Part shown: one piece after another, positions 1 to 64,000 of the stretch
Position numbering within the stretch: the stretch's first letter is position 1
How the letters are laid out: every line of letters starts with the position of its first letter
Origin: Phyllobates terribilis
Taxonomy: Eukaryota
DNA: 64,000 nt
Assembly (NCBI RefSeq): GCF_046119375.1
Contig: NW_027362772.1
Span: 314,650,001-314,714,000 of the forward strand
Reading direction: 5' to 3'
Translations under genes and position numbers: made by a program
The notes under the pieces: model-generated
Told to the model about the DNA's origin: nothing
The model's input: the letters and a program-made list of their open reading frames with translations, nothing else
Database searches by the model: none

Positions 1-702
1 GAGATACTAGCTCGGCTGAAGGACACCTTTGATACCCGTACCTCAGCCGAGATCAAGCTTCGATTCTACGGGTGCAAGCAGCGAGCACATGAGAATATAA
101 GGGACTATGCGCTAAACCTACAAGAGGCCCTGAGAGCCATTAAGCAGGCCGACCCTGACGGCGTGGGAAACGAAGACAAACTGTTGACTGAACAATTTAT
201 AGAGGGTCTACATTGTAATGCCCACCGAACCCAGTTGCGGGCCATGGCCTTACAGGACCCTCATCTGGACTTTGCACAGTTCAAGGACAGAGCCATCCGG
301 GTGCTCCGAGAACCGGCACCAGGTGGCGCTGTGACCCACAAACGCCCTGCTACCACTTACCACCAGGAGACGGCGCCCTTGTCGGCAGGGCCTGTGGGAG
401 CTGATGCGCAGGCTTTAAACAATGACCTGGCTACAGACCTGCACCATCAGGTCCAAGAGCTAACTAAAAGCGTTGCCGCGCTAACCCGAACTGTGCAGTC
501 CTTACAGGTTTCTACTCCAGGGAAGATCCAGCTGGCTTCCGGACCGGAGGATATCCCGTGGCGCCGACCAAGGAGGACCCCACCGGCCAGAGGAAGACCC
601 AGCGACCGATACAACGAGGACGGACAACCCATCTGCCGCCGCTGCAATCAACCCGGACATATGGCAAGGTACTGTCCTTTAAACTGGCACAACCTGGGGT
701 AG
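1..702 (+). CDS. gag: Gag C-terminal part (5'-partial)
   Basis: Frame 1 open from base 1 (EILARLKDTF...KQRAHENIRDYALNLQ...EQFIEGL) to TAG at 700-702; ends with CRRCNQPGHMARYC (CX2CX4HX4C). Confidence 0.92.
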   Translation, partial: EILARLKDTFDTRTSAEIKLRFYGCKQRAHENIRDYALNLQEALRAIKQADPDGVGNEDKLLTEQFIEGLHCNAHRTQLRAMALQDPHLDFAQFKDRAIRVLREPAPGGAVTHKRPATTYHQETAPLSAGPVGADAQALNNDLATDLHHQVQELTKSVAALTRTVQSLQVSTPGKIQLASGPEDIPWRRPRRTPPARGRPSDRYNEDGQPICRRCNQPGHMARYCPLNWHNLG

Positions 703-3700
703 AGGGCCAACCCCTAGGAATAAGATCACCAGGCCCATCGAACTGGCGTGACAAATACGTGGGAGGACGTCCAGTCTTGCCTGTGGTACTGGATGGCATT
801 CCTATGAGTGCCCTACTTGACACCGGGTCACAGGTCACCACCATCCCGTACTTGCTCTTCAAGCAGTACTGGAATGACTCGGATATAACCCGCTACCCAG
901 ACGACGACTTGAGTATCATCGCCAGCAATGGTCAGCCCGTGCCACAGATCGGATTTAAAGAGATGACCATTAAAATCGGTAAAGTCGAACTGGCAGCACA
1001 GGGACTGATCATTGTAGACATTGACAAGCGCGAGAGTCACCCAAAGATAACTCTAGGAACTAATGTGATTGAAAATTGTCTTGCGGAGGTGATTCTCATT
1101 TTACAGCAGGTTGCCAAGAATGCCAGCTCCGGCCAGCAGCGAGTGCTCCAAAAAGAGATCCGGGCACTGATGCGACGGCAACAAGTGGAACTCTCCGGTG
1201 GTGAGATAGGTAGCGTGAGAATGTGTGACCCGTTCCCTATTGCAATGCCCCCAAAAAATGAAATGATGATTTGGTGCCGGGCAGCTATTGGTCTCAGAGG
1301 TAGAGACTACCAAGCAATGGTAGAACCCGTCTACTCAGACAGTAGGCCCACCATTTTGACAGCACGGGGGGTGGTTGATGTACGCCATGGGAGGGTGCCC
1401 GTTCGCATAATAAATATCGGGAAGAGGGAAGTGTACCTGCCCCGGTATGCTACGCTAGCCAAATTGTATACCATCAACCAAAATTCTGTACAGTCCGTGG
1501 AACCCTTGCCTCCATCTCATCCAGAGGAAGGTAACGGCTCTAAGCAACAAATGGAGGACTGGTGTCAGCAACTACATTTGGGTACTGACTCCACTCCCTC
1601 ACACCAGAAACAGGGAGTCTATCGGGTGGTTCGAGAGTACGAGAGAGTGTTTAGTAAACACCCGCTAGACTTCGGGCGAGTAAAGGGGGTAGAACACCAC
1701 ATCCCCACGGGAAACCATCCTCCCATAAAGGAGAGATACCGACCCGTACCCCCTGCACACTACCAACACGCCAAGGGGATGCTTAGAGACATGAAGGAGG
1801 CTGGGGTAATCAGGGATAGCTGTAGCCCCTGGGCAGCTCCACTAGTCTTGGTTAAAAAGAAAGACTACACTATGAGAATGTGTGTAGATTACCGGAAAAT
1901 CAACCGTATCACACACAAAGATGCATACCCCTTACCAAGGATAGAGGAGTCTTTGGCTGCTTTAAAATCTGCTAACTTCTTCTCCACTTTGGATCTCACT
2001 AGCGGGTACTGGCAGGTTCCTGTAGCAGAGGCGGACCGGGAGAAGACCGCATTCACCACCCCGATGGGACTTAGCGAGTTTACCTGCATGCCGTTCGGAC
2101 TCTGCAACGCACCAGGAACCTTCCAACGATTGATGGAATGCTGTCTGGGACACCGGAACTTTGAGACGGTCCTGCTGTACCTGGACGATGTTATAGTTTA
2201 TTCCAAAACCTACGAGGACCACCTGAAACACCTGGCGGAGGTGTTTGAAGCCCTGGCAAACTATGGTCTGAAGGTGAAACCGTCGAAGTGTCACCTGCTA
2301 AAACCAAAAGTGCAGTACCTGGGACACGTGGTGAGTGCTGACGGAGTGGCCCCCGACCCTGATAAGATCACCGCGATTAAGGAATGGCCAAGACCCTCCA
2401 GCGTAAAGGAAGTGCGGCAGTTCCTCGGGTTGGTAGGCTACAACCGAAGATTCATTCCCGGTTTCACCAAAAAGGCAGCTCCTATGCAGGACCTCCTGAT
2501 AGGCCAGTCCAGGAAGGCCAAGAACCAGAAGCCGCCCTTCAGATGGGAGAAGCTGGAAGAAGAGTCCTTCCGCCAGCTGAAGATGGCCCTCACGGGGGAT
2601 GAAATCCTGGCGTACCCTGATTACAGCCAGCCCTTTATCCTCCACACCGACGCAAGTGACATCGGGCTGGGAGCCGTACTGTCCCAGATCCAGCAGGGGA
2701 GAGAACGGGTAATTGCTTACGCCAGCCGAAAACTGCGACCCACCGAAAGAAACCCTGAGAATAACAGCTCATTCAAGCTAGAGTTCCTGGCAGTGGTGTG
2801 GGCAGTCACCGAACGCTTTAAGCACTACCTAGCCTCTTCCCGGTTCACCGTGTACACGGATAACAACCCGTTGACACACCTGGACACTGCAAGACTCGGT
2901 GCCCTGGAGCAGAGATGGATGGCCCGCCTGTCCAACTATGAGTTCACGATCAAATACCGGGCAGGACGCTCCAATACCAACGCGGATGCCTTGTCCAGAA
3001 TGCCAAACCTACCGGACGTAGGGGAAGATCCAGGGGAACTGGAAGAAGTTGAACTCCCCGCGTTTCACCGTCATGGGACTACCCAGTATTCCCACCGTGT
3101 AAGGGGTAAGCAATCCGCTACGTTCAACCCCTTACCTCATTACAACTGGGCAGAAACGCAAGACAGTGACCCCGCCGTCCGACTGGTGAAGGAGATGCTG
3201 ACTCAGCCAGATGCCCGCCTTGACCCAGACGCTCCGGAGGAGACCAAGCAACTGTGGGCTGAGAAGAGTCGACTGTTCCTTTACAAGGGGAAGTTGTGCC
3301 GCAGAATGGTTAACTCCCGGACGCATGAACTGGTCTGGCAAGTAGTGGTGCCAAGAACAGACGCGGCAATGGTACTGGAGGCATACCACGACGGAGCTGG
3401 GCACTTCGGATGGAAGAAGCTGGAGTTCCTGCTGCGCGGGCGGTTCCACTGGGTAGGCATGAGAGGAACCATCGAGAGGTGGTGCAGAGACTGTGGCCCA
3501 TGCAACCTAAGAAGGAAGGACCGTGCCAGCCAGAAGGCTCCCCTGCAGTCCATCGTCACCAGGCAGCCGTTGGAACTGGTAGCCTTGGACCATGTAAAAC
3601 TGACCCCCAGCAGAAGTGGCTACGTCTATGCGTTAACCATCGTGGATCACTACTCCCGGTTCTTGGTTGTAGTCCCCGTCAAGGACTTAACGGCTCAAAC

Positions 3701-4814
3701 AGCAGCTAGAGCCTTCCAGCAGCACTTCTGCCGTCCACACGGATACCCAGAGCAGGTGCTGACGGACCAAGGACCTGCCTTTGAAGCGGAAGACTTCCAG
3801 GAGTTCTGCACTCTGTATGGCTGCCGGAAGATAAGAACAACACCCTATCATCCGCAAACCAATGGACTCTGCGAGAAGATGAACCAGGTGGTGATAGACC
3901 TTCTGGAAACATTGCCCCTGGAAGAACGCAGTCTGTGGCCTGAGAAACTGCCTGATCTGGTGGACCTATACAACCACATCCCTGTAGGTTCTACCAACTG
4001 TACCCCGGCTTACCTAATGAGAGCAAGACCTGGTAAGCTGCCTGTTGATCTGGATATGGGAGTCCTGACACCCGAGGACACTTCACCAGAAGCAGACTGG
4101 GACACAGAGAGGCAGCAGCAGTACCGGAAAGTACAGGAGAGTGTTGAGCGAAGTCTCTGTCAAGCAAGAGAAAGACAGGAGAAGACTTACAACCAGCATG
4201 CTCCCGCTGTTCCCCTGGTACCTGGAGAGCAGGTCTTGAAGAGGAAAAGACGGCTCCACAAGTTGGACGACCAGTGGGAGAAGGACCCGTACACCGTACT
4301 GCCATCAAGCCATGAAAACCCAAAAATCTGCACAATCAGTAAGGATGGAGGAGAAACCACAGCCATTGTCTCCCGAGATCACCTGAAGAAGTGTCCCGAG
4401 CAACTACGAAACCCTGAAGAAGATCAAGAAAACACTCGACCCGCAGAGGAAAGGGAAGAGATGGTCAGTACTGTACTCGGAGACTTCCCTCGGTCTTGGA
4501 CACAAGTAAATGGCGCTGTTGTGGTACCCGTCCTCACCTTCCTCCAGCCAGCATCCCAAGTGCCTACGGAAAAACAGGTAGAGCTGGAAGAGCAACCGGT
4601 CCAGGAGGCAGAAGACCCCACACAAGCAGACCAGGAGAATCGACCCTCTGCTTATAGTGAGCCTGCCGTGCCCCTAGTGAGCCAAAGAGTCCGTAGACAG
4701 CTGCCCAGCTTACCTTTGACAGCTCCTACACCCTGTAGCTCAGGACCGGTCAGTAAGCTCCGTAGGTCTACTAGGGCCACTAGAGGCCAGTTGCCCGTAC
4801 GTTGGAGGATCTAA
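558..4814 (+). CDS. pol: Pol polyprotein (protease, RT, RNase H, integrase), probably entered by -1 frameshift near 678-684
   Basis: LLDTGSQ protease; LDLTSGYWQ, MPFGLCNAPGTFQR and YLDD in RT; TDASDIG RNase H; HDGAGHFG...CRDCGPC Zn site; ALDH/TDQG/E integrase core; no internal stops. Confidence 0.96.
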   Translation: MAPTKEDPTGQRKTQRPIQRGRTTHLPPLQSTRTYGKVLSFKLAQPGVEGQPLGIRSPGPSNWRDKYVGGRPVLPVVLDGIPMSALLDTGSQVTTIPYLLFKQYWNDSDITRYPDDDLSIIASNGQPVPQIGFKEMTIKIGKVELAAQGLIIVDIDKRESHPKITLGTNVIENCLAEVILILQQVAKNASSGQQRVLQKEIRALMRRQQVELSGGEIGSVRMCDPFPIAMPPKNEMMIWCRAAIGLRGRDYQAMVEPVYSDSRPTILTARGVVDVRHGRVPVRIINIGKREVYLPRYATLAKLYTINQNSVQSVEPLPPSHPEEGNGSKQQMEDWCQQLHLGTDSTPSHQKQGVYRVVREYERVFSKHPLDFGRVKGVEHHIPTGNHPPIKERYRPVPPAHYQHAKGMLRDMKEAGVIRDSCSPWAAPLVLVKKKDYTMRMCVDYRKINRITHKDAYPLPRIEESLAALKSANFFSTLDLTSGYWQVPVAEADREKTAFTTPMGLSEFTCMPFGLCNAPGTFQRLMECCLGHRNFETVLLYLDDVIVYSKTYEDHLKHLAEVFEALANYGLKVKPSKCHLLKPKVQYLGHVVSADGVAPDPDKITAIKEWPRPSSVKEVRQFLGLVGYNRRFIPGFTKKAAPMQDLLIGQSRKAKNQKPPFRWEKLEEESFRQLKMALTGDEILAYPDYSQPFILHTDASDIGLGAVLSQIQQGRERVIAYASRKLRPTERNPENNSSFKLEFLAVVWAVTERFKHYLASSRFTVYTDNNPLTHLDTARLGALEQRWMARLSNYEFTIKYRAGRSNTNADALSRMPNLPDVGEDPGELEEVELPAFHRHGTTQYSHRVRGKQSATFNPLPHYNWAETQDSDPAVRLVKEMLTQPDARLDPDAPEETKQLWAEKSRLFLYKGKLCRRMVNSRTHELVWQVVVPRTDAAMVLEAYHDGAGHFGWKKLEFLLRGRFHWVGMRGTIERWCRDCGPCNLRRKDRASQKAPLQSIVTRQPLELVALDHVKLTPSRSGYVYALTIVDHYSRFLVVVPVKDLTAQTAARAFQQHFCRPHGYPEQVLTDQGPAFEAEDFQEFCTLYGCRKIRTTPYHPQTNGLCEKMNQVVIDLLETLPLEERSLWPEKLPDLVDLYNHIPVGSTNCTPAYLMRARPGKLPVDLDMGVLTPEDTSPEADWDTERQQQYRKVQESVERSLCQARERQEKTYNQHAPAVPLVPGEQVLKRKRRLHKLDDQWEKDPYTVLPSSHENPKICTISKDGGETTAIVSRDHLKKCPEQLRNPEEDQENTRPAEEREEMVSTVLGDFPRSWTQVNGAVVVPVLTFLQPASQVPTEKQVELEEQPVQEAEDPTQADQENRPSAYSEPAVPLVSQRVRRQLPSLPLTAPTPCSSGPVSKLRRSTRATRGQLPVRWRI
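678..736 (+). promoter_or_regulatory. -1 programmed ribosomal frameshift signal (slippery heptamer plus predicted pseudoknot)
   Basis: T TTA AAC at 678-684 in gag phase; stem CCTGGGGT(693-700)/ACCCCTAGG(710-718); loop GGGCC(704-708) complementary to GGCCC(732-736); pol is -1 to gag. Confidence 0.8.
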
Positions 4815-5181
4815 AGTGTTCAGACTGTTTTATTGGTATTTACCTGTTTACTGTTGCTTGTAAATAATTATGTTTTTTCTAGTTATTTTATAGGTGTCTT
4901 TTGTGGATTAACCGGAACTCTGTTGTATATATGTTTGGAGCGTAACCCAGGAACGGACTAAAGACTGTTAAAGACTCGGGGCAGAACAGACCCCTACCTG
5001 GTTACGGCTCCCTGTTCTTTGGTGAAATGGACACCCTTTTTGCTTCAAAAATTGCACCCGGTTGCGGACACGCCGTGACCACCCTAATGTGTTTTTCCTT
5101 ATTGTATTGCTCCTGTTTATACCCTGTTATGTTTTCAAAAATATGTTTAGTCCCGGAGTACTAAATTTTACTAGGGGGGAA

Positions 5182-6218
5182 TGTGGAACCCCAGGGGTCT
5201 GGTTACCACAGTAATAGCAATATTACGTCTGTGAGCAGGTGGGAGGTCTCCTGGTCAGGAATCCTAAGCATGCAACATCTCCTGCCCAGTCCTGGGAGGG
5301 GAAGAACTTCCCCTATATAAACTGGGGCTGAGGCGGGGTTAGGGAGAAGAAGAGGAGTCCCAGACAGAGACACAGTCTGGTCTGGAGTGGAGCTGATACA
5401 GGGAGAGCAAGATCAGGAGCTCTGTGGGAGCAGTGATAAAAGGGGTCAGAGACTGGAAGCTGTAGAGCTCGTCCTGACTGAAGAGATCTCACCGGACACG
5501 GAGTCCGAGGCTGTGGGGACTGAGCCATACCCAGCAGCAGAAACCGACCGGCAGGGGATTTCAGGTCCTCTGGCCAAGAAACCCGAAGGCACGGTCACAC
5601 GCAAGGGACCAGCACCGCTGTCGTGGAGCGGAGGCTACCAGAAGGCCCTGAGTCACCGGCCATACGGGTGAGCACCACACGGTACACTCAGGGACGTGGG
5701 CTACTTTTACCCGCTTCTAGCAAGGTAGCCAGGAAGAGTACAATTAGTGGGGAGGCCTACAACTCCACCTGGCCAGGGGAGATCCTATCTGCTCACGGAC
5801 TGACCAGGCCCCGATCGCTAGCCAGTACTCCCGGGAGGGTCTACCTTTGCCACCAGTAAAGACCCTGAACTACACCGCACCGTCTCTGAGTGGTTCCTGG
5901 TGCCTGCGAGCAATTCTACTATCCCCATCATCCATGTCCGCTGCCCTGAGGCCATACCCCTCCCGTTGGGGGTTATACTATCCACGCTGCACAACCGTAC
6001 CACCGGCCTCAGCGGTCTGCCCTGCAGCGGCGGTTTCATAACCGCATTCAACGGGTGGCGTAGTCGAACACTATAACATCTTATACTAAACTCCGCCGCT
6101 TAGTTTGACACCCTGGGCACGGACCGGGTCACCGCCACGAGGACTACTATCCCCAGCAGATCCGGCTCCGGGTATCCCCCTGCGCAGCAGAAGCAGCACA
6201 GGCCCAGGGGGTGCGTCA
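5182..6218 (+). repeat. 3' LTR of autonomous Gypsy (1037 bp)
   Basis: Starts TGT directly after PPT; TATATAAA 5314-5321; AGTAAA 5855-5860 (possible polyA signal variant); ends GGGGGTGCGTCA like the other LTRs, then satellite begins. Confidence 0.9.
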
Positions 6219-8794
6219 CAGGCACGTGGAGGCCACACACAATACTCAGCCTCATCAGGAGCATGCCCAGGCGTTGTAGGGAGGTCATACAGGCACGTGG
6301 AGGCCACACACAATACTCAGCCTCATCAGGAGCATGCCCAGGCGTTGTAGGGAGGTCATACAGGCACGTGGAGGCCACACACAATACTCAGCCTCATCAG
6401 GAGCATGCCCAGGCATTGTAGGGAGGTCATACAGGCACATGGAGGCCACACACAATACTGAGCCTCATCAGGAGCATGCCCAGGCGTTGTAGGGAGGTCA
6501 TACAGGCACATGGAGGCCACACACAATACTCAGCCTCATCAGGAGCATGTCCAGGCGTTGTAGGGAGATCATACAGGCAGGTGGAGGCCACACACAATAC
6601 TCATCCTCATCAGGAGCATGCCCAGGCGTTGTAGGGAGGTCATACAGGCACGTGGAGGCCACACACAAGACTCAGCCTCATCAGGAGCATGCCCAGGCGT
6701 TGTAGGGAGGCCATACAGGCACGTGGAGGCCACACACAATACTCAGCCTCATCAGGAGCATGCCCAGGCGTTGTAGGGAGGCCATACAGGCACGTGGAGG
6801 CCACACACAATACTCAGCCTCATCAGGAGCATGCCCAGGCGTTGTAGGGAGGTCATACAGGCACATGGAGGCCACACACAGTACTCTGCCTCATCAGGAG
6901 CATGCCCAGGCATTGAAGGGAGGTCATACAGGCACGTGGAGGCCACACACAATACTCAGCCTCATCAGGAGCATGCCCAGGCGTTGTAGGGAGGTCATAC
7001 AGGCACGGGGAGGCCACACACAATACTCAGCCTCATCAGGAGCATGCCCAGGCGTTGTAGGGAGATCATACAGGCAGGTGGAGGCCACACACAATACTCA
7101 GCCTCATCAGGAGCATGCCCAGGAGTTGTAGGGAGGTCATACAGGCACGTGGAGGCCACACAATACTGAGCCTCATCAGGAGCATGCCCAGGCGTTGTAG
7201 GGAGGTCATACAGGCACGTGGAGGCCACACACAATACTCAGCCTCATCAGGAGCATGCCCAGGCATTGTAGGGAGGTCATACAGGCACGTGGAGGCCACA
7301 CACAATACTGAGCCTCATCAGGAGCATGCCTAGGCGTTGTAGGGAGGTCATACAGGCACGTGGAGGCCACACACAATACTCAGCCTCATCAGGAGCATGC
7401 CCAGGCGTTGTAAGGAGGTCATACAGGCACGTGGAAGCCACACACAATACTCAGCCTCATCAGGAGCATGCCCAGGCGTTGTAGGGAGGTCATACCGGCA
7501 CATGGAGGCCACACACAATACTCAGCCTCATCAGGAGTATGCCCAGGCGTTGTAGGGAGGTCATACAGGCACGTGGAGGCCACACACAATACTCAGCCTC
7601 ATCAGGAGCATGCCCAGGCGTAGTAGGGAGGTCATACAGGCACGTGGAGGCCACACACAATACGCAGCCTCATCAGGAGCATGCCCAGGCGTTGTAGGGA
7701 GGTCATACAGGCACGTGGAGGCCACACACAATATTCAGCCTCATCAGGAGCATGCCCAGGCGTTGTAGGGAGGTCATACAGGCACGTGGAGGCCACACAC
7801 AATGCTCAGCCTCTTCAGGAGCATGCCCAGGCGTTGTAGGGAGGTCATACAGGCACGTGGAGGCCACACACAATGCTCAGCCTCTTCAGGAGCATGCCCA
7901 GGTGTTGTAGGGAGGTCATACAGGCACGTGGAGGCCACACACAATACTCAGCCTCATCAGGAGCATGCCCAGGCATTGTAGGGAGGTCATACAGACACGT
8001 GGAGGCCACACACAATACTCAGCCTCATCAGGAGCATGCCCAGGCGTTGTAGGGAGGTCATACAGGCACGTGGAGGCCACATACAATACTCAGCCTCATC
8101 AGGAGCATGCCCAGGCACTGTAGGGAGGTCATACAGGCACGTGGAGGCCACACACAATACTCAGCCTCATCAGGAGCATGCCCAGGCGTTGTAGGGAGGT
8201 CATACAGCCACGTGGAGGCCACACACACAATACTCAGCCTCATCAGGAGCATGCCCAGGTGTTGTAGGGAGGTCATACAGGCACGTGGAGGCCACACACA
8301 ATACTCAGCCTCATCAGGAGCATGCCCAGGCGTTGTAGGGAGGTCATACAGGCATGTGGAGGCCACACACAATACTCAGCCTCATCAGGAGCATGCCCAG
8401 GCATTGTAGGGAAGTCATACAGGCACGTGGAGGCCACACACAATACTCAGCCTCATCAGGAGCATGCCCAGGCATTGTAGGGAAGTCATACAGGCACGTG
8501 GAGGCCACACACAATACTCAGCCTCATCAGGAGCATGCCCAGGCGTTGTAGGGAGGTCATACAGGCACGTGGAGGCCACACACAATACTCAGCCTCATCA
8601 GGAGCATGCCCAGGCGTTGTAGGGAGGTCATACAGGCACGTGGAACCACACACAATACTCAGCCTCATCAGGAGCATGCCCAGGCGTTGTAGGGAGGTCA
8701 TACAGGCACATGGAGGCCACACACAATACTCAGCCTCATCAGAAGCATGCCCAGGCATTGTAGGGAGGTCATACAGGCACGTGGAGGCCACGCA
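6219..8794 (+). repeat. 71-bp satellite derived from a Tc1 transposase 3' end (~36 units)
   Basis: Unit CAGCCTCATCAGGAGCATGCCCAGGCGTTGTAGGGAGGTCATACAGGCACGTGGAGGCCACACACAATACT; encodes LIRSMPRRCREVIQARGGHTQY, identical to the end of the transposase at ~62970-63040. Confidence 0.95.
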
Positions 8795-10039
8795 TGTAGC
8801 ACCCTGAGGACTCGGCTGCTACAGGGGTATTGCACCTCAAACCAGAAGTGTGGTATTCCACTCCCGGGTAAGGATGGAGTGTGGGACTGAGCTCAGTAGG
8901 CTGCATGCACTACATACATCCCATTTCCGGGGGACAGAACTACGGTACTCCCACCAGTTAAATGTGCAGGTACGACAGCGTCTGTCCCTGGCTGGAGTGG
9001 GAGGGGGGGTGGAACATCCCAGTAGTGTAGGGGCAGATAGGGGGAGTACTCTGGGTAAAGCTAGGAGCCCATTGGGTGCTGGTCACCTGGGCTCACACAT
9101 AGAGGGAGTATATAAGGTGGGCATCATCTAGAGATAGGGTCTTTTTAGTCAAGTTCAGCCTGAGGAGAAGCAGAGCAGAGGAGCTCAGCCAGGAGGGCTG
9201 ACAGGGAGCTGTGGCTCCGGCTGGGCCCAGCTCCAGGGCCAAGCATGAAGAAAGAGGAGGAAGAAGGACCCAGGGAGGCAGAGCCAGAGGGAACCCTAAG
9301 ATCCCAGAATCAGACCAAAAAGGGTGAAGGGTTGGCAGAAAAGCGCACCGGATCCCAAGCTGGCGGAGGCAAAAGTAACCCTTAGCCAGGAACCGGAGGT
9401 CGTGGGCAAGCTTTGCCACGACCCTCACCACATCCACCAGGAAGGTACACCAAGAGTAGGGTCAGGAAAGCCAGAGAAGGTTTTGCCATCAGAAGGCCCA
9501 AGGGAACCGGACAAAGGTGGATCCCTGGTGGGGACGGCCAGCAGAAAGAGAGAGAGAGGGGAGCTCAGGACCACGCTCCGGAACTGCCTGGGGGTTAGCC
9601 GAGCCCCGCACCTGGTGGACGCAGCACGGCTCGGGTGGTCACTCAAGGCCAGAGTGACTAAAGCAACATCAGTGAGTAAAAACCCTGAAACTGCATCCCA
9701 CGTCTCTGTGCCTCCTTACCGCACCATCACAACCTCCATCATCTACTCCTGCTGCCCTGAGGCCATACCCCTCCCGTTGGGGGTTATACCATCCCTGCTG
9801 CACCCATACCACCGGCCTCAGCGGACTGTTTTGCAGCGGCGGCCTTGTGACCGCAAATCAACGGGTGGCGTAGTCGACACACATTCTAACATCTACTGCT
9901 AATAGACTCGCCGCTTAGTTTGACTCCCTGGGCACGGACCGGGTCACCGCCACGAGACTACTACCCCCATCTGATCCGGCTCCGGGTAAGCCCCCGTGCG
10001 CGCGATGCCGCACGACACAGAAGGCCCAGGGGCGCGTCA
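8795..10039 (+). repeat. 5' LTR of element A
   Basis: TGT...TCA; ATTGG 9071-9075; TATATAA 9109-9115; AGTAAA 9675-9680; direct repeat of 12403-13647. Confidence 0.95.
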
Positions 10040-10043
10040 ACTT

Positions 10044-10061
10044 TGGCGTAGTCGGCAGGAT
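10044..10061 (+). promoter_or_regulatory. Primer-binding site for tRNA-Ser (element A)
   Basis: TGGCGTAGTCGGCAGGAT, 4 nt after the LTR; reverse complement of the 3' 18 nt of vertebrate tRNA-Ser (..AUCCUGCCGACUACGCCA), from recalled tRNA sequence. Confidence 0.9.
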
Positions 10062-10295
10062 CTCGTGCCCGCAACCACCGGGTACTGCGTGCCTGAAGAA
10101 AAGTTTATCTGTACCGTAAAAAGAAGTCTCCCGCCAATTCCGGAGGGTCCCCGCCATCGGACGTCGTCCGGAGTCGTTTCCCGCCGGTTGCCCGCCATCT
10201 GCAGTCTTTTCCCGCCATCCACAGAGTTTCCCGCCATTGGGAAGCGGTTCCCGCCATCTGAGACGATTTCCCGCCCTGGCAGAGCGGACGCCATT

Positions 10296-11968
10296 ATGGG
10301 CGTGCCAGAGGGTGGCAAGAGGCCACCTCCCATCGTGGGCCAGGACCAAGAATGGCGCCAAAAACGAAGACCGCCCCCACCAGCAGAGACTGCAGTGATT
10401 GAGATGTCCGTCAGCGTGGGGGGTCTGCCCCTGGAACTGACAATCACCAAGTTGCCCCAGGACCGCCCTCAAAGTAGGCGGATCAAGAACAAAAGAGAGA
10501 GGATGGGTGCAGCCTGGAGGAGTCTGGAGAAGCCGTACCCGGAGATGGAGGGAGAGTCAGGCAGCACCGACCCTGTGGTCAGGAGCCTGTTGCAAGCTAC
10601 AACCCCACAAGACCTGGTGGAGATCCTGGCACAGCTCCCCCGAGACCGGGAGCGTGCACAGACCGCGCTGGAGGGCCTCGCACGGAGGATGGCCCAGGTG
10701 CAGCAAGAAACGCTGACTGCGTGGAGCAGGGAGATGGCCCAGCAGGCTGGAACCCGCCCGCGGAGCACGCCACCCAAGACGAGGAGTCTGACCGCCTCTG
10801 AGGATGGTGCGGGAGGAATGAAGGCCGGAGACGACGCCGTGGAAGGAGCTGAAGAGACGGAGGCAGGTAAAGGGGACGTCACTACCCCAAGCCTAGAAAC
10901 CGCGAGCCTGCCCCAGCTCCCCGTCGCAGAGCCCGAAATTTCCCCTACCGTGCCCGTCGCTGCACCGCCACCGCTCCAGACTAGGCCTCCAGCAGGAGCC
11001 GCGACCACGCCCCCTGTGACGTCACGCGCCTCGACCCCGAGCGCGGCCAAGCAGGAGACGCCACCGGCCTGGTCGCAGGGCCGAGTACCCCCGGGCGCCG
11101 CAGTTCCAACAGCGCCCTCTACCTCCACTAAGTCACTGGCCTGGTCGCAAGGTCAAGTACCCCCGGGCGCCGCCGTCTCAACAGTGCCCTTTTCCTTCAG
11201 GGTGCCCCCAGCCTGGTCGCAAGGCCTGGTGAACCCGGGCGCCGCTGCCACCACCGCGCCCTCAACCCACAAAGTCCTACCCCTGGGTGAAGATTGTTCG
11301 CCCAACATACTTGCCCGGATGGGCAGCCCTTTGAGTGGCCACCGGAGTACTACCATCCCCGACTCCGGAAGGAAAGGCCCCTGGATGAGCCCCTGATTCC
11401 GGCTCCGGCGCCTGTCAAGATCGTCCCGCTCCCGCTGGAGGAGGCCCAATTTGAATGGGACCCCACCGGGGAAAACCTCATCGGCTTCACCCAAGAGACC
11501 CGGGCGGCCGCAGCCCAGCGAGCAGAGTGCTGCCGGCAACAGCTGGAGGTCTTCGACCGGGAGCGGCGAGAGAGGCGGGTCCGCGAGGAGCGGCTGCAAG
11601 TGCAGAGTGCAGAACAGAAGAGCCGGACCCGACGGAACCCCCGTGCAGCCCACGGTCCCCGTGCCACCGGGACTGTAATCAAATTCCAAGTGCAGCACGG
11701 ATGGGGCTTCATCCGGGATCACCGCACCCCCGGCGACGTCTTCGTGACCCGCAGAGATGTCGAGTCCCACCTGCCGGAGGGACATCGCGGACGTGACCTT
11801 TACCTGGGTGACGAGGTCACTTTCACCCGGCACCAGTGTGCCAAAGGACCGTACGCCCTTCATGTACACCGACTGACGGAGGAAGAGCTGCGGTATGAGG
11901 AGGAACAAGAGAACCCGGACGGGTTTGAAGGTCACCCGCGAGAAGGAGCAGGAGGATGCCGTTACTGA
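10296..11968 (+). pseudogene. Cold-shock-domain ORF of element A, split by a 1-nt deletion near 11295
   Basis: ORFs 9996-11396 and 11294-11968 join to match the intact element C protein; CSD GTVIKFQVQHGWGFI...DVFVT...GDEVTF...GPYALHV at 11669-11866. Confidence 0.88.
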
Positions 11969-12402
11969 AGTACGGTAAAGTGGAACTGTATATATTTACC
12001 CGTAAGGGTACAAGAACTGTTACAAGTACTGCTGCTAAGTAAAGTATAGTCCCCGTTGGGACCAGCAAACTGTTACCCGTGTGTCCCTATCCCTTAACAG
12101 GCTGAGGACTGTGAGCAGCCATCCCTTATCCCCACTGGCCGAGGACTGAGAGCGGCCATACCCCTTGTAAATAGTTGCGCTTCCTAAAGCGCCCCCTACT
12201 GGTTTTATAGAAGAACAAGAACATTTTATAAGAAGAGTTTTATATCAAAAAGTCTTATAATATAAGAAGTTACCCGTAATGTTATGTTGCTGATAATGTT
12301 TATAATGTTTTATATATTCGTGTATGTTTTGAAAAATTTTGTATGTTTGCATGTTTTGCTCTTTTACAGCCCGAGGACGTGCTGTGATTTACCAGGGGGG
12401 AA

Positions 12403-13647
12403 TGTAGCACCCCGAGGACTCTGCTGCTACAGGGGTATTGCACCTCAAACCAGAGGTGTGGTATTCCACTCCCGGGTAAGGATGGAGTGTGGGACTGAGC
12501 TCAGTAGGCTGCATGCACTACATACATCCCATTTCCGGGGGACAGAACTACGGTACTCCCACAAGTTAAATGTGCAGGTACGACAGCGTCTGTCCCTGGC
12601 TGGAGTGGGAGGGGGGGTGGAACATCCCAGTAGTGTAGGGGCAGATAGGGGGAGTACTCTGGGTAAAGCTAGGAGCCCATTGGGTGCTGGTCACCTGGGC
12701 TCACACATAGAGGGAGTATATAAGGTGGGCATCATCTAGAGATAGGGTCTTTTTAGTCAAGTTCAGCCTGAGGAGAAGCAGAGCAGAAGAGCTCAGCCAG
12801 GAGGGCTGACAGGGAGCTGTGGCTCCGGCTGGGCCCAGCTCCAGGGCCAAGCATGAAGAAAGAGGAGGAAGAAGGACCCAGGGAGGCAGAGCCAGAGGGA
12901 ACCCTAAGATCCCAGAATCAGACCAAAAAGGGTGAAGGGTTGGCAGAAAAGGGCACCGGATCCCAAGCTGGCGGAGGCAAAAGTAACCCTTAGCCAGGAA
13001 CCAGAGGTCGTGGGCAAGCTTTGCCACGACCCTCACCACATCCACCAGGAAGGTACACCAAGAGTAGGGTCAGGAAAGCCAGAGAAGGTTTTGCCATCAG
13101 AAGGCCCAAGGGAACCGGACAAAGGTGGATCCCTGGTGGGGACGGCCAGCAGAAAGAGAGAGAGAGGGGAGCTCAGGACCACGCTCCGGAACTGCCTGGG
13201 GGTTAGCCGAGCCCCGCACCTGGTGGACGCAGCACGGCTCGGGTGGTCACTCAAGGCCAGAGTGACTAAAGCAACATCAGTGAGTAAAAACCCTGAAACT
13301 GCATCCCACGTCTCTGTGCCTCCTTACCGCACCATCACAACCTCCATCATCTACTCCTGCTGCCCTGAGGCCATACCCCTCCCGTTGGGGGTTATACCAT
13401 CCCTGCTGCACCCATACCACCGGCCTCAGTGGACTGTTTTGCAGCGGCGGCCTTGTGACCGCAAATCAACGGGTGGCGTAGTCGACACACATTCTAACAT
13501 CTACTGCTAATAGACTCGCCGCTTAGTTTGACTCCCTGGGCACGGACCGGGTCACCGCCACGAGACTACTACCCCCATCTGATCCGGCTCCGGGTAAGCC
13601 CCCGTGCGCGCGATGCCGCACGACACAGAAGGCCCAGGGGCGCGTCA
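12403..13647 (+). repeat. 3' LTR of element A
   Basis: Follows PPT AGGGGGGAA; near-identical to 8795-10039. Confidence 0.95.
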
Positions 13648-14376
13648 CACACAATACTCAGCCTCTTCAGGAGCATGCCCAGGCGTTGTAGGGAGGTCAT
13701 ACAGGCACGTGGAGGCCACACACAATACTCAGCCTCATCAGGAGCATGCCCAGGCGTTGTAGGGAGGTCATACAGGCACGTGGAGGCCACACACAATACT
13801 CAGCCTCATCAGTAGCATGCCCAGGTGTTGTAGGGTGTCATACAGGCACGTGGAGGCCACACACAATACTCAGCCTCATCAGGAGCATGCCCAGGCGTTG
13901 TAGGGAGGTCATACAGGCACGTGGAGGCCACACACAATACTCAGCCTCATCGGGAGCATGCCCAGGCGTTGTAGGGAGGTCATACAGGCGCGTGGAGGCC
14001 ACACACAATACTCAGCCTCATCAGGAGCATGCCCAGGCGTTGTAGGGAGGTCGTACAGGCACGAGGAGGCCACACACAATACTCAGCCTCATCAGGAGCA
14101 TGCCCAGGTGTTGTAGGGAGGTCATACAGGCACGTGGAGGCCACACACCATACTCAGCCTCATCAGGAGCATGCCCAGGCGTTGTAGGGAGGTCATACAG
14201 GCACGTGGAGGCCACACACCATACTCAGCCTCATCAGGAGCATGCCCAGGCGTTGTAGGGAGGTCATACAGGCACGTGGAGGCCACACACAATACTCAGC
14301 CTCATCAGGAGCATGCCCAGGCGTTGTAGGGAGGTCATACAGGCACGTGGAGGCCACACACAATACTCAGCCTCAT
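13648..14376 (+). repeat. Continuation of the 71-bp Tc1-derived satellite (~10 units)
   Basis: Same unit; resumes in register after element A. Confidence 0.95.
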
Positions 14377-14623
14377 TGTGACTTGTTTTAAGGACATTAT
14401 ATCACAGTTGGATCGGCCTGTAGTGGGTTTTTCCACTTTAATTTTGGGGGTGACTCCACATCCAGGCCTCCATTGGTTAATAAATGTGATTTCCATTGAT
14501 GATTTTTGTGTGATTTTGTTCTCAGCACATTCAGCTTCTACAGAACAAAGTATTCAATGAGAAGATTTCATTCATTCACATCTAGGAGGGGGGATTTCAG
14601 GGGTCCCTTTATTTTTTTGAGCA

Positions 14624-14626
<3 letters not shown>
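14377..14626 (+). mobile_element. 3' end and right TIR of a Tc1/mariner element
   Basis: Ends ...CCCTTTATTTTTTTGAGCAGTG+TA, the reverse complement of the left TIR C(G/A)CTGCTCAAAAAAATAAAGGG at 61741. Confidence 0.9.

Positions 14627-14678
<52 letters not shown>
14627..14678. repeat. (TA)n microsatellite at the Tc1 target site
   Basis: ~26 TA units abutting the TIR. Confidence 0.95.
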
Positions 14679-14680
<2 letters not shown>

Positions 14681-14921
14681 AGTTGTATATAAACTGTGCA
14701 AATCAATATGTACCAGCAGTGACTAGGCCACATATACATAGATATACACCAGCAGTATATAAATACGCCACACACCGTATCTCATGATAATAAGAGAATT
14801 CTGATAATTCTGCGCCCAGCGGAGCCTTATTCACATGTTCTGCAGATCGGAGAGGGCTCCTAAAGTGTATCAGACAATTGTGATTTACTCTGTGGACATA
14901 TAACAGAACTGCTTCTTTTAA

Positions 14922-15390
14922 AGGGGTTGTCCAGTACTTTACATTACCCCCCCCCCCCAATGTATACCCCCCGGGGCCCCTAAGGATTTTTGTAATTACC
15001 TTACGTTGCAGATGCTGCCTGTGGGAGGCGCTATCGGTGGGTGGGGTTACCCCCCCGCATCACACCCGGCATCGGTGGGGTTACCCCCCCGCATCACACC
15101 CGGCATCGGTGGGGTTACCCCCCCGCATCACACCCGGCATCCACCGCGCTCTCTGCCTCTCCCCATTCATTGGAATAACCCCGCCCACAACCCAGCTGCC
15201 ACCGCAGGGACCCCAGCGCTGAGTCACCCCTCAATAGATAGGATGTCAGCCGGGGGTCACATGATGCCTGTGAGCAGCCACCGATAGCGCCACTCACAGG
15301 CAGCATCTGCAACGTAAGGTATTTACAAGAAGTCTTAGGGCCCCGGGGGGATACATTGGGGGGAGTAATATAAAGTACTGGACAACTTCT
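14922..15390. mobile_element. T2/Kolobok-type MITE with long TIRs and TTAA target duplication
   Basis: TTAA-AGGGGTTGTCCAGTACTTT ... AAAGTACTGGACAACTTCT-TTAA; imperfect inverted repeats of ~110-120 bp; three 34-bp internal tandem units at 15041-15140. Confidence 0.8.
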
Positions 15391-15490
15391 TTAAGATACA
15401 AATGTGAATGCAGCCCCCCGAGGCCCGGACACCGTACAGGAACACCTTGCATCTCCTGCCTTCTCCTGGATGAAGACGCAGACCCGACAG

Positions 15491-18488
15491 TCTCCAGTAC
15501 ACGTGCCGCGCCCGCAGCTCACTGACTGCTCTCCAGCACACGCACCGCGCCCGCAGCTCACTGACTGCTCTCCAGCACACGCACCGCGCCCGCAGCTCAC
15601 TGACTGCTCTCCAGCACACGCACCGCGCCCGCAGCTCACTGACTGCTCTCCAGCACACGCACCGCGCCCGCAGCTCACTGACTGCTCTCCAGCACACGCA
15701 CCGCGCCCGCAGCTCACTGACTGCTCTCCAGCACACGCACCGCGCCCGCAGCTCACTGACTGCTCTCCAGTACATGTGCCGCGCCGCAGCTCACTGACTG
15801 CTCTCCAGCACACGCACCGCGCCCGCAGCTCACTGCTCTCCAGCACACGCACTGCGCCCGCAGCTCACTGACTGCTCTCCAGCACACGCACCGCGCCCGC
15901 AGCTCACTGCTCTCCAGCACACGCACTGCGCCCGCAGCTCACTGACTGCTCTCCAGCACACATACCACGCCCGCAGCTCACTGCTCTCCAGCACACGCAC
16001 TGCGCCCGCAGCTCACTGACTGCTCTCCAGCACACACACCGCGCCCGCAGCTCACTGCTCTCCAGCACACGCACTGCGCCCGCAGCTCACTGACTGCTCT
16101 CCAGCACACACACCGTGCCCACAGCTCACTGCTCTCCAGCACACGCACTGCGCCCGCAGCTCACTGACTGCTCTCCAGCACACATACCGCGCCCGCAGCT
16201 CACTGCTCTCCAGCACACGCACTGCGCCCGCAGCTCATTGACTGCTCTCCAGTACACGTGCCGCGCCCACAGCTCACTGACTGCTCTCCAGTACACGTAC
16301 CGCGCCCACAGCTCACTGACTGCTCTCCAGCACACGTGCCGTGCCCGCAACTCACTGACTGCTCTCCAGCACACGTGCCGCGCCCGCAGCTTACTGACAG
16401 CTCTCCAGCACACGTGCCGCGCCCGCAGCTCCCTGACTGCTCTCCAACACACGCTCCACGCCCGCAGCTCACTGACTGCTCTCCAGCACACGTACCGCGC
16501 CCGCAGCTCACTGACTGCTCTGCAGCACACGCACCGCGCCCACAGCTCACTGACTGCTCTCCAGTACATGTGCCGCGACCACAGCTCACTGACTGCTCTC
16601 CAGTACATCTGCCGCGCCCACAGCTCACTGACTGCTCTCCAGTACCCTTGCCGCGCCCACAGCTCACTGACTGCTCTCCAGTACACGTACCGCGCCCACA
16701 GCTCACTGACTGCTCTCCAGCACACGCACCACGCTCGCAGCTCACTGACTGCTCTCCAGCACACGTGCCGTGCCCGCAGCTCACTGACTGCTCTCCAGCA
16801 CACGTACCGCGCCCACAGCTCACTGCTCTCCAGCACACGCACTGCGCCCGCTGCTCATTGACTGCTCTCCAGTACACGTGCCGCGCCCGCAGCTCACTGA
16901 CTGCTCTCCAGTACATGTACCGCACCCACAGCTCACTGACTGCTCTCCAGCACACGCACCGCTCTCGCAGCTCACTGACTGCTCTCCAGCACACGCACGG
17001 CGCCCGCAGCTCACTGACTGCTCTCCAGTACACATACCGCGCCCCCAGCTCACTGCTCTCCAGCACACGCACTGCGCCCGCAGCTCACTGACTGCTCTCC
17101 AGCACACGCACCGCGCCTGCAGCTCACTGACTGCTCTCCAGTACATGTACCGCACCCACAGCTCACTGACTGCTCTCCAGCACACGCACCGCGCTCGCAG
17201 CTCACTGACTGCTCTCCAGTACACGCACCGCGCCTGCAGCTCACTGACTGCTCTCCAGCACACGTGCCGCGCCCGCAGCTCACTGACTGCTCTTCAGCAC
17301 ACGTACCGCGCCCGCAGCTCACTGACTGCTCTCCAGCACACGCACCGCGCCCGCAGCTCACTGACTGCTCTCCAGCACACGCACCGCGCCTGCAGCTCAC
17401 TGACTGCTCTCCAGCACACGTACCGCGCCCGCAGCTCACTGACTGCTCTGCAGCACACGCACCGCGCCCACAGCTCACTGACTGCTCTCCAGTACATGTG
17501 CCGCGCCCACAGCTCACTGACTGCTCTCCAGTACATGTGCCGCGCCCACAGCTCACTGACTGCTCTCCAGTACCCTTGCCGCGCCCGCAGCTCACTGACT
17601 GCTCTCCAGTACACGTACCGCGCCCACAGCTCACTGACTGCTCTCCAGCACACGCACCACGCTCGCAGCTCACTGACTGCTCTCCAGCACACGTGCCGTG
17701 CCCGCAGCTCACTGACTGCTCTCCAGCACACGTACCGCGCCCACAGCTCACTGCTCTCCAGCACACGCACTGCGCCCGCTGCTCATTGACTGCTCTCCAG
17801 TACACGTGCCGCGCCCGCAGCTCACTGACTGCTCTCCAGTACATGTATCGCACCCACAGCTCACTGACTGCTCTCCAGCACACGCACCGCGCTCGCAGCT
17901 CACTGACTGCTCTCCAGCACACGCACTGCGCCCGCAGCTCACTGACTGCTCTCCAGTACACATACCGCGCCCCCAACTCACTGCTCTCCAGCACACGCAC
18001 TGCGCCCGCAGCTCACTAACTGCTCTCCAGTACACGTGCCGCGCCCGCAGCTCACTGACTGCTCTTCAGCACACGTACCGCGCCCGCAGCTCACTGACTG
18101 CTCTCCAGCACACGCACCGCGCCCGCAGCTCACTGACTGCTCTCCAGCACACGCACCGCGCCTGCAGCTCACTGACTGCTCTCCAGCACACGTACCGCGC
18201 CCGCAGCTCACTGACTGCTCTCCAGCACACGCGCCGCGCCCGCAACTCACTTACTGCTCTCCAGCACACGCGCCGCGCCCGCAGCTCCCTGACTGCTCTC
18301 CAGTACACGTACCGCGACCACAGCTCACTGACTGCTCTCCAGCACACGCGCCGCGCCCGCAACTCACTGACTGCTCTCCAGCACACGCGCCGCGCCCGCA
18401 GCTCACTGACTGCTCTCCAGCACACGCGCCGCGCCCACAGCTCACTGACTGCTCTCCAGCACACGTGCCGCGCCCGCAGCTCACTGAC
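15491..18488. repeat. 39-bp (35-bp variant) CpG-rich minisatellite, ~78 units
   Basis: Unit CAGCACACGCACCGCGCCCGCAGCTCACTGACTGCTCTC; explains the PAHAPRPQLTDCS-type pseudo-ORFs. Confidence 0.95.
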
Positions 18489-20885
18489 CGCCTCCTGCCT
18501 GGAAGCTCTGCGGTGACTGTGGAGGTCAGGAGTTCTCATCCAGAGAGGTGGCCGGTGTTCGGTGGTGAGGAGCCATCTCCCTGTTATTGGGTAATAATGA
18601 CGGTAATATTGCATTAATCGTATCTGTAAAATGCTCTTGGATCAGAGATGAGGAGGAGGCGCACCCGTGAAAAGTCGCCCTAATTAAAGCTCTGCTCTTC
18701 TACAATGATCCTGTTTTATGAGGTTTTAACAATCCTCTTCTCTTCAGATGAAGCGCTGCGGCCCCCCCGGACCCCTGCGGCAACAATTAATTAACTGATG
18801 GTCATTTTTTTTTTTTTATTTCTTAATGAAATTCCAGATTAAATGGGAACCCGCCGCCGCCGCCACCTCGCCATGTTTATACACCCCGGTATGCTCCTGC
18901 CGGCTCATTCCCTATTCAGGTTTTCATTTGCATGTAAATTCATCGGCATTCTTGGTTTATTCTTCCTTTGGACAGATCGTCCTGTAAAGTTTCGGTGCGA
19001 CCTCGGTGAGAGGCGCTGCCCCCGTGGCTGCATCCGGCTTATCGCTCTTCTAGCAGCATAAAATCACTGGATAAAACAGAGACGGCGTGAAATGAGATGC
19101 ATGAATATTTAATTGTGTGTCTGCCTTGGCGGCCGGCCCGGGGGTATTACCTGCTATCATTGTACCAAACTCCTACAGGGAATCGTAAACTGAGCACAAG
19201 AACAGAGAAAGCCACGAAAATCCCCGCACCTCCATCCCACGGGGGGCCGGCGCTGGTGGGGGCGCTGTGAGGACGCCTTACACAAGGTCACGTCTGTGGC
19301 CCATCCATCACCCCTCTACCTGCTGCACCAAGGGGATGACCGGCCTGATGGAGGCGCTCTTCTCACCTTCACTTATTGTGGTCCCGTGCATCTGTGGTTA
19401 TTGTACTTCTTGGGCTCATGTCTTCTGTTTTCTGCAGGGTTTTTTTTTATACAAAAATACACAATAAAACGCTTCTGATTATTGCGTTTTTTGCTGCATT
19501 TTTCCCGTCATTTGATGCGTTTTTGATTCTGCACTTAAAAAACATAACTGCATTTTTACCTTCATTTTTTCGGGCTTCCCATAGAAAAAGAGAAAAAAAA
19601 AAACAGTAAAAACCCCGCAGAGTTCACAAATCACAGCTGCTTTTCTGCACAAAAAAAACATAGTGGTAAAAAAAAAACAACTCATAATTTCCTCTATGTG
19701 TGAACACGGCCTTAGAGTCCTGACATTTTGTCCTCTGCTATAGCATTGGCCTCAGGGATGCTCCTTTGCTCCTCTCGTCTGTCTGGAATTGAAGATTTCA
19801 GGATGTTATTTAATATCAAAAATAATAATTTTTCTATTAACTTGTTTAACCTAAAATCTTAATTGAGGCGGATCTGTCACCAAATCTTACAATACAAACT
19901 CCATACCTTGTTAAATAGATCTCATAGACCTGATGAGAAGGGAGTATTTACTTTGAAAATCCATATCAGAATGGTAGAATGATGAGCATTATTCAAGTCC
20001 AGCTAAAGGGAAATGTTCACACTGCGTCTCTTCCGATTTTTTTTTATTTTTTTATTTTTTCACAGAAAACACAGCTGAAAAACCCTCAAAAGCATGAATA
20101 TATTAATAATATATTAATATATTAATTAACGCTTTGCTGTTAATAGTTCAGGTTTCGGAGATTCTTTGAAAATACTTCAGGCTTTCAAAAGACGCAAAGT
20201 GTTTACGAGATAGAAAAAGTCTCACTACGTACAACACAGTATCGCACAGATACCACGGCACAGAAAGAATCTGAAATAAACATAGTTCATTGATGCACTT
20301 AAAATTATCTGTAAAAAAGAAAAAAGTTTTTTCCAGCTCACCAACTTCCTAGGAAATGTTTCTCCAGAAAGCAGTGGCGTACCGCCAATGGCGGCAGGCC
20401 ACGCCACTGCTATGGGGCCCGTGATCCGGGGGGGCCCGTGAGCTGGGAGGCCCCCGAAGCAGCGGGGTAATGAGGAGGATAGATGAGTATTGGGGGGAGG
20501 GAGGTTGCGGCGGTGGAGGAGTGGAGCACACACAGTAGCGGCTGCTGCAGCTACCACATGTGCCCACTGCTAAAGGTACAGGAGAATGCCATGGGCATGG
20601 AGTAGAGGGAATATTCATTCTCTTTAGCAGCGGGCACGGAGGAGCGCTGAGCCGTGGCTCCTGCTGACAGTGCCCGCTACTAAAGAGAATGTGCATTCAC
20701 TCTTCTCCACGCCCATAGTCTCGATGTGGAGAGGAGTGAATATGCCGGCAGCAGCTCACCTCGGCATCTGAGAGCGCACGCTCCTCAGATGCTGACATGA
20801 GCGGCAGCAAACAGGACACAGCAGAGCTGCAGCAGAGCTGAGGAAGGAAGGTGAGTATAAGTGTTTCTTTTTTTGTGTGTGCAGT

Positions 20886-22970
20886 GATGGGGCCACACAT
20901 ACCAGGCTTGGGAGATGAGGGGGCCATACATACCAGGGATTGGGGGATGAGGGGGCCAAACATACCAGGATTGGGGGATGAGGGTTCCACGTATACCAGG
21001 ATTGGGGGATGAGGGGGCCACGCATACAAGGATTGGGGGATGAGGGGGTCACACATACCAGGATTGGGGGATGAGGGGGCCACGCATACCAGGATTGGGG
21101 GCTGAGGGGGCCACGTATACCAGGATTGGGGATGAGGGGGCCACGCATACCAGGATTGGGGATGAGGGGGCCACGCATACCAGGATTGGGGATGAGGGGG
21201 CCACACATACCAGGAATGGGGGATGAGAGGGCCACACATACCAGGATTGGGGGATGAGGGGGCCACACATACCAGGATTGGGGGCTGAGGGGGCCATACA
21301 TACCAGGATTGGGGGATGAGGGGGCCACGCATATCAGGATTGGGGGATGAGGAGGCCACACATACCAGGCTTCGGGGATGAAGGGGCCACACATACCAGG
21401 ATTGGGGGATGAGGAGGCCATACATACCAGGATTGGGGGTTGAGGGGGCCATGCATACCAGGATTGGGGGATGAGGGGGCCACACATACCAGGATTGGGG
21501 GATGAGGAGGCCATACATACCAGGATTTGGAGATGACGGGGCCATACATACCAGGGATTGGGGGATGAGGGGGCCATACATACCAAAATTGGGGGATGAG
21601 GGTGCCACGCATTCCAGGATTGGGGGATGAGGGGGCCACGCATACCAGGATTGGGGGGTGAGGGGACCACGCAAACAAGGATTGGGGGATGAGGAGGTCA
21701 CACATACCTGGATTGGTGGATGAGGGGGCCACACATACCAGGATTGGGGGATGAGGAGGCCATACATACCAGGATTGGGAGATGAGGGGGCCATACATAC
21801 CAGGATTGGGGGATGAGGGGGCCACGTATACCAGGATTGGGGGATGAGGGGGCCACGCATACCAGGATTGGGGGATCAGGGGGCAACGCATACAAGGATT
21901 GGGGGATGAGGGGGTCAAACATACCAGGATTGGGGGATGAGGAGGCCATACATACCGGGATTGGGGAATGAGGGGGCCACTCATACCAGGATTGGGGGCA
22001 GAGGGGCCATACATACCAGGCTTGGGGGATGAGGGGGCCACACATACCAGGAATGGGGGTGAGGGTGCCATACATGCCAGGATTGGGGGATGAGGGGGCC
22101 ATACATACCAGGATTGGGGGATGAGAGGGCAATACATACCAGGATTGGGGGATGAGGGGGCCACGCATACCAGGATTGGGAGGTGAGGAGGCCACACATA
22201 CCAGGATAGAAGGGTGAGGGGGCCACACATACCAGAATTGGGGGGTGAGTGGGCCACACATACCAGGAATGGGGGTTGAGGGGGCCATGCATACCAGGAT
22301 TGGGGGATGAGGGGGCCATACATACCAGGATTGGGGGATGAGGGGGTCACGCATATCAGGATTGGGGGATGAGGAGGCCACACATACCAGGATTGGGGGA
22401 TGAGGGGGCCACACATACCAGGATTAGGGGTTGAGGGTGCCACACATACCAGGATTGGGGGATGAGGGGGCCATACATACCAGGATTGGGGGATGAGGAG
22501 GCCACGCATACCAGGATTGGGGGATGAGGGGGCCATACATACCAGGATTGGGGGATGAGGTGGCAATGCATACCAGGATTGTGAGGTGAGGAGGCCACAC
22601 ATACCAGGATAGGGGGTGAGGCGGCCACACATACCAGGATTGGGGGGTGAGTGGGCCAAGCATACCAGGATTGGGGGATGAGGACGCCACGCATGCAAGT
22701 ATTGTGGGTTGAGGGGGCCACACGTACCAGGATTGGGGGATGAAGAGGCCATACATGCCAGGATTGGGGGATGAGGGGGCCATGCACACCAGTATTGGGG
22801 GATGAGGGGACCACGCATACCAGGATTGGGGGATGAGGGGGCCACGCATACCAGGATTGGGGGATGAGGGGGCCACGCATACCAGGATTGGGGGATGAGG
22901 GGGCCACGCATACCAGGATTGAGGGATGAGGGGGCCACACATACCAGGATTGGGGGGTGAGGAGGCCATG
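20886..22970. repeat. ~31-bp G-rich minisatellite, ~67 units
   Basis: Unit GGATTGGGGGATGAGGGGGCCACACATACCA. Confidence 0.95.
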
Positions 22971-23331
22971 CATCATTCTTCATTTTTTGCCTTAAAATTA
23001 TCTGTACATGCAACAGGATGACATTTCGGTCAGGATGTTTATCAGGGTACACAAAATATATGTACAAAAAAATATTTTAGAACAAAGAAAATTGAAACAC
23101 AACAAATGACAAATATATAAGCCAAAATAAAGTTCCGTACGTTAAATGCTGCTAAATCAAAACAGGTGTAAAAGGGTGAAAATTAATAATAAAGCGACCC
23201 GAGAAAAATGATGCATAAGTAGAACTATGATGCAATAATAACACAGACCATGTAAGACAACAGAAGTCATGCTGAGGTGTACAAATAAATGTGAAGATAC
23301 AAACAGGAGAAAGGGAAAATAAAGGTATATA

Positions 23332-24959
23332 CAGTACAGACCAAAAGTTTGGACACACCTTCTCATTTAAAGATTTTTCTGTATTTTCACGACTATGAAA
23401 ATTGTACATTCACACTGAAGGCATCAAAACTATGAATTACCACATGTGGAATTATATACTTAACAAAAAAGTGTGAAACAACTGAAAATATGTCTTATAT
23501 TCTAGGTTCTTCACAGTAGCCACCTTTTGCTTTGATGACTGCTTTGCACACTCTTGGCATTCTCTTGATGAGCTTCAAGAGGTAGTCACCGGAAATGGTC
23601 TTCCAACAATCTTGAAGGAGTTCCCAGAGATGCTTAGCACTTGTTGGCCCTTTTGCCTTCACTCTGCGGTCCAGCTCACCCCAAACCATCTCGATTGGGG
23701 TCAGGTCTGGTGACTGTGGAGGCCAGGTCATCTGGCGTAGCCCCCCATCACTCTCCTCCTTGGTCAAATAGCCCTTACACAGCCTGGAGGTGTTTGGGGT
23801 CATTTCCCTGTTGAAAAATAAATGATGGTCCAACTAAACGCAAACCGGATGGAATAGCATGCTGCTGCAAGATGCTGTGGTAGCCATGCTGGTTCAGTAT
23901 GCCTTCAATTTAGAATAAATCCCCAACAGTGTCACCAGCAAAGCCCCCCCACACCATCACACCTCCTCCTCCATGCTTCACGGTGGGAACCAGGCATGTA
24001 GAGTCCATCCGTTCACCTTTCCTGCGTCGCACAAAGACACGGTGGTTGGAACCAAAGATCTCAAATTTGGACTCATCAGACCAAAGCACAGATTTCCACT
24101 AGTCTAATGTCCGTTCATTGTGCTCTTTAGCCCAAACAAGTCTCTTCTGCTTGTTGCCTGTCCTTAGCAGAGGTTTCCTAGCAGCTATTTTACCATGAAG
24201 GCCTGCTGCACAAAGTCTCCTCTTAACAGTTGTTGTAGAGATGTGTCTGCTGCTAGAACTCTGTGTGGCATTGACCTGGTCTCTAATCTGAGCTGCTGTT
24301 AACCTGTGATTTCTGAGGCTGGTGACTCGGATAAACTTATCCTCAGAAGCAGAGGTGACTCTTGGTCTTCCTTTCCTGGGGCGGTCATCATGTGAGCCAG
24401 TTTCTTTGTAGCGATTTTTGGTTTTTGCAACTGCACTTGGGGACACTTTTAAAGTTTGCCCAATTTTTCGCACTGACTGACCTTCATTTCTTAAAGTAAT
24501 GATGGCCACTAGTTTTTCTTTACTTAGCTGCTATTTTCTTGCCATAATACAAATTCTAACAGTCTATTCAGTAGGACTATCAGCTTTGTATCCACCAGAC
24601 TTCTGCACAACACAACTGATGGTCCCAACCCCATTTATAAGGCAAGAAATCCCACTTATTAAACCTGACAGGGCACACCTGTGAAGTGAAGACCATTTCC
24701 GGTGACTACCTCTAGAAGCTCATGAAGAGAATGCCAAGAGTGTGCAAAGCCGTCATCAAAGCAAAAGGTGGCTACTGTGAAGAACCTAGAATATAAGACA
24801 TATTTTCAGTTGTTTCACACTTTTTTGTTAAGTATATAATTCCACATGTGGTAATTCATAGTTTTGATGCCTTCAGTGTGAATGTACAATTTTCATCGTC
24901 ATGAAAATACAGAAAAATCTTTAAATGAGAAGGTGTGTCCAAACTTTTGGTCTGTACTG
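23332..24959 (-). mobile_element. Full-length Tc1-like transposon with ~272-bp TIRs and TA TSD
   Basis: TA-CAGTACAGACCAAAAGTTTGGACAC ... GTGTCCAAACTTTTGGTCTGTACTG-TA; inverted repeats 23332-23603 and 24688-24959. Confidence 0.93.
23495..24545 (-). pseudogene. Degenerate Tc1 transposase
   Basis: AIITLRNEGQSVRKI (HTH), GRPRVT, WPPQSPDLTPIE, KRMPRVCKAVIKAKGGY; in-frame stops, including codon 5. Confidence 0.9.
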
Positions 24960-25489
24960 TATGTTAAATAAAAAAATAATAGAGACCTGGGAAAACACTA
25001 CAAAATAAGGTTGAGGAAGAATAATAAAATATAAAGCAAAATAACTAAAACTGACAGAGAAAATAAGTACATTAGGAATGGCAGAAAAAAACTAAGAAAA
25101 AAAATTACACAGAAGACTCGGAGGAATCAAATTCAAGAAAAAAGGTCGTAAGGAAAGAATAAAGAGGATTTTTCTACTTACAGCACAACTCATGGGAAGG
25201 CTAAAAAGACGCTCAGAAGATGGCACTTTTGTTTGTTTTTGGCACATTTTTTAGTGTTTCCAGAGCAAAAAAGTTTTATTTATTGTTTATCAGAGCTCAA
25301 AAAACATCCAGAAAATGCCTAAAAAAAACGGTAATGGAAAAAGGTGTTGAAAAAAATGAGATGCTTCACGTTTACAACACTCCAGAATCGGAATTTCCTG
25401 AGGCGTATTGACTTTTTTGACAACCAGAAAAAGACTCAGTGTGAACATACCTAAAGAGTGGACGAGCTAATCAGTAGAAGTGCATTAAG

Positions 25490-28400
25490 TCCACACCCAC
25501 TCCAGCCTGACTGACAGCTATTCAGTCTCCACCCTCCCAGCCTGACTGACAGCTATTCAGTCTCCACTCACTCCAGCCTGACTGACAGCTATTCAGTCTC
25601 CACTCACTCCAGTCTGACTGACAGCTATTCAGTCTTCACTCACTCCAGCCTGACTGACAGCTGTTTAATCTTCACTCACTCCAGCCTGACTGACAGCTAT
25701 TCAGTCTCCACTCACTCCAGCCTGACTGACAGCTATTCAGTCTCCACCCACCTAGCCTGACTGACAGCTATTCAGTCTCCACCCTCCCAGCCTGACTGAC
25801 AGCTATTCAGTCTCCACCCACCTAGCCTGACTGACAGCTATTCAGTCTCCACCCTCCCAGCCTGACTGACAGCTATTCAGTCTCCACTCACTCCAGCCTG
25901 ACTGACAGCTATTCAGTCTTCACTCACTCCAGCCTGACTGACAGCTGTTTAATCTCCACTCACTCCAACCTGACTGACAGCTATTCAGTCTCCACTCACT
26001 CCAGTGTGACTGACAGCTATTCAGTCTCCACCCTCCCAGCCTGACTGACAGCTATTCAGTCTCCACCCTCCCAGCCTGACTGACAGCTGTTCAGTCTCCA
26101 CTCTCCCAGCCTGACTGACAGCTATTCAGTCTCCACTCTCCCAGCCTGACTGACAGCTATTCAGTCTCCACAAACTCCAGCCTGACTGACAGCTATTCAG
26201 TCTTCACTCACTCCAGCCTGACTGACAGCTATTCAGTCTCCACCCTCCCAGCCTGACTGACAGCTATTCAGTCTCCACTCACTCCAGCCTGACTGACAGC
26301 TATTCAGTCTCCACTCACTCCAGCCTGACTGACAGCTATTCAGTCTCCACCCTCCCAGCCTGACTGACAGCTATTCAGTCTCCACCCTCCCAGCCTGATT
26401 GACAGCTATTCAGTCTCTACCCTCCCAGCCTGACTGACAGCTATTCAGTCTCCACTCACTCCAGCCTGACTGACAGCTATTCAGTCTCCACCCACCTAGC
26501 CTGACTGACAGCTATTCAGTCTCCACCCTCCCAGCCTGACTGACAGCTATTCAGTCTCCACCCACCTAGCCTGACTGACAGCTATTCAGTCTCCACCCTC
26601 CCAGCCTGACTGACAGCTATTCAGTCTCCACTCACTACAGCCTGACTGACAGCTATTCAGTCTTCACTCACTCCAGCCTGACTGACAGCTGTTTAATCTC
26701 CACTCACTCCAACCTGACTGACAGCTATTCAGTCTCCACTCACTCCAGTGTGACTGACAGCTATTCAGTCTCCACCCTCCCAGCCTGACTGACAGCTATT
26801 CAGTCTCCACCCTCCCAGCCTGACTGACAGCTGTTCAGTCTCCACTCTCCCAGCCTGACTGACAGCTATTCAGTCTCCACTCTCCCAGCCTGACTGACAG
26901 CTATTCAGTCTCCACAAACTCCAGCCTGACTGACAGCTATTCAGTCTTCACTCACTCCAGCCTGACTGACAGCTATTCAGTCTCCACCCTCCCAGCCTGA
27001 CTGACAGCTATTCAGTCTCCACTCACTCCAGCCTGACTGACAGCTATTCAGTCTCCACTCACTCCAGCCTGACTGACAGCTATTCAGTCTCCACCCTCCC
27101 AGCCTGACTGACAGCTATTCAGTCTCCACCCTCCCAGCCTGATTGACAGCTATTCAGTCTCTACCCTCCCAGCCTGACTGACAGCTATTCAGTCTCCACC
27201 CTCCCAGCCTGACTGACAGCTATTCAGTCTCCACCCTCCCAGCCTGACTGACAGCTATTCAGTCTCTACCCTCCCAGCCTGACTGACAGCTATTCAGTCT
27301 CCACTCACTCCAGCCTGACTGACAGCTATTCAGTCTCTACCCTCCCAGCCTGACTGACAGCTATTCAGTCTCCACTCACTCCAGCCTGACTGACAGCTAT
27401 TCAGTCTCCACTCACTCCAGCCTGACTGACAGCTATTCAGTCTCCACCCTCCCAGCCTGACTGACAGCTATTCAGTCTCCACCCTCCCAGCCTGATTGAC
27501 AGCTATTCAGTCTCTACCCTCCCAGCCTGACTGACAGCTATTCAGTCTCCACCCTCCCAGCCTGACTGACAGCTATTCAGTCTCCACCCTCCCAGCCTCA
27601 CTGACAGCTATTCAGTCTCCACTCACTCCAGCCTGACTGACAGTTGTTCAGTCTCCACTCACTCCAGCCTGACTGACAGCTGTTCAGTCACCACTCACTC
27701 CAGCCTGACTGACAGCTATTCAGTCTCCACTCACTCCAGCCTGACTGACAGCTATTCAGTCTCCACCCTCCCAGCCTGACAGCTATTCAGTCACCACTCA
27801 CTCCAGCCTGACTGACAGCTATTCAGTCTCCACTCATTCGAGCCTGACTGACAGCTATTCAGTCTCCACTCACTCCAGCCTGACTGACAGCTATTCAGTC
27901 ACCACCCTCCCAGCCTGACTGAAAGCTATTCAGTCTCCACTCACTCCAGCCTGACTGACAGCTATTTAGTCTCCACCCTCCCAGTCTGACTGACAGCTAT
28001 TCAGTCTCCACTCACTCCAACCTGACTGACAGCTGTTCAGTCTCCACTCACTCCAGCCTAACTGACAGCTATTCAGTCTCCACCCTCCCAGCCAGACTGA
28101 CAGCTATTCAGTCTCCACTCACTCCAGCCTGACTGACAGCTGTTCAGTCTCCACTCACTCCAGCCTAACTGACAGCTATTCTGTCTCCACCCTCCCAGCC
28201 TGACTGACAGCTATTCAGTCTCCACTCACTCCTGCCTGACTGACAGCTATTCACCCACTCCAGCCTGACTGACAGCTAGTCAGAATCCACTCACTCCAGC
28301 CTGACTGACAGCTATTCAGTCTCCACTCACTCCAGCCTGACTGACAGCTGTTCAGTCTACACTCACTCCAGTCTGACTGACAGCTATTCAGTCTTCACTC

Positions 28401-31400
28401 ACTCCAGCCTGACTGACAGCTATTCAGTCTCCACTCACTCCAGCCTGACTGACAGCTGTTCAGTCTCCACTCACTCCAGCCTAACTGACAGCTATTCTGT
28501 CTCCACCCTCCCAGCCTGACTGACAGCTATTCAGTCTCTACCCTCCCAGCCTGACTGACAGCTATTCAGTCTCCACTCACTCCAGCCTGACTGACAGCTA
28601 TTCAGTCTCCACTCACTCCAGCCTGACTGACAGCTATTCAGTCTCCACCCTCCCAGCCTGACTGACAGCTATTCAGTCTCCACCCTCCCAGCCTGATTGA
28701 CAGCTATTCAGTCTCTACCCTCCCAGCCTGACTGACAGCTATTCAGTCTCCACCCTCCCAGCCTGACTGACAGCTATTCAGTCTCCACCCTCCCAGCCTC
28801 ACTGACAGCTATTCAGTCTCCACTCACTCCAGCCTGACTGACAGTTGTTCAGTCTCCACTCACTCCAGCCTGACTGACAGCTGTTCAGTCACCACTCACT
28901 CCAGCCTGACTGACAGCTATTCAGTCTCCACTCACTCCAGCCTGACTGACAGCTATTCAGTCTCCACCCTCCCAGCCTGACAGCTATTCAGTCACCACTC
29001 ACTCCAGCCTGACTGACAGCTATTCAGTCTCCACTCATTCGAGCCTGACTGACAGCTATTCAGTCTCCACTCACTCCAGCCTGACTGACAGCTATTCAGT
29101 CACCACCCTCCCAGCCTGACTGAAAGCTATTCAGTCTCCACTCACTCCAGCCTGACTGACAGCTATTTAGTCTCCACCCTCCCAGTCTGACTGACAGCTA
29201 TTCAGTCTCCACTCACTCCAACCTGACTGACAGCTGTTCAGTCTCCACTCACTCCAGCCTAACTGACAGCTATTCAGTCTCCACCCTCCCAGCCAGACTG
29301 ACAGCTATTCAGTCTCCACTCACTCCAGCCTGACTGACAGCTGTTCAGTCTCCACTCACTCCAGCCTAACTGACAGCTATTCTGTCTCCACCCTCCCAGC
29401 CTGACTGACAGCTATTCAGTCTCCACTCACTCCTGCCTGACTGACAGCTATTCACCCACTCCAGCCTGACTGACAGCTAGTCAGAATCCACTCACTCCAG
29501 CCTGACTGACAGCTATTCAGTCTCCACTCACTCCAGCCTGACTGACAGCTGTTCAGTCTACACTCACTCCAGTCTGACTGACAGCTATTCAGTCTTCACT
29601 CACTCCAGCCTGACTGACAGCTATTCAGTCTCCACTCACTCCAGCCTGACTGACAGCTGTTCAGTCTCCACTCACTCCAGCCTAACTGACAGCTATTCTG
29701 TCTCCACCCTCCCAGCCTGACTGACAGCTATTCAGTCTCCACTCACTCCTGCCTGACTGACAGCTATTCACCCACTCCAGCCTGACTGACAGCTAGTCAG
29801 AATCCACTCACTCCAGCCTGACTGACAGCTATTCAGTCTCCACTCACTCCAGCCTGACTGACAGGTGTTCAGTCTACACTCACTCCAGTCTGACTGACAG
29901 CTATTCAGTCTTCACTCACTCCAGCCTGACTGACAGCTATTCAGTCACCACCCCCCAGCCTGACTGACAGCTATTCAGTCTCCACTCATTCGAGCCTGAC
30001 TGACAGCTATTCAGTCTCCACTCACTCCAGCCTGACTGACAGCTATTCAGTCACCACCCTCCCAGCCTGACTGAAAGCTATTCAGTCTCCACTCACTCCA
30101 GCCTGACTGACAGCTATTTAGTCCCCACCCTCCCAGTCTGACTGACAGCTATTCAGTCTCCACTCACTCCAACCTGACTGACAGCTGTTCAGTCTCCACT
30201 CACTCCAGCCTAACTGACAGCTATTCAGTCTCCACCCTCCCAGCCAGACTGACAGCTATTCAGTCTCCACCCTCCCAGCCAGACTGACAGCTATTCAGTC
30301 TCCACTCACTCCAGCCTGACTGACAGCTGTTCAGTCTCCACTCACTCCAGCCTAACTGATAGCTATTCTGTCTCCACCCTCCCAGCCTGACTGACAGCTA
30401 TTCAGTCTCCACTCACTCCTGCCTGACTGACAGCTATTCACCCACTCCAGCCTGACTGACAGCTAGTCAGAATCCACTCACTCCAGCCTGACTGACAGCT
30501 ATTCAGTCTCCACTCACTCCAGCCTGACTGACAGCTGTTCAGTCTACACTCACTCCAGTCTGACTGACAGCTATTCAGTCTTCACTCACTCCAGCCTGAC
30601 TGACAGCTATTCAGTCTCCACTCACTCCAGCCTGACTGACAGCTGTTCAGTCTCCACTCACTCCAGCCTAACTGACAGCTATTCTGTCTCCACCCTCCCA
30701 GCCTGACTGACAGCTATTCAGTCTCCACTCACTCCTGCCTGACTGACAGCTATTCACCCACTCCAGCCTGACTGACAGCTAGTCAGAATCCACTCACTCC
30801 AGCCTGACTGACAGCTATTCAGTCTCCACTCACTCCAGCCTGACTGACAGCTGTTCAGTCTACACTCACTCGTCTGACTGACAGCTATTCAGTCTTCACT
30901 CACTCCAGCCTGACTGACAGCTATTCAGTCACCACCCCCCAGCCTGACTGACAGCTATTCAGTCTCCACTCATTCGAGCCTGACTGACAGCTATTCAGTC
31001 TCCACTCACTCCAGCCTGACTGACAGCTATTCAGTCACCACCCTCCCAGCCTGACTGAAAGCTATTCAGTCTCCACTCACTCCAGCCTGACTGACAGCTA
31101 TTTAGTCTCCACCCTCCCAGTCTGACTGACAGCTATTCAGTCTCCACTCACTCCAACCTGACTGACAGCTGTTCAGTCTCCACTCACTCCAGCCTAACTG
31201 ACAGCTATTCAGTCTCCACCCTCCCAGCCAGACTGACAGCTATTCAGTCTCCACTCACTCCAGCCTGACTGACAGCTGTTCAGTCTCCACTCACTCCAGC
31301 CTAACTGACAGCTATTCTGTCTCCACCCTCCCAGCCTGACTGACAGCTATTCAGTATCCACTCACTCCTGCCTGACTGACAGCTATTCACCCACTCCAGC

Positions 31401-34400
31401 CTGACTGACAGCTAGTCAGAATCCACTCACTCCAGCCTGACTGACAGCTATTCAGTCTCCACTCACTCCAGCCTGACTGACAGCTGTTCAGTCTACACTC
31501 ACTCCAGTCTGACTGACAGCTATTCAGTCTTCACTCACTCCAGCCTGACTGACAGCTATTCAGTCTCCACTCACTCCAGCCTGACTGACAGCTGTTCAGT
31601 CTCCACTCACTCCAGCCTAACTGACAGCTATTCTGTCTCCACCCTCCCAGCCTGACTGACAGCTATTCAGTCTCCACTCACTCCTGCCTGACTGACAGCT
31701 ATTCACCCACTCCAGCCTGACTGACAGCTAGTCAGAATCCACTCACTCCAGCCTGACTGACAGCTATTCAGTCTCCACTCACTCCAGCCTGACTGACAGC
31801 TGTTCAGTCTACACTCACTCCAGTCTGACTGACAGCTATTCAGTCTTCACTCACTCCAGCCTGACTGACAGCTATTCAGTCACCACCCCCCAGCCTGACT
31901 GACAGCTATTCAGTCTCCACTCACTCCAGCCTGACTGACAGCTGTTCAGTCTCCACTCACTCCAGCCTAACTGACAGCTATTCAGTCTCCACCCTCCCAG
32001 CCTGACTGACAGCTATTCAGTCTCCACCCTCCCAGCCTGACTGACAGCTATTCAGTCTCCACTCACTCCAGCTAGACTGACAACAATTCAGTCTCCACTT
32101 ACTCCAGCCTGACTGAAAGCTATTTTGTCTCCACTCACTTCAGCCAGACTGACAGCTATTTAGTCTCCACCCTCCCAGCCTGACAGACAGCTATTCAGTC
32201 TCCACCCTCCCAGCCTGACTGACAGCTATTCAGTCTCCACCCTCCCAGCCTGACTGACAGCTATTCAGTCTCCACTCACTCCAGCCTGACTGACAGCTGT
32301 TCAGTCTTCACTCACTCCAGCCTGACTGACAGCTATTCAGTCTCCACTCACTCCAGCCTGACTGACAGCTGTTCAGTCTCCACTCACTCCAGCCTAACTG
32401 ACAGCTATTCTGTCTCCACCCTCCCAGCCTGACTGACAGCTATTCAGTCTCCTCTCACTCCTGCCTGACTGACAGCTATTCACCCACTCCAGCCTGACTG
32501 ACAGCTATTCAGTCTCCACTCACTCTAGCCTGACTGACAGCTGTTCAGTCTACACTCACTCCAGTCTGACTGACAGCTATTCAGTCTTCACTCACTCCAG
32601 CCTGACTGACAGCTATTCAGTCACCACCCCCCAGCCTGACTGACAGCTATTCAGTCTCCACTCACTCCAGCCTGACTGACAGCTGTTCAGTCTCCACTCA
32701 CTCCAGCCTAACTGACAGCTATTCAGTCTCCACCCTCCCAGCCTGACTGACAGTTATTCAGTCTCCACCGTCCCAGCCTGACTGACAGCTATTCAGTCTC
32801 CACTCACTCCAGCTAGACTGACAACAATTCAGTCTCCACTTACTCCAGCCTGACTGAAAGCTATTTTGTCTCCACTCACTTCAGCCAGACTGACAGCTAT
32901 TTAGTCTCCACCCTCCCAGCCTGACAGACAGCTATTCAGTCTTCACCCTCCCAGCCTGACTGACAGCTATTCAGTCTCCACCCTCCCAGCCTGAATTACA
33001 GCTATTCAGGCTCCAACCTCCCAGCCTGACTAACAGCTTTTCAGTCTCTACTCACTCCAGCCTGACTGACAGCTATTCAGTCTCCACTCACTCCAGCCTG
33101 ACTGACAGCTATTCAGTCTCCACTCACTCCAGCCTGACTGACAGCTATTCAGTCACCACCCTCCCAGCCTGACTGACAGCTTTTCAGTCTCCACTCACTC
33201 CAGCCTGACTGACAGCTATTCAGTCTCCACTCACTCCAGCCTGACTGACAGCTATTCAGTCTCCACTCACTCCAGCCTGACTGACAGCTATTGAGTCTCC
33301 ACTCACTCCAGCCTGACTGACAGCTGTTCAGTCTCCACTCACTCCAGCTTGACTGACAGCTATTCAGTCTCCACTCACTCCAGCCTGACTGACAGCTATT
33401 CAGTCACCACCCTCCCAGCCTGACTGACAGCTATTCAGTCTCCACTCACTCCAGCCTGACTGACAGCTATTCAGTCTCCACCCTCCCAGTCTGACTGACA
33501 GCTATTCAGTCTCCACTCACTCCAGCCTGACTGACAGCTGTTCAGTCTCCACTCACTCCAGCCTATCTGACAGCTATTCAGTCTCCACCCTCCCAGCCTG
33601 ACTGACAGCTATTCAGTCTCCACTCACTCCAGCCAGACTGACAGCTATTCAGTCTCCACTCACTCCAGCCTGACTGAAAGCTATTTAGTCTCCACTCACT
33701 CCAGCCAGACTGACAGCTATTTAGTCTCCACCCTCCCAGCCTGACTGACAGCTATTCAGTCTCCACCCTCCCAGCCTGACTGACAGCTATTCAGTCTCCA
33801 CCCTCCCAGCCTGACTGACAGCTATTCAGGCTCCACCCTCCCAGCCTGACTGACAGCTTTTCAGTCTCCACTCACTCCAGCCTGACTGACAGCTATTCAG
33901 TCTCCACTCACTTCAGCCTGACTGACAGCTATTCAGTCTCCACCCTCCCAGCCTGACAGCTATTCAGTCTCCACTCACTCCAGCCTGACAGCTATTCAGT
34001 CTCCACCCTCCCAGCCAGAGAGCTATTCAGTCTCCACTCACTCCAGCCTGACTGACAGCTATTCAGTCTCCACCCTCCCAGCCTGACTGACAGCTATTCA
34101 GTCTCCACTCACTCCAGCCTGACTGACAGCTATTCAGTCTCCACTCACTCCAGCCTGACTGACAGCTATTCAGTCTCCACTCACTCCAGCCTGACAGACA
34201 GCTATTCAGTCTCCACTCACTCCAGCCTGACCGACAGCTATTCTGTCTCCACCCTCCCAGCCAGACTAACAGCTATTCAGTCTCCACTCACTCCAGCCTG
34301 ACTGAAAGCTATTTAGTCTCCACTCACTCCAGCCAGACTGACAGCTATTTAGTCTCCACCCTCCCAGCCTGACTGACAGCTATTCAGTCTCCACCCTCCC

Positions 34401-37400
34401 AGCCTGACTGACAGCTATTCTGTCTCCACCCTCCCAGCCTGACTGACAGCTATTCAGTCTCCACTCACTCTAGCCAGACTGACAGCTATTCAGTCACCAC
34501 TCACTCCAGCCTGACTGACAGCTATTCACCCACTCCAGCCTGACTGACAGCTAGTCAGTCTCCACTCACTCCAGCCTGACTGACCGCTATTCAGTCTCCA
34601 CTCACTCCAGCCTGACTGACAGCTGTTCAGTCTCCACTCACTCCAGCCTGACTGACAGCTATTCAGTCTACACTCACTCCAGCCTGACTGACAGCTATTC
34701 AGTCACCACCCTCCCAGCCTCACTGACAGCTATTCAGTCTACACTCACTCCAGCCTGACTGACAGCTATTCAGTCTCCACCCTCCCAGCCTGACTGACAG
34801 CTATTCAGTCTCCACTCACTCCAGCCAGACTGACAGCTATTCAGTCACCACTCACTCCAGCCTGACTGACAGCTATTCACCCACTCCAGCCTGACTGACA
34901 GCTAGTCAGTCTCCACTCACTCCAGCCTGACTGACCGCTATTCAGTCTCCACTCACTCCAGCCTGACTGACAGCTATTCAGTCTTCACTCACTCCAGCCT
35001 GACTGACAGCTATTCTGTCTCCACCCTCCCAGCCTGACTGACAGCTATTCAGTCACCACTCACTCCTGCCTGACTGACAGCTATTCACCCACTCCAGCCT
35101 GACTGACAGCTAGTCAGTATCCACTCACTCCAGCCTGACTGACAGCTATTCAGTCTCCACTCACTCCAGCCTGACTGACAGCTGTTCAGTCTACACTCAC
35201 TCCAGTCTGACTGACAGCTATTCAGTCTTCACTCACTCCAGCCTGACTGACAGCTATTCAGTCACCACCCCCCCAGCCTGACTGACAGCTATTCAGTCTC
35301 CACTCACTCCAGCCTGACTGACAGCTATTCAGTTTCCACCCTCCCAGTCTGACTGACAGCTATTCAGTCTCCACTCACTCCAGGCTGACTGACAGCTGTT
35401 CAGTCTCCACTCACTCCAGCCTAACTGACAGCTATTCAGTCTCCACCCTCCCAGCCTGACTGACAGCTATTCAGTCTCCACTTACTCCAGCTAGACTGAC
35501 AACAATTCAGTCTCCACTTACTCCAGCCTGACTGAAAGCTATTTTGTCTCCACTCACTTCAGCCAGACTGACAGCTATTTAGTCTCCACCCTCCCAGCCT
35601 GACAGACAGCTATTCAGTCTCCACCCTCCCAGCCTGACTGACAGCTATTCAGTCTCCACCCTCCCAGCCTGACTGACAGCTTTTCAGTCTCCACTCACTC
35701 CAGCCTGACTGACAGCTATTCAGTCTCCACTCACTCCAGCCTGACTGACAGCTATTCAGTCTCCACTCACTCCAGCCTGACTGACAGCTATTCAGTCACC
35801 ACCCTCCCAGCCTGACTGACAGCTATTCAGTCTCCACTCACTCCAGCCTGACTGACAGCTATTGAGTCTCCACTCACTCCAGCCTGACTGACAGCTGTTC
35901 AGTCTCCACTCACTCCAGCTTGACTGACAGCTATTCAGTCTCCACTCACTCCAGCCTGACTGACAGCTATTCAGTCTCCACCCTCCCAGTCTGACTGAGA
36001 GCTATTCAGTCTCCACTCACTCCAGCCTGACTGACAGCTGTTCAGTCTCCACTCACTCCAGCCTATCTGACAGCTATTCAGTCTCCACTCACTCCAGCCT
36101 GACTGACAGCTATTCAGTCTCCACCCTCCCAGCCTGACTGACAGCTATTCAGTCTCCACTCACTCCAGCCAGACTGACAGCTATTCAGTCTCCACTCACT
36201 CCAGCCTGACTGAAAGCTATTTAGTCTCCACTCACTCCAGCCAGACTGACAGCTATTTGGTCTCCACGCTCCCAGCCTGACTGACAGCTATTCAGTCTCC
36301 ACCCTCCCAGCCTGACTGACAGCTATTCAGTCTCCACCCTCCCAGCCTGACTGACAGCTATTCACTCTCCATTCACTCCAGCCTGACTGACAGCTATTCA
36401 GTCTCCTCTCACTCCAGCCTGACTGACAGCTATTCAGTCTCCACCATCCCAGCCTGACTGACAGCTATTCACTCTCCATTCACTCCAGCCTGACTGACAG
36501 CTATTCAGTCTCCTCTCACTCCAGCCTGACTGACAGCTATTCAGTCTCCACTCACTCCAGCCTGACTGACAGCTGTTCAGTCTCCACTCACTCCAGCCTG
36601 ACTGACAGCTGTTCAGTCTCCACTCACTCCAGCCTGACTGACAGCTGTTCAGTCACCACCCTCCCAGCCTGACTGACAACTATTCAGTCTCCACTCACTC
36701 CAGCCTGACTGACAGCTATTCAGTCTCCACCCTCCCATTCTGACTGACAGCTATTCAGTCTCCACTCACTTCCGCCTGACTGACAGCTATTCAGTCTCCA
36801 CTCACTCCAGCCTGACTGACAGTTATTCAGTCTCCACTCACTCCAGCCTAACTGACAGCTATTCAGTCTCCGCCCTCCCAGCCAGACTGACAGCTATTCA
36901 GTCTCCACTTACTCCAGCCAGACTGACAGCTATTCAGTCTCCACTCACTCCAGCCTGACTGAAAGCTATTTAGTCTCCACCCTCCCAGCCTGACTGACAG
37001 CTATTCAGTCTCCACCTTCCCAGCCTGACTGACAGCTATTCAGTCTCCACTCTCTCCAGCCTGACTCACAGCTATTCGGTCTCCACTCACTCCAGCCTGA
37101 CTGACAGCTATTCAGTCTCCACTCACTCCAGCCTGACTGACAGCTATTCAGTCTCCACTCACTCCAGCCTGACAGCTATTCAGTCTCCACTCACTCCAGC
37201 CTGACTGAAAGCTATGTAGTCTCCACTCACTCCAGCCAGACTGACAGCTATTTAGTCTCCACGCTCCCAGCCTGACTGACAGCTATTCAGTCTCCACCCT
37301 CCCAGCCTGACTGACAGCTATTCAGTCTCCACCCTCCCAGCCTGACTGACAGCTATTCACTCTCCATTCACTCCAGCCTGACTGACAGCTATTCAGTCTC

Positions 37401-40400
37401 CTCTCACTCCAGCCTGACTGACAGCTATTCAGTCTCCACCATCCCAGCCTGACTGACAGCTATTCACTCTCCATTCACTCCAGCCTGACTGACAGCTATT
37501 CAGTCTCCTCTCACTCCAGCCTGACTGACAGCTATTCAGTCTCCACTCACTCCAGCCTGACTCACAGCTATTCAGTTTCCACCCTCCCAGCCTGACTCAC
37601 AGCTATTCAGTCTCCACTCACTCCAGCCTGACTGACAGCTATTCACCTACTCCAGCCTGACTGACAGCTATTCAGTCTCCACTCACTCCAGCCTGACTGA
37701 CAGCTATTCAGTCTCCACTCACTCCAGCCTGACTGACAGCTGTTCAGTCTCCACTCACTCCAGCCTGACTGACAGCTATTCAGTCTCCACTCACTCCAGC
37801 CAGACTGACAGCTATTCAGTCTCCACTCACTCCAGCCTGACTGAAAGCTATTTAGTCTCCACTCACTCCAGCCAGACTGACAGCTATTCAGTCTCCACTC
37901 ACTCCAGCCTAACTGACAGCTATTTAGTCTTCACCTTCCCAGCCTGACTGACAGCTATTCAGTCTCCACCCTCCCAGCCTGACTAACAGCTATTCAGTCT
38001 CCACCCTCCCAGCCTGACTGACAGCTATTCAGGCTCCACCCTCCCAGCCTGACTGACAGCTTTTCAGTCTCCACTCACTCCAGCCTGACTGACAGCTATT
38101 CAGTCTCCAATCACTCCAGCCTGCCTGACAGCTATTCAGTCTCCACCCTCCTAGCCTGACAGCTATTCAGTCTCTACTCACTCCAGCCTGACTGACAGCT
38201 ATTCAGTCTCCACCCTCCCAGCCTGACTGCTATTCAGTCTCCTCTCACTCCAGCCTGACTGACAGCTATTCAGTCTCCACTCACTCCAGCCTGACTGACA
38301 GCTATTCAGTCTCCACTCACTCCAGCCTGACAGCTATTCAGTCTCCACTCACTCCAGCCTGACTGAAAGCTATGTAGTCTCCACTCACTCCAGCCAGACT
38401 GACAGCAATTTAGTCTCCACCCTCTCGGCCTCCCTGACAGCTATTCAGTCTTCACCCTCCCAGCCTGACTGACAGCTATTCAGTCTCCACTCACTCCAGC
38501 CTGACTCACAGCTATTCAGTTTCCACCCTCCCAGCCTGACTCACAGCTAATCAGTCTCCACTCACTCCAGCCTGATTGACAGCTATTCACCCACTCCAGC
38601 CTGACTGACAGCTATTCAGTCTCCACTCACTCCAGCCTGACTGACAGCTATTCAGTGTCCACTCACTCCAGCCTGACTGACAGCTGTTCAGTCTCCACTC
38701 ACTCCAGCCTGACTGACAGCTATTCAGTCTCCCCTCACTCCAGCCAGACTGACAGCTATTCAGTCTCCACTCACTCCAGCCTGACTGACAGCTATTCAGT
38801 CTCCACTCACTCCAGCCAGACTGACAGCTATTCAGTCTCCACTCACTCCAGCCTGACTGAAAGCTATTTAGTCTCCACTCACTCCAGCCAGACTCACAGC
38901 TATTCAGTCTCCACTCACTCCAGCCTAACTGACAGCTATTTAGTCTTCACCTTCCCAGCCTGACTGACAGCTATTCAGTCTCCACCCTCCCAGCCTGACT
39001 AACAGCTATTCAGTCTCCACCCTCCCAGCCTGACTGACAGCTATTCAGGCTCCACCCTCCCAGCCTGACTGACAGCTTTTCAGTCTCCACTCACTCCAGC
39101 CTGACTGACAGCTATTCAGTCTCCACTCACTCCAGCCTGCCTGACAGCTATTCAGTCTCCACCCTCCTAGCCTGACAGCTATTCAGTCTCTACTCACTCC
39201 AGCCTGACTGACAGCTATTCAGTCTCCACCCTCCCAGCCTGACTGCTATTCAGTCTCCTCTCACTCCAGCCTGACTGACAGCTATTCAGTCTCCACTCAC
39301 TCCAACCTGACTGACAGCTATTCAGTCTCCACTCACTCCAGCCTGACAGCTATTCAGTCTCCACTCACTCCAGCCTGACTGAAAGCTATGTAGTCTCCAC
39401 TCACTCCAGCCAGACTGACAGCAATTTAGTCTCCACCCTCTCGGCCTCCCTGACAGCTATTCAGTCTTCACCCTCCCAGCCTGACTGACAGCTATTCAGT
39501 CTCCACTCACTCCAGCCTGACTGAAAGCTATTTAGTCTCCACTCACTCCAGCCAGACTGACAGCTATTCAGTCTCCACTCACTCCAGCCTAACTGACAGC
39601 TATTTAGTCTTCACCTTCCCAGCCTGACTGACAGCTATTCAGTCTCCACCCTCCCAGCCTGACTAACAGCTATTCAGTCTCCACCCTCCCAGCCTGACTG
39701 ACAGCTATTCAGGCTCCACCCTCCCAGCCTGACTGACAGCTTTTCAGTCTCCACTCACTCCAGCCTGACTGACAGCTATTCAGTCTCCACTCACTCCAGC
39801 CTGCCTGACAGCTATTCAGTCTCCACCCTCCTAGCCTGACAGCTATTCAGTCTCTACTCACTCCAGCCTGACTGACAGCTATTCAGTCTCCACCCTCCCA
39901 GCCTGACTGCTATTCAGTCTCCTCTCACTGCAGCCTGACTGACAGCTATTCAGTCTCCACTCACTCCAGCCTGACTGACAGCTATTCAGTCTCCACTCAC
40001 TCCAGCCTGACAGCTATTCAGTCTCCACTCACTCCAGCCTGACTGAAAGCTATGTAGTCTCCACTCACTCCAGCCAGACTGACAGCAATTTAGTCTCCAC
40101 CCTCTCGGCCTCCCTGACAGCTATTCAGTCTTCACCCTCCCAGCCTGACTGACAGCTATGCAGTCTCCACTCACTCCAGCCTGACTCACAGCTATTCAGT
40201 TTCCACCCTCCCAGCCTGACTCACAGCTAATCAGTCTCCACTCACTCCAGCCTGATTGACAGCTATTCACCCACTCCAGCCTGACTGACAGCTATTCAGT
40301 CTCCACTCACTCCAGCCTGACTGACAGCTATTCAGTCTCCACTCACTCCAGCCTGACTGACAGCTGTTCAGTCTCCACTCACTCCAGCCTGACTGACAGC

Positions 40401-43044
40401 TATTCAGTCTCCACTCACTCCAGCCAGACTGACAGCTATTCAGTCTCCACTCACTCCAGCCTGACTGAAAGCTATTTAGTCTCCACTCACTCCAGCCAGA
40501 CTGACAGCTATTTAGTCTTCACCTTCCTAGCCTGACTGACAGCTATTCAGTCTCCACCCTCCCAGCCTGACTGACAGCTATTCAGGCTCCACCCTCCCTG
40601 CCTGACTGACAGCTTTTCAGTCTCCAATCACTCCAACCTGACTGACAGCTATTCAGTCTCCACTCACTCCAGCCTGCCTGACAGCTATTCAGTCTCCACC
40701 CTCCTAGCCTGACAGCTATTCAGTCTCTACTCACTCCAGCCTGACTGACAGCTATTCAGTCTCCACCCTCCCAACCTGACTGCTATTCAGTCTCCTTTCA
40801 CTCCAGCCTGACTGACAGCTATTCAGTCTCCACCCTCCCATCTTGACTGACTGCTATTCAGTCTCCACTCACTCCAGCCTGACTGACAGCTATTCAGTCT
40901 CCACTCACTCCAGCCTGACAGACAGCTATTCAGTCTCCACTCACTCCAGCCTGACTGACAGCTGTTCACCCACTCCATCCTGATTGACAGCTAGTCAGTC
41001 TCCACTCACTCCAGCCTGACTGACAGCTATTCAGTCTCCACTCACTCCAGCCTGACTGACAGCTATTCAGTCTCCACTCACTCCAGCCTGACTGACAGCT
41101 ATTCTGTCTCCACTCACTCCAGCCTGACTGACAGCTATTCAGTCACCACCCTCCCAGCCTGACTGACAGCTATTCAGTCTCCACTCACTCCAGCCTGACT
41201 GACAGCTACTCAGTCTCCACCCTCCCAGTCTGACTGACAGCTATTCAGTCTCCTCTCACTCCAGCCTGACTGACAGCTGTTCAGTCTCCACTCACTCCAG
41301 CCTAACTGACAGCTATTCAGTCTCCCCCTCCCAGCCTGACTGACAGCTATTCAGTCTCCACTCACTCCAGCCAGACTGAAAGCTATTTAGTCTCCACTCA
41401 CTCCAGCCAGACTGACAGCAATTTAGTCTCCACCCTCCCAGCCTGACTGACAGTTATTCAGTCTCCACCCTCCCAGCCTGACTGACAACTATTCAGTCTC
41501 CACCCTCCCAGTCTGACTGACAGCTATTCAGTCTCCACCCTCCCAGCCTGACAGCTATTCAGTCTCCACTCACTCCAGCCTGACTGACAGCTATTCAGTC
41601 TCCACCCTCCCAGCCTGACAGCTATTCAGTCTCCTCTCACTCCAGCCTGACTGACAGCTATGCAGTCTCCACCATCCCAGCCTGACTGACAGCTATTCAC
41701 TCTCCATTCACTCCAGCCTGACTGACAGCTATTCACTCTCCATTCACTCCAGCCTGACTGACAGCTATTCAGTCTCCTCTCACTCCAGCCTGACTGACAG
41801 CTATTCAGTCTCCACCATCCCAGCCTGATTGACAGCTATTCACTCTCCATTCACTCCAGCCTGACTGACAGCTATTCAGTCTCCTCTCACTCCAGCCTGA
41901 CTGACAGCTATTCAGTCTCCACTCACTCCAGCCTGACTGACAGCTGTTCAGTCTCCACTCACTCCAGCCTGACTGACAGCTATTCAGTCTCCACTCACTC
42001 CAGCCTGACTGACAGCTATTCAGTCTCCACTTACTCCAGCCAGACTGACAGCTATTCAGTCTCCACTCACTCCAGCCTGACTGACAGCTATTCAGTCTCC
42101 ACTCACTCCAGCCTAACTGACAGCTATTCAGTCTCCACTCACTCCAGCCTAACTGACAGCTATTCAGTCTCCACCCTCCCAGCCAGACTGACAGCTATTC
42201 AGTCTCCACTTACTCCAGCCAGACTGACAGCTATTCAGTCTCCACTCACTCCAGCCTGACTGAAAGCTATTTAGTCTCCACCCTCCCAGCCTGACTGACA
42301 GCTATTCAGTCTCCACCTTCCCAGCCTGACTGACAGCTATTTAGTCTCCACCCTCCCAGCCTGACTCACAGCTATTCGGTCTCCACTCACTCCAGCCTGA
42401 CTGACAGCTATTCAGTCTCCACTCACTCCAGCCTGACTGACAGCTATTCAGTCTCCACTCACTCCAGCCTGACTGACAGCTATTCAGTCTCCACTCACTC
42501 CAGCCTGACTGACAGCTATTTAGTCTCCACCTTCCCAGCCTGACTGACAGCTATTTAGTCTCCACCCTCCCAGCCTGACTCACAGCTATTCGGTCTCCAC
42601 TCACTCCAGCCTGACTGACAGCTATTCAGTCTCCACTCACTCCAGCCTGACTGACAGCTATTCAGTCTCCACTCACTCCAGCCTGACTGACAGCTATTTA
42701 GTCTCCACCTTCCCAGCCTGACTGACAGCTATTTAGTCTCCACCCTCCCAGCCTGACTCACAGCTATTCGGTCTCCACTCACTCCAGCCTGACTGACAGC
42801 TATTCAGTCTCCACTCACTCCAGCCTGACTGACAGCTATTCAGTCTCCACTCACTCCAGCCTGACTGACAGCTATTTAGTCTCCACCCTCCCAACCTGAC
42901 TGACAGCTATTAAGTCTCCACCCACTTTAGCCTGACTGACAGCTATTCAGTCTCCACCCTCCCAGCCTGACTGACAGCTATTCAGTCTCCACCCTCCCAG
43001 CCTGACTGACAGATAATCAGTCTCCACCCACTCCAGCCTGACTG
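25490..43044. repeat. 17.5-kb satellite array of interspersed 36- and 35-bp units (~490 units)
   Basis: Units CAGCCTGACTGACAGCTATTCAGTCTCCACTCACTC and ...TCTCCACCCTCC; no interruptions seen. Confidence 0.97.
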
Positions 43045-43122
43045 TCAGATGCAGCTTGCAATGAGCAGTGTGAGGTCCCAGCAGCTGGAGGGACACTGAG
43101 GAGAACTAAGGAGTGATGCTAA

Positions 43123-46100
43123 TGTAGCACCCTGAGGACTCGGCTGCTACAGGGGTATTACACCTCAAGCCAGAGGTGTGGTATTCCACTCCCGGGTAAG
43201 GATGGAGTGTGGGACTGAGCTCAGATAGCTGCATACACTACATACATCCCATTTCCGGGGGACAGACCGACGGTACTCCCACCAGTATATGTGCAGGTAC
43301 GACAGTGTCTGTCCCTGGCTGGAGTGGGAGGGGGGTGGAACATCCCAGTAGTGTAGGGGCAGATAGGGGGAGCAGTCTGGGTAAGGCTAGGAGCTCATTG
43401 GGTGCTGGTCACCTGAGCTCACACATAGAGGGAGTATATAAGGTGGGCACCATCTTAGATCAGGGTCAGTCTTCTGTAGAGGGTCAGTCAGTCCTGAGAG
43501 AGGTCCAGGAGCGCCTGTAGAGAGAAGAGAGAGAGGAGAAGAGAAGGACCCAGAGGGGGAGAAGAAGGAACCCCAAGAACCCAGTATACAACCAGAAGGG
43601 TGAAGGGTTGGCACGCAAGGGAACCGGATCCCAAATTAGTGGAGGAGAGAAACTACCCTCAACTAAGAACCGGAGGCTGCGACATTACATGTGGAGCAGC
43701 CCCTCACCAAGTCCACTAAGAAGGCACACTGAGCATAGGGTCAGGGAAGCCAAAGAAGGTTCACCCAACAGGAGACCCGAGGGAGCCGGACATAAGTGGA
43801 CCCCTGGTGGGAACGGCCAGTAGAGAAGACAGTCAGAAAGGGAGCTCAGGACCACGCTCCAGAATTGCTTGGGGGTTGGCCGAGTCCAGGACCTGGTGGA
43901 CGCAGCACGGCTCGGGCGGTCACTCAAGGCCAGAGTGACCAACAGAACAGCAGTAAGTAAAAACCCTGAACTGCACAGCCCGACTCTGAGTCTTCTTACC
44001 ATCCACACTGCACCACCACTACCACCATCCTCTACACCTGACCCCCTGAGGCTATACCCCTCCCGTTGGGGGTTATACTACCACAGCTGCACATATACCA
44101 CCAGCCTCAGCGGACCCTGCTGCAGCGGCGGCCTTTTGACCTCAAATCAACGGGTGGCGTAGTCGACACTAAGAACAACTAATAACATCTGTAAAGACTG
44201 CCACACACTGAGTTTGACACCCTGGGCACGGACCGGGTCGCCGCCACTCGGAGACTACAACCCCCATCAGATCCGGCTCCGGGTAATCCCCGAACAGCAC
44301 TGGCCCAGGGGGCGCGTCAACTTTGGCGTAGTCGGCAGGATTTCGTGCCCGCAACCACCGGGTACTGTTTGCCTGAAGAAAAGTTCAAATTTACCTCAAG
44401 AAGAAGTCTCCCGCCGGTTCCAGAGGGTCCCCGCCATGGGACGCCATCACGGATCGTTTCCCGCCGGTTGCCCGCCATCTGCAGCTTTTTCCCGCCATTT
44501 CCAGAAGATTTCCCGCCTTGGAAGAGCGGACGCCATTATGGGCGTGCCAGAGGGTGGCAAGAGGTCACCTCCCATCGTGGGCCAGGTAAAGGAATGGCGC
44601 CAAAAGCGGAAACCGCCCCCACCAACGGAGACTGTGATGCTAGAGATGTCCATCAGCGTGAGAGAACTGCCCCTGGAACTGACAATCACAAAGTTGCCCC
44701 GGGACCACCTTCAATGTGGGCGGAGACAGAACAAGAGAGCGAAGATGGGTGCAGCCTGGAGAAGTCTGGAGAGAGCGCACCCGGAGACAAGAAGTCTGGA
44801 GAGGACTCCGGAGAAGTCGTACCCGGAGATGGAAGGAGAGTCAGGCAGCACCGACCCTGTGGTCAGGAGCCTGCTGCAAGCAACAACCCCACTAGGCTTA
44901 GTGGAGATCCTGGCACAGCTCCCCCGAGACCGGGAGTGTGCGCAGACCGCGCTGGAGCGCCTCGCATGGAGGATGGCCCAGGTGCAGCGAGAGATGCTGA
45001 CGAAGTGGAGCCGAGAGATGGCCCTGCAGGCAAGAACCCGCCAGCGAAGCACGCCACCCGAGACGAGGAGACAGACCGCCTCTGAGGATGGTGCAGGAGG
45101 AGTGAAGGCCGGAGACGGCGCCGAAGAGGGAGCTGAACAGATGGAGGCAGGTAAAGGGGACGTCACTACCCCGAGCCGAGAAACCGCGTGCCTGCCCCAG
45201 CTCCCCGTCGCAGAGCCCGAAAATCCCCCTGCCGTGCCCGTCGCTGCATCGTCACCGCTCCAGACAAGGCCTCAAGCAGAAGCCGCGGCCGCGACCCCTG
45301 TGACGTCACGCGCCTCAATCCTGAGCGCGGCAAAGCAGGAAACACCACCGGCCTGGTCGCAAGGTCTAGTACCCCCGGGCGCCGCAGTACCAACAGCGCC
45401 CTCTACCTCCACTGAGCCACCGGCCTGGTCGCTGGGCCAAGTAACCCCGGGCGCCGCCGTCTTCACGGTGCCCTTTACGTTCAGGGTACCCCAGGCCTGG
45501 TCGCAAGGCCTGGCGAACCCGGGCGCCGCCACCACCACCGCGCCCTCAACATCCACAGCGCCACACCTGGGTGAAGACCTATTTGCCCAGCATACGTGCC
45601 CGGATGGGCAGCCCTTTAGATGGCCACCGGAGTACTACCAACTGGAACTCCAAAAAGCAAGGCCCCTGGATGAGCCCCTGATCCCGGCTCCGGCGCCCGC
45701 CAAGATCACCCCACTCTCGCTGGAGGAAGGAGCTGGAGGACGTCGCCACTGATGTACAGTAGGAGCACTGTAAATAGTTACCCGTGAAGGTACAATAACT
45801 GTTACCATTATAGTCCCCGTTGGGACCAGTGAACTGTTCCAGTGTGTCCCATCTCCCCACAGGCTGAGGACTGTGAACAGCCATCCCTTTTCCCCACTGG
45901 TCGAGGACTGAGAGCGGCCATATTTCCCCTTGTATATAGTTGCGCTTTTTAAGGCGCCCCCTACTGGTTTTATAGGAAAGCTGTGTTATTCTACAAGAGA
46001 CTGTCGCACTTTACCCGGTCACAAGTTGCACCGTCGCCGGAGGAACAAGAAAGTTTACAAGAATGTTTATTATGAAAAAGTTTTATGCTGCAGAAATATA

Positions 46101-47403
46101 TATATAATGTTTTATATGTTTATGTTGTTATGAAAAAAAATTGTATGTTTATGGATGTTTTATTCTCTTACAGCCCGAGGACGTGCTGTGATTTACCAGG
46201 GGGGAATGTAGCACCCTGAGGACTCGGCTGCTACAGGGGTATTACACCTCAAGCCAGAGGTGTGGTATTCCACTCCCGGGTAAGGATGGAGTGTGGGACT
46301 GAGCTCAGATAGCTGCATACACTATATACATCCCATTTCCGGGGGACAGACCGACGGTACTCCCACCAGTATATGTGCAGGTACGACAGTGTCTGTCCCT
46401 GGCTGGAGTGGGAGGGGGGTGGAACATCCCAGTAGTGTAGGGGCAGATAGGGGGAGCAGTCTGGGTAAGGCTAGGAGCTCATTGGGTGCTGGTCACCTGA
46501 GCTCACACATAGAGGGAGTATATAAGGTGGGCACCATCTTAGATCAGGGTCAGTCTTCTGTAGAGGGTCAGTCAGTCCTGAGAGAGGTCCAGGAGCGCCT
46601 GTAGAGAGAAGAGAGAGAGGAGAAGAGAAGGACCCAGAGGGGGAGAAGAAGGAACCCCAAGAACCCAGTATACAACCAGAAGGGTGAAGGGTTGGCACGC
46701 AAGGGAACCGGATCCCAAATTAGTGGAGGAGAGAAACTACCCTCAACTAAGAACCGGAGGCTGCGACATTACATGTGGAGCAGCCCCTCACCAAGTCCAC
46801 TAAGAAGGCACACCGAGCATAGGGTCAGGGAAGCCAAAGAAGGTTCACCCAACAGGAGACCCGAGGGAGCCGGACATAAGTGGACCCCTGGTGGGAACGG
46901 CCAGTAGAGAGGACAGTCAGAAAGGGAGCTCAGGACCACGCTCCAGAATTGCTTGGGGGTTGGCCTAGTCCAGTACCTGGTGGACGCAGCACGACTCGGG
47001 CGGTCACTCAAGGCCAGAGTGACCAACAGAACAGCAGTAAGTAAAAACCCTGAACTGCACAGCCCGACTCTGAGTCTTCTTACCATCCACACTGCACCAC
47101 CACTACCACCATCCTCTACACCTGACCCCCTGAGGCTATACCCCTCCCGTTGGGGGTTATACTACCACAGCTGCACATATACCACCAGCCTCAGCGGACC
47201 CTGCTGCAGCGGCGGCCTTTTGACCGCAAATCAACGGGTGGCGTAGTCGACACTAAGAACAACTAATAACATCTGTAAAGACTGCCACACACTGAGTTTG
47301 ACACCCTGGGCACGGACCGGGTCGCCGCCACTCGGAGACTACAACCCCCATCAGATCCGGCTCCGGGTAATCCCCGAACAGCACTGGCCCAGGGGGCGCG
47401 TCA
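43123..47403 (+). mobile_element. Non-autonomous LTR element B (CSD-deleted derivative)
   Basis: 1197-bp LTRs 43123-44319 and 46207-47403 (~7 differences by eye); perfect TSD CTAA; tRNA-Ser PBS 44324-44341; PPT before 46207. Confidence 0.95.
44538..45752 (+). CDS. Element B ORF: homolog of the element C protein lacking the C-terminal coiled coil and CSD
   Basis: MGVPEGGKR...PLDEPLIPAP...LEE|GAGGRRH*; in-frame fusion to the same terminal codons as element A; start codon assumed. Confidence 0.7.
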   Translation: MGVPEGGKRSPPIVGQVKEWRQKRKPPPPTETVMLEMSISVRELPLELTITKLPRDHLQCGRRQNKRAKMGAAWRSLERAHPETRSLERTPEKSYPEMEGESGSTDPVVRSLLQATTPLGLVEILAQLPRDRECAQTALERLAWRMAQVQREMLTKWSREMALQARTRQRSTPPETRRQTASEDGAGGVKAGDGAEEGAEQMEAGKGDVTTPSRETACLPQLPVAEPENPPAVPVAASSPLQTRPQAEAAAATPVTSRASILSAAKQETPPAWSQGLVPPGAAVPTAPSTSTEPPAWSLGQVTPGAAVFTVPFTFRVPQAWSQGLANPGAATTTAPSTSTAPHLGEDLFAQHTCPDGQPFRWPPEYYQLELQKARPLDEPLIPAPAPAKITPLSLEEGAGGRRH

Positions 47404-48204
47404 CTAACATAGATTTTCAGAGTAAATGCACCAGCCTCATCAGCTCTATTTATCAATATGCAGATTGTATTGTAAAATCTTGTAAAAGATTTTGAATAAA
47501 CCAAAGAGAGCAAGATAATTCAATGCTACGAGATCACGACTTGACCCGACCAGTGTCGCGGTCCTCATATAATGCCTGGTCCGTGCTGCTGTGTCATTCA
47601 CCTTAATTTCTAAATCTATTTTCAATTTTTTCCCCTAATTAACACATTGCCGTCCGGACGCAGGGGTGAGTCTGCCGCTCTTTGCTCCCCTAGAAATACA
47701 GAATATATATTTTGCTTGAGTTCTGATCATTCTGATATAAGTAACATCTAAAGGATGCAAAATAAAAAAATTATGACATAAAACTGCAAATGTGAACGGC
47801 GCCTGATTGTGTGTTCTATGTTCGTATAAGGCGGAGTTTGTTGGATCACATCATTAGTAATATCCAATGTTCCTCCAGATGCTTCATCCACCTGCATTGA
47901 CTTTGGATGCAGATGACGTTCGGGATAGTTATGTTCTCATTAATATTCATGAATATTGATAAATGCACCAAAAACAACAAATACAATGAGAAGTAACAGA
48001 GAGAAAGTCAAACTGATCCGCAGAGATCCCAACACATCATCCCGCGTAGATCAGTGTATGAAGGGGATTTACACCAACCCCAGAAACCAATGGCTGTGTG
48101 AATACAGCCAGCTCCAGACCCAGCGGTGGTGAAACCGGGGGCAGGGCTGACAACCTCTCACACATGTGTACAGGCTGGTTGTCAGCAGTAATAGGCTAGG
48201 ATCA

Positions 48205-51200
48205 TGACGCGCCCCCTGGGACATATTCCTTTTTGAGGGGAATACCCGGCACCGGATCAGATGGGGGGTTGTAGTCTCCGAGCGGCTGTGACCCGGCCCC
48301 GTGCCCAGGGCGTCAAGCTCAGTGTTATGTGGCAGCTTTACAGATGTTACTAAAGTTCTTTTGTGTCGACTACGCCACCCGTTGTGATGCGGTCACTGTG
48401 GCCGCCGCTGCAGCAGGGTCCGCTGAGGCTGATGGTGGATGCGCAGCTTGGTGGGATAACCCCCAACGGGAGGGGTATAGCCTCAGAGGGGACAGGCGCA
48501 GAGGATGGGGGTTGTGGTGGTGCGGTGCAGCCGGCAATGAAGACAGACTCGGGTTGTGCAGTTAAGGGTGTTTACTTACTGCAGATGTTGTACTGGTCAC
48601 TCCAGCTGCTAGTGACCACCCGAGCCGTGCTGCGTCCACCAGGTCCTGGATCCAGCCAACCCCCAAACAAGTCCGGAGCGTGGCCCTGAGCTCTCCCTCT
48701 GTCCTTTCTTCAGCCGTCCCCACCAGTGATCCACCTAGGTCCAGCTCCCTCGGGCCTTCTGTTGGGACACCCTTGGCCCTGGGTTCCCTGACCCTTCATG
48801 TGGTGTGCCTTCGGGGTGAATATGGTGGGTGACCGTGGCAAACGCTGCCCACGATCTCCGGTCTCTGGCTAGGGATTGTTTTTGCCCCCACCAGCTTGGG
48901 TTCCGGTACCCTGATGCTGACTCCTCACCCGGTGCTCTAGTTTGGGTTCTTGGGTCCCTTCAGTCTTCCCCCTCTGGGTCTTTCTCTGCTCCACTCTCTC
49001 TCTCTCCAGGGCTGCTGTTTCCTTCTCTCTCCTCTCCAACTCACTTTCTGCGTCTGAACTTGTCCTCTGCAGCTGACTGACCCTGATCTAAGTTGGTGCC
49101 CTCCTTATATATCCCTCTATGTGTGAGCTCAGGTGACCAGCACCCAATGAGCTCCTATCACTACCCAGACTGCTCCCCCTATCTGCCCCTACACTACATG
49201 GGATGTACCACCCCCCTCCCACTCCAGCCAGGAACAGGCTCGGTTGTACCTGCACATTTCTAAGTGGGAGTACCGTCGGCCTGCTCCTCTGAAATGGGAT
49301 GTATGTAGTGCATGCAGTCTATCTGAGCTCAGTTCCACACTCCATCCTTACCCGGGAGTGGAATATCACACCTCTGGGTTGAGGTGCAATACCCCTGTAG
49401 CAGCCGAATCCTCAGGGTGCTACATTCCCCCCTGGTAAATCACAGCACGTCCTCGGGCTGTAAAGACATAAAACACCAAAACATACAATTTTTTTTTTCA
49501 TATAAACATATAAAACATATAAAACATTATATATATAAAACTTTTTTATATAAACATTCTCGTAGACTTCTCTTGTCTCTGGTTCCTCCTCCGGACACTG
49601 TGCAACGTGTGTCCGGGAAAAGTGCGACAGTCTCTTAGAAAAACTGGTTTTCTATAAAACCGGTAGGGGGCGCTTTAGGAAGCGCAACTATATACAGGGA
49701 GAAGTTGGAAGTTGGCCGCTCTCAGTCCTCGGCCAGGTAGAGGGAAGGGAATGGCTGCTCACAGTCCTCAGCCTGTAGGATAAAGGGGTTAACGGGTAAA
49801 CAGTTCACTGGTCCCAACGGGGACTATTTTAGCTCTAACGGTTCACTGTGCCCCGACGGGCAACTATATACAGTCTCTACTCCCGTCCTCAACGACGGCT
49901 CCCTCCTGCTTTTTCTTGATATGGTGTTGCTTCAGACCCGTCCGGGTCCTCTGGCTCCTCCTCTCCGTACCGCAACTCCTCCTCCGTCAAGCGGTGTACG
50001 TGGAGGGCGTAAGGTCCTTTGGCACACTTGTGCCGGGTGAAAGTGACTTCGTCTCCGACGTAGAGGTCACGGCCTTTGTGACCTTCCGGCAGGTGGGACT
50101 CGACGTCTCTGCGAGTCACAAAAACGTCACCGCGGTTGTTACGGTCCCGAATAAAGCCCCACCCATGCTGCGGGTTGAACTTTATCACTGTCCCGATGGT
50201 GCGGGGACAATGCGCTGCACGGGGGTTCCTCCTAGTCCGGCTCTTCTGCTCCGCGCTCCGGATTTGGGCCTGTTGTTCTCTGACCCGCCTCTCCTCCCGT
50301 TCTCTCTTAAACTCTGCTAGCTGCTGACGACAACACTCAGTACGCTCAGCGGCGACTGCCCGAGTTTCCTGAGTGAACCCCATTAGATCTTCTCCGGTGG
50401 GGTCCCACTCAAACTGTGCTTCCGCTAGCGGGGGCGAGATCCGTGCCACGGGCTTCGGAGCCGGAATCAGGGGTTCATCCAGGGGTCTTAGTCTCTGCTG
50501 CCGTTCCAGCTCATGGTATCCTTCGGGCCAGATGAAGGGCCGCCCGTCCGGCCATGTGAGCTGGCTGAAGAGGTCCTCCCCCAGGTGTGGCACCCTTGGT
50601 ATTGCGGGCGCGGGCGCGGTGGTGGTGGCGCCCGGGTTGCCCAGGCCTTGCGGCCAGGCCTGGGGCACCTGGAAGGTGAAGGGCACCGTTAGGACGGCGG
50701 CGCCCTGGGCTACCTGGCCTTGCGGCCAGGCCGGAGGCTCCGCGGAGGTAGGGGGCGCTGTTGGTGGTGCGGCGCCCGGGGGTACTAGGCCTTGCGACCA
50801 GGCTGGTGGTAATTCCTGCTTTGTCACGCTCCGGGTCGAGGCGCGTGACGTCACAGGGGTCGCTGCGGCGGCTTCCGGTCGGGGCCTAGTCCATGGCGGT
50901 GACATGGCGGCTACGGGCACAGCAGGGGGACTTTCGGGCTCTGCGACGGGGAGCTGGGGCAGGTGGGCGGTTTCTCGGCTTGGGGTATAGGCGTCCCCTT
51001 TACCTGCCTCCATGCGTTCGGCTCCCTCCTCGGCGCCGTCTCCGGCCTTGGGTCCTCCCGCGCCATCCTCAGAGGCGGTCTGCTTCCTCGTCTCGGGCGG
51101 CGTGCTCCGCTGACAGGTCTCGGTCTGCTGGGCCATCTCACGGCTCCACTGCGCCAACGTCTCTCGCTGCACCCGGGCCATCCTCCTTGCGAGGCCCTCC

Positions 51201-53194
51201 AGAGCAGTTTGTGCACACTCCCGGTCTCGGGGGAGCTGCGCTAAGATCTCCGCTAGACCTAGCGGGGTTGTGGACTCTAGCAGGCTCCTGACCATCGGGT
51301 CGGTGCTGCTCTGCTCTTCTTCCGGCAGGCTCCTGGCCAGCGGGCCGGTGCTGCTCTGCCCTCCTTCCTCGGTCTCTAGCAGACTCCTGGCCAGCGGGCC
51401 GGTGCTGTTCTGCTTTCTCTCCATCTCCGGGTGAGCTCCTCCGCTACTCCTCGTTAGACCTCTTGCCTCCGGGTGCGCTCGCTCCAGACTGCTCCAGGCG
51501 ACACCCATCTTTGTTCTCTCCTTTCGTCTCCTCCCACTTCGAGGGCGGTCCCGGGGCAACTCGGTGACTGTCAGCTCCAGGGGTAGTTCTTTCACGCTGA
51601 CAGACACCTCCAACATCACAGTCTCTGTTGGTGGGGGCGGTTTCCACTTTTGGCGCCATTTTCTGTCCTGGCCCACGATGGGAGGTGGCCTCCTGCCCTC
51701 CTTTGGCACGCCCATAATGGCGTCCGCTGCTCTTCCAAGGCGGGAAATCTGCGGTTTTGGCGGGAAGCGTCGCCCAGTGGCGGGAAACTCTGCAGATGGC
51801 GGGAACAAGCTGGAAATGGCGGACAATCGGCGGGAAACGACTGGTGATGGAGTCCGATGGCGTGGACCCTCCGGAACCGGCGGGAGACTTCTTTCTGAGG
51901 TAAACTTGCACTTTTCTTCAGGCACGCAGTACCCGGGTGTTGCGGGCACGTAATCCTGCCGACTACGCCAAAGTTGACGCGCCCCCTGGGACATATTCCT
52001 TTTTGAGGGGAATACCCGGCACCGGATCAGATGGGGGGTTGTAGTCTCCGAGCGGCTGTGACCCGGCCCCGTGCCCAGGGCGTCAAGCTCAGTGTTATGT
52101 GGCAGCTTTACAGATGTTACTAAAGTTCTTTTGTGTCGACTACGCCACCCGTTGTGATGCGGTCACTGTGGCCGCCGCTGCAGCAGGGTCCGCTGAGGCT
52201 GATGGTGGATGCGCAGCTTGGTGGGATAACCCCCAACGGGAGGGGTATAGCCTCAGAGGGGACAGGCGCAGAGGATGGGGGTTGTGGTGGTGTAGTGCAG
52301 ACGGCAGTGAAGACAGAGTCGGGTTGTGCAGTTAAGGGTGTTTACTTACTGCAGATGTTGTACTGGTCACTCCAGCTGCTAGTGACCACCCGAGCCGTGC
52401 TGCGTCCACCAGGTCCTGGATCCAGCCAACCCCCAAACAAGTCCGGAGCGTGGCCCTGAGCTCTCCCTCTGTCCTTTCTTCAGCCGTCCCCACCAGTGAT
52501 CCACCTAGGTCCAGCTCCCTCGGGCCTTCTGTTGGGACACCCTTGGCCCTGGGTTCCCTGACCCTTCATGTGGTGTGCCTTCGGGGTGAATATGGTGGGT
52601 GACCGTGGCAAACGCTGCCCACGATCTCCGGTCTCTGGCTAGGGATTGTTTTTGCCCCCACCAGCTTGGGTTCCGGTACCCTGATGCTGACTCCTCACCC
52701 GGTGCTCTAGTTTGGGTTCTTGGGTCCCTTCAGTCTTCCCCCTCTGGGTCTTTCTCTGCTCCACTCTCTCTCTCTCCAGGGCTGCTGTTTCCTTCTCTCT
52801 CCTCTCCAACTCACTTTCTGCGTCTGAACTTGTCCTCTGCAGCTGACTGACCCTGATCTAAGTTGGTGCCCTCCTTATATATCCCTCTATGTGTGAGCTC
52901 AGGTGACCAGCACCCAATGAGCTCCTATCACTACCCAGACTGCTCCCCCTATCTGCCCCTACACTACATGGGATGTACCACCCCCCTCCCACTCCAGCCA
53001 GGAACAGGCTCGGTTGTACCTGCACATTTCTAAGTGGGAGTACCGTCGGCCTGCTCCTCTGAAATGGGATGTATGTAGTGCATGCAGTCTATCTGAGCTC
53101 AGTTCCACACTCCATCCTTACCCGGGAGTGGAATATCACACCTCTGGGTTGAGGTGCAATACCCCTGTAGCAGCCGAATCCTCAGGGTGCTACA
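48205..53194 (-). mobile_element. Non-autonomous LTR element C with intact cold-shock-domain ORF
   Basis: 1220-bp LTRs 51975-53194 (5') and 48205-49424 (3'); perfect TSD ATCA; PBS 51953-51970; PPT ~49425-49433. Confidence 0.96.
49889..51715 (-). CDS. ~608-aa protein with C-terminal cold-shock domain (frame stays open upstream to an ATG at 51994, giving 701 aa)
   Basis: CSD at 49997-50194 with RNP1-like HGWGFI and RNP2-like DVFVT; strong-context ATG (GCCATTATGG) conserved in A, B and C; synonymous-rich divergence versus element A. Confidence 0.85.
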   Translation of the reverse strand: MGVPKEGRRPPPIVGQDRKWRQKWKPPPPTETVMLEVSVSVKELPLELTVTELPRDRPRSGRRRKERTKMGVAWSSLERAHPEARGLTRSSGGAHPEMERKQNSTGPLARSLLETEEGGQSSTGPLARSLPEEEQSSTDPMVRSLLESTTPLGLAEILAQLPRDRECAQTALEGLARRMARVQRETLAQWSREMAQQTETCQRSTPPETRKQTASEDGAGGPKAGDGAEEGAERMEAGKGDAYTPSRETAHLPQLPVAEPESPPAVPVAAMSPPWTRPRPEAAAATPVTSRASTRSVTKQELPPAWSQGLVPPGAAPPTAPPTSAEPPAWPQGQVAQGAAVLTVPFTFQVPQAWPQGLGNPGATTTAPAPAIPRVPHLGEDLFSQLTWPDGRPFIWPEGYHELERQQRLRPLDEPLIPAPKPVARISPPLAEAQFEWDPTGEDLMGFTQETRAVAAERTECCRQQLAEFKREREERRVREQQAQIRSAEQKSRTRRNPRAAHCPRTIGTVIKFNPQHGWGFIRDRNNRGDVFVTRRDVESHLPEGHKGRDLYVGDEVTFTRHKCAKGPYALHVHRLTEEELRYGEEEPEDPDGSEATPYQEKAGGSRR

Positions 53195-53269
53195 ATCACA
53201 CCAGGGGATATTTACTCATCCAAGAGAATCGGACCGATTATGCTGATCTAAACTGTGCTGTGCTGCATT

Positions 53270-54720
53270 GACGGCTGGGGTGCAGTGATGACCGTGGGGC
53301 AGTGATGACCGTGGTGCAGTGATGCTCGGGTAAAGTGATGCCAGGGTGAAGTGATGCCAGGATGCAGTGATGGCCAGGATGTAGTAATGCTCGGGTAAAG
53401 TGATGCCAGGGTGAAGTGATGGCCAGGATGCAGTGATGGCCAGGATGTAGTAATGCTCGGGTAAAGTGATGCCAGGGTGAAGTGATGCCAGGATGCAGTG
53501 ATGGCCAGGATTTTAGTAATGCTCGGGTAAAGTGATGCCAGGGTGAAGTGATGCCAGGATGCAGTGACGGCCAGGATGTAGCTATGCTCGGGTAAAGTGA
53601 TGCCAGGGTGAAGTGATGCCAGGATGCAGTGATGGCCAGGATGTAGTAATGCTCGGGTAAAGTGATGGCAGGGTGAAGTGATGCCAGGGTGAAGTGATGC
53701 CAGGATGCAGTGACGGCCAGGATGTAGTAATGCTCGGGTAAAGTGATGCCAGGGTGAAGTGATGCCAGGATGTAGTGACGGCCGGGTGCTGTGATGGCTG
53801 TGATGCACTGATGGTGGCTTGCAGTGACAGCTAGGATGCAGTGATACCAGGGTGAAAGTGACAGCCAATGTGCAGTGATGACCGGGGTGCAGTGACGGCC
53901 AGGATGCAATGATGGTTGGGATGCAGTGATAGCCGGGGTGCAGTGATACCAGGGCGAAGAGACAGCCAGGATGCAATGATGGCCGGGGTGAAGTGACAGC
54001 CAGTGTGCAGTGATACCAGGGAGAAGAGACAGCCAGGATGCAATGATGGCCGGGTGCTGTGACGGCTGGGGAGCAGTGATGGCTGGGATGCAGTGACAGC
54101 CGGGTTGCAGTGACGTTCAGGGTGCAGTGATTACTGGGTTGCAGTGATACCGGGGAGAAGAGACAGCCAGGATGCAATAATGGCCGGAGGCAGTGACTGC
54201 TGGGGTGCAGTGACTTCCGGGGTGCAGTGACATTTGGTGTGCAGTGACGTTTGTGGTGCAGTGTTGTTCAGGGTGCAGTAACGGCCGGGTTGAAGTAACG
54301 GCTGGGGTACAGTGATGGCCAGGATGCAGTGACATTCGAGGTGCAGTGACGCTCGGGGTGCAGTGTTGTTCAGGGTGCAGTGACGGCCGGGTTGCAGTGA
54401 AGTTCAGGGTGCAGTGATTACTGGGTTGCAGTGATACCGGGGAGAAGAGACAGCCAGGATGCAATGATGGCCGGAGGCAGTGACTGCTGGGGTGCAGTGA
54501 CTTCCGGGGTGCAGTGACATTTGGGGTGCAGTGACGTTTGTGGTGCAGTGTTGTTCAGGGTGCAGTGACGGCCGGGTTGAAGTAACGGCTGGGATACAGT
54601 GATGGCCAGGATGCAGTGACATTCAAGGTGCAGTGACGTTCGGGGTGCAGTGACGTTCAGGGTGCAGTGACATTCGGGGTGCAGTGACGTTCGGGGTGCA
54701 GTGACGTTCGGGGTGCAGTG
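53270..54720. repeat. Degenerate 16/17-bp minisatellite
   Basis: Units such as GCCAGGGTGAAGTGAT, GCTCGGGTAAAGTGAT and TTCGGGGTGCAGTGACG; explains the His/Trp-rich pseudo-ORFs. Confidence 0.85.
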
Positions 54721-55248
54721 TAATGCTCAGACACTAGTGGCAGCCTTATAGTCGTGACTACACAGCTGTGCTGCCACATACTGCAGTGCCACAGTGAACA
54801 CGTCGGTCAGGCATGACGTAGGGTATGAATATCTGCCCTGATTTCTGTATCACGGCCTCCGTGGCGGAGTGTGATTGCTGCACCAGAATGTGAATAATCC
54901 TTTATTGCGTTAATATCCCGCTGCAGCGTCTGTAAGATTCCTGCATTATTCCACAGCCTCCCAGGAAGCGCAGAAAGCTGTCACGGCGTAAGATGCATAA
55001 ATATCTCTCATTCAGCTTTTCTCTATAATTATCCACACAGCTGTCACTGTTTTTCCTTCAGCGTCTTTATGGGATGTACAGCGATCCGTCATCCTGGAGT
55101 CGGCAGCGTTCACTGCGCATGTGGCTGCCGGTGTAGTCTGTGGGACGGGTTGGTGCTGTCCTGTATGTGACCGCATGGTATCTTATATCCACCCTGCAGG
55201 AAAGTCTTACACAACACAGGGCCGGGCATGTAAAAGATTTAGATTAAC

Positions 55249-55710
55249 AAATTACCCAGGAGGGTAAATAAACCTTATTTTAAGGGATGTAATAAAACAT
55301 GACTTTTATTAAATTTTAATTCAAAGATGGTCTATAATGATTATATAAGTATAGCCCCAGCCCCCTGAGGAAGCCTGTATAGGCGAAACTTGTTGGGGAG
55401 ACTATGATTTACTTTTAATCTGCTCTAGTGACTCTTGTGCACACTGCTAATGATATTCACCCTGACGGTGTTTGTTGATCCATGGATTGCAGCTATGTAG
55501 GATAGTATAGCTTAGTTCTAGCAATGTGTCTAGGATAATTAGCCGAACGGGTAGGATTCTCTAATCTAGGATTCCAATTTAATATAAAATAATACAAGAT
55601 AACTTTGGCATTTTAAAAACAGTATAGACCCTTTTTTAATTAAAGTTTAATAAAAGTCATGTTTTATTACATCCCTTAAAATAAGGTTGATTTACCCTCC
55701 TCTGTAATTT
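55249..55710. mobile_element. Penelope-like element remnant (inverted terminal segments plus hammerhead motif)
   Basis: 88-bp inverted repeats 55249-55336 and 55623-55710 (~7 mismatches) enclosing a CTGAGGA...GAAA core. Confidence 0.55.
55361..55398 (+). ncRNA. Degenerate minimal type I hammerhead ribozyme motif
   Basis: CCCC-CTGAGGA-A-GCC(TGTATA)GGC-GAAA-C(TT)G-TT-GGGG: stems I and II and a two-pair stem III. Confidence 0.55.
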
Positions 55711-55839
55711 AATAAGGAATTTCATTCGTAAAGAGTTTTTTACACCTATTAGTTAGGTTTTGGGAAAATAAAAGATGCAGAGATTAGGTCTTGTAGAACA
55801 AAGTCTGATGAACTCTTATTCATCCTACAGCTATATATA

Positions 55840-57034
55840 TGTAGCACCCTGAGGATTCGGCTGCTACAGGAGTATTGCACCTCAACCCAGAGGTGTGATA
55901 TTCCACTCCCGGGTAAGGATGGAGTGTGGAACTGAGCTCAGATAGACTGCATGCACTACATACATCCCATTCCAGAGGAGCAGGCCGACGGCACTCCCAC
56001 TTAGAAATGTGCAGGTGCGACCGAGCCTGTTCCTGGCTGGAGTGGGAGGGGGGAGGAACATCCCATGTAGTGTAGGGGCAGATAGGGGGAGCAGTCTGGG
56101 TAGTGGTAGGAGCTCATTGGGTGCTGGTCACCTGAGCTCACACATAGAGGGATATATAAGGAGGGCACCAACTTAGAATCAGGGTCAGTCAGCTGCAGAG
56201 GACAAGTCAGATGCAGAGAGCAGGAAACAGCAGCCCTGGAGAGAGAGAGAGTGGAGTGAAGAAAGACCCAGAGGGGGACAAAGAAGGGACCCAAGAACCC
56301 AAATAAGAACACCGGGTGAGGAGTCAGCAAGAGGGTACCGGAACCCAAGCTGGTGGGGGCAAAGACATTCCCCAGCCAGAGACCGGAGACCGTGGGCAGT
56401 GTCTGTCACGGTCACCCACTACATTCACCCTGAAGGCACACCACAGGAAGGGTCAGGGAACCTAAGGCCAAAGGTTGCCCAACAGAAGGCCCGAGGGAGC
56501 TGGACTTAGGTGAATCACTGGTGGGGACGGCTGAAGTAAGGACAGAGGGAGAGCTCAGGGCCACGCTCCGGACTTGTTTGGGGGTTGGCCGGATCCAGGA
56601 CCTGGTGGACGCAGCACGGCTCGGGAGGTCACTTGGAGCTAGAGTGACCAGGAACATCTGCAGTAAGTAAAGACCCTTAACTGCACTACCCGAGTCTGTC
56701 ATCATTACCGGCTGCACCGCACCACCACAACCCCCATCCTCTGCGCCTGTCCCCTCTGAGGCTATACCCCTCCCGTTGGGGGTTATCCCACCAAGCTGCG
56801 CATCCACCATCAGCCTCAGCGGACCCTGCTGCAGCGGCGGCCACAGTGACCGCATCACAACGGGTGGCGTAGTCGACACAACGAACTTTAATAACATCAG
56901 TAAAGACTGCCACATAACCCTGAGCTTGACGCCCTGGGCACGGGACCGGGTCACAGCCGCTCGGAGACTACAACCCCCCATCTGATCCGGTGCCGGGTAT
57001 TCCCCTCAAAAAGGAATATGTCCCAGGGGGCGCG

Positions 57035-57037
<3 letters not shown>
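55840..57037 (+). mobile_element. Solo LTR (1198 bp) of the element C subfamily
   Basis: TGTAGCACCCTGAGGA...GAATATGTCCCAGGGGGCGCGTCA; TATA on both sides (TSD within a TA tract); no PBS follows. Confidence 0.93.

Positions 57038-57076
<39 letters not shown>
57038..57076. repeat. (TA)n microsatellite
   Basis: TA run between the solo LTR and the Gmr1 LTR. Confidence 0.95.
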
Positions 57077-57079
<3 letters not shown>

Positions 57080-57683
57080 AAGGCAACTACCGGACACATA
57101 GTTGATGGGAGGTATGTATCACAGAGATGGTTGTCATCTGTGATGTAATCCTGGAATGTTGCTCTAGTGCACGTAGCACTAAGAGGATTATTTGGTGCAT
57201 CCGGGAGCAGGTTTTATGGGCAACTTGAGAGACGGGCGGGTCTTGTTGCCCCCATACCTCACCTCTGGGTGTGGTTAAGAGGTTATAATAGAGTCCTTTG
57301 TTTGACTCGTGATCTGTGTGTTTGGAGGGAGAAGGCCTCCTGTGTGTTGCTTCTCCAGACTGAGCCAGTGTACTGGATGCTATCCAGCCTGTGTGACCAC
57401 AGGACTGGCTAACCAGAGACTTTGCCAAAAGGACTGTTTACTTTGTTTCGCCTGCACTAAAAGCTGTTTGTTTTCCTTTTGCTTACGGACGGTTTATGTG
57501 GTAATAAACCGACATGGACATTTAAATGAAAACGTTTCCTGTTTGCCTCCCGATGCACCCAAGTGAGTAGAAACCCCACAATCTGCGGGCAGCGTTCCCA
57601 ACAGTTACATGTGACTGCTACAAAATGTACTGCATGTCCTGGGTGAAGTCTTGCATAAGCCAGCAAGTGACACCAGACAAAAA

Positions 57684-58500
57684 ATGAAGGATCTGCTTAA
57701 ACATCTGGTTCAAGCACAGCAGGCACAGCAAAAGCAGTTGTTACAGTGGCAACAAATGGCGCAACAGGACACAAGTAACCTGCTTATGCAGCAGCTCCAC
57801 TTACAGCTGCAGCAGCAACAGGACCAGCACCGTCAAGAGCAGCATTAAATTGATTTGCTCGCAGAGACGATTCGTGGCACGGTGACAGCTTCAACAAGGT
57901 CAGTGGATGATTTCTCCATCCGGAAGGCAGTAAGGAGAGCCTTGCAGAAAATGACCCCAGAGCATGAAATAGAGGCCTTTTTGACTGTATTTGAAAGGGT
58001 CGCCGAGAGGGAGAAACTTCCGCCAGAGCAGTGGGCAGAGGTGCTGGCGCCATACTTGACGGGGGAGCCCCAGAAGGCTTACTATGACTTGGCCTTGCAG
58101 TACGCCAAGGAGTATGGCAAACTGAAATTCTGGCACGCTTGGGGGTGACGATGACTGTAAGGGCGCAGCGGGTCCACCGCTGAGCCTATTACCATGACAA
58201 ACCCCCTCGCTTCCAGATGTTTGACCTCCTGCACCTGGTCCAAAAATTGCTGCAGCCGGAGTCCTCTACCTCTGCGCAGATGGTAGAGAGAATTGTGATG
58301 AACCGGTTTGTGCATTCCCTGCCAAGGCCAATACAGACTTGGGTTGCCCAGGGTGATCCCCGGAATGCTGATGAACTGATTGGACTGGTCGAGAGGTATC
58401 GGGGGTTGAGGGTTCCTTGGGAAGGTAGCCCACTCCATACTGGGGATCCCAACAGGGGAAGTAGGCCCAAAAGAAGGTGGGACGTCCAAAGGTCCGCCCA
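57684..58500 (+). pseudogene. Gmr1 gag with SCAN-like domain
   Basis: MKDLLKHLVQAQQ...; LQKMTPEHEIEAFLTVFERVA; LVQKLLQPE...ERIVMNRFVHSLPRPIQTWV...ELIGLVERY; frameshifts and stops. Confidence 0.75.
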
Positions 58501-59750
58501 ACATAGGGATCTAACTCTGAGGAAAGCATTTAATAATGTCACCGTCATAAATGGGATCGCACAGGAGCTGGGGGCTGACACAAGGTTTCCCTATTTTATG
58601 ATGAGTGAGGAGTTGTTGTACCGGGTTCCGAAAGTGAGGGAGGAGCTTATGGAACAGTTATTGGTGCCGGGGCCCTATAGACGGAGGGATTTGGAAATGG
58701 CCCATTGACATGTCCTGGGTGGCCATCTGGGAGTGAAAAAACTCAGGAACGGATCATGCAGAGGTTTTCTTGGCCCGGATGTCACCAGGAAATCTTTAAG
58801 TATTGCAGGTCCTGCCCTACGTGCCAGTTAACCGCCCTCACCTCTCACTTTCGAAGTCCCCTCGTGCCATTGCCCATCATTGAAGTTCCGTTTGAGAGAA
58901 TTGCTATGGACTTGGTCGGTCCCCTGGTTAAATCTGCTCGTGGGCATCAATATATATTGGTCATCCTGGACTATGCCACACGCTATCCTGAAGCGATCCC
59001 CCTGAGAAACTCCTCAGCAAAGAGTATAAATCGCGAATTGGTCCACGTATTTTCCCGGACTGGATTACCAAGGGAGATCCTGACCAATCAGGCGACACCC
59101 TTCATGAGTAAGGTGATGAGGGAATTATGTAAGGCCCTGCAAATCTCCCAATTGAAGACGTCAGTATACCGTCCTCAGACAGATGGCCCTGTGAAAAGGT
59201 TCAATAAAACTCTTAAGAGTATGCTGAGGAAGGCCATAGAAAAGGATGGTAGAGACTGGGACTGTCTCCTACCATATCTGTTGTTCTCTTTCCGAGAGGT
59301 TCCACAGGCCTCTACTGGGTTCTCACCCCTGAACTTCTGCATTGCCGACATCCGAGGGGTCTCCTTGATATAGCAAAGGAAACCTGGGAAGCTGAAGTCA
59401 CGTCCCACAGGAGCGTCATCGAGCACGTCGCACTGATGCAGGAGAGGATTGCAAAGGTGATGCCCAATGTAAAAGGACATCTCTTCCAGGCACAAGAGGA
59501 TCAAGCCAGGGTTTAAAACCGGTCAGCCAGAGTGAGGCAATTCAATCCTGGAGACTGAGTCCTCGTGCTAATTCCTACCGTGGAAAGTAAATTCTTGGCC
59601 AAGTGACAAGAGCCTTCTGAGGTGGTGGAAAAGCTTGGTGAAGTGAATTATAAGATTCATCAACCAGGAAGACGTAAACTATACCAGATCTACCAAGTCA
59701 ATCTCATCAAGCCATTGCAAGATAGAGAGGCTGTTGAAGCTCCGTGCTTG
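58500..59750 (+). pseudogene. Gmr1 integrase
   Basis: Zn motif ...CRSCPTCQ; FERIAMDLVGPL, DYATRYPEAIPL, RPQTDG; multiple lesions. Confidence 0.88.
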
Positions 59751-59904
59751 CTGGACAAGCCAGAAGCTGAGGTTGGAAGAGTCGCAATAGCGGAGACGCT
59801 GACAAAGGCCCAAAAACAGCAGTGTTGGGAAATGCTGCAGAAGAACAGGGATCTGTTCTCAGAATTGCCAGGGTGCACAAAGGTCATAGAAACACAAGGT
59901 TCTG

Positions 59905-61296
59905 ATGGAGCCACATGTACAGGTGAACTTGAAGCCCTATCGAACTCCTGAGGCCCGACAAGAGTTTATCTCCAAGGAAGTGGATCGTATGTTGAAACTC
60001 GGGGTCATTGAGGAATCCAAGAGCGGATGGTCGAGACTGATTGTCCTGGTTCCAATACCCGATGGCGAATGGAGATTCTGCAATGACTATAGGAAGTTGA
60101 ATGAGGTCTCCAAATTCGACGAGTATCCGATGCCGCGGGTCGATGAGCTGACTGAGTGAGAGACATGGGCCAGCAAGGTACCTAACCACCTTGGATTTAA
60201 CGAAGGGATATTGGCAGATCCCCATGTCACAGGGAGCCAAGGAGAAGACTGCTTTTTCTACGCCCGACGGATGCTTCCAATATGTCCGGATGCCGTTTGG
60301 ACTGCAGGGGGCCCCGGCCACCTTCCAGAGGGCCATGAACCGAATCCTTGCAACCCATAATAAATACGCCGCGGCATACCTGGACGATATTGTTATATTC
60401 AGCCCAGACTGGGGAAGTCATCTGGAAAAAGTCCAGGCGGTGTTTGATGCTCTAAAGAAGGCGGGGTTTTCAATAAATCCCCAAAAATGTGCCATGAGGA
60501 AAAAAGAAGCCAAATACCTGGGCTATGTAGTGGGTAGAGGCGAGATCAAACCTCAAATCAGTAAAGTGGAGGCAATCCAAACCTGGCCGAGACCACTGTC
60601 GAAGAAGCAAGTTAGAACCTTTCTAGGAATCATGGCATTCTACAGGAGGTTCATCCCAAACTTCGCCATGATGGCCGCACCCCTGACTGACCTCCCAAAG
60701 GGGAAGAAATCACCAATGGCCAAATGGACTGAAGAGGCGGAGACGGAGAATGAAAGGGGCTCTTTGTAAGCAACCGGTGATGGTTGCCCCCGACTTCAAG
60801 AGGGAATTTATACTCCAAACAAACGCCTCAGATGTCGGTTTAGGAGCAGTCCTTTCCCAGGAGATACATGGGGAGGAGCACCTTGTCCTCTACCTGAGTA
60901 GGAAGCTGTCCTCGTTGTGAGAAGAATTATTCTGTCATAGAAAAGAAATGCTTGTCCACAAAGTGGGCGGTGGACTCGTTACGGTACTATCTGTTGGGAC
61001 GAAAGTTTAAACTGGTATCAGACCATGCCCCACTCAGGTGGATGAGGGAGAAAAAAGGGAAAAATGCTAGAGTCACCCGTTGGTTTTTAGCCCTACAGGA
61101 TTTCAGCTCCCATGTGGAACATAGAGCTGGGAAGCTAAATTGGAATACTGATGCCCTCTCAAGAATCCCTTGTCTAATAGTAGAACGTGCCAAGCCCCAC
61201 AGCTTTAGGCAGAGGGGTGAGGTATGTAAAGCAGCTAACGGACATATAGTTGATGGGAGGTATGTGTCACAAAGATGGTTGTCATCTGTGATGTAA
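59905..61296 (+). pseudogene. Gmr1 reverse transcriptase and RNase H
   Basis: DYRKLN, DLTKGYWQ, MPFGLQGAPATFQR, YLDD, KWAVDSLRYYLLGRKF; stops and frameshifts. Confidence 0.9.
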
Positions 61297-62037
61297 TCCT
61301 CGAATGTTGCTCTAGTTTTTTGTAAGCACTAAGAGGATTGTTTGGTGCATCCGGGATCAGGTTTTATGGGCAACTTGAGAGATGGGTGGGTCTTGTTGCC
61401 CACATACCTCAACTCTGGGTGTGGTTAAGAGGACAAAATGTAGTCCTTTGTTTGGCAAATGGTCTGTGTATGTATGGAGGGAGAAGGCCTCCTGTGTGTT
61501 GTTTCTCCAAACTGAGCCAGTGTACTGGACACTATCCAGCCTGTGTGATCACAGGACTGGCCTACCAGAGACTTTGCCTAGAGCACTGTTTACTTTGTTT
61601 TGCCTTTTGGTTGTTTGTTTTGCTTTTGCTTACGGATGGTTTATGAGGTAATAAACCGACATAGACATTTAAATGAAAATGGTTCCTGTTTGCCTCCCGA
61701 CACACCCAAGTGAGTAGAAACCCTGCAATAGATATATATACGCTGCTCAAAAAAATAAAGGGAACACTTAAACAACAGAATATAACTCCAAGTTAATCAA
61801 ACTTCTGTGAAATCAAACTGTCCACTTAGGAAGCAACACTGATTGACGATCAATTTCACCTGCTGTTGTGCAAATGGAATAGACAATAGATGGAAATTAT
61901 TGGCAATTATCAAGACACCCTCAATAAAGGAGCGGTTCTGCAGGTGGGGACCACAGACCACATCTCAGTACCAATGCTTTCTGGCTGATGTTTTGGTCAC
62001 TTTTGAATGTTGGTTGTGCTTTCACACTCGTGGTAGC

Positions 62038-63042
62038 ATGAGACAGACTCTACAACCCACAGAAGTTGCTCAGGTAGTGCAGCTCATCCAGGATGGCACA
62101 TCAATGCGAGCTGTGGCAAGAAGGTTTGCTGCGTCTGTCAGCGTAGTGTCCAGAGGCTGGAGGCGCTACCAGGAGACAGGCCAGTACACCAGGAGGGGGC
62201 TGTAGGAAGGCAACAACCCAGCAGCAGGACCGCTACCTCCGCCTTTGTGCAAGGAGGAACAGGAGGAGTACTGCCAGAGCCCTGCAAAATGACCTCCAGC
62301 ATGCCACAAATGTGCATGTGTCTGCACAAACAGTTAGAAACCGACTCCATGAGGGTGGTATGAGGGCCCGACGTCCACAGATGGGGGTTGTGCTCACAGC
62401 CCAACACCGTGCAGGACGCTTTGCATTTGCCACAGAACACCAGGATTGGCAAAGTCACCACTGGCGCACTGTGCTCTTCACAGATGAAAGCAGGTTCACA
62501 CTGAGCACATGTGACAGACGTGACAGAGTCTGGAGACGCCGTGGAGAGCGATCTGCTGCCTGCAACATCCTTCAGCATGACCGGTTTGGCAGTGGGTCAG
62601 TAATGGTGTGGGGTGGCATTTCTTTAGAGGGCCGCACAGCCCTCCATGTGCTCGCCAGAGGTAGCCTGACTGCCATTAGGTACCGAGATGAGATCCTCAG
62701 ACCCCTTGTGAGACCATATGCTGGTGCGGTTGGCCCTGGATTCCTCCTAATGCAGGACAATGCCAGACCTCATGTGGCTGGAGTGTGTCAGCAGTTCCTG
62801 CAAGATGAAGGCATTGAAGCCATGGACTGGCCGCCCGTTCCCCAGACCTGAATCCGATTGAGCACATCTGGGACATCATGTCTCGCTCCATCCACCAACG
62901 TCACATTGCACCACAGACTGTCCAGAAGTTGGCGGATGCTTTAGTCCAGGTCTGGGAGGAGACCATCCACAACCTCATCAGGAGCATGCCCAGGCGTTGT
63001 AGGGAGGTCATACAGGCACGTGGAGGCCACACACAATACTCA
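62038..63042 (+). pseudogene. Tc1 DDE transposase, frameshifted
   Basis: [20 protein letters not shown] (HTH), [21 protein letters not shown]...(DLNPIEH), IRSMPRRC; at least two frameshifts. Confidence 0.92.
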
Positions 63043-64000
63043 GCCTCATCAGGAGCATGCCCAGGCGTTTTAGGGAGGTCATACAGGCACGTGGAGGCCA
63101 CACACAATACTCAGCCTCATCAGGAGCATGCCCAGGCATTGTAGGAAGGTCATACAGGCACGTGGAGGCCACACACAATACTCAGCCTCACCAGGAGCAT
63201 GCCCAGGCGTTGTAGGGAGGTCATACAGGCACGTGGAGGCCACACACAATACTCAGCCTCATCAGGAGTATGCCCAGGCGTTGTAGGGAGGTCATACAGG
63301 CACGTGGAGGCCACACACAATACTCAGCCTCATCAGGAGCATGCCCAGGCGTTGTAGGGAGGTCATACAGGCACGTGGAGGCCACACACAATACTCAGCC
63401 TCATCAGGAGTATGCCCAGGCGTTGTAGGGAGGTCATACAGGCACGTGGAGGCCACACACAATACTCAGCCTCATCAGGAGCATGCCCAGGCGTTGTAGG
63501 GAAGTCATACAGGCACGTGGAGGCCACACACAATACTCAGCCTCATCAGGAGCATGCCCAGGCGTTGTAGGGAGGTCATACAGGCACGTGGAGGCCACAC
63601 ACAATACTCAGCCTCATCAGGAGTATGCCCAGGCGTTGTAGGGAGGTCATACAGGCACGTGGAGGCCACACACAATACTCAGCCTCATCAGGAGCATGCC
63701 CAGGCGTTGTAGGGAGGTCATACAGGCACGTGGAGGCCACACACAATACTCAGCCTCATCAGGAGCATGCCCAGGCATTGTAGGGAGGTCATACAGGCAC
63801 GTGGAGGCCACACACAGTACTCAGCCTCATCAGGAGCATGCCCAGGTGTTGTAGGGAGGTCATACAGGCACGTGGAGGCCACACACAATACTCAGCCTCA
63901 TCAGGAGCATGCCCAGGCGTTGTAGGGAAGTCATACAGGCACGTGGAGGCCACACACAATACTCAGCCTCATCAGGAGCATGCCCAGGCGTTGTAGGGAG
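62973..64000 (+). repeat. 71-bp Tc1-derived satellite (>=14 units)
   Basis: First CCTCAT at 62973, next at 63044 (period 71); same unit as 6219-8794. Confidence 0.95.

Follow-up and report, generated by a model that had tools for sequence, protein, structure and literature searches.

In HIV-1, leader sequence outside the primer-binding site (PBS), the primer activation signal, pairs with the primer tRNA, and switching the primer needs a joint change in this sequence and the PBS (PMC3185550, PMC11181671). These extended contacts rest on mutagenesis, with conflicting results (PMC3185550). The yeast elements Ty3 and Ty1 have a bipartite PBS, in which several RNA segments bind different parts of one primer tRNA and the PBS proper is short (PMC5371799). 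Ty1 additionally forms a 5'-terminal pseudoknot needed for reverse transcription, a single, long-range knot from R to gag that is described with no adjoining tRNA site (PMC4974528). T-boxes, which are bacterial, use a specifier loop and a discriminator, UGGN, whose four nucleotides pair with the NCCA end of a tRNA that stays folded (PMC7583486).

Here we describe the end of an LTR from Phyllobates terribilis, within a 64,000-nucleotide stretch of DNA (the window), that combines a double pseudoknot with a second, internal copy of the PBS (PBS2). This U5 module is like the HIV-1 contacts in that leader sequence outside the PBS would pair with the primer tRNA, but such contacts are made with the T-arm or the anticodon loop, whereas the module matches the tRNA 5' acceptor strand and D-arm; it further differs in its second PBS copy with an adjoining double pseudoknot and in that the primer switch is natural (PMC3185550, PMC11181671). 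As in Ty3 and Ty1, several segments are predicted to bind one primer tRNA; unlike them, the module adds, within U5, another site for the tRNA 3' end that a full 18-nt PBS already matches (PMC5371799). It shares with Ty1 a knot in an LTR-retrotransposon leader, here a local, five-helix double knot within U5 (PMC4974528). As with the T-box discriminator, a UGGN sequence next to a helix is predicted to pair with NCCA of the tRNA, whose end would then stack on that helix, but 11–14 nt are predicted to be paired and the acceptor stem would open (PMC7583486). The openly accessible literature that was searched yielded no description of an LTR in which a copy of the PBS adjoins a double pseudoknot.

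The module was recognised in the 3' LTR of an element, here called A, with the following features:

468–4814, + strand: open pol frame of element A, an autonomous element, with reverse transcriptase (RT), RNase H and integrase in Gypsy order (ORF translation and domain order)
5173–5181, + strand: polypurine tract directly 5' of the LTR (sequence)
5182–6218, + strand: 3' LTR of element A with TG...CA ends (comparison with the 5' LTR)
5314–5320, + strand: TATA-like box, a putative promoter (sequence)
5855–5860, + strand: AGTAAA, a putative poly(A) signal that would put the motif in U5 (53 of 57 diverged copies)

From its sequence, element A is a Ty3/Gypsy LTR retrotransposon: it has the RT–RNase H–integrase order, TG...CA LTRs, a tRNA PBS, a polypurine tract and a gag with a CCHC knuckle, the last observed in copy L224. 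Its pol protein has its nearest named relatives among Rana, Bufo and Ranitomeya proteins (65–69% identity), with fish at about 60%. The 5' LTR, which lies upstream of the window (L031), is 97.7% identical to the 3' LTR and is followed by an 18-nt PBS, TGGCGTAGTCGGCAGGAT, complementary to a genomic tRNA-Ser(AGA) gene. Elements A and B (below) sit inside a 71-bp tandem repeat, and further tandem arrays have 39-, 31- and 36-bp units, the 36-bp array being 17.5 kb long (window 6218–8791, 13646–14376 and 62973–64000, and upstream in L031).

The TATA-like box has counterparts in the other elements of the window (TATATAAG in B and C, ATATAAG in D). The double-pseudoknot motif occupies the last 270 nt of the 3' LTR, and AGTAAA or AATAAA lies upstream of it in 53 of the 57 diverged copies, a position that would make it part of U5. 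A sequence-only reading of this DNA had placed the structure downstream of AGTAAA, in the 5' leader just before the PBS. The U5 position is supported; the copy at 5182–6218, being a 3' LTR, has no PBS after it, and the PBS follows the 5' LTR instead.

The upstream part of the module, domain I, consists of five helices, two of which (PK1 and PK2) cross others:

5944–5953, + strand: P1 5' strand, pairing with 6005–6012 and, past a 1-nt bulge, 6014–6015 (93.7% paired; 5 of 10 pairs compensated)
5956–5973, + strand: P2 hairpin (5956–60/5969–73), with 7 of its 8 loop nucleotides in PK2 (95.8% paired; 3 of 5 pairs compensated)
5962–5968, + strand: PK2 5' strand, the hairpin loop, pairing with 6049–6055 (99.3% paired)
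5986–5991, + strand: PK1 5' strand, pairing with 6023–6028 and crossing P1 (90.3% paired)
6001–6004, + strand: CAYC, near-invariant and able to pair with GGUG 6054–6057 (170 of 172 cells pair, 17 as U-G)
6005–6015, + strand: P1 3' strand (43-copy alignment)
6023–6028, + strand: PK1 3' strand (43-copy alignment)
6030–6045, + strand: P3 hairpin, GCGG/CCGC, CTGG/CCAG, GCAG/CTGC or CCGG/CCGG depending on the family (5 of 6 pairs compensated)
6049–6055, + strand: PK2 3' strand, adjoining the internal PBS copy (43-copy alignment and unconstrained recount)

The pairings on which the sequence-only reading built its double pseudoknot are present as it described them, namely CTGAGGCC (5946–53) with GGCCTCAG (6005–12), CCCGTTG (5962–68) with CAACGGG (6049–55), GCTGCA (5986–91) with TGCAGC (6023–28), the GCGG..CCGC hairpin (6030–45) and a terminal pairing of CCCTGGGC (6111–18) with GCCCAGGG (6202–09), as is AGTAAA at 5855–60. 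The compensatory change to CTGAGGCT/AGCCTCAG was found in five of eight window copies, which within the window is a single change and so weak evidence. Much broader support came from 43 diverged copies, obtained by reducing 176 matches to 47 at 92% identity and removing four rows (a window-internal match, an inverted duplicate in L140, L147, L149). Across this set P1, P2, P3, PK1 and PK2 are 94.2% paired, which bears out the proposed topology, and 17 of 34 pairs have changed on both sides. Slid controls gave 34–54% pairing. The covariation score of the five helices was reached by 0 of 500 shuffles, which ignore relatedness, while a measure of further pair types was not above shuffles (249 of 500). 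PK1 has a well-paired 5-bp core, with a terminal pair that is often open and only two compensated pairs.

Part of the 43-copy set came from a search requiring a matched PK2. This helix was therefore recounted in 100 copies picked by a PBS-like anchor with no PK2 constraint, of which 93 were parsable. Position 6 is Watson-Crick in 90 of the 93 (57 U-A, 33 G-C) and position 3 in 83 (59 C-G, 24 U-A), with a further four U-G. On a PK2-masked tree of 57 rows, at least three changes fall at position 3 and one at position 6. Genome-wide, 4,907 copies with U-G at position 3 stand against 3,254 with C-A, at a CpG site whose decay yields both; by hand count one subfamily accounts for about 30 of the 100 U-G copies listed first, a clustering which suggests that the U-G pair was propagated.

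The terminal pairing belongs to a second domain:

6106–6218, + strand: domain II, a long irregular hairpin closed at the LTR end (minimum free energy folds)

Domain II often folds as a long hairpin, with helices 6111–18/6202–09, 6120–23/6167–70 and 6124–30/6159–65, and is 81% paired across diverged copies. Its covariation score is not above shuffles (135 of 500), in a part of the alignment that is poorly in register. The domain is thus conserved and foldable, and the covariation described in the sequence-only reading is supported in the five upstream helices, the score of the terminal domain being within the range of shuffles.

Compactness, a doubly knotted fold and unpaired bases that never vary (A5980, A6002, C6004 and C6017 in the 43 rows) might also be expected of a new self-cleaving ribozyme, loosely HDV-like, with CC in the hairpin loop, GG after P1 and C6017 as its invariant cytosine; other retroelements are described, in the literature available, as carrying ribozymes. 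The strand order, however, is unlike those of HDV, twister, pistol and hammerhead. HDV runs P1-P2-P3-L3-P3-P1-P1.1-P4-P2, whereas here a hairpin precedes the PK1 strand and has its loop in a covarying 7-bp helix. Cleavage in the 5' U5 would leave R and the PBS on different fragments, and the conservation of the poly(A) signal points to an R of the usual kind. The Rfam 15 covariance models gave no match in the window at the gathering threshold, and for the motif only weak miRNA and lncRNA matches (E 0.28–8.7); neither a hammerhead in the LTR, as in retrozymes, nor a T-box was matched in Rfam. Self-cleavage of the module is unlikely, and a putative ribozyme of this kind very improbable. As the sequence-only reading had offered among its options, the motif is an unrecognised structured RNA, as far as Rfam and the accessible part of the literature searched extend. 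In other organisms the motif pattern gave 16 metagenome matches and one viral match, all at chance level by profile scan (best E 0.05); an RT search of viral contigs gave no matches, and an alignment search returned four distant loci of 30–45% identity without the motif.

Two sites in the module, neither noted in the sequence-only reading, match the primer tRNA:

6056–6066, + strand: PBS2, the internal PBS copy TGGCGTAGTCG, 11 nt (complementary to the tRNA-Ser(AGA) 3' acceptor strand and CCA)
6134–6147, + strand: loop box GCCAC-(GAG)-GACTAC, complementary to tRNA-Ser(AGA) nt 1–11 (duplex test against tRNA windows)

PBS2 equals the first 11 nt of the PBS and lies directly 3' of the PK2 3' strand, its match being 11 nt long in 65 of 68 AGA copies. 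UGGC 6056–59 thus adjoins PK2 and is predicted to pair with the tRNA end as in a T-box, while the lack of an Rfam T-box match speaks against a Stem I specifier loop and a terminator/antiterminator; T6056, G6057 and C6059 are invariant in the 43 rows, although the patterns used to collect these copies had in part required the G and TGG. The box lies in the apical loop of domain II and reads GCCAC-(0 to 5 nt)-GACTAC across copies. Relative to shuffles, tRNA nt 1–12 are the best of all 12-nt windows against the loop for both tRNA groups, and the cognate tRNA scores better than the non-cognate one in 22 of 24 non-redundant copies of one group and 25 of 26 of the other; an earlier, noisy duplex test on a 75-nt region favoured the cognate in 38 of 67 and 46 of 50.

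These sites change with the primer. A second family group has the PBS TGGCGTCACGAACAGGAT, which matches a genomic tRNA-Ser(CGA) gene, so that both primer tRNA genes are present in the genome. Its internal copy is TGGCGTCACGA(AC) and its box mostly GCCACCGTGAC or a close variant. Genome-wide, PBS2 and PBS types were AGA/AGA in 45,052 copies, AGA/CGA in one and CGA/AGA in one; PBS2 of CGA type with either PBS was counted in 3,165, and all 30 of those fetched had a CGA PBS. PBS, PBS2 and box therefore switch together between tRNA-Ser(AGA) and tRNA-Ser(CGA), a non-PBS segment complementary to the cognate primer being tied to primer identity as expected of an extended primer contact. In the two mismatched copies (L201 and L219) the PBS alone is of the other tRNA-Ser type, and these are probably mispriming events. 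Since only the PBS differs, PBS2 seems to be passed on from copy to copy and not rewritten from the primer, so that selection would be needed to keep it matched to the PBS. On a 58-row domain-I tree without the tRNA sites the tRNA label changes at least twice, a single change occurring in 0% of bootstrap trees. The 50-row domain II tree also gives two changes, but its starred branches force only one, so recombination could lower the number of independent events. That this U5 holds a real structured RNA with tRNA-linked sites is strongly supported, and a role in handling the primer is likely.

The module is not confined to element A:

8795–13647, + strand: non-autonomous element B, with the U5 module in both LTRs (alignment)
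43122–47403, + strand: non-autonomous element C, U5 module as in A (alignment)
48205–53194, − strand: non-autonomous element D, U5 module as in A (alignment)
55840–57037, + strand: solo LTR E, U5 module as in A (alignment)

Together these hold seven further copies of the LTR end, alignable with A only over the last 365 nt; the module is thus kept in non-autonomous elements although the remainder of the LTR does not align to A. Two partly overlapping motif patterns match 66,273 and 74,955 copies genome-wide, against 34 and 16 control matches, which makes the module common to tens of thousands of LTRs. A search for a third tRNA type gave 7,996 matches, and the 30 loci fetched were point variants, mostly of a subfamily with fixed 3' flanks, plus one non-LTR match. 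This solo-LTR subfamily (L147, L148 and most of L152–L167) has thousands of copies, with the PK2 pair broken and PBS2 mismatched, and was probably amplified passively inside another repeat. At L140 (1300–1800) a PBS is followed by a second linker, domain II and PBS and then by an inverted copy, an arrangement that might have arisen when a strand transfer went wrong between the PBS and its internal copy.

In place of pol, elements D (49889–52162, − strand) and B (11291–11968, + strand) have an ORF that encodes an RNA-binding domain of the cold-shock (CSD) type, and element C is homologous to them at the DNA level. A captured RNA chaperone within an element having a structured leader is unusual. 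Elsewhere in the window, a broken element unrelated to the motif (58184–60769) has a SCAN domain and an integrase that precedes the RT, an order we take to be Gmr1-like, and 62147–62851 is a fragment of a Tc1/mariner-type transposase.

It is hardly credible that the module is a neutral relic of common ancestry or of an old antisense tRNA insertion. PBS2 and the box, some 90 nt apart, do correspond to the termini of a tRNA-Ser in antisense. However, all five helices are compensated while the linkers have freely diverged, the tRNA type has been co-switched repeatedly, and the seemingly passively amplified subfamily is the one with the broken PK2 pair and PBS2 mismatch. The covariation and the genome-wide agreement of PBS and PBS2 largely refute a relic.

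The partner of the box could in principle lie in cis, as its 3' half can pair with PBS2 (6 bp, −11.6 kcal/mol). The box halves follow the order of the tRNA and are often contiguous; with a spacer of 0–1 nt, this order is wrong for joint pairing with PBS2. Family variants of the box (GGCCACGACTGC, CTGCCGTGAC and GCCACCGTGAT) keep the tRNA pairing through G-U wobbles, and in one lineage CCACTCGG/CCGCTCGG, including a wobble variant, matches tRNA nt 11–18, a pairing that PBS2 cannot provide. For these three reasons the tRNA is favoured as the partner over PBS2 in cis. Against tRNA pairing, one large CGA lineage (CCGCGAC) has an A-C mismatch to tRNA A4.

That lineage bears on a further alternative, in which the minus strand, as strong-stop DNA or antisense RNA, would do the work, with box and PBS2 mimicking a tRNA-Ser acceptor stem ending in CCA. 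In the reverse complement, GTAGTC is followed by GACTACGCCA at a distance of roughly one tRNA, and both the CCGCGAC mismatch and a C-A pair in P3 of families B–E turn into G-T wobbles on that strand. Total wobble counts do not settle the strand: G-U against A-C stands at 35 to 44 in domain I and 45 to 38 in domain II, which does not favour the plus strand. Support for the plus strand comes from P2, with nine U-G cells at one pair, and from CAYC, the box variants and PK2 position 3. Wobbles confined to the plus strand occur in P2, in CAYC and in three or more other lineages of the box, the GCCAC and CCACTCGG matches need the actual tRNA as partner, and what lies between the two ends does not resemble a tRNA. 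A working minus strand is improbable.

The reading we prefer, with a probability of roughly 0.55, is that the U5 module captures and opens the tRNA-Ser primer before reverse transcription. The free GCCA end of the tRNA would pair with UGGC 6056–59 and invade seven more pairs, opening the acceptor stem only, and the displaced 5' strand would be caught by the domain II loop box. PK2 would hold the seven template bases just ahead of the docked 3'-OH and stack on the docked end, so that reverse transcriptase would not extend from PBS2, the wrong site; as priming there would cut off the LTR end, a block makes sense. The 3' end would then move to the stronger 18-nt PBS after the LTR, with the 5' strand remaining on the box, comparable to the extended contacts of HIV-1 and Ty1. 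Predicted energies are −8.5 kcal/mol for the acceptor stem, −20.7 for PBS2, −16.2 for the box and −36.4 for the true PBS. This order, and the fact that docking would need the opening of the acceptor stem only, suggest a capture-and-opening device that hands the 3' end to the PBS. Helices, complementarities and co-switching are observed, and the binding, the order of events and the blocking are proposed on top of them. Against it, the CCHC knuckle of Gag supplies a protein to chaperone annealing, which makes an opener of RNA less necessary. The argument that Gag lacks NC, so that the RNA must act as chaperone, was rejected because of this same knuckle. Among the functions named in the sequence-only reading, priming gains direct support from the two tRNA-complementary sites; packaging and dimerisation are possible functions of the module.

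Dimerisation or packaging could work through one tRNA bridging two genomic RNAs, bound by its 3' end to the first and by its 5' end to the box of the second, or through an intermolecular PK2. For Ty3, tRNA-mediated dimerisation has been proposed (PMC5371799). Retention of the module by non-autonomous elements is expected of a cis signal read in trans. The P2 loop, however, is not self-complementary, no conserved palindromic loop was seen in the module, and a 1-nt loop with a 7-bp stem suits an intramolecular knot, this being the geometry of an intramolecular H-type pseudoknot. We consider this reading distinctly unlikely.

PBS2 might instead hold a second, non-priming tRNA whose presence or charging the pseudoknots report, a sensing switch that we regard as tentative and on the unlikely side. 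Its output, also to be doubted to that degree, would be a choice among translation, packaging and read-through of the weak AGTAAA signal. A docked A76 would stack on PK2 as tRNA A76 does on helix A1 of the T-box (PMC7583486). The near-invariant CAYC could form an alternative helix with the invariant GGUG that would cover the CCA-docking bases, and the linker at 6067–6105 and its homologues contain GACT-GCCAC, able to fold back on PBS2, in 12 of 24 AGA copies (z < −2). This anti-PBS2 linker is present in 0 of 26 copies of the CGA families, however, and neither an output element nor a specifier-like match to the anticodon was noticed in the module. A T-box-like eukaryotic tRNA sensor is an unlikely variant: the knot would form a pocket round the tRNA-Ser 3' end, admit uncharged tRNA only (or help to remove the serine), switch between PK2 and CAYC/GGUG, and so license packaging and priming.

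The ways in which retroelements choose, open and position their primer tRNA have long been disputed. The families described here amount to a natural primer-switch experiment: over tens of thousands of copies, three separate sites change in step with the tRNA isoacceptor. The compact, strongly covarying double pseudoknot fits a transcript of about 300 nt, suited to probing and to structure solution with the tRNA. The RNA motif, absent from Rfam, belongs to an LTR group that ranks among the most abundant in the 10.6-Gb genome.

Follow-up and report, generated by a model that had tools for sequence, protein, structure and literature searches.

The 64-kb window analysed here, that is, the whole stretch of DNA under study, comes from the 10.6-Gb genome of the poison frog Phyllobates terribilis. 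It holds an autonomous Ty3/gypsy element (X) together with members of another LTR-element family (N) that encodes a cold-shock domain (CSD). The locus raises the question of whether X mobilises N, and of what the piece of LTR common to both families is for. A sequence-only reading had proposed a helper and its parasite sharing only the 3' segment of the LTR. The features that the argument draws on are the following, in window coordinates.

1..702, + strand: 3' part of X gag, PNMA-like, with a CCHC knuckle (Pfam); its frame is broken upstream of the window
468..4814, + strand: X pol ORF (PR-RT-RH-IN), 1448 aa stop to stop, in another frame than gag and overlapping it
5173..5181, + strand: X polypurine tract (PPT), AGGGGGGAA, identical in A, B and C
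5182..6218, + strand: X 3' LTR, 1037 bp, 98.8% identical to its own 5' LTR upstream of the window (L011)
5182..5854, + strand: X-specific U3 and R; beyond the first ~14 nt no alignment to N LTRs
5855..5860, + strand: AGTAAA, likely polyA signal and left edge of the shared segment, present in 70/70 sampled LTRs
5855..6218, + strand: segment shared by X and N, end of R plus U5 (inferred boundaries), with conserved hairpins (BLAST, alignment, alignment fold)
6056..6066, + strand: 11-nt copy of the PBS inside U5, TGGCGTAGTCG, which tracks primer type across families
6133..6147, + strand: CGCCAC...GACTAC, complementary to parts of the PBS; GCCACTGTGAC in the sister primer group
6219..6222, + strand: right target-site duplication (TSD) of X, CAGG, within the 71-bp satellite; the left CAGG is in L011
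8795..13647, + strand: CSD element A, LTRs 8795-10039 and 12403-13647 (99.4%), TSD CGCA/CACA
9675..10100, + strand: shared module of A, with AGTAAA at 9675, internal PBS copy at 9866-9876, LTR end at 10039, PBS at 10044-10061 and a conserved leader hairpin
43123..47403, + strand: element B, LTRs 43123-44319 and 46207-47403 (99.4%), TSD CTAA, PBS at 44324
48205..53194, - strand: CSD element C, LTRs 51975-53194 and 48205-49424 (99.6%), TSD ATCA, PBS 51953-51970
55840..57037, + strand: solo N-type LTR, TSD TATA

X carries gag followed by pol with the Pfam domain order PR-RT-RH-IN, as well as TG...CA LTRs, a PBS, a PPT and a short TSD, as expected of Ty3/gypsy, and the family is env-less. A TTTAAAC at ~677-683 is a likely slippery site between gag and pol. 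Protein relatives of X occur in frogs (the nearest at 96%, others up to 73-80%) and in fish (~60%), and the nearest named relatives of both the X and the CSD proteins are frog proteins. The element at 1-6218 had been called intact; this is true of pol, which is open for 1448 aa, but gag, whose start codon lies upstream of the window, stays open for just 80 aa, as compared to 326-327 aa in most copies. Among sampled X copies, gag is open in 17 of 19 and the long pol frame in 13 of 24. With gag broken in the window copy, the evidence supports the X family, rather than this copy, as the helper.

Both X and A are inserted in a satellite of 71-bp units (~95% uniform; 6218-8791, 13646-14376 and 62973-64000). 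This satellite begins directly after a Tc1-like transposase remnant (62147-62851; Pfam HTH_Tnp_Tc3_2, DDE_3) and looks to be derived from the 3' part of a Tc1-like element. Targeting of the satellite by X and N was considered and rejected, given that B, C and the solo LTR lie outside it and that the short flanks of other copies differ. The window also contains a 17.5-kb array of 36-bp units (25494-43048) and further arrays at 15491-18495 (39 bp), 20885-22968 (31 bp) and 53278-54720. A degraded gypsy-like element at ~57078-61730 has its integrase (58681-59373) upstream of its RT (60152-60769), an order that we take to be Gmr1-like. On contig C37, two identical X junctions spaced by 6.9 kb turn up together roughly once per 0.8 Mb, a pattern that suggests either tandem repetition of a very large unit or duplication in the assembly.

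Family N is represented in the window by A, B, C and the solo LTR, all with LTRs of 1.2 kb. The ORF of A is in two pieces (9990-11396, and 11291-11968 with the CSD), that of B (44163-45752) has an internal deletion and no CSD match, and that of C (49889-52162) is open with the CSD at its C-terminus; Pfam recognises the domain in A and C at E ~1e-8. In-frame 72-bp repeats of the PPAWSQG type lie within the ORF at 11060-11267, 45345-45564 and 50627-50803. Of the 35 long copies (L100-L134), 24 have an uninterrupted ORF running from the leader to the end of the CSD, and in 20 the frame is already open from the LTR end on, across PBS and leader. Pooled pairwise dN/dS, computed over related and hence not independent copies, is 0.07 for the CSD, 0.14-0.26 for three other blocks and 0.4-0.6 elsewhere, pointing to strong selection on the CSD. 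Relatives with this type of CSD appear in records of Phyllobates, Ranitomeya and Anomaloglossus, and an ESM Atlas search with the conserved N-terminal part of the CSD protein gave no usable match. The likeliest role for this protein, at about even odds in our view, is that of an RNA chaperone working on the RNA of the element that encodes it. Its open and constrained ORF sets N apart from LARDs, which are long elements with a non-coding, structured interior. The only Pfam match in N is the CSD and nothing in it matches X gag-pol, so that it does not appear to be a gag-only (TR-GAG or Quinta-type) element either. At 4.3-5 kb, with an ORF of ~500-630 aa, N is also no TRIM, a class defined as shorter than 1 kb and non-coding (PMC10886601).

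The last ~280 bp of the X LTR (5941-6218) had been described as close to all N-type LTRs, and the alignments agree. Identity is 82-90% of aligned columns in 7/7 LTRs, with 243/271 and 242/271 for A (89-90%), 231/264 and 232/264 for B (88%), 218/266 for both LTRs of C (82%) and 220/265 for the solo LTR (83%). BLAST stretches the match to 5855-6218 (79% to A and 74% to B, gaps counted), with the shared segment starting at AGTAAA, ~85 bp before the boundary originally proposed. Upstream, the 5' parts of the LTRs had been judged unalignable by eye, and U3 and R do indeed align no better than shuffles: 150-nt windows of 5182-5831 score 18-23 against A, B and C, inside the shuffle range (means 19-22, maxima 26-34), as compared to 82-168 for windows from 5882 on. 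No promoter conservation was detected in U3/R, where each family has just a generic TATA (in the X 3' LTR at 5314, with a predicted start site near 5345).

The PPT, AGTAAA and the GCGTCA ends are common to both families, as had been noted, and the conserved termini extend to a TGT.G.ACCC start. The claim that only the LTR 3' segment is shared survives for the unrelated U3 and R, but is too narrow for the rest of the element. The ~60 nt after the 5' LTR (PBS plus a hairpin) are 92-98% identical between X and N, CCCGCC repeats come next in both leaders (5-8 per 400 nt), and ~25 nt around the PPT can be aligned. We take AGTAAA to be a polyA signal, as in MMTV; on that reading, the shared module would run from the last part of R through the whole of U5 and the PBS into the early leader, as a single stretch at the genomic RNA's 5' end. 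In both families, a run rich in pyrimidines that ends in YAG also lies ~30 nt ahead of the PPT (~5140-5150 in X, 12355-12372 in A, and at all junctions examined) and may be likened to a splice acceptor.

The shared ends and leader repeats are what one would expect if N were a deletion derivative of X that later diverged. This origin is nevertheless extremely improbable, because a profile of N ORFs has no match in the X internal region in three forward frames (best E 0.22), U3 and R do not align, the CSD ORF has its relatives in Ranitomeya and Anomaloglossus, and real deletion copies of X (L015) look different.

The two families agree in primer, target-site duplication and age. The PBS TGGCGTAGTCGGCAGGAT follows the 5' LTR of the window X copy and of other X copies, as it does in A, B and C, and is complementary to the 3' end of this genome's tRNA-Ser(AGA) and (TGA) genes (the 3 of 10 loci so called by ARAGORN). 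TSDs are 4 bp in the window copy (CAGG), in 19/19 X copies and in 24/26 N copies, the set being those whose two ends were located by script (19 of 24 long X, 26 of 34 long N). The autonomous family thus has the tRNA-Ser PBS and the 4-bp TSD that the helper proposal called for. Median LTR identity in the same set is 99.59% for X (range 98.2-100%) and 99.75% for N (99.0-100%), and the two families appear equally young and active at the same time. Nine of the 12 loci examined from the tRNA-Ser search were LTR elements with over-copied tRNA including CCA, rather than tRNA-Ser genes. Six have X- or N-type ends (L172, L177, L179-L182; L173, L178 and L183 belong to other families) and hold 25-41 nt of tRNA-Ser including CCA, which would be a trace of priming in both families. 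The tRNA-Ser stretch at these loci runs past the normal PBS, with an internal deletion next in most, and is likely a product of RT read-through of the primer.

Exact 35-nt junction patterns gave 24,342 X and 23,149 N 3' junctions genome-wide; if every counted junction were a full-length copy, both partners would come to roughly 300 Mb, or ~3% of the assembly. An exact 28-nt pattern of LTR end plus PBS, which misses X copies with one extra T, had 34,822 matches. Classification of the initial 70, which all lie at one end of contig C1, gave 25 X-type elements with gag, 43 N-type elements, one hybrid and one other. All 25 gag-bearing elements have X-type U3/R, and none of the 43 with N-type U3/R (nine of them viewed for 1.5 kb only) has a pol of its own, the pol at L127 being that of the element in which it sits. 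At that site (L127, L170, L171), two nested CSD elements of different subfamilies lie in the pol of a gypsy element of family Y, which is described below.

A tree of U5 sequences (74 rows) does not separate the two families but mixes them, with six class changes, at least five of them forced by starred branches. Monophyly of X is rejected (p-AU 1e-77, with 26 X rows and the X-type LTR of L081 constrained together). U5 flow appears to have been mostly from X to N, because the three U5 types of X follow its RT clades with the minimum of two changes (22 rows) and one N clade of 14 rows bears all three. The flow seems not to have been one-way, since the U5s of X_L110 and X_L131 contain a small patch nearer to N (91-93% vs 82-88%). 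The U5s of some N copies reach 94-96% identity to one from X, and identity between X U5s can drop to 69%. The U5 of A is 86.1% identical to another X subfamily vs 82.1% to the window copy. The helper reading therefore stands at the family level, where PBS and TSD agree and no closer autonomous relative was found among the elements sampled, but not for the window copy itself, whose gag is broken and which is further from A's U5 than other X subfamilies are. X-like tracts (at least 88% over at least 200 nt) occur in 16 of 43 N copies and start 14-103 nt after AGTAAA, never before it; three of them begin at +14 to +24, close to where polyadenylation is expected. For U5 types I-III, N has a counterpart among X subfamilies, and for type IV it has none. 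No X row falls in the B/C-type U5 clade of 31 rows, whose best identities to the 25 gag-bearing X elements in the sample are 77-83%.

Three hybrid insertions show how such exchange may occur. L081 starts with an X 5' LTR (U3/R 99.4% to L113), turns to N sequence at the PBS, ends in an N 3' LTR and is flanked by CTTA left and right; it would be the expected product of plus-strand transfer between X and N templates. Of 40 matches scored in a search with its junction, two further ones were full-length. Each LTR of L168 and of L169 joins an N U3 to an X R and U5, the Rs being 98.6% and 99.6% identical to different X donors. Their LTR pairs are 99.9% and 99.4% identical, and their TSDs are GAGA and AAAA. 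The exact X match begins at X positions 164 and 165 (TATA+31 and +32) with AGTC-type microhomology at the joins, as if full-length strong-stop DNA had landed on N RNA. The switches thus appear to fall at reverse-transcription landmarks, one at the PBS and two at TATA+31/32. All three hybrids unite B/C-type N bodies with X (L105/L113-like) LTR parts, which ties the B/C group to X despite its distinct U5. Candidates for whole-LTR swaps were rejected: X-UTR plus the N-like LTR start TGTAGCACCC had 79 matches, of which 12/12 checked were point variants of the X LTR, and N-UTR plus an X-like LTR start had 36, of which 10/10 checked were N variants.

X could be the helper and U5 still have been shared by DNA-level ectopic recombination or gene conversion among the ~50,000 copies, rather than by co-packaging. 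We regard this as unlikely. The huge copy numbers and the N-like patch inside the X_L110/L131 U5 are compatible with it, as is the switch in L081, since this falls in the longest near-identical stretch of X and N, in the PBS and leader. However, a crossover between two insertions would break the TSD, and that of L081, the sole heterologous-LTR copy with a TSD found, matches (0.014 by chance for two unrelated sites). The L168/L169 joins, with microhomology only, need a reverse-transcription step, and the flow is mostly from X to N despite equal copy numbers. A template like L081, produced by recombination of DNA, could also be the ancestor of L168 and L169, a route that only the L081 TSD opposes.

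The U5 itself has features of a folded, primer-specific module. The first 11 bases of the PBS, its acceptor-end part, are repeated inside U5 ~160 nt upstream of the PBS, exactly in 60 of 70 LTRs and with one mismatch in the other 10. The GACTAC motif, complementary to the PBS, has no mismatch in 63 of 70 LTRs. Folding 23 representatives as an alignment gave 89 pairs with 93.7% of cells paired, one predicted hairpin spanning the LTR end and the PBS. Double-sided changes affect 9/89 pairs, as compared to 1-3 in slid-pair controls, although this type of control is biased towards the predicted structure. Single-sequence folding gave z-scores of -1.8 to +0.5, a stability that is not unusual, and Rfam had 0 matches in 5800-10400. 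Pairing of U5 with other parts of tRNA-Ser was also sought; in each element, the eight best sites (at least 8 nt) turned out to be either the PBS or the copy of it in U5.

A second primer group shows the same arrangement with different letters. The sister autonomous family Y (pol 61-84% to X) has the PBS TGGCGTCACGAACAGGAT, which presumably belongs to another tRNA-Ser isoacceptor, and the internal copy TGGCGTCACGA. TGGCGTCACGAACAGGAT has 4,224 matches in the genome; the first nine comprise five gag-bearing elements, three of CSD type and one unclear, and the group includes elements with gag ~65% to X. In 11 second-group LTRs, the internal copy has 0-3 mismatches to its own PBS and 4-6 to that of X, and the anti-motif is TGTGAC in nine. 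Between the CSD element L196 (counted once with its near-identical neighbour L197) and the gag-pol element L201, sharing is confined to the last 366 bp (-366..0), at 93.9%. The PBS is renewed from the tRNA in each cycle and the internal copy is not; that the two co-vary all the same implies selection. The internal copy and the PBS-complementary motif are probably a primer-docking or PBS-gating switch. In the literature searched, we found no description of a PBS duplicate that tracks primer identity as a priming control element.

Family Y was considered as the helper of A, B and C and rejected, having another PBS and a U5 that A, B, C and X queries do not match at E 1e-5. The existence of Y and of the ~65%-gag group, together with the lack of a close X match for the B/C U5, would be in keeping with old ancestry preserved by selection, with B/C-type elements moved mainly by another, unsampled autonomous family. 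We consider this highly improbable: these relatives have a different PBS and a U5 clade of their own (100/100), all three hybrids join B/C-type bodies to X LTR parts, and the checked TGTAGCACCC matches proved to be X.

We therefore favour a model, in our judgement quite probable, in which X Gag and Pol mobilise N and U5 is exchanged by co-packaged reverse transcription; the helper-parasite pairing of X and N by itself is likelier still. X Gag and Pol would package and reverse-transcribe the RNA of the non-autonomous N, which would retain its own promoter, R and gene and have in common with X only U5, the tRNA-Ser PBS, the early leader, the PPT and the LTR tips. Helper proteins would read the shared module of U5, PBS and leader, as its anatomy and the hybrids suggest. 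X and N RNAs may sometimes be copied in one particle. Minus-strand DNA from X RNA that jumps to N RNA early in U5 or at the polyA end would give N an X U5, a jump after the cap would give it an X R and U5, and a jump of plus-strand DNA through the shared PBS would give it a whole X 5' LTR. Such exchange would keep the U5 of N matched to its current helpers, with the PBS duplicate and the complementary motif probably docking the tRNA or gating the PBS. The model rests directly on sequence sharing, the match in PBS, TSD and age, tree incongruence, hybrids and motif co-variation; the start and polyA sites, co-packaging, protein recognition and motif roles are what we infer. A wider picture is possible, although doubtful: a clan of frog gypsy helpers, each tagged by a primer-keyed U5 RNA switch, and a separate, satellite-like lineage that appropriates this tag and can thereby stay with a helper or move to another. 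Its CSD protein would be an RNA chaperone on the switch or the particle, winning packaging or boosting both partners and helping the 10-Gb genome to expand.

Poison-frog genome papers report abundant Gypsy elements, and their main texts contain neither 'non-autonomous' nor 'cold shock' (PMC6278860; 10.1101/2023.11.06.565769). No CSD-encoding LTR element or frog helper pair was found in the literature searched; Repbase, Dfam and supplements may already contain the families. So far, most helper-parasite LTR pairs have been proposed for plants on the basis of common motifs. In this vertebrate genome, both partners are young and number tens of thousands of copies, with hybrid joins at strand-transfer places, making co-packaging of unrelated RNAs and its minimal cis signal testable by census. 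The primer-tracking PBS duplicate points to a control element for priming, and the strongly selected CSD gene in a non-autonomous element raises the question of how encoding an RNA-binding protein would benefit a parasite.

In soybean, SARE and SNRE reportedly refresh their partnership by exchanging LTR sequence, and in rice Dasheng is said to be a high-copy non-autonomous partner of RIRE2, with larger LTR parts reportedly shared in both pairs than in X and N. Compared to these plant pairs, X and N exchange no more than U5 in most cases, R plus U5 or a whole LTR being transferred more rarely, and they carry a PBS duplicate specific to the primer. The wheat helper pair of autonomous RLG_Cereba and non-autonomous RLG_Quinta resembles ours in its common PBS, PPT and LTR tips, its conserved LTR 3' half and the ORF kept by the non-autonomous partner (PMC11302176). 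As described there, however, Quinta derives from Cereba, encodes GAG and shares sequence from near the TATA box; in X and N, promoter and R are unrelated, sharing starts at the polyA-like signal, and the CSD ORF is unrelated to X gag. Partners among wheat Wilma, Sabrina, WHAM and Angela subfamilies were recognised by PBS, LTR tips and age, and a host switch by LTR transfer was proposed (PMC9744471). By the features used in that account, X and N agree in age, PBS and primer, and LTR termini with TSD, but not in promoter conservation. In its comparison, Wilma, Sabrina and WHAM share short motifs only, including a promoter motif, whereas X and N share a 360-bp U5 with no detected promoter homology.

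Among vertebrates, mouse VL30 is a non-coding element of 86 full-length copies with a 4-bp TSD, packaged by the retroviral helper MLV (PMC4859993). N is likewise a vertebrate non-autonomous LTR element with a 4-bp TSD that would travel in a helper's particles; unlike VL30, it has ~23,000 copies, a gene under apparent selection and, on our model, an env-less gypsy helper. Extra primer sites are described in Drosophila Gypsy, Ty3 and Ty1 (PMC1635307). The second site of Gypsy, also 11 nt and tRNA-complementary, lies near the 3' end and matches another part of the tRNA, whereas the copy in X and N lies inside U5 and changes with the primer. Finally, intermolecular first transfer within an LTR clan yields the U3 of one parent with the R and U5 of the other (PMC6894440). 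L168 and L169 are mosaics of this type; there, transfer proceeds via R homology and is rare between distant RNAs, whereas here the Rs are unrelated and the joins show microhomology.

Follow-up and report, generated by a model that had tools for sequence, protein, structure and literature searches.

LTR elements that carry intact LTRs, a PBS, a PPT and a TSD without encoding RT or IN are known from plant TR-GAG and BARE2/BARE1-type pairs and from LARD and TRIM, and the frog elements described here are like them in these respects. They also resemble non-autonomous/autonomous pairs in general, in which R/U5, PBS and leader match the autonomous family, U3 and the internal region differ, and amplification occurs in trans; in the mouse, ETn and MusD form such an LTR pair. 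Cold-shock domains (CSDs, pfam00313) have been acquired repeatedly by bird ERVs, and an adaptive value for these elements was inferred from this (PMC12287698, Mol Biol Evol 2025). Furthermore, LINE-1 RNA is coated by its own ORF1p, which mobility requires and whose condensation is needed for retrotransposition (PMC10202459, PMC9410894), and HIV replication is supported by cellular YB-1 (PMC6040738). Y-box and Lin28 CSD proteins regulate translation and small RNAs. Here we analysed a 64,000-nt stretch of the Phyllobates terribilis genome (contig NW_027362772.1, positions 314,650,001 to 314,714,000; hereafter the window), in which copies A, B, C and D represent a poison-frog family of LTR retrotransposons that is non-autonomous.

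Anatomy of the element family

Element C is a complete non-autonomous LTR element of 4990 bp (48205..53194; all features of C are on the minus strand) flanked by the 4-bp TSD TGAT at 53195-53198 and 48201-48204. Its 5' LTR (51975..53194; TGTAGCACCC...GCGCGTCA) and 3' LTR (48205..49424), each 1220 bp long, show five differences (99.59% identity). The ACTT spacer and 19-nt PBS (51952..51974), complementary to the 3' end of tRNA-Ser (AGA/TGA), are followed by a leader that runs from the PBS to the ORF start (51716..51951), includes an invariant hairpin (GUGCCCG/CGGGUAC) and has its first ~120 nt in common with the autonomous element described below. Despite 12% divergence across the whole elements, this leader differs at only two positions from that of copy E, which lies in locus L001 and has the TSD ACAA. 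The polypurine tract CCAGGGGGGAA (49425..49435) adjoins the 3' LTR, and immediately upstream of it lies the motif CAGCCCGAGGACGTGCTG, which is kept in every lineage.

The same structure recurs in A and B, such that all three elements measure 4.3-5.0 kb and carry 1.2-kb LTRs (1197-1245 bp, TG..CA termini, TGTAGCACCC...GCGCGTCA) with 99.36-99.59% identity within pairs, the PPT CCAGGGGGGAA directly abutting the 3' LTR. The PBS of the family reads ACTT plus TGGCGTAGTCGGCAGGATT; in reverse complement, the latter equals the 3'-terminal 19 nt of tRNA-Ser-AGA/TGA, whose sequence was taken from PMC10359600. Element A (8795..13647, plus strand) is inserted in a 71-bp satellite and has 1245-bp LTRs (8795-10039 and 12403-13647; eight differences, 99.36% identity) and the TSD CGCA/CACA, a 3/4 match with a single mismatch within the satellite unit; its ORF is broken by a 1-bp deletion near 11293, a frameshift that leaves pieces at 10296-11396 and 11291-11968, and its CSD is located at 11657-11875 (plus strand). 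Element B (43123..47403, plus strand, TSD CTAA) has 1197-bp LTRs (43123-44319 and 46207-47403; seven differences, 99.42% identity), and a 510-bp in-frame deletion with its junction at 45725/45726 has removed the charged helix and the CSD from its ORF (44538-45752). The fourth copy, D, is a solo LTR (55840..57037, plus strand) with TATA flanks inside a (TA)n tract and 93% identity to the C LTR. Overall, the family comprises several young insertions that differ in site and orientation and have separate TSDs, PBSs and PPTs. Its copies show the frameshifts, deletions and nested insertions that are usual for transposable elements; about eight copies only were examined.

A candidate Ty3/gypsy helper in the window

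An autonomous Ty3/gypsy element, G (1..6218, plus strand, 5' end cut by the window edge), lies in the same window and encodes, on the plus strand, a Gag C-terminus with a CCHC knuckle (1-702) and a pol (558-4814) in the order PR, RT, RNase H, IN, with nearest named homologues termed 'Gypsy retrotransposon integrase-like', followed by a PPT (5170-5181) and a 3' LTR (5182-6218). The part of this LTR that resembles the parasite LTRs is its last ~365 nt on the R/U5 side (5855..6218, plus strand), with 73-84% identity to the corresponding segment in the LTRs of A, B, C and D, and the LTR tips and PPT of G also match family elements. A full G-type copy is present elsewhere in P. terribilis (L005:10620-18794); its LTR end, ACTT spacer, 19-nt PBS and the next ~60 nt of leader are near-identical to those of A, B, C and E, and the leader hairpin is common to the G-type element and the CSD family. 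We regard G-like elements as the likely helper because LTR tips, R/U5, spacer, PBS, leader hairpin and PPT are shared with the family, although this is inferred without mobilisation data. As the CSD elements contain no pol, their Ty3/gypsy affiliation rests on these shared cis sequences only, and since identity outside the PBS block is only 73-84%, a closer helper may possibly exist elsewhere.

Protease, RT, RNase H and integrase were not found in A, B and C by Pfam or by tblastn with the G pol, nor did tblastn with the gag and pol of this neighbouring element reveal any similarity inside them; the CSD was the sole Pfam match. The internal regions of family elements span 1.9-2.6 kb, nearly all of which is filled by the ORF.

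The encoded protein and its cold-shock domain

The open frame of C (49889-51994, minus strand) comprises 701 codons, and the start MGVP at 51715, kept in all copies, gives a single intact ORF of 608 aa plus stop (49889..51715), which begins 260 nt beyond the LTR in the gag slot. From the N-terminus, the protein contains a predicted amphipathic helix (aa 165-200, 51116..51223; low-confidence AlphaFold2), a disordered stretch (aa ~201-375) that is rich in Pro/Ala and bears PAW-QG repeats, a conserved W/P block (aa 376-449, 50369..50590; dN/dS 0.17), a long charged helix with the arginine-rich KSRTRRNPR (aa 450-505, 50201..50368; pLDDT 75-94, dN/dS 0.11), the CSD (aa 506-576, 49988..50200; five-stranded OB fold predicted, dN/dS 0.03) and an acidic C-terminal tail (49892..49987). 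The protein is predicted to be largely disordered, and its N-terminal 400 aa are neither alignable nor conserved between lineages.

The ORF ends in a true cold-shock domain. It matches PF00313 with 35.1 bits (E 1.2e-8; curated cut-off 27 bits), AlphaFold2 models it as an OB fold with pLDDT 85-95 across the domain, and Foldseek aligns this model with CspA, CspE and YB-1 at TM 0.78-0.91 (E 3e-7); the fold is thus predicted, and RNA binding is inferred. Moreover, a family profile matched CSDs of the PDB at E 1e-9, with those of YB-1 and YBX2 scoring best (41.5 bits, one 1-aa gap), and the beta3-beta4 loop has Y-box length. Among solved structures, Y-box CSDs are the nearest to that of the family. 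The RNP1-like GWGFI and RNP2-like VFV (VFVT in C) are invariant across the family. The positions matching YB-1 W65 and H87, which belong to the four YB-1 base-stacking residues, are K and T/A/N, respectively; with two of the four replaced, nucleic-acid binding may be altered. Membership in the Y-box family was rejected, as the architecture differs and no full-length Y-box similarity was found at E<=0.001 by HMMER against 1.84 billion representatives, the CSD and its loop length being nearest to YB-1/YBX2.

No relationship to Gag was detected: the ORF had no BLASTP match to the helper Gag, which has a CCHC knuckle and is unrelated to the CSD protein, and no Pfam match to a Gag or capsid profile; the exhaustive HMMER search of 1.84 billion representatives returned CSD-region matches only and no distant Gag; and the AlphaFold2 model, of low confidence (pLDDT 42), lacks a capsid-like domain. 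Since the ORF is not a recognisable Gag by Pfam, BLASTP against the helper Gag, HMMER or AlphaFold2, we rejected assignment to the TR-GAG or gag-only elements. TRIM/LARD membership was likewise rejected, because a 608-aa ORF kept under purifying selection represents coding capacity, as was a bird-type ERV with a captured CSD, because retroviral genes are absent and the likely partner is Ty3/gypsy.

These results can be set against an earlier sequence-only reading of the window. Its description of A, B and C with 1.2-kb LTRs, 4-bp TSDs, a tRNA-Ser PBS and a PPT held, save for one mismatch in the TSD of A, and its count of three copies is extended by the solo LTR at 55840-57037. The claimed absence of capsid, protease, RT and integrase was confirmed by Pfam and tblastn. 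One long ORF per element, intact in C, holds for C, while A is frameshifted and B carries its 510-bp in-frame deletion, and the length of 608 aa is correct from the MGVP start at 51715, the full open frame having 701 codons. The layout proposed for every copy, including a CSD, failed for B, in which charged helix and CSD are deleted, and the proposed coiled coil is only a long, highly charged predicted helix, coiled-coil formation not being shown. The CSD itself was upheld by profile (PF00313, 35.1 bits) and predicted OB fold, and the N-terminus was not matched to any Gag profile.

Selection on the ORF and distribution of relatives

The ORF is under purifying selection, which is strongest in the CSD. 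Although the internal regions of C and E are 12.8% diverged, both hold ~2.1 kb open with indels of 3n only. Overall dN/dS of the ORF is 0.24, with 0.38 at the N-terminus and 0.032 in the CSD (p 5e-13, C versus E; 0.10 in the comparison of C with A), and it exceeded 1 in no ORF segment tested. Such values among copies reflect selection on active lineages and do not identify the selected function.

Divergent relatives were found in Dendrobatidae and Aromobatidae only, and as far as searched the family is confined to dendrobatoid frogs. They occur at 26-42% identity in Ranitomeya and Anomaloglossus, a second lineage exists within P. terribilis, and most of these divergent relatives are housed in small LTR elements of similar build, whose PBS is tRNA-Ser-like. 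The CSD and the loop RRDVExHLPxGHxGRDL persist even where overall identity has fallen to ~26-42%, in members from two frog families and from two or more lineages of a single genome. At the Ranitomeya variabilis locus L002 no clear PBS/PPT structure was seen, and in the NCBI annotation copies appear as single-exon 'uncharacterized protein' genes.

Discussion

We propose that the family parasitises an autonomous Ty3/gypsy element and that its own protein coats or chaperones its own RNA, a reading we hold to be slightly more likely than not (probability about 0.55), with the helper, RNA binding, own-RNA preference and packaging benefit all inferred. In this view, the parasite would retain only what the helper machinery must recognise, namely LTR tips (integrase), R/U5, ACTT and PBS, hairpin and leader, and PPT, the post-PBS hairpin and leader being the presumed packaging signal. 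The parasite U3 is unrelated to that of the helper, so a separate promoter for the parasite is presumed. One non-Gag ORF occupies the gag position, and the basic helix and CSD of its product may bind single-stranded RNA; by analogy with LINE-1 ORF1p, the protein would prefer to coat its encoding transcript, and coating would stabilise or remodel the parasite RNA and give it a larger share of helper Gag particles, inside which helper RT and IN would copy and insert it. The CSD cargo appears to be needed for the spread of the family, which is an inference made without expression, RNA-binding or transposition data. Counting against RNA coating, B has intact LTRs and a TSD although its CSD is missing, and if its deletion is older than its insertion, the CSD would be dispensable in cis.

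The core inference of the sequence-only reading, a non-autonomous LTR lineage with its own CSD RNA-binding protein, is supported because complete cis signals occur without enzymes, a helper candidate lies in the window, purifying selection acts strongly on the ORF and no Gag relationship was found, RNA binding remaining inferred. It is refined in that the lineage, judging from the shared cis signals, would depend on Ty3/gypsy and is not itself retrovirus-like, while the suggested roles (RNA masking or stabilising, packaging hijack, countering small RNAs) remain proposals.

A bolder reading, which in our judgement is clearly less likely than not, is that a hyperparasite replaced Gag with an RNA-coating protein resembling ORF1p, with a captured Y-box CSD at its core, and that this protein enables it to out-compete its Ty3/gypsy helper for packaging. 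If true, this would be a convergent reinvention of the LINE-1 strategy in the LTR world, and for the first time a non-autonomous LTR element would have been shown to need a protein other than Gag.

Among the rival explanations, the ORF might be an extremely divergent Gag in which a CSD took the place of the zinc-knuckle nucleocapsid, making the family a TR-GAG-type element that builds or co-assembles particles. This is supported by the ORF occupying the gag slot, 260 nt from the LTR, its beginning with MG and then a basic stretch, a C-terminal nucleic-acid-binding domain like NC in Gag, predicted helices that could oligomerise, and the existence of TR-GAG elements in plants. However, no Gag or capsid profile, helper-Gag similarity or distant Gag match among 1.84 billion representatives was found, AlphaFold2 predicts disorder and two long helices without a two-lobed capsid fold, and the N-terminal 400 aa are unconserved between lineages, which leaves this rival unlikely.

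Equally doubtful is that the protein targets the host by sequestering or remodelling the small-RNA or translational-control machinery of germ cells, weakening silencing of family and helper. Control of translation and of small RNAs is an established role of Y-box and Lin28 CSD proteins, and a long, fast-evolving disordered N-terminus, here with dN/dS of 0.4-0.5, is the pattern expected of an arms-race host-interaction surface, but the sequence indicates no specific host partner and dN/dS is above 1 in no segment. Strong selection within a non-autonomous lineage is also harder to explain here, because a benefit in trans is shared with competitors.

We disfavour as very unlikely the possibility that the CSD plays no part in transposition and is a mere passenger, brought into a defective element by transduction of part of a host Y-box gene in the manner of oncogene capture. 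Bird ERVs took up CSDs several times (PMC12287698) and Y-box CSDs are nearest among solved structures, yet the CSD is under strong purifying selection between element lineages and is retained with its peculiar loop at ~26-42% overall identity, both in two frog families and in no fewer than two lineages of one genome. Finally, a host-domesticated or restriction-type gene merely lying between LTRs, e.g., a dominant negative against the Ty3/gypsy helper, would fit the NCBI single-exon 'uncharacterized protein' annotation and R. variabilis L002 without clear PBS/PPT structure, but is made highly improbable by multiple young insertions at varied sites and orientations with their own TSD, PBS and PPT, and by TE-like frameshifts, deletions and nested insertions.

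Compared with known systems, the family which we read as an RNA-coating parasite of Ty3/gypsy differs from TRIM, LARD and ETn, which have no conserved ORF, by its conserved CSD protein, and from TR-GAG and BARE2, which have a recognisable Gag, by the non-Gag nature of its only ORF; vertebrate host and putative Ty3/gypsy partner further separate it from TR-GAG, BARE, TRIM and LARD. LINE-1 ORF1p would be a functional analogue only, both being retroelement-encoded, non-enzymatic proteins with an oligomerising helix, an RNA-binding domain and disorder, of which oligomerisation and RNA binding are inferred for the frog protein. ORF1p is not homologous (RRM and CTD, no CSD), and it serves an autonomous non-LTR element, acting with ORF2p via target-primed reverse transcription. 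With YBX1/2/3 the frog protein has in common the Y-box-length beta3-beta4 loop, a Pro/Ala-rich region N-terminal to the CSD and adjoining charged regions, whereas its CSD is only ~30-35% identical, the W65 and H87 equivalents are replaced, it is encoded by a mobile element, and it is without the alternating basic/acidic C-terminal domain. Bird ERVs likewise encode a CSD inside a vertebrate LTR retroelement, and because that acquisition is published (PMC12287698), the earlier claim of novelty held only in part. The bird elements belong to the Retroviridae (ERV-A/B, ERV-G), were recognised by their RT and have the CSD added at varying positions (PMC12287698); the frog family has no pol or gag, a putative Ty3/gypsy helper, and documented purifying selection and family-wide persistence of its CSD protein. 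CSD capture by LTR elements was thus already known, and what is new here is a non-autonomous LTR family that carries a CSD protein as its sole cargo.

A young LTR family with a single gene

The sequence-only reading had proposed a non-autonomous LTR family whose only cargo is a cold-shock-domain (CSD) protein, and this claim held, the flagged reading frame at 49889-51994 (minus) being real. Element C (48205-53194, minus) measures 4990 bp and is flanked by the 4-bp TSD TGAT; its two 1220-bp LTRs, with 5 differences between them, start with TGTAGCACCC and end with GCGCGTCA. On the minus strand, ACTT separates its 5' LTR from the 19-mer TGGCGTAGTCGGCAGGATT, the exact reverse complement of the final 19 nt of human tRNA-Ser-AGA-1-1 and tRNA-Ser-TGA-2-1, while CCAGGGGGGAA directly precedes the 3' LTR. 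The tRNA-Ser sequences for this PBS check were taken from PMC10359600; no tRNA-Ser gene that could serve as a reference was found in the window or the other loci analysed.

Element A (8795-13647, plus) has 1245-bp LTRs with 8 differences and the flanks CGCA/CACA within a 71-bp satellite, element B (43123-47403, plus) has 1197-bp LTRs with 7 differences and the TSD CTAA, and D (55840-57037) is a solo LTR of the same family with TATA flanks. The internal regions of A, B and C are just 1.9-2.6 kb long, and across this region the subfamilies are 77-85% identical to one another. Because LTR divergence within elements is only 0.4-0.6%, insertion was recent, and at an assumed rate of ~1e-9 per site per year we infer an age of a few million years at most.

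The LTR starts also carry a short inverted repeat (53165-53194, minus; 5182-5211, plus; 8451-8480 in the relative locus L004), the arms of which are lineage-specific yet still complementary: TGTAGCA...TGCTACA in A, B, C, D and E (a second intact copy), TGTGGCG...CGCCACA in Anomaloglossus and, imperfectly, TGTGGAA...TTACCACA in the autonomous Ty3/gypsy element G. It might represent a conserved hairpin or att feature beside the PPT.

Regarding the extent of the gene, the start common to every copy is MGVP at 51715, giving 608 aa. The ORF tool reports 701 codons in a frame opening inside the LTR, because an ATG in the U5 end of C is in frame with the long ORF (51975-51994, minus; also present in E). 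The extension upstream of MGVP is probably leader rather than coding, since a 38-bp deletion in B breaks the frame there, and, as A and B lack the U5-end ATG, any isoform extended at the N-terminus is probably not essential. The ORF is intact in C, has a single-base deletion near 11293 in A, and in B has lost 510 bp through an in-frame deletion whose junction shows GGAG microhomology. This deletion takes out the charged helix and the CSD; B shows that intact ends and loss of the CSD can at least occur together in one copy.

Surrounding repeats

Units of the 71-bp satellite, 95-97% identical, occupy 6218-8791, 13646-14376 and 62973-64000 and are split by G and A; since it recurs at the window end, the entire window is embedded in DNA that is rich in satellite and probably heterochromatic. 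Further arrays comprise one of a 36-bp unit spanning 17.5 kb (25494-43048; higher-order period 107 bp, C in strong excess over G, GC skew about -0.47), arrays of 39-bp (GC-rich) and 31-bp units at 15491-18495 and 20885-22968, in which long apparent ORFs are repeat artefacts, and a degenerate 16-17-bp minisatellite abutting C (53278-54720; higher-order periods 65, 131 and 287 bp). Decayed pol fragments of a different Ty3/gypsy element, 27-51% identical to the pol of G, lie at 58705-61176, with an integrase piece at 58.7-59.4 kb and an RT/RNase H piece at 59.9-61.2 kb; given their non-collinear order, they are rearranged or derive from two elements.

The encoded protein has a cold-shock domain and no detectable Gag

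In Pfam, PF00313 (CSD) was the sole significant domain (35.1 bits; gathering threshold 27), accompanied at E<=1 only by a sub-threshold coiled-coil match, and NCBIfam returned Csp-type matches only. A model of the last 203 aa, built with eight family members, showed a five-stranded barrel (pLDDT 85-95) preceded by a 48-residue helix. Foldseek matched the barrel to CspA, CspE, YB-1 and YBX2 (target-normalised TM 0.78-0.91, E 3e-7), and the fold search in BFVD returned phage and giant-virus CSDs only and no retroviral protein. At a mean pLDDT of 42, the whole-protein AF2 model is largely disordered, with one long helix spanning aa 165-200 and another aa 449-496, and it was excluded from the fold search.

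A profile of seven family CSDs scored best against the CSDs of YB-1 and YBX2 (41.5 bits, one 1-residue gap), followed by E. coli CspA (38 bits), Lin28 (26) and CSDE1 and CARHSP1 (~16). Furthermore, the long beta3-beta4 loop has Y-box length, and alignment to bacterial Csp requires a 5-residue gap. On these two criteria, profile score and loop length, the CSD likely derives from a Y-box protein, which is short of proof given the small margin of YB-1 over CspA (3 bits). All family members retain RNP1 (GWGFI) and the VFV of RNP2 unchanged; the positions equivalent to YB-1 W65 and H87 are replaced.

That the N-terminal ~500 aa could be a divergent Gag is rejected: neither Pfam nor NCBIfam detected Gag, PR, RT or IN in the ORF, exhaustive HMMER across 1.84 billion representatives returned no match other than through the CSD and its surroundings, and BLASTP against the Gag and pol of the putative helper G found no match. 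In addition, tblastn of the window with the gag and pol of G gave no match inside A, B or C, and no capsid-like domain was seen in the low-confidence whole-protein model (mean pLDDT 42).

Selection is strongest on the cold-shock domain

The second intact P. terribilis copy, E (L001:7941-13029; TSD ACAA), is 87% identical to C internally, its full frame is open, and all coding indels between the two are multiples of three. Nei-Gojobori dN/dS between C and E was 0.24 for the whole ORF, 0.38 for the N-terminal 375 aa, 0.17 for the W/P block, 0.11 for the charged helix and basic stretch, and 0.032 for the CSD (4.3 non-synonymous versus 25.7 synonymous differences; binomial p 5e-13); for the CSD of C versus A it was 0.10. 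These low values, lowest in the CSD, mean that the protein, and above all its CSD, matters to lineages still transposing.

The leader between PBS and start (51716-51974, minus, versus L001:9184-9442) differs between C and E at only 2 of 258 positions, and dS is 0.26 in the 5' half of the ORF and 0.86 in the 3' half. Such low divergence of leader and 5' region suggests either constraint on the RNA, e.g. a packaging signal that extends into the ORF, or recombination among lineages.

An autonomous Ty3/gypsy element as likely helper

The sequence-only reading had overlooked G (1-6218), a near-intact autonomous Ty3/gypsy element, 5'-truncated by the window edge, which sits in the same 71-bp satellite as A. 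Its parts are the C-terminal portion of Gag, including a CCHC knuckle (1-702), a 1418-aa pol (DTGS protease, RVT_1, RNase H, Integrase_H2C2, rve), the PPT ACTAGGGGGGAA and a 1037-bp LTR (5182-6218; TGTGGAACCC...GGTGCGTCA). The final ~365 nt of this LTR are 73-84% identical to the matching part of the A, B, C and D LTRs, whereas the other ~670 nt, presumably U3, show no similarity past the first ~30 nt.

The pol of G is 96% identical to P. terribilis proteins and gene models, via one of which a full-length copy was found (L005:10620-18794). In this copy the LTR end, ACTT spacer, tRNA-Ser PBS and ~60 nt of leader are near-identical to those of the CSD elements, with similarity extending ~120 nt past the LTR. 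The near-identical stretch holds an invariant predicted hairpin, GUGCCCG/CGGGUAC, which for want of variation has no covariation support. The Gag of this G copy (L005:12026-13117) shows no similarity to the CSD protein. A pair of elements with common recognition sequences but unrelated in U3 and cargo bears the classic mark of a non-autonomous element exploiting an autonomous one. A G-type element is thus the likely helper of the CSD elements, with mobilisation itself inferred.

Relatives in two frog families

Sequence relatives were found only in Dendrobatidae (P. terribilis, Ranitomeya variabilis, R. imitator) and Aromobatidae (Anomaloglossus baeobatrachus), the remaining matches being unrelated multi-CSD proteins. 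They are 26-42% identical, and all have the unusual loop RRDVExHLPxGHxGRDL. As transposable elements are masked by annotation pipelines, the lack of matches in other frogs carries little weight. Word-indexed protein searches returned only the protein P0001 and say little about distribution, since the CSD lies past residue 500 and the remainder is low-complexity.

In Anomaloglossus, the gene of protein P0003 lies within a 4.9-kb element with 1284-bp LTRs (99.5% identical), and that of P0006 in a similar element broken by a Penelope-like element. Both agree with the CSD elements of the window in U5 end, ACTT spacer, leader hairpin and PPT-upstream motif; their PBS core differs, putatively matching another tRNA-Ser isoacceptor. 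A 1142-aa ORF at L003 was considered as an autonomous relative and rejected, as it is a Penelope-like element nested in a CSD ORF. This Anomaloglossus insertion (L003:4776-8204) has a YIDD-type RT and a GIY-YIG endonuclease without any Pfam match at E<=0.01, is accompanied by a 263-bp target duplication (5104-5366 and 9984-10246) and creates the fusion frame.

At L005 the G copy is itself nested in a second, divergent CSD-element lineage (9618-10620 and 18795-19830; tRNA-Ser PBS at 9618, CSD ~18754-19197, PPT motif at 19797), whose protein is 42-45% identical; NCBI's 35-kb gene model P0042 is chimeric and runs across these nested elements. The R. variabilis locus of P0002 (L002:9217-13727) has patchy flanking repeats (blocks of 86, 339 and 140 bp, 94-96% identical) reaching right to the ATG, and no PBS or PPT was recognised there. 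Either an old element that has since been rearranged or a local gene duplication could account for this locus. Databases label CSD-element proteins "uncharacterized", and the elements account for a set of "uncharacterized protein" models in poison-frog annotations.

Discussion

We propose that element RNA would be transcribed from its own U3, packaged in helper Gag particles via the shared leader and primed by tRNA-Ser, with helper RT copying it and helper IN inserting it with a 4-bp duplication. The CSD protein would bind single-stranded RNA by its arginine-rich helix and CSD, its helices and disordered region may drive oligomerisation or condensation, and it would preferentially coat the transcript encoding it, raising the stability, remodelling or packaging share of that RNA. 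All functional steps, i.e. RNA binding, coating and packaging benefit, are inferred.

Constraint is graded along the protein and peaks in the CSD, and a parasite of a parasite has retained a private non-Gag protein, inferred to bind RNA, for at least as long as two frog families have been separate. With the putative helper next door in the window and both partners young, the pair offers a tractable system, which could show what decides RNA packaging and whether RNA chaperones can replace nucleocapsid functions.

Non-autonomous LTR elements are familiar, including ones whose cis signals match those of a helper, and the usual picture is of stripped-down RNAs, at most gag-only, as in the TR-GAG forms known in plants. 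The literature searched, with Dfam and Repbase outside the search, described no Ty3/gypsy-dependent enzyme-less element that has a non-Gag CSD protein under selection as its sole cargo and persists across a frog superfamily, and none was described for amphibians specifically. By analogy, the proposed RNA-coating role resembles that of LINE-1 ORF1p (PMC9410894, PMC10202459), and cellular YB-1 is a cofactor of HIV replication (PMC6040738). Pol-bearing bird ERVs were reported in 2025 to have acquired CSDs repeatedly (PMC12287698), and together with the elements described here they suggest that CSD proteins confer a general advantage on retroelement RNAs.
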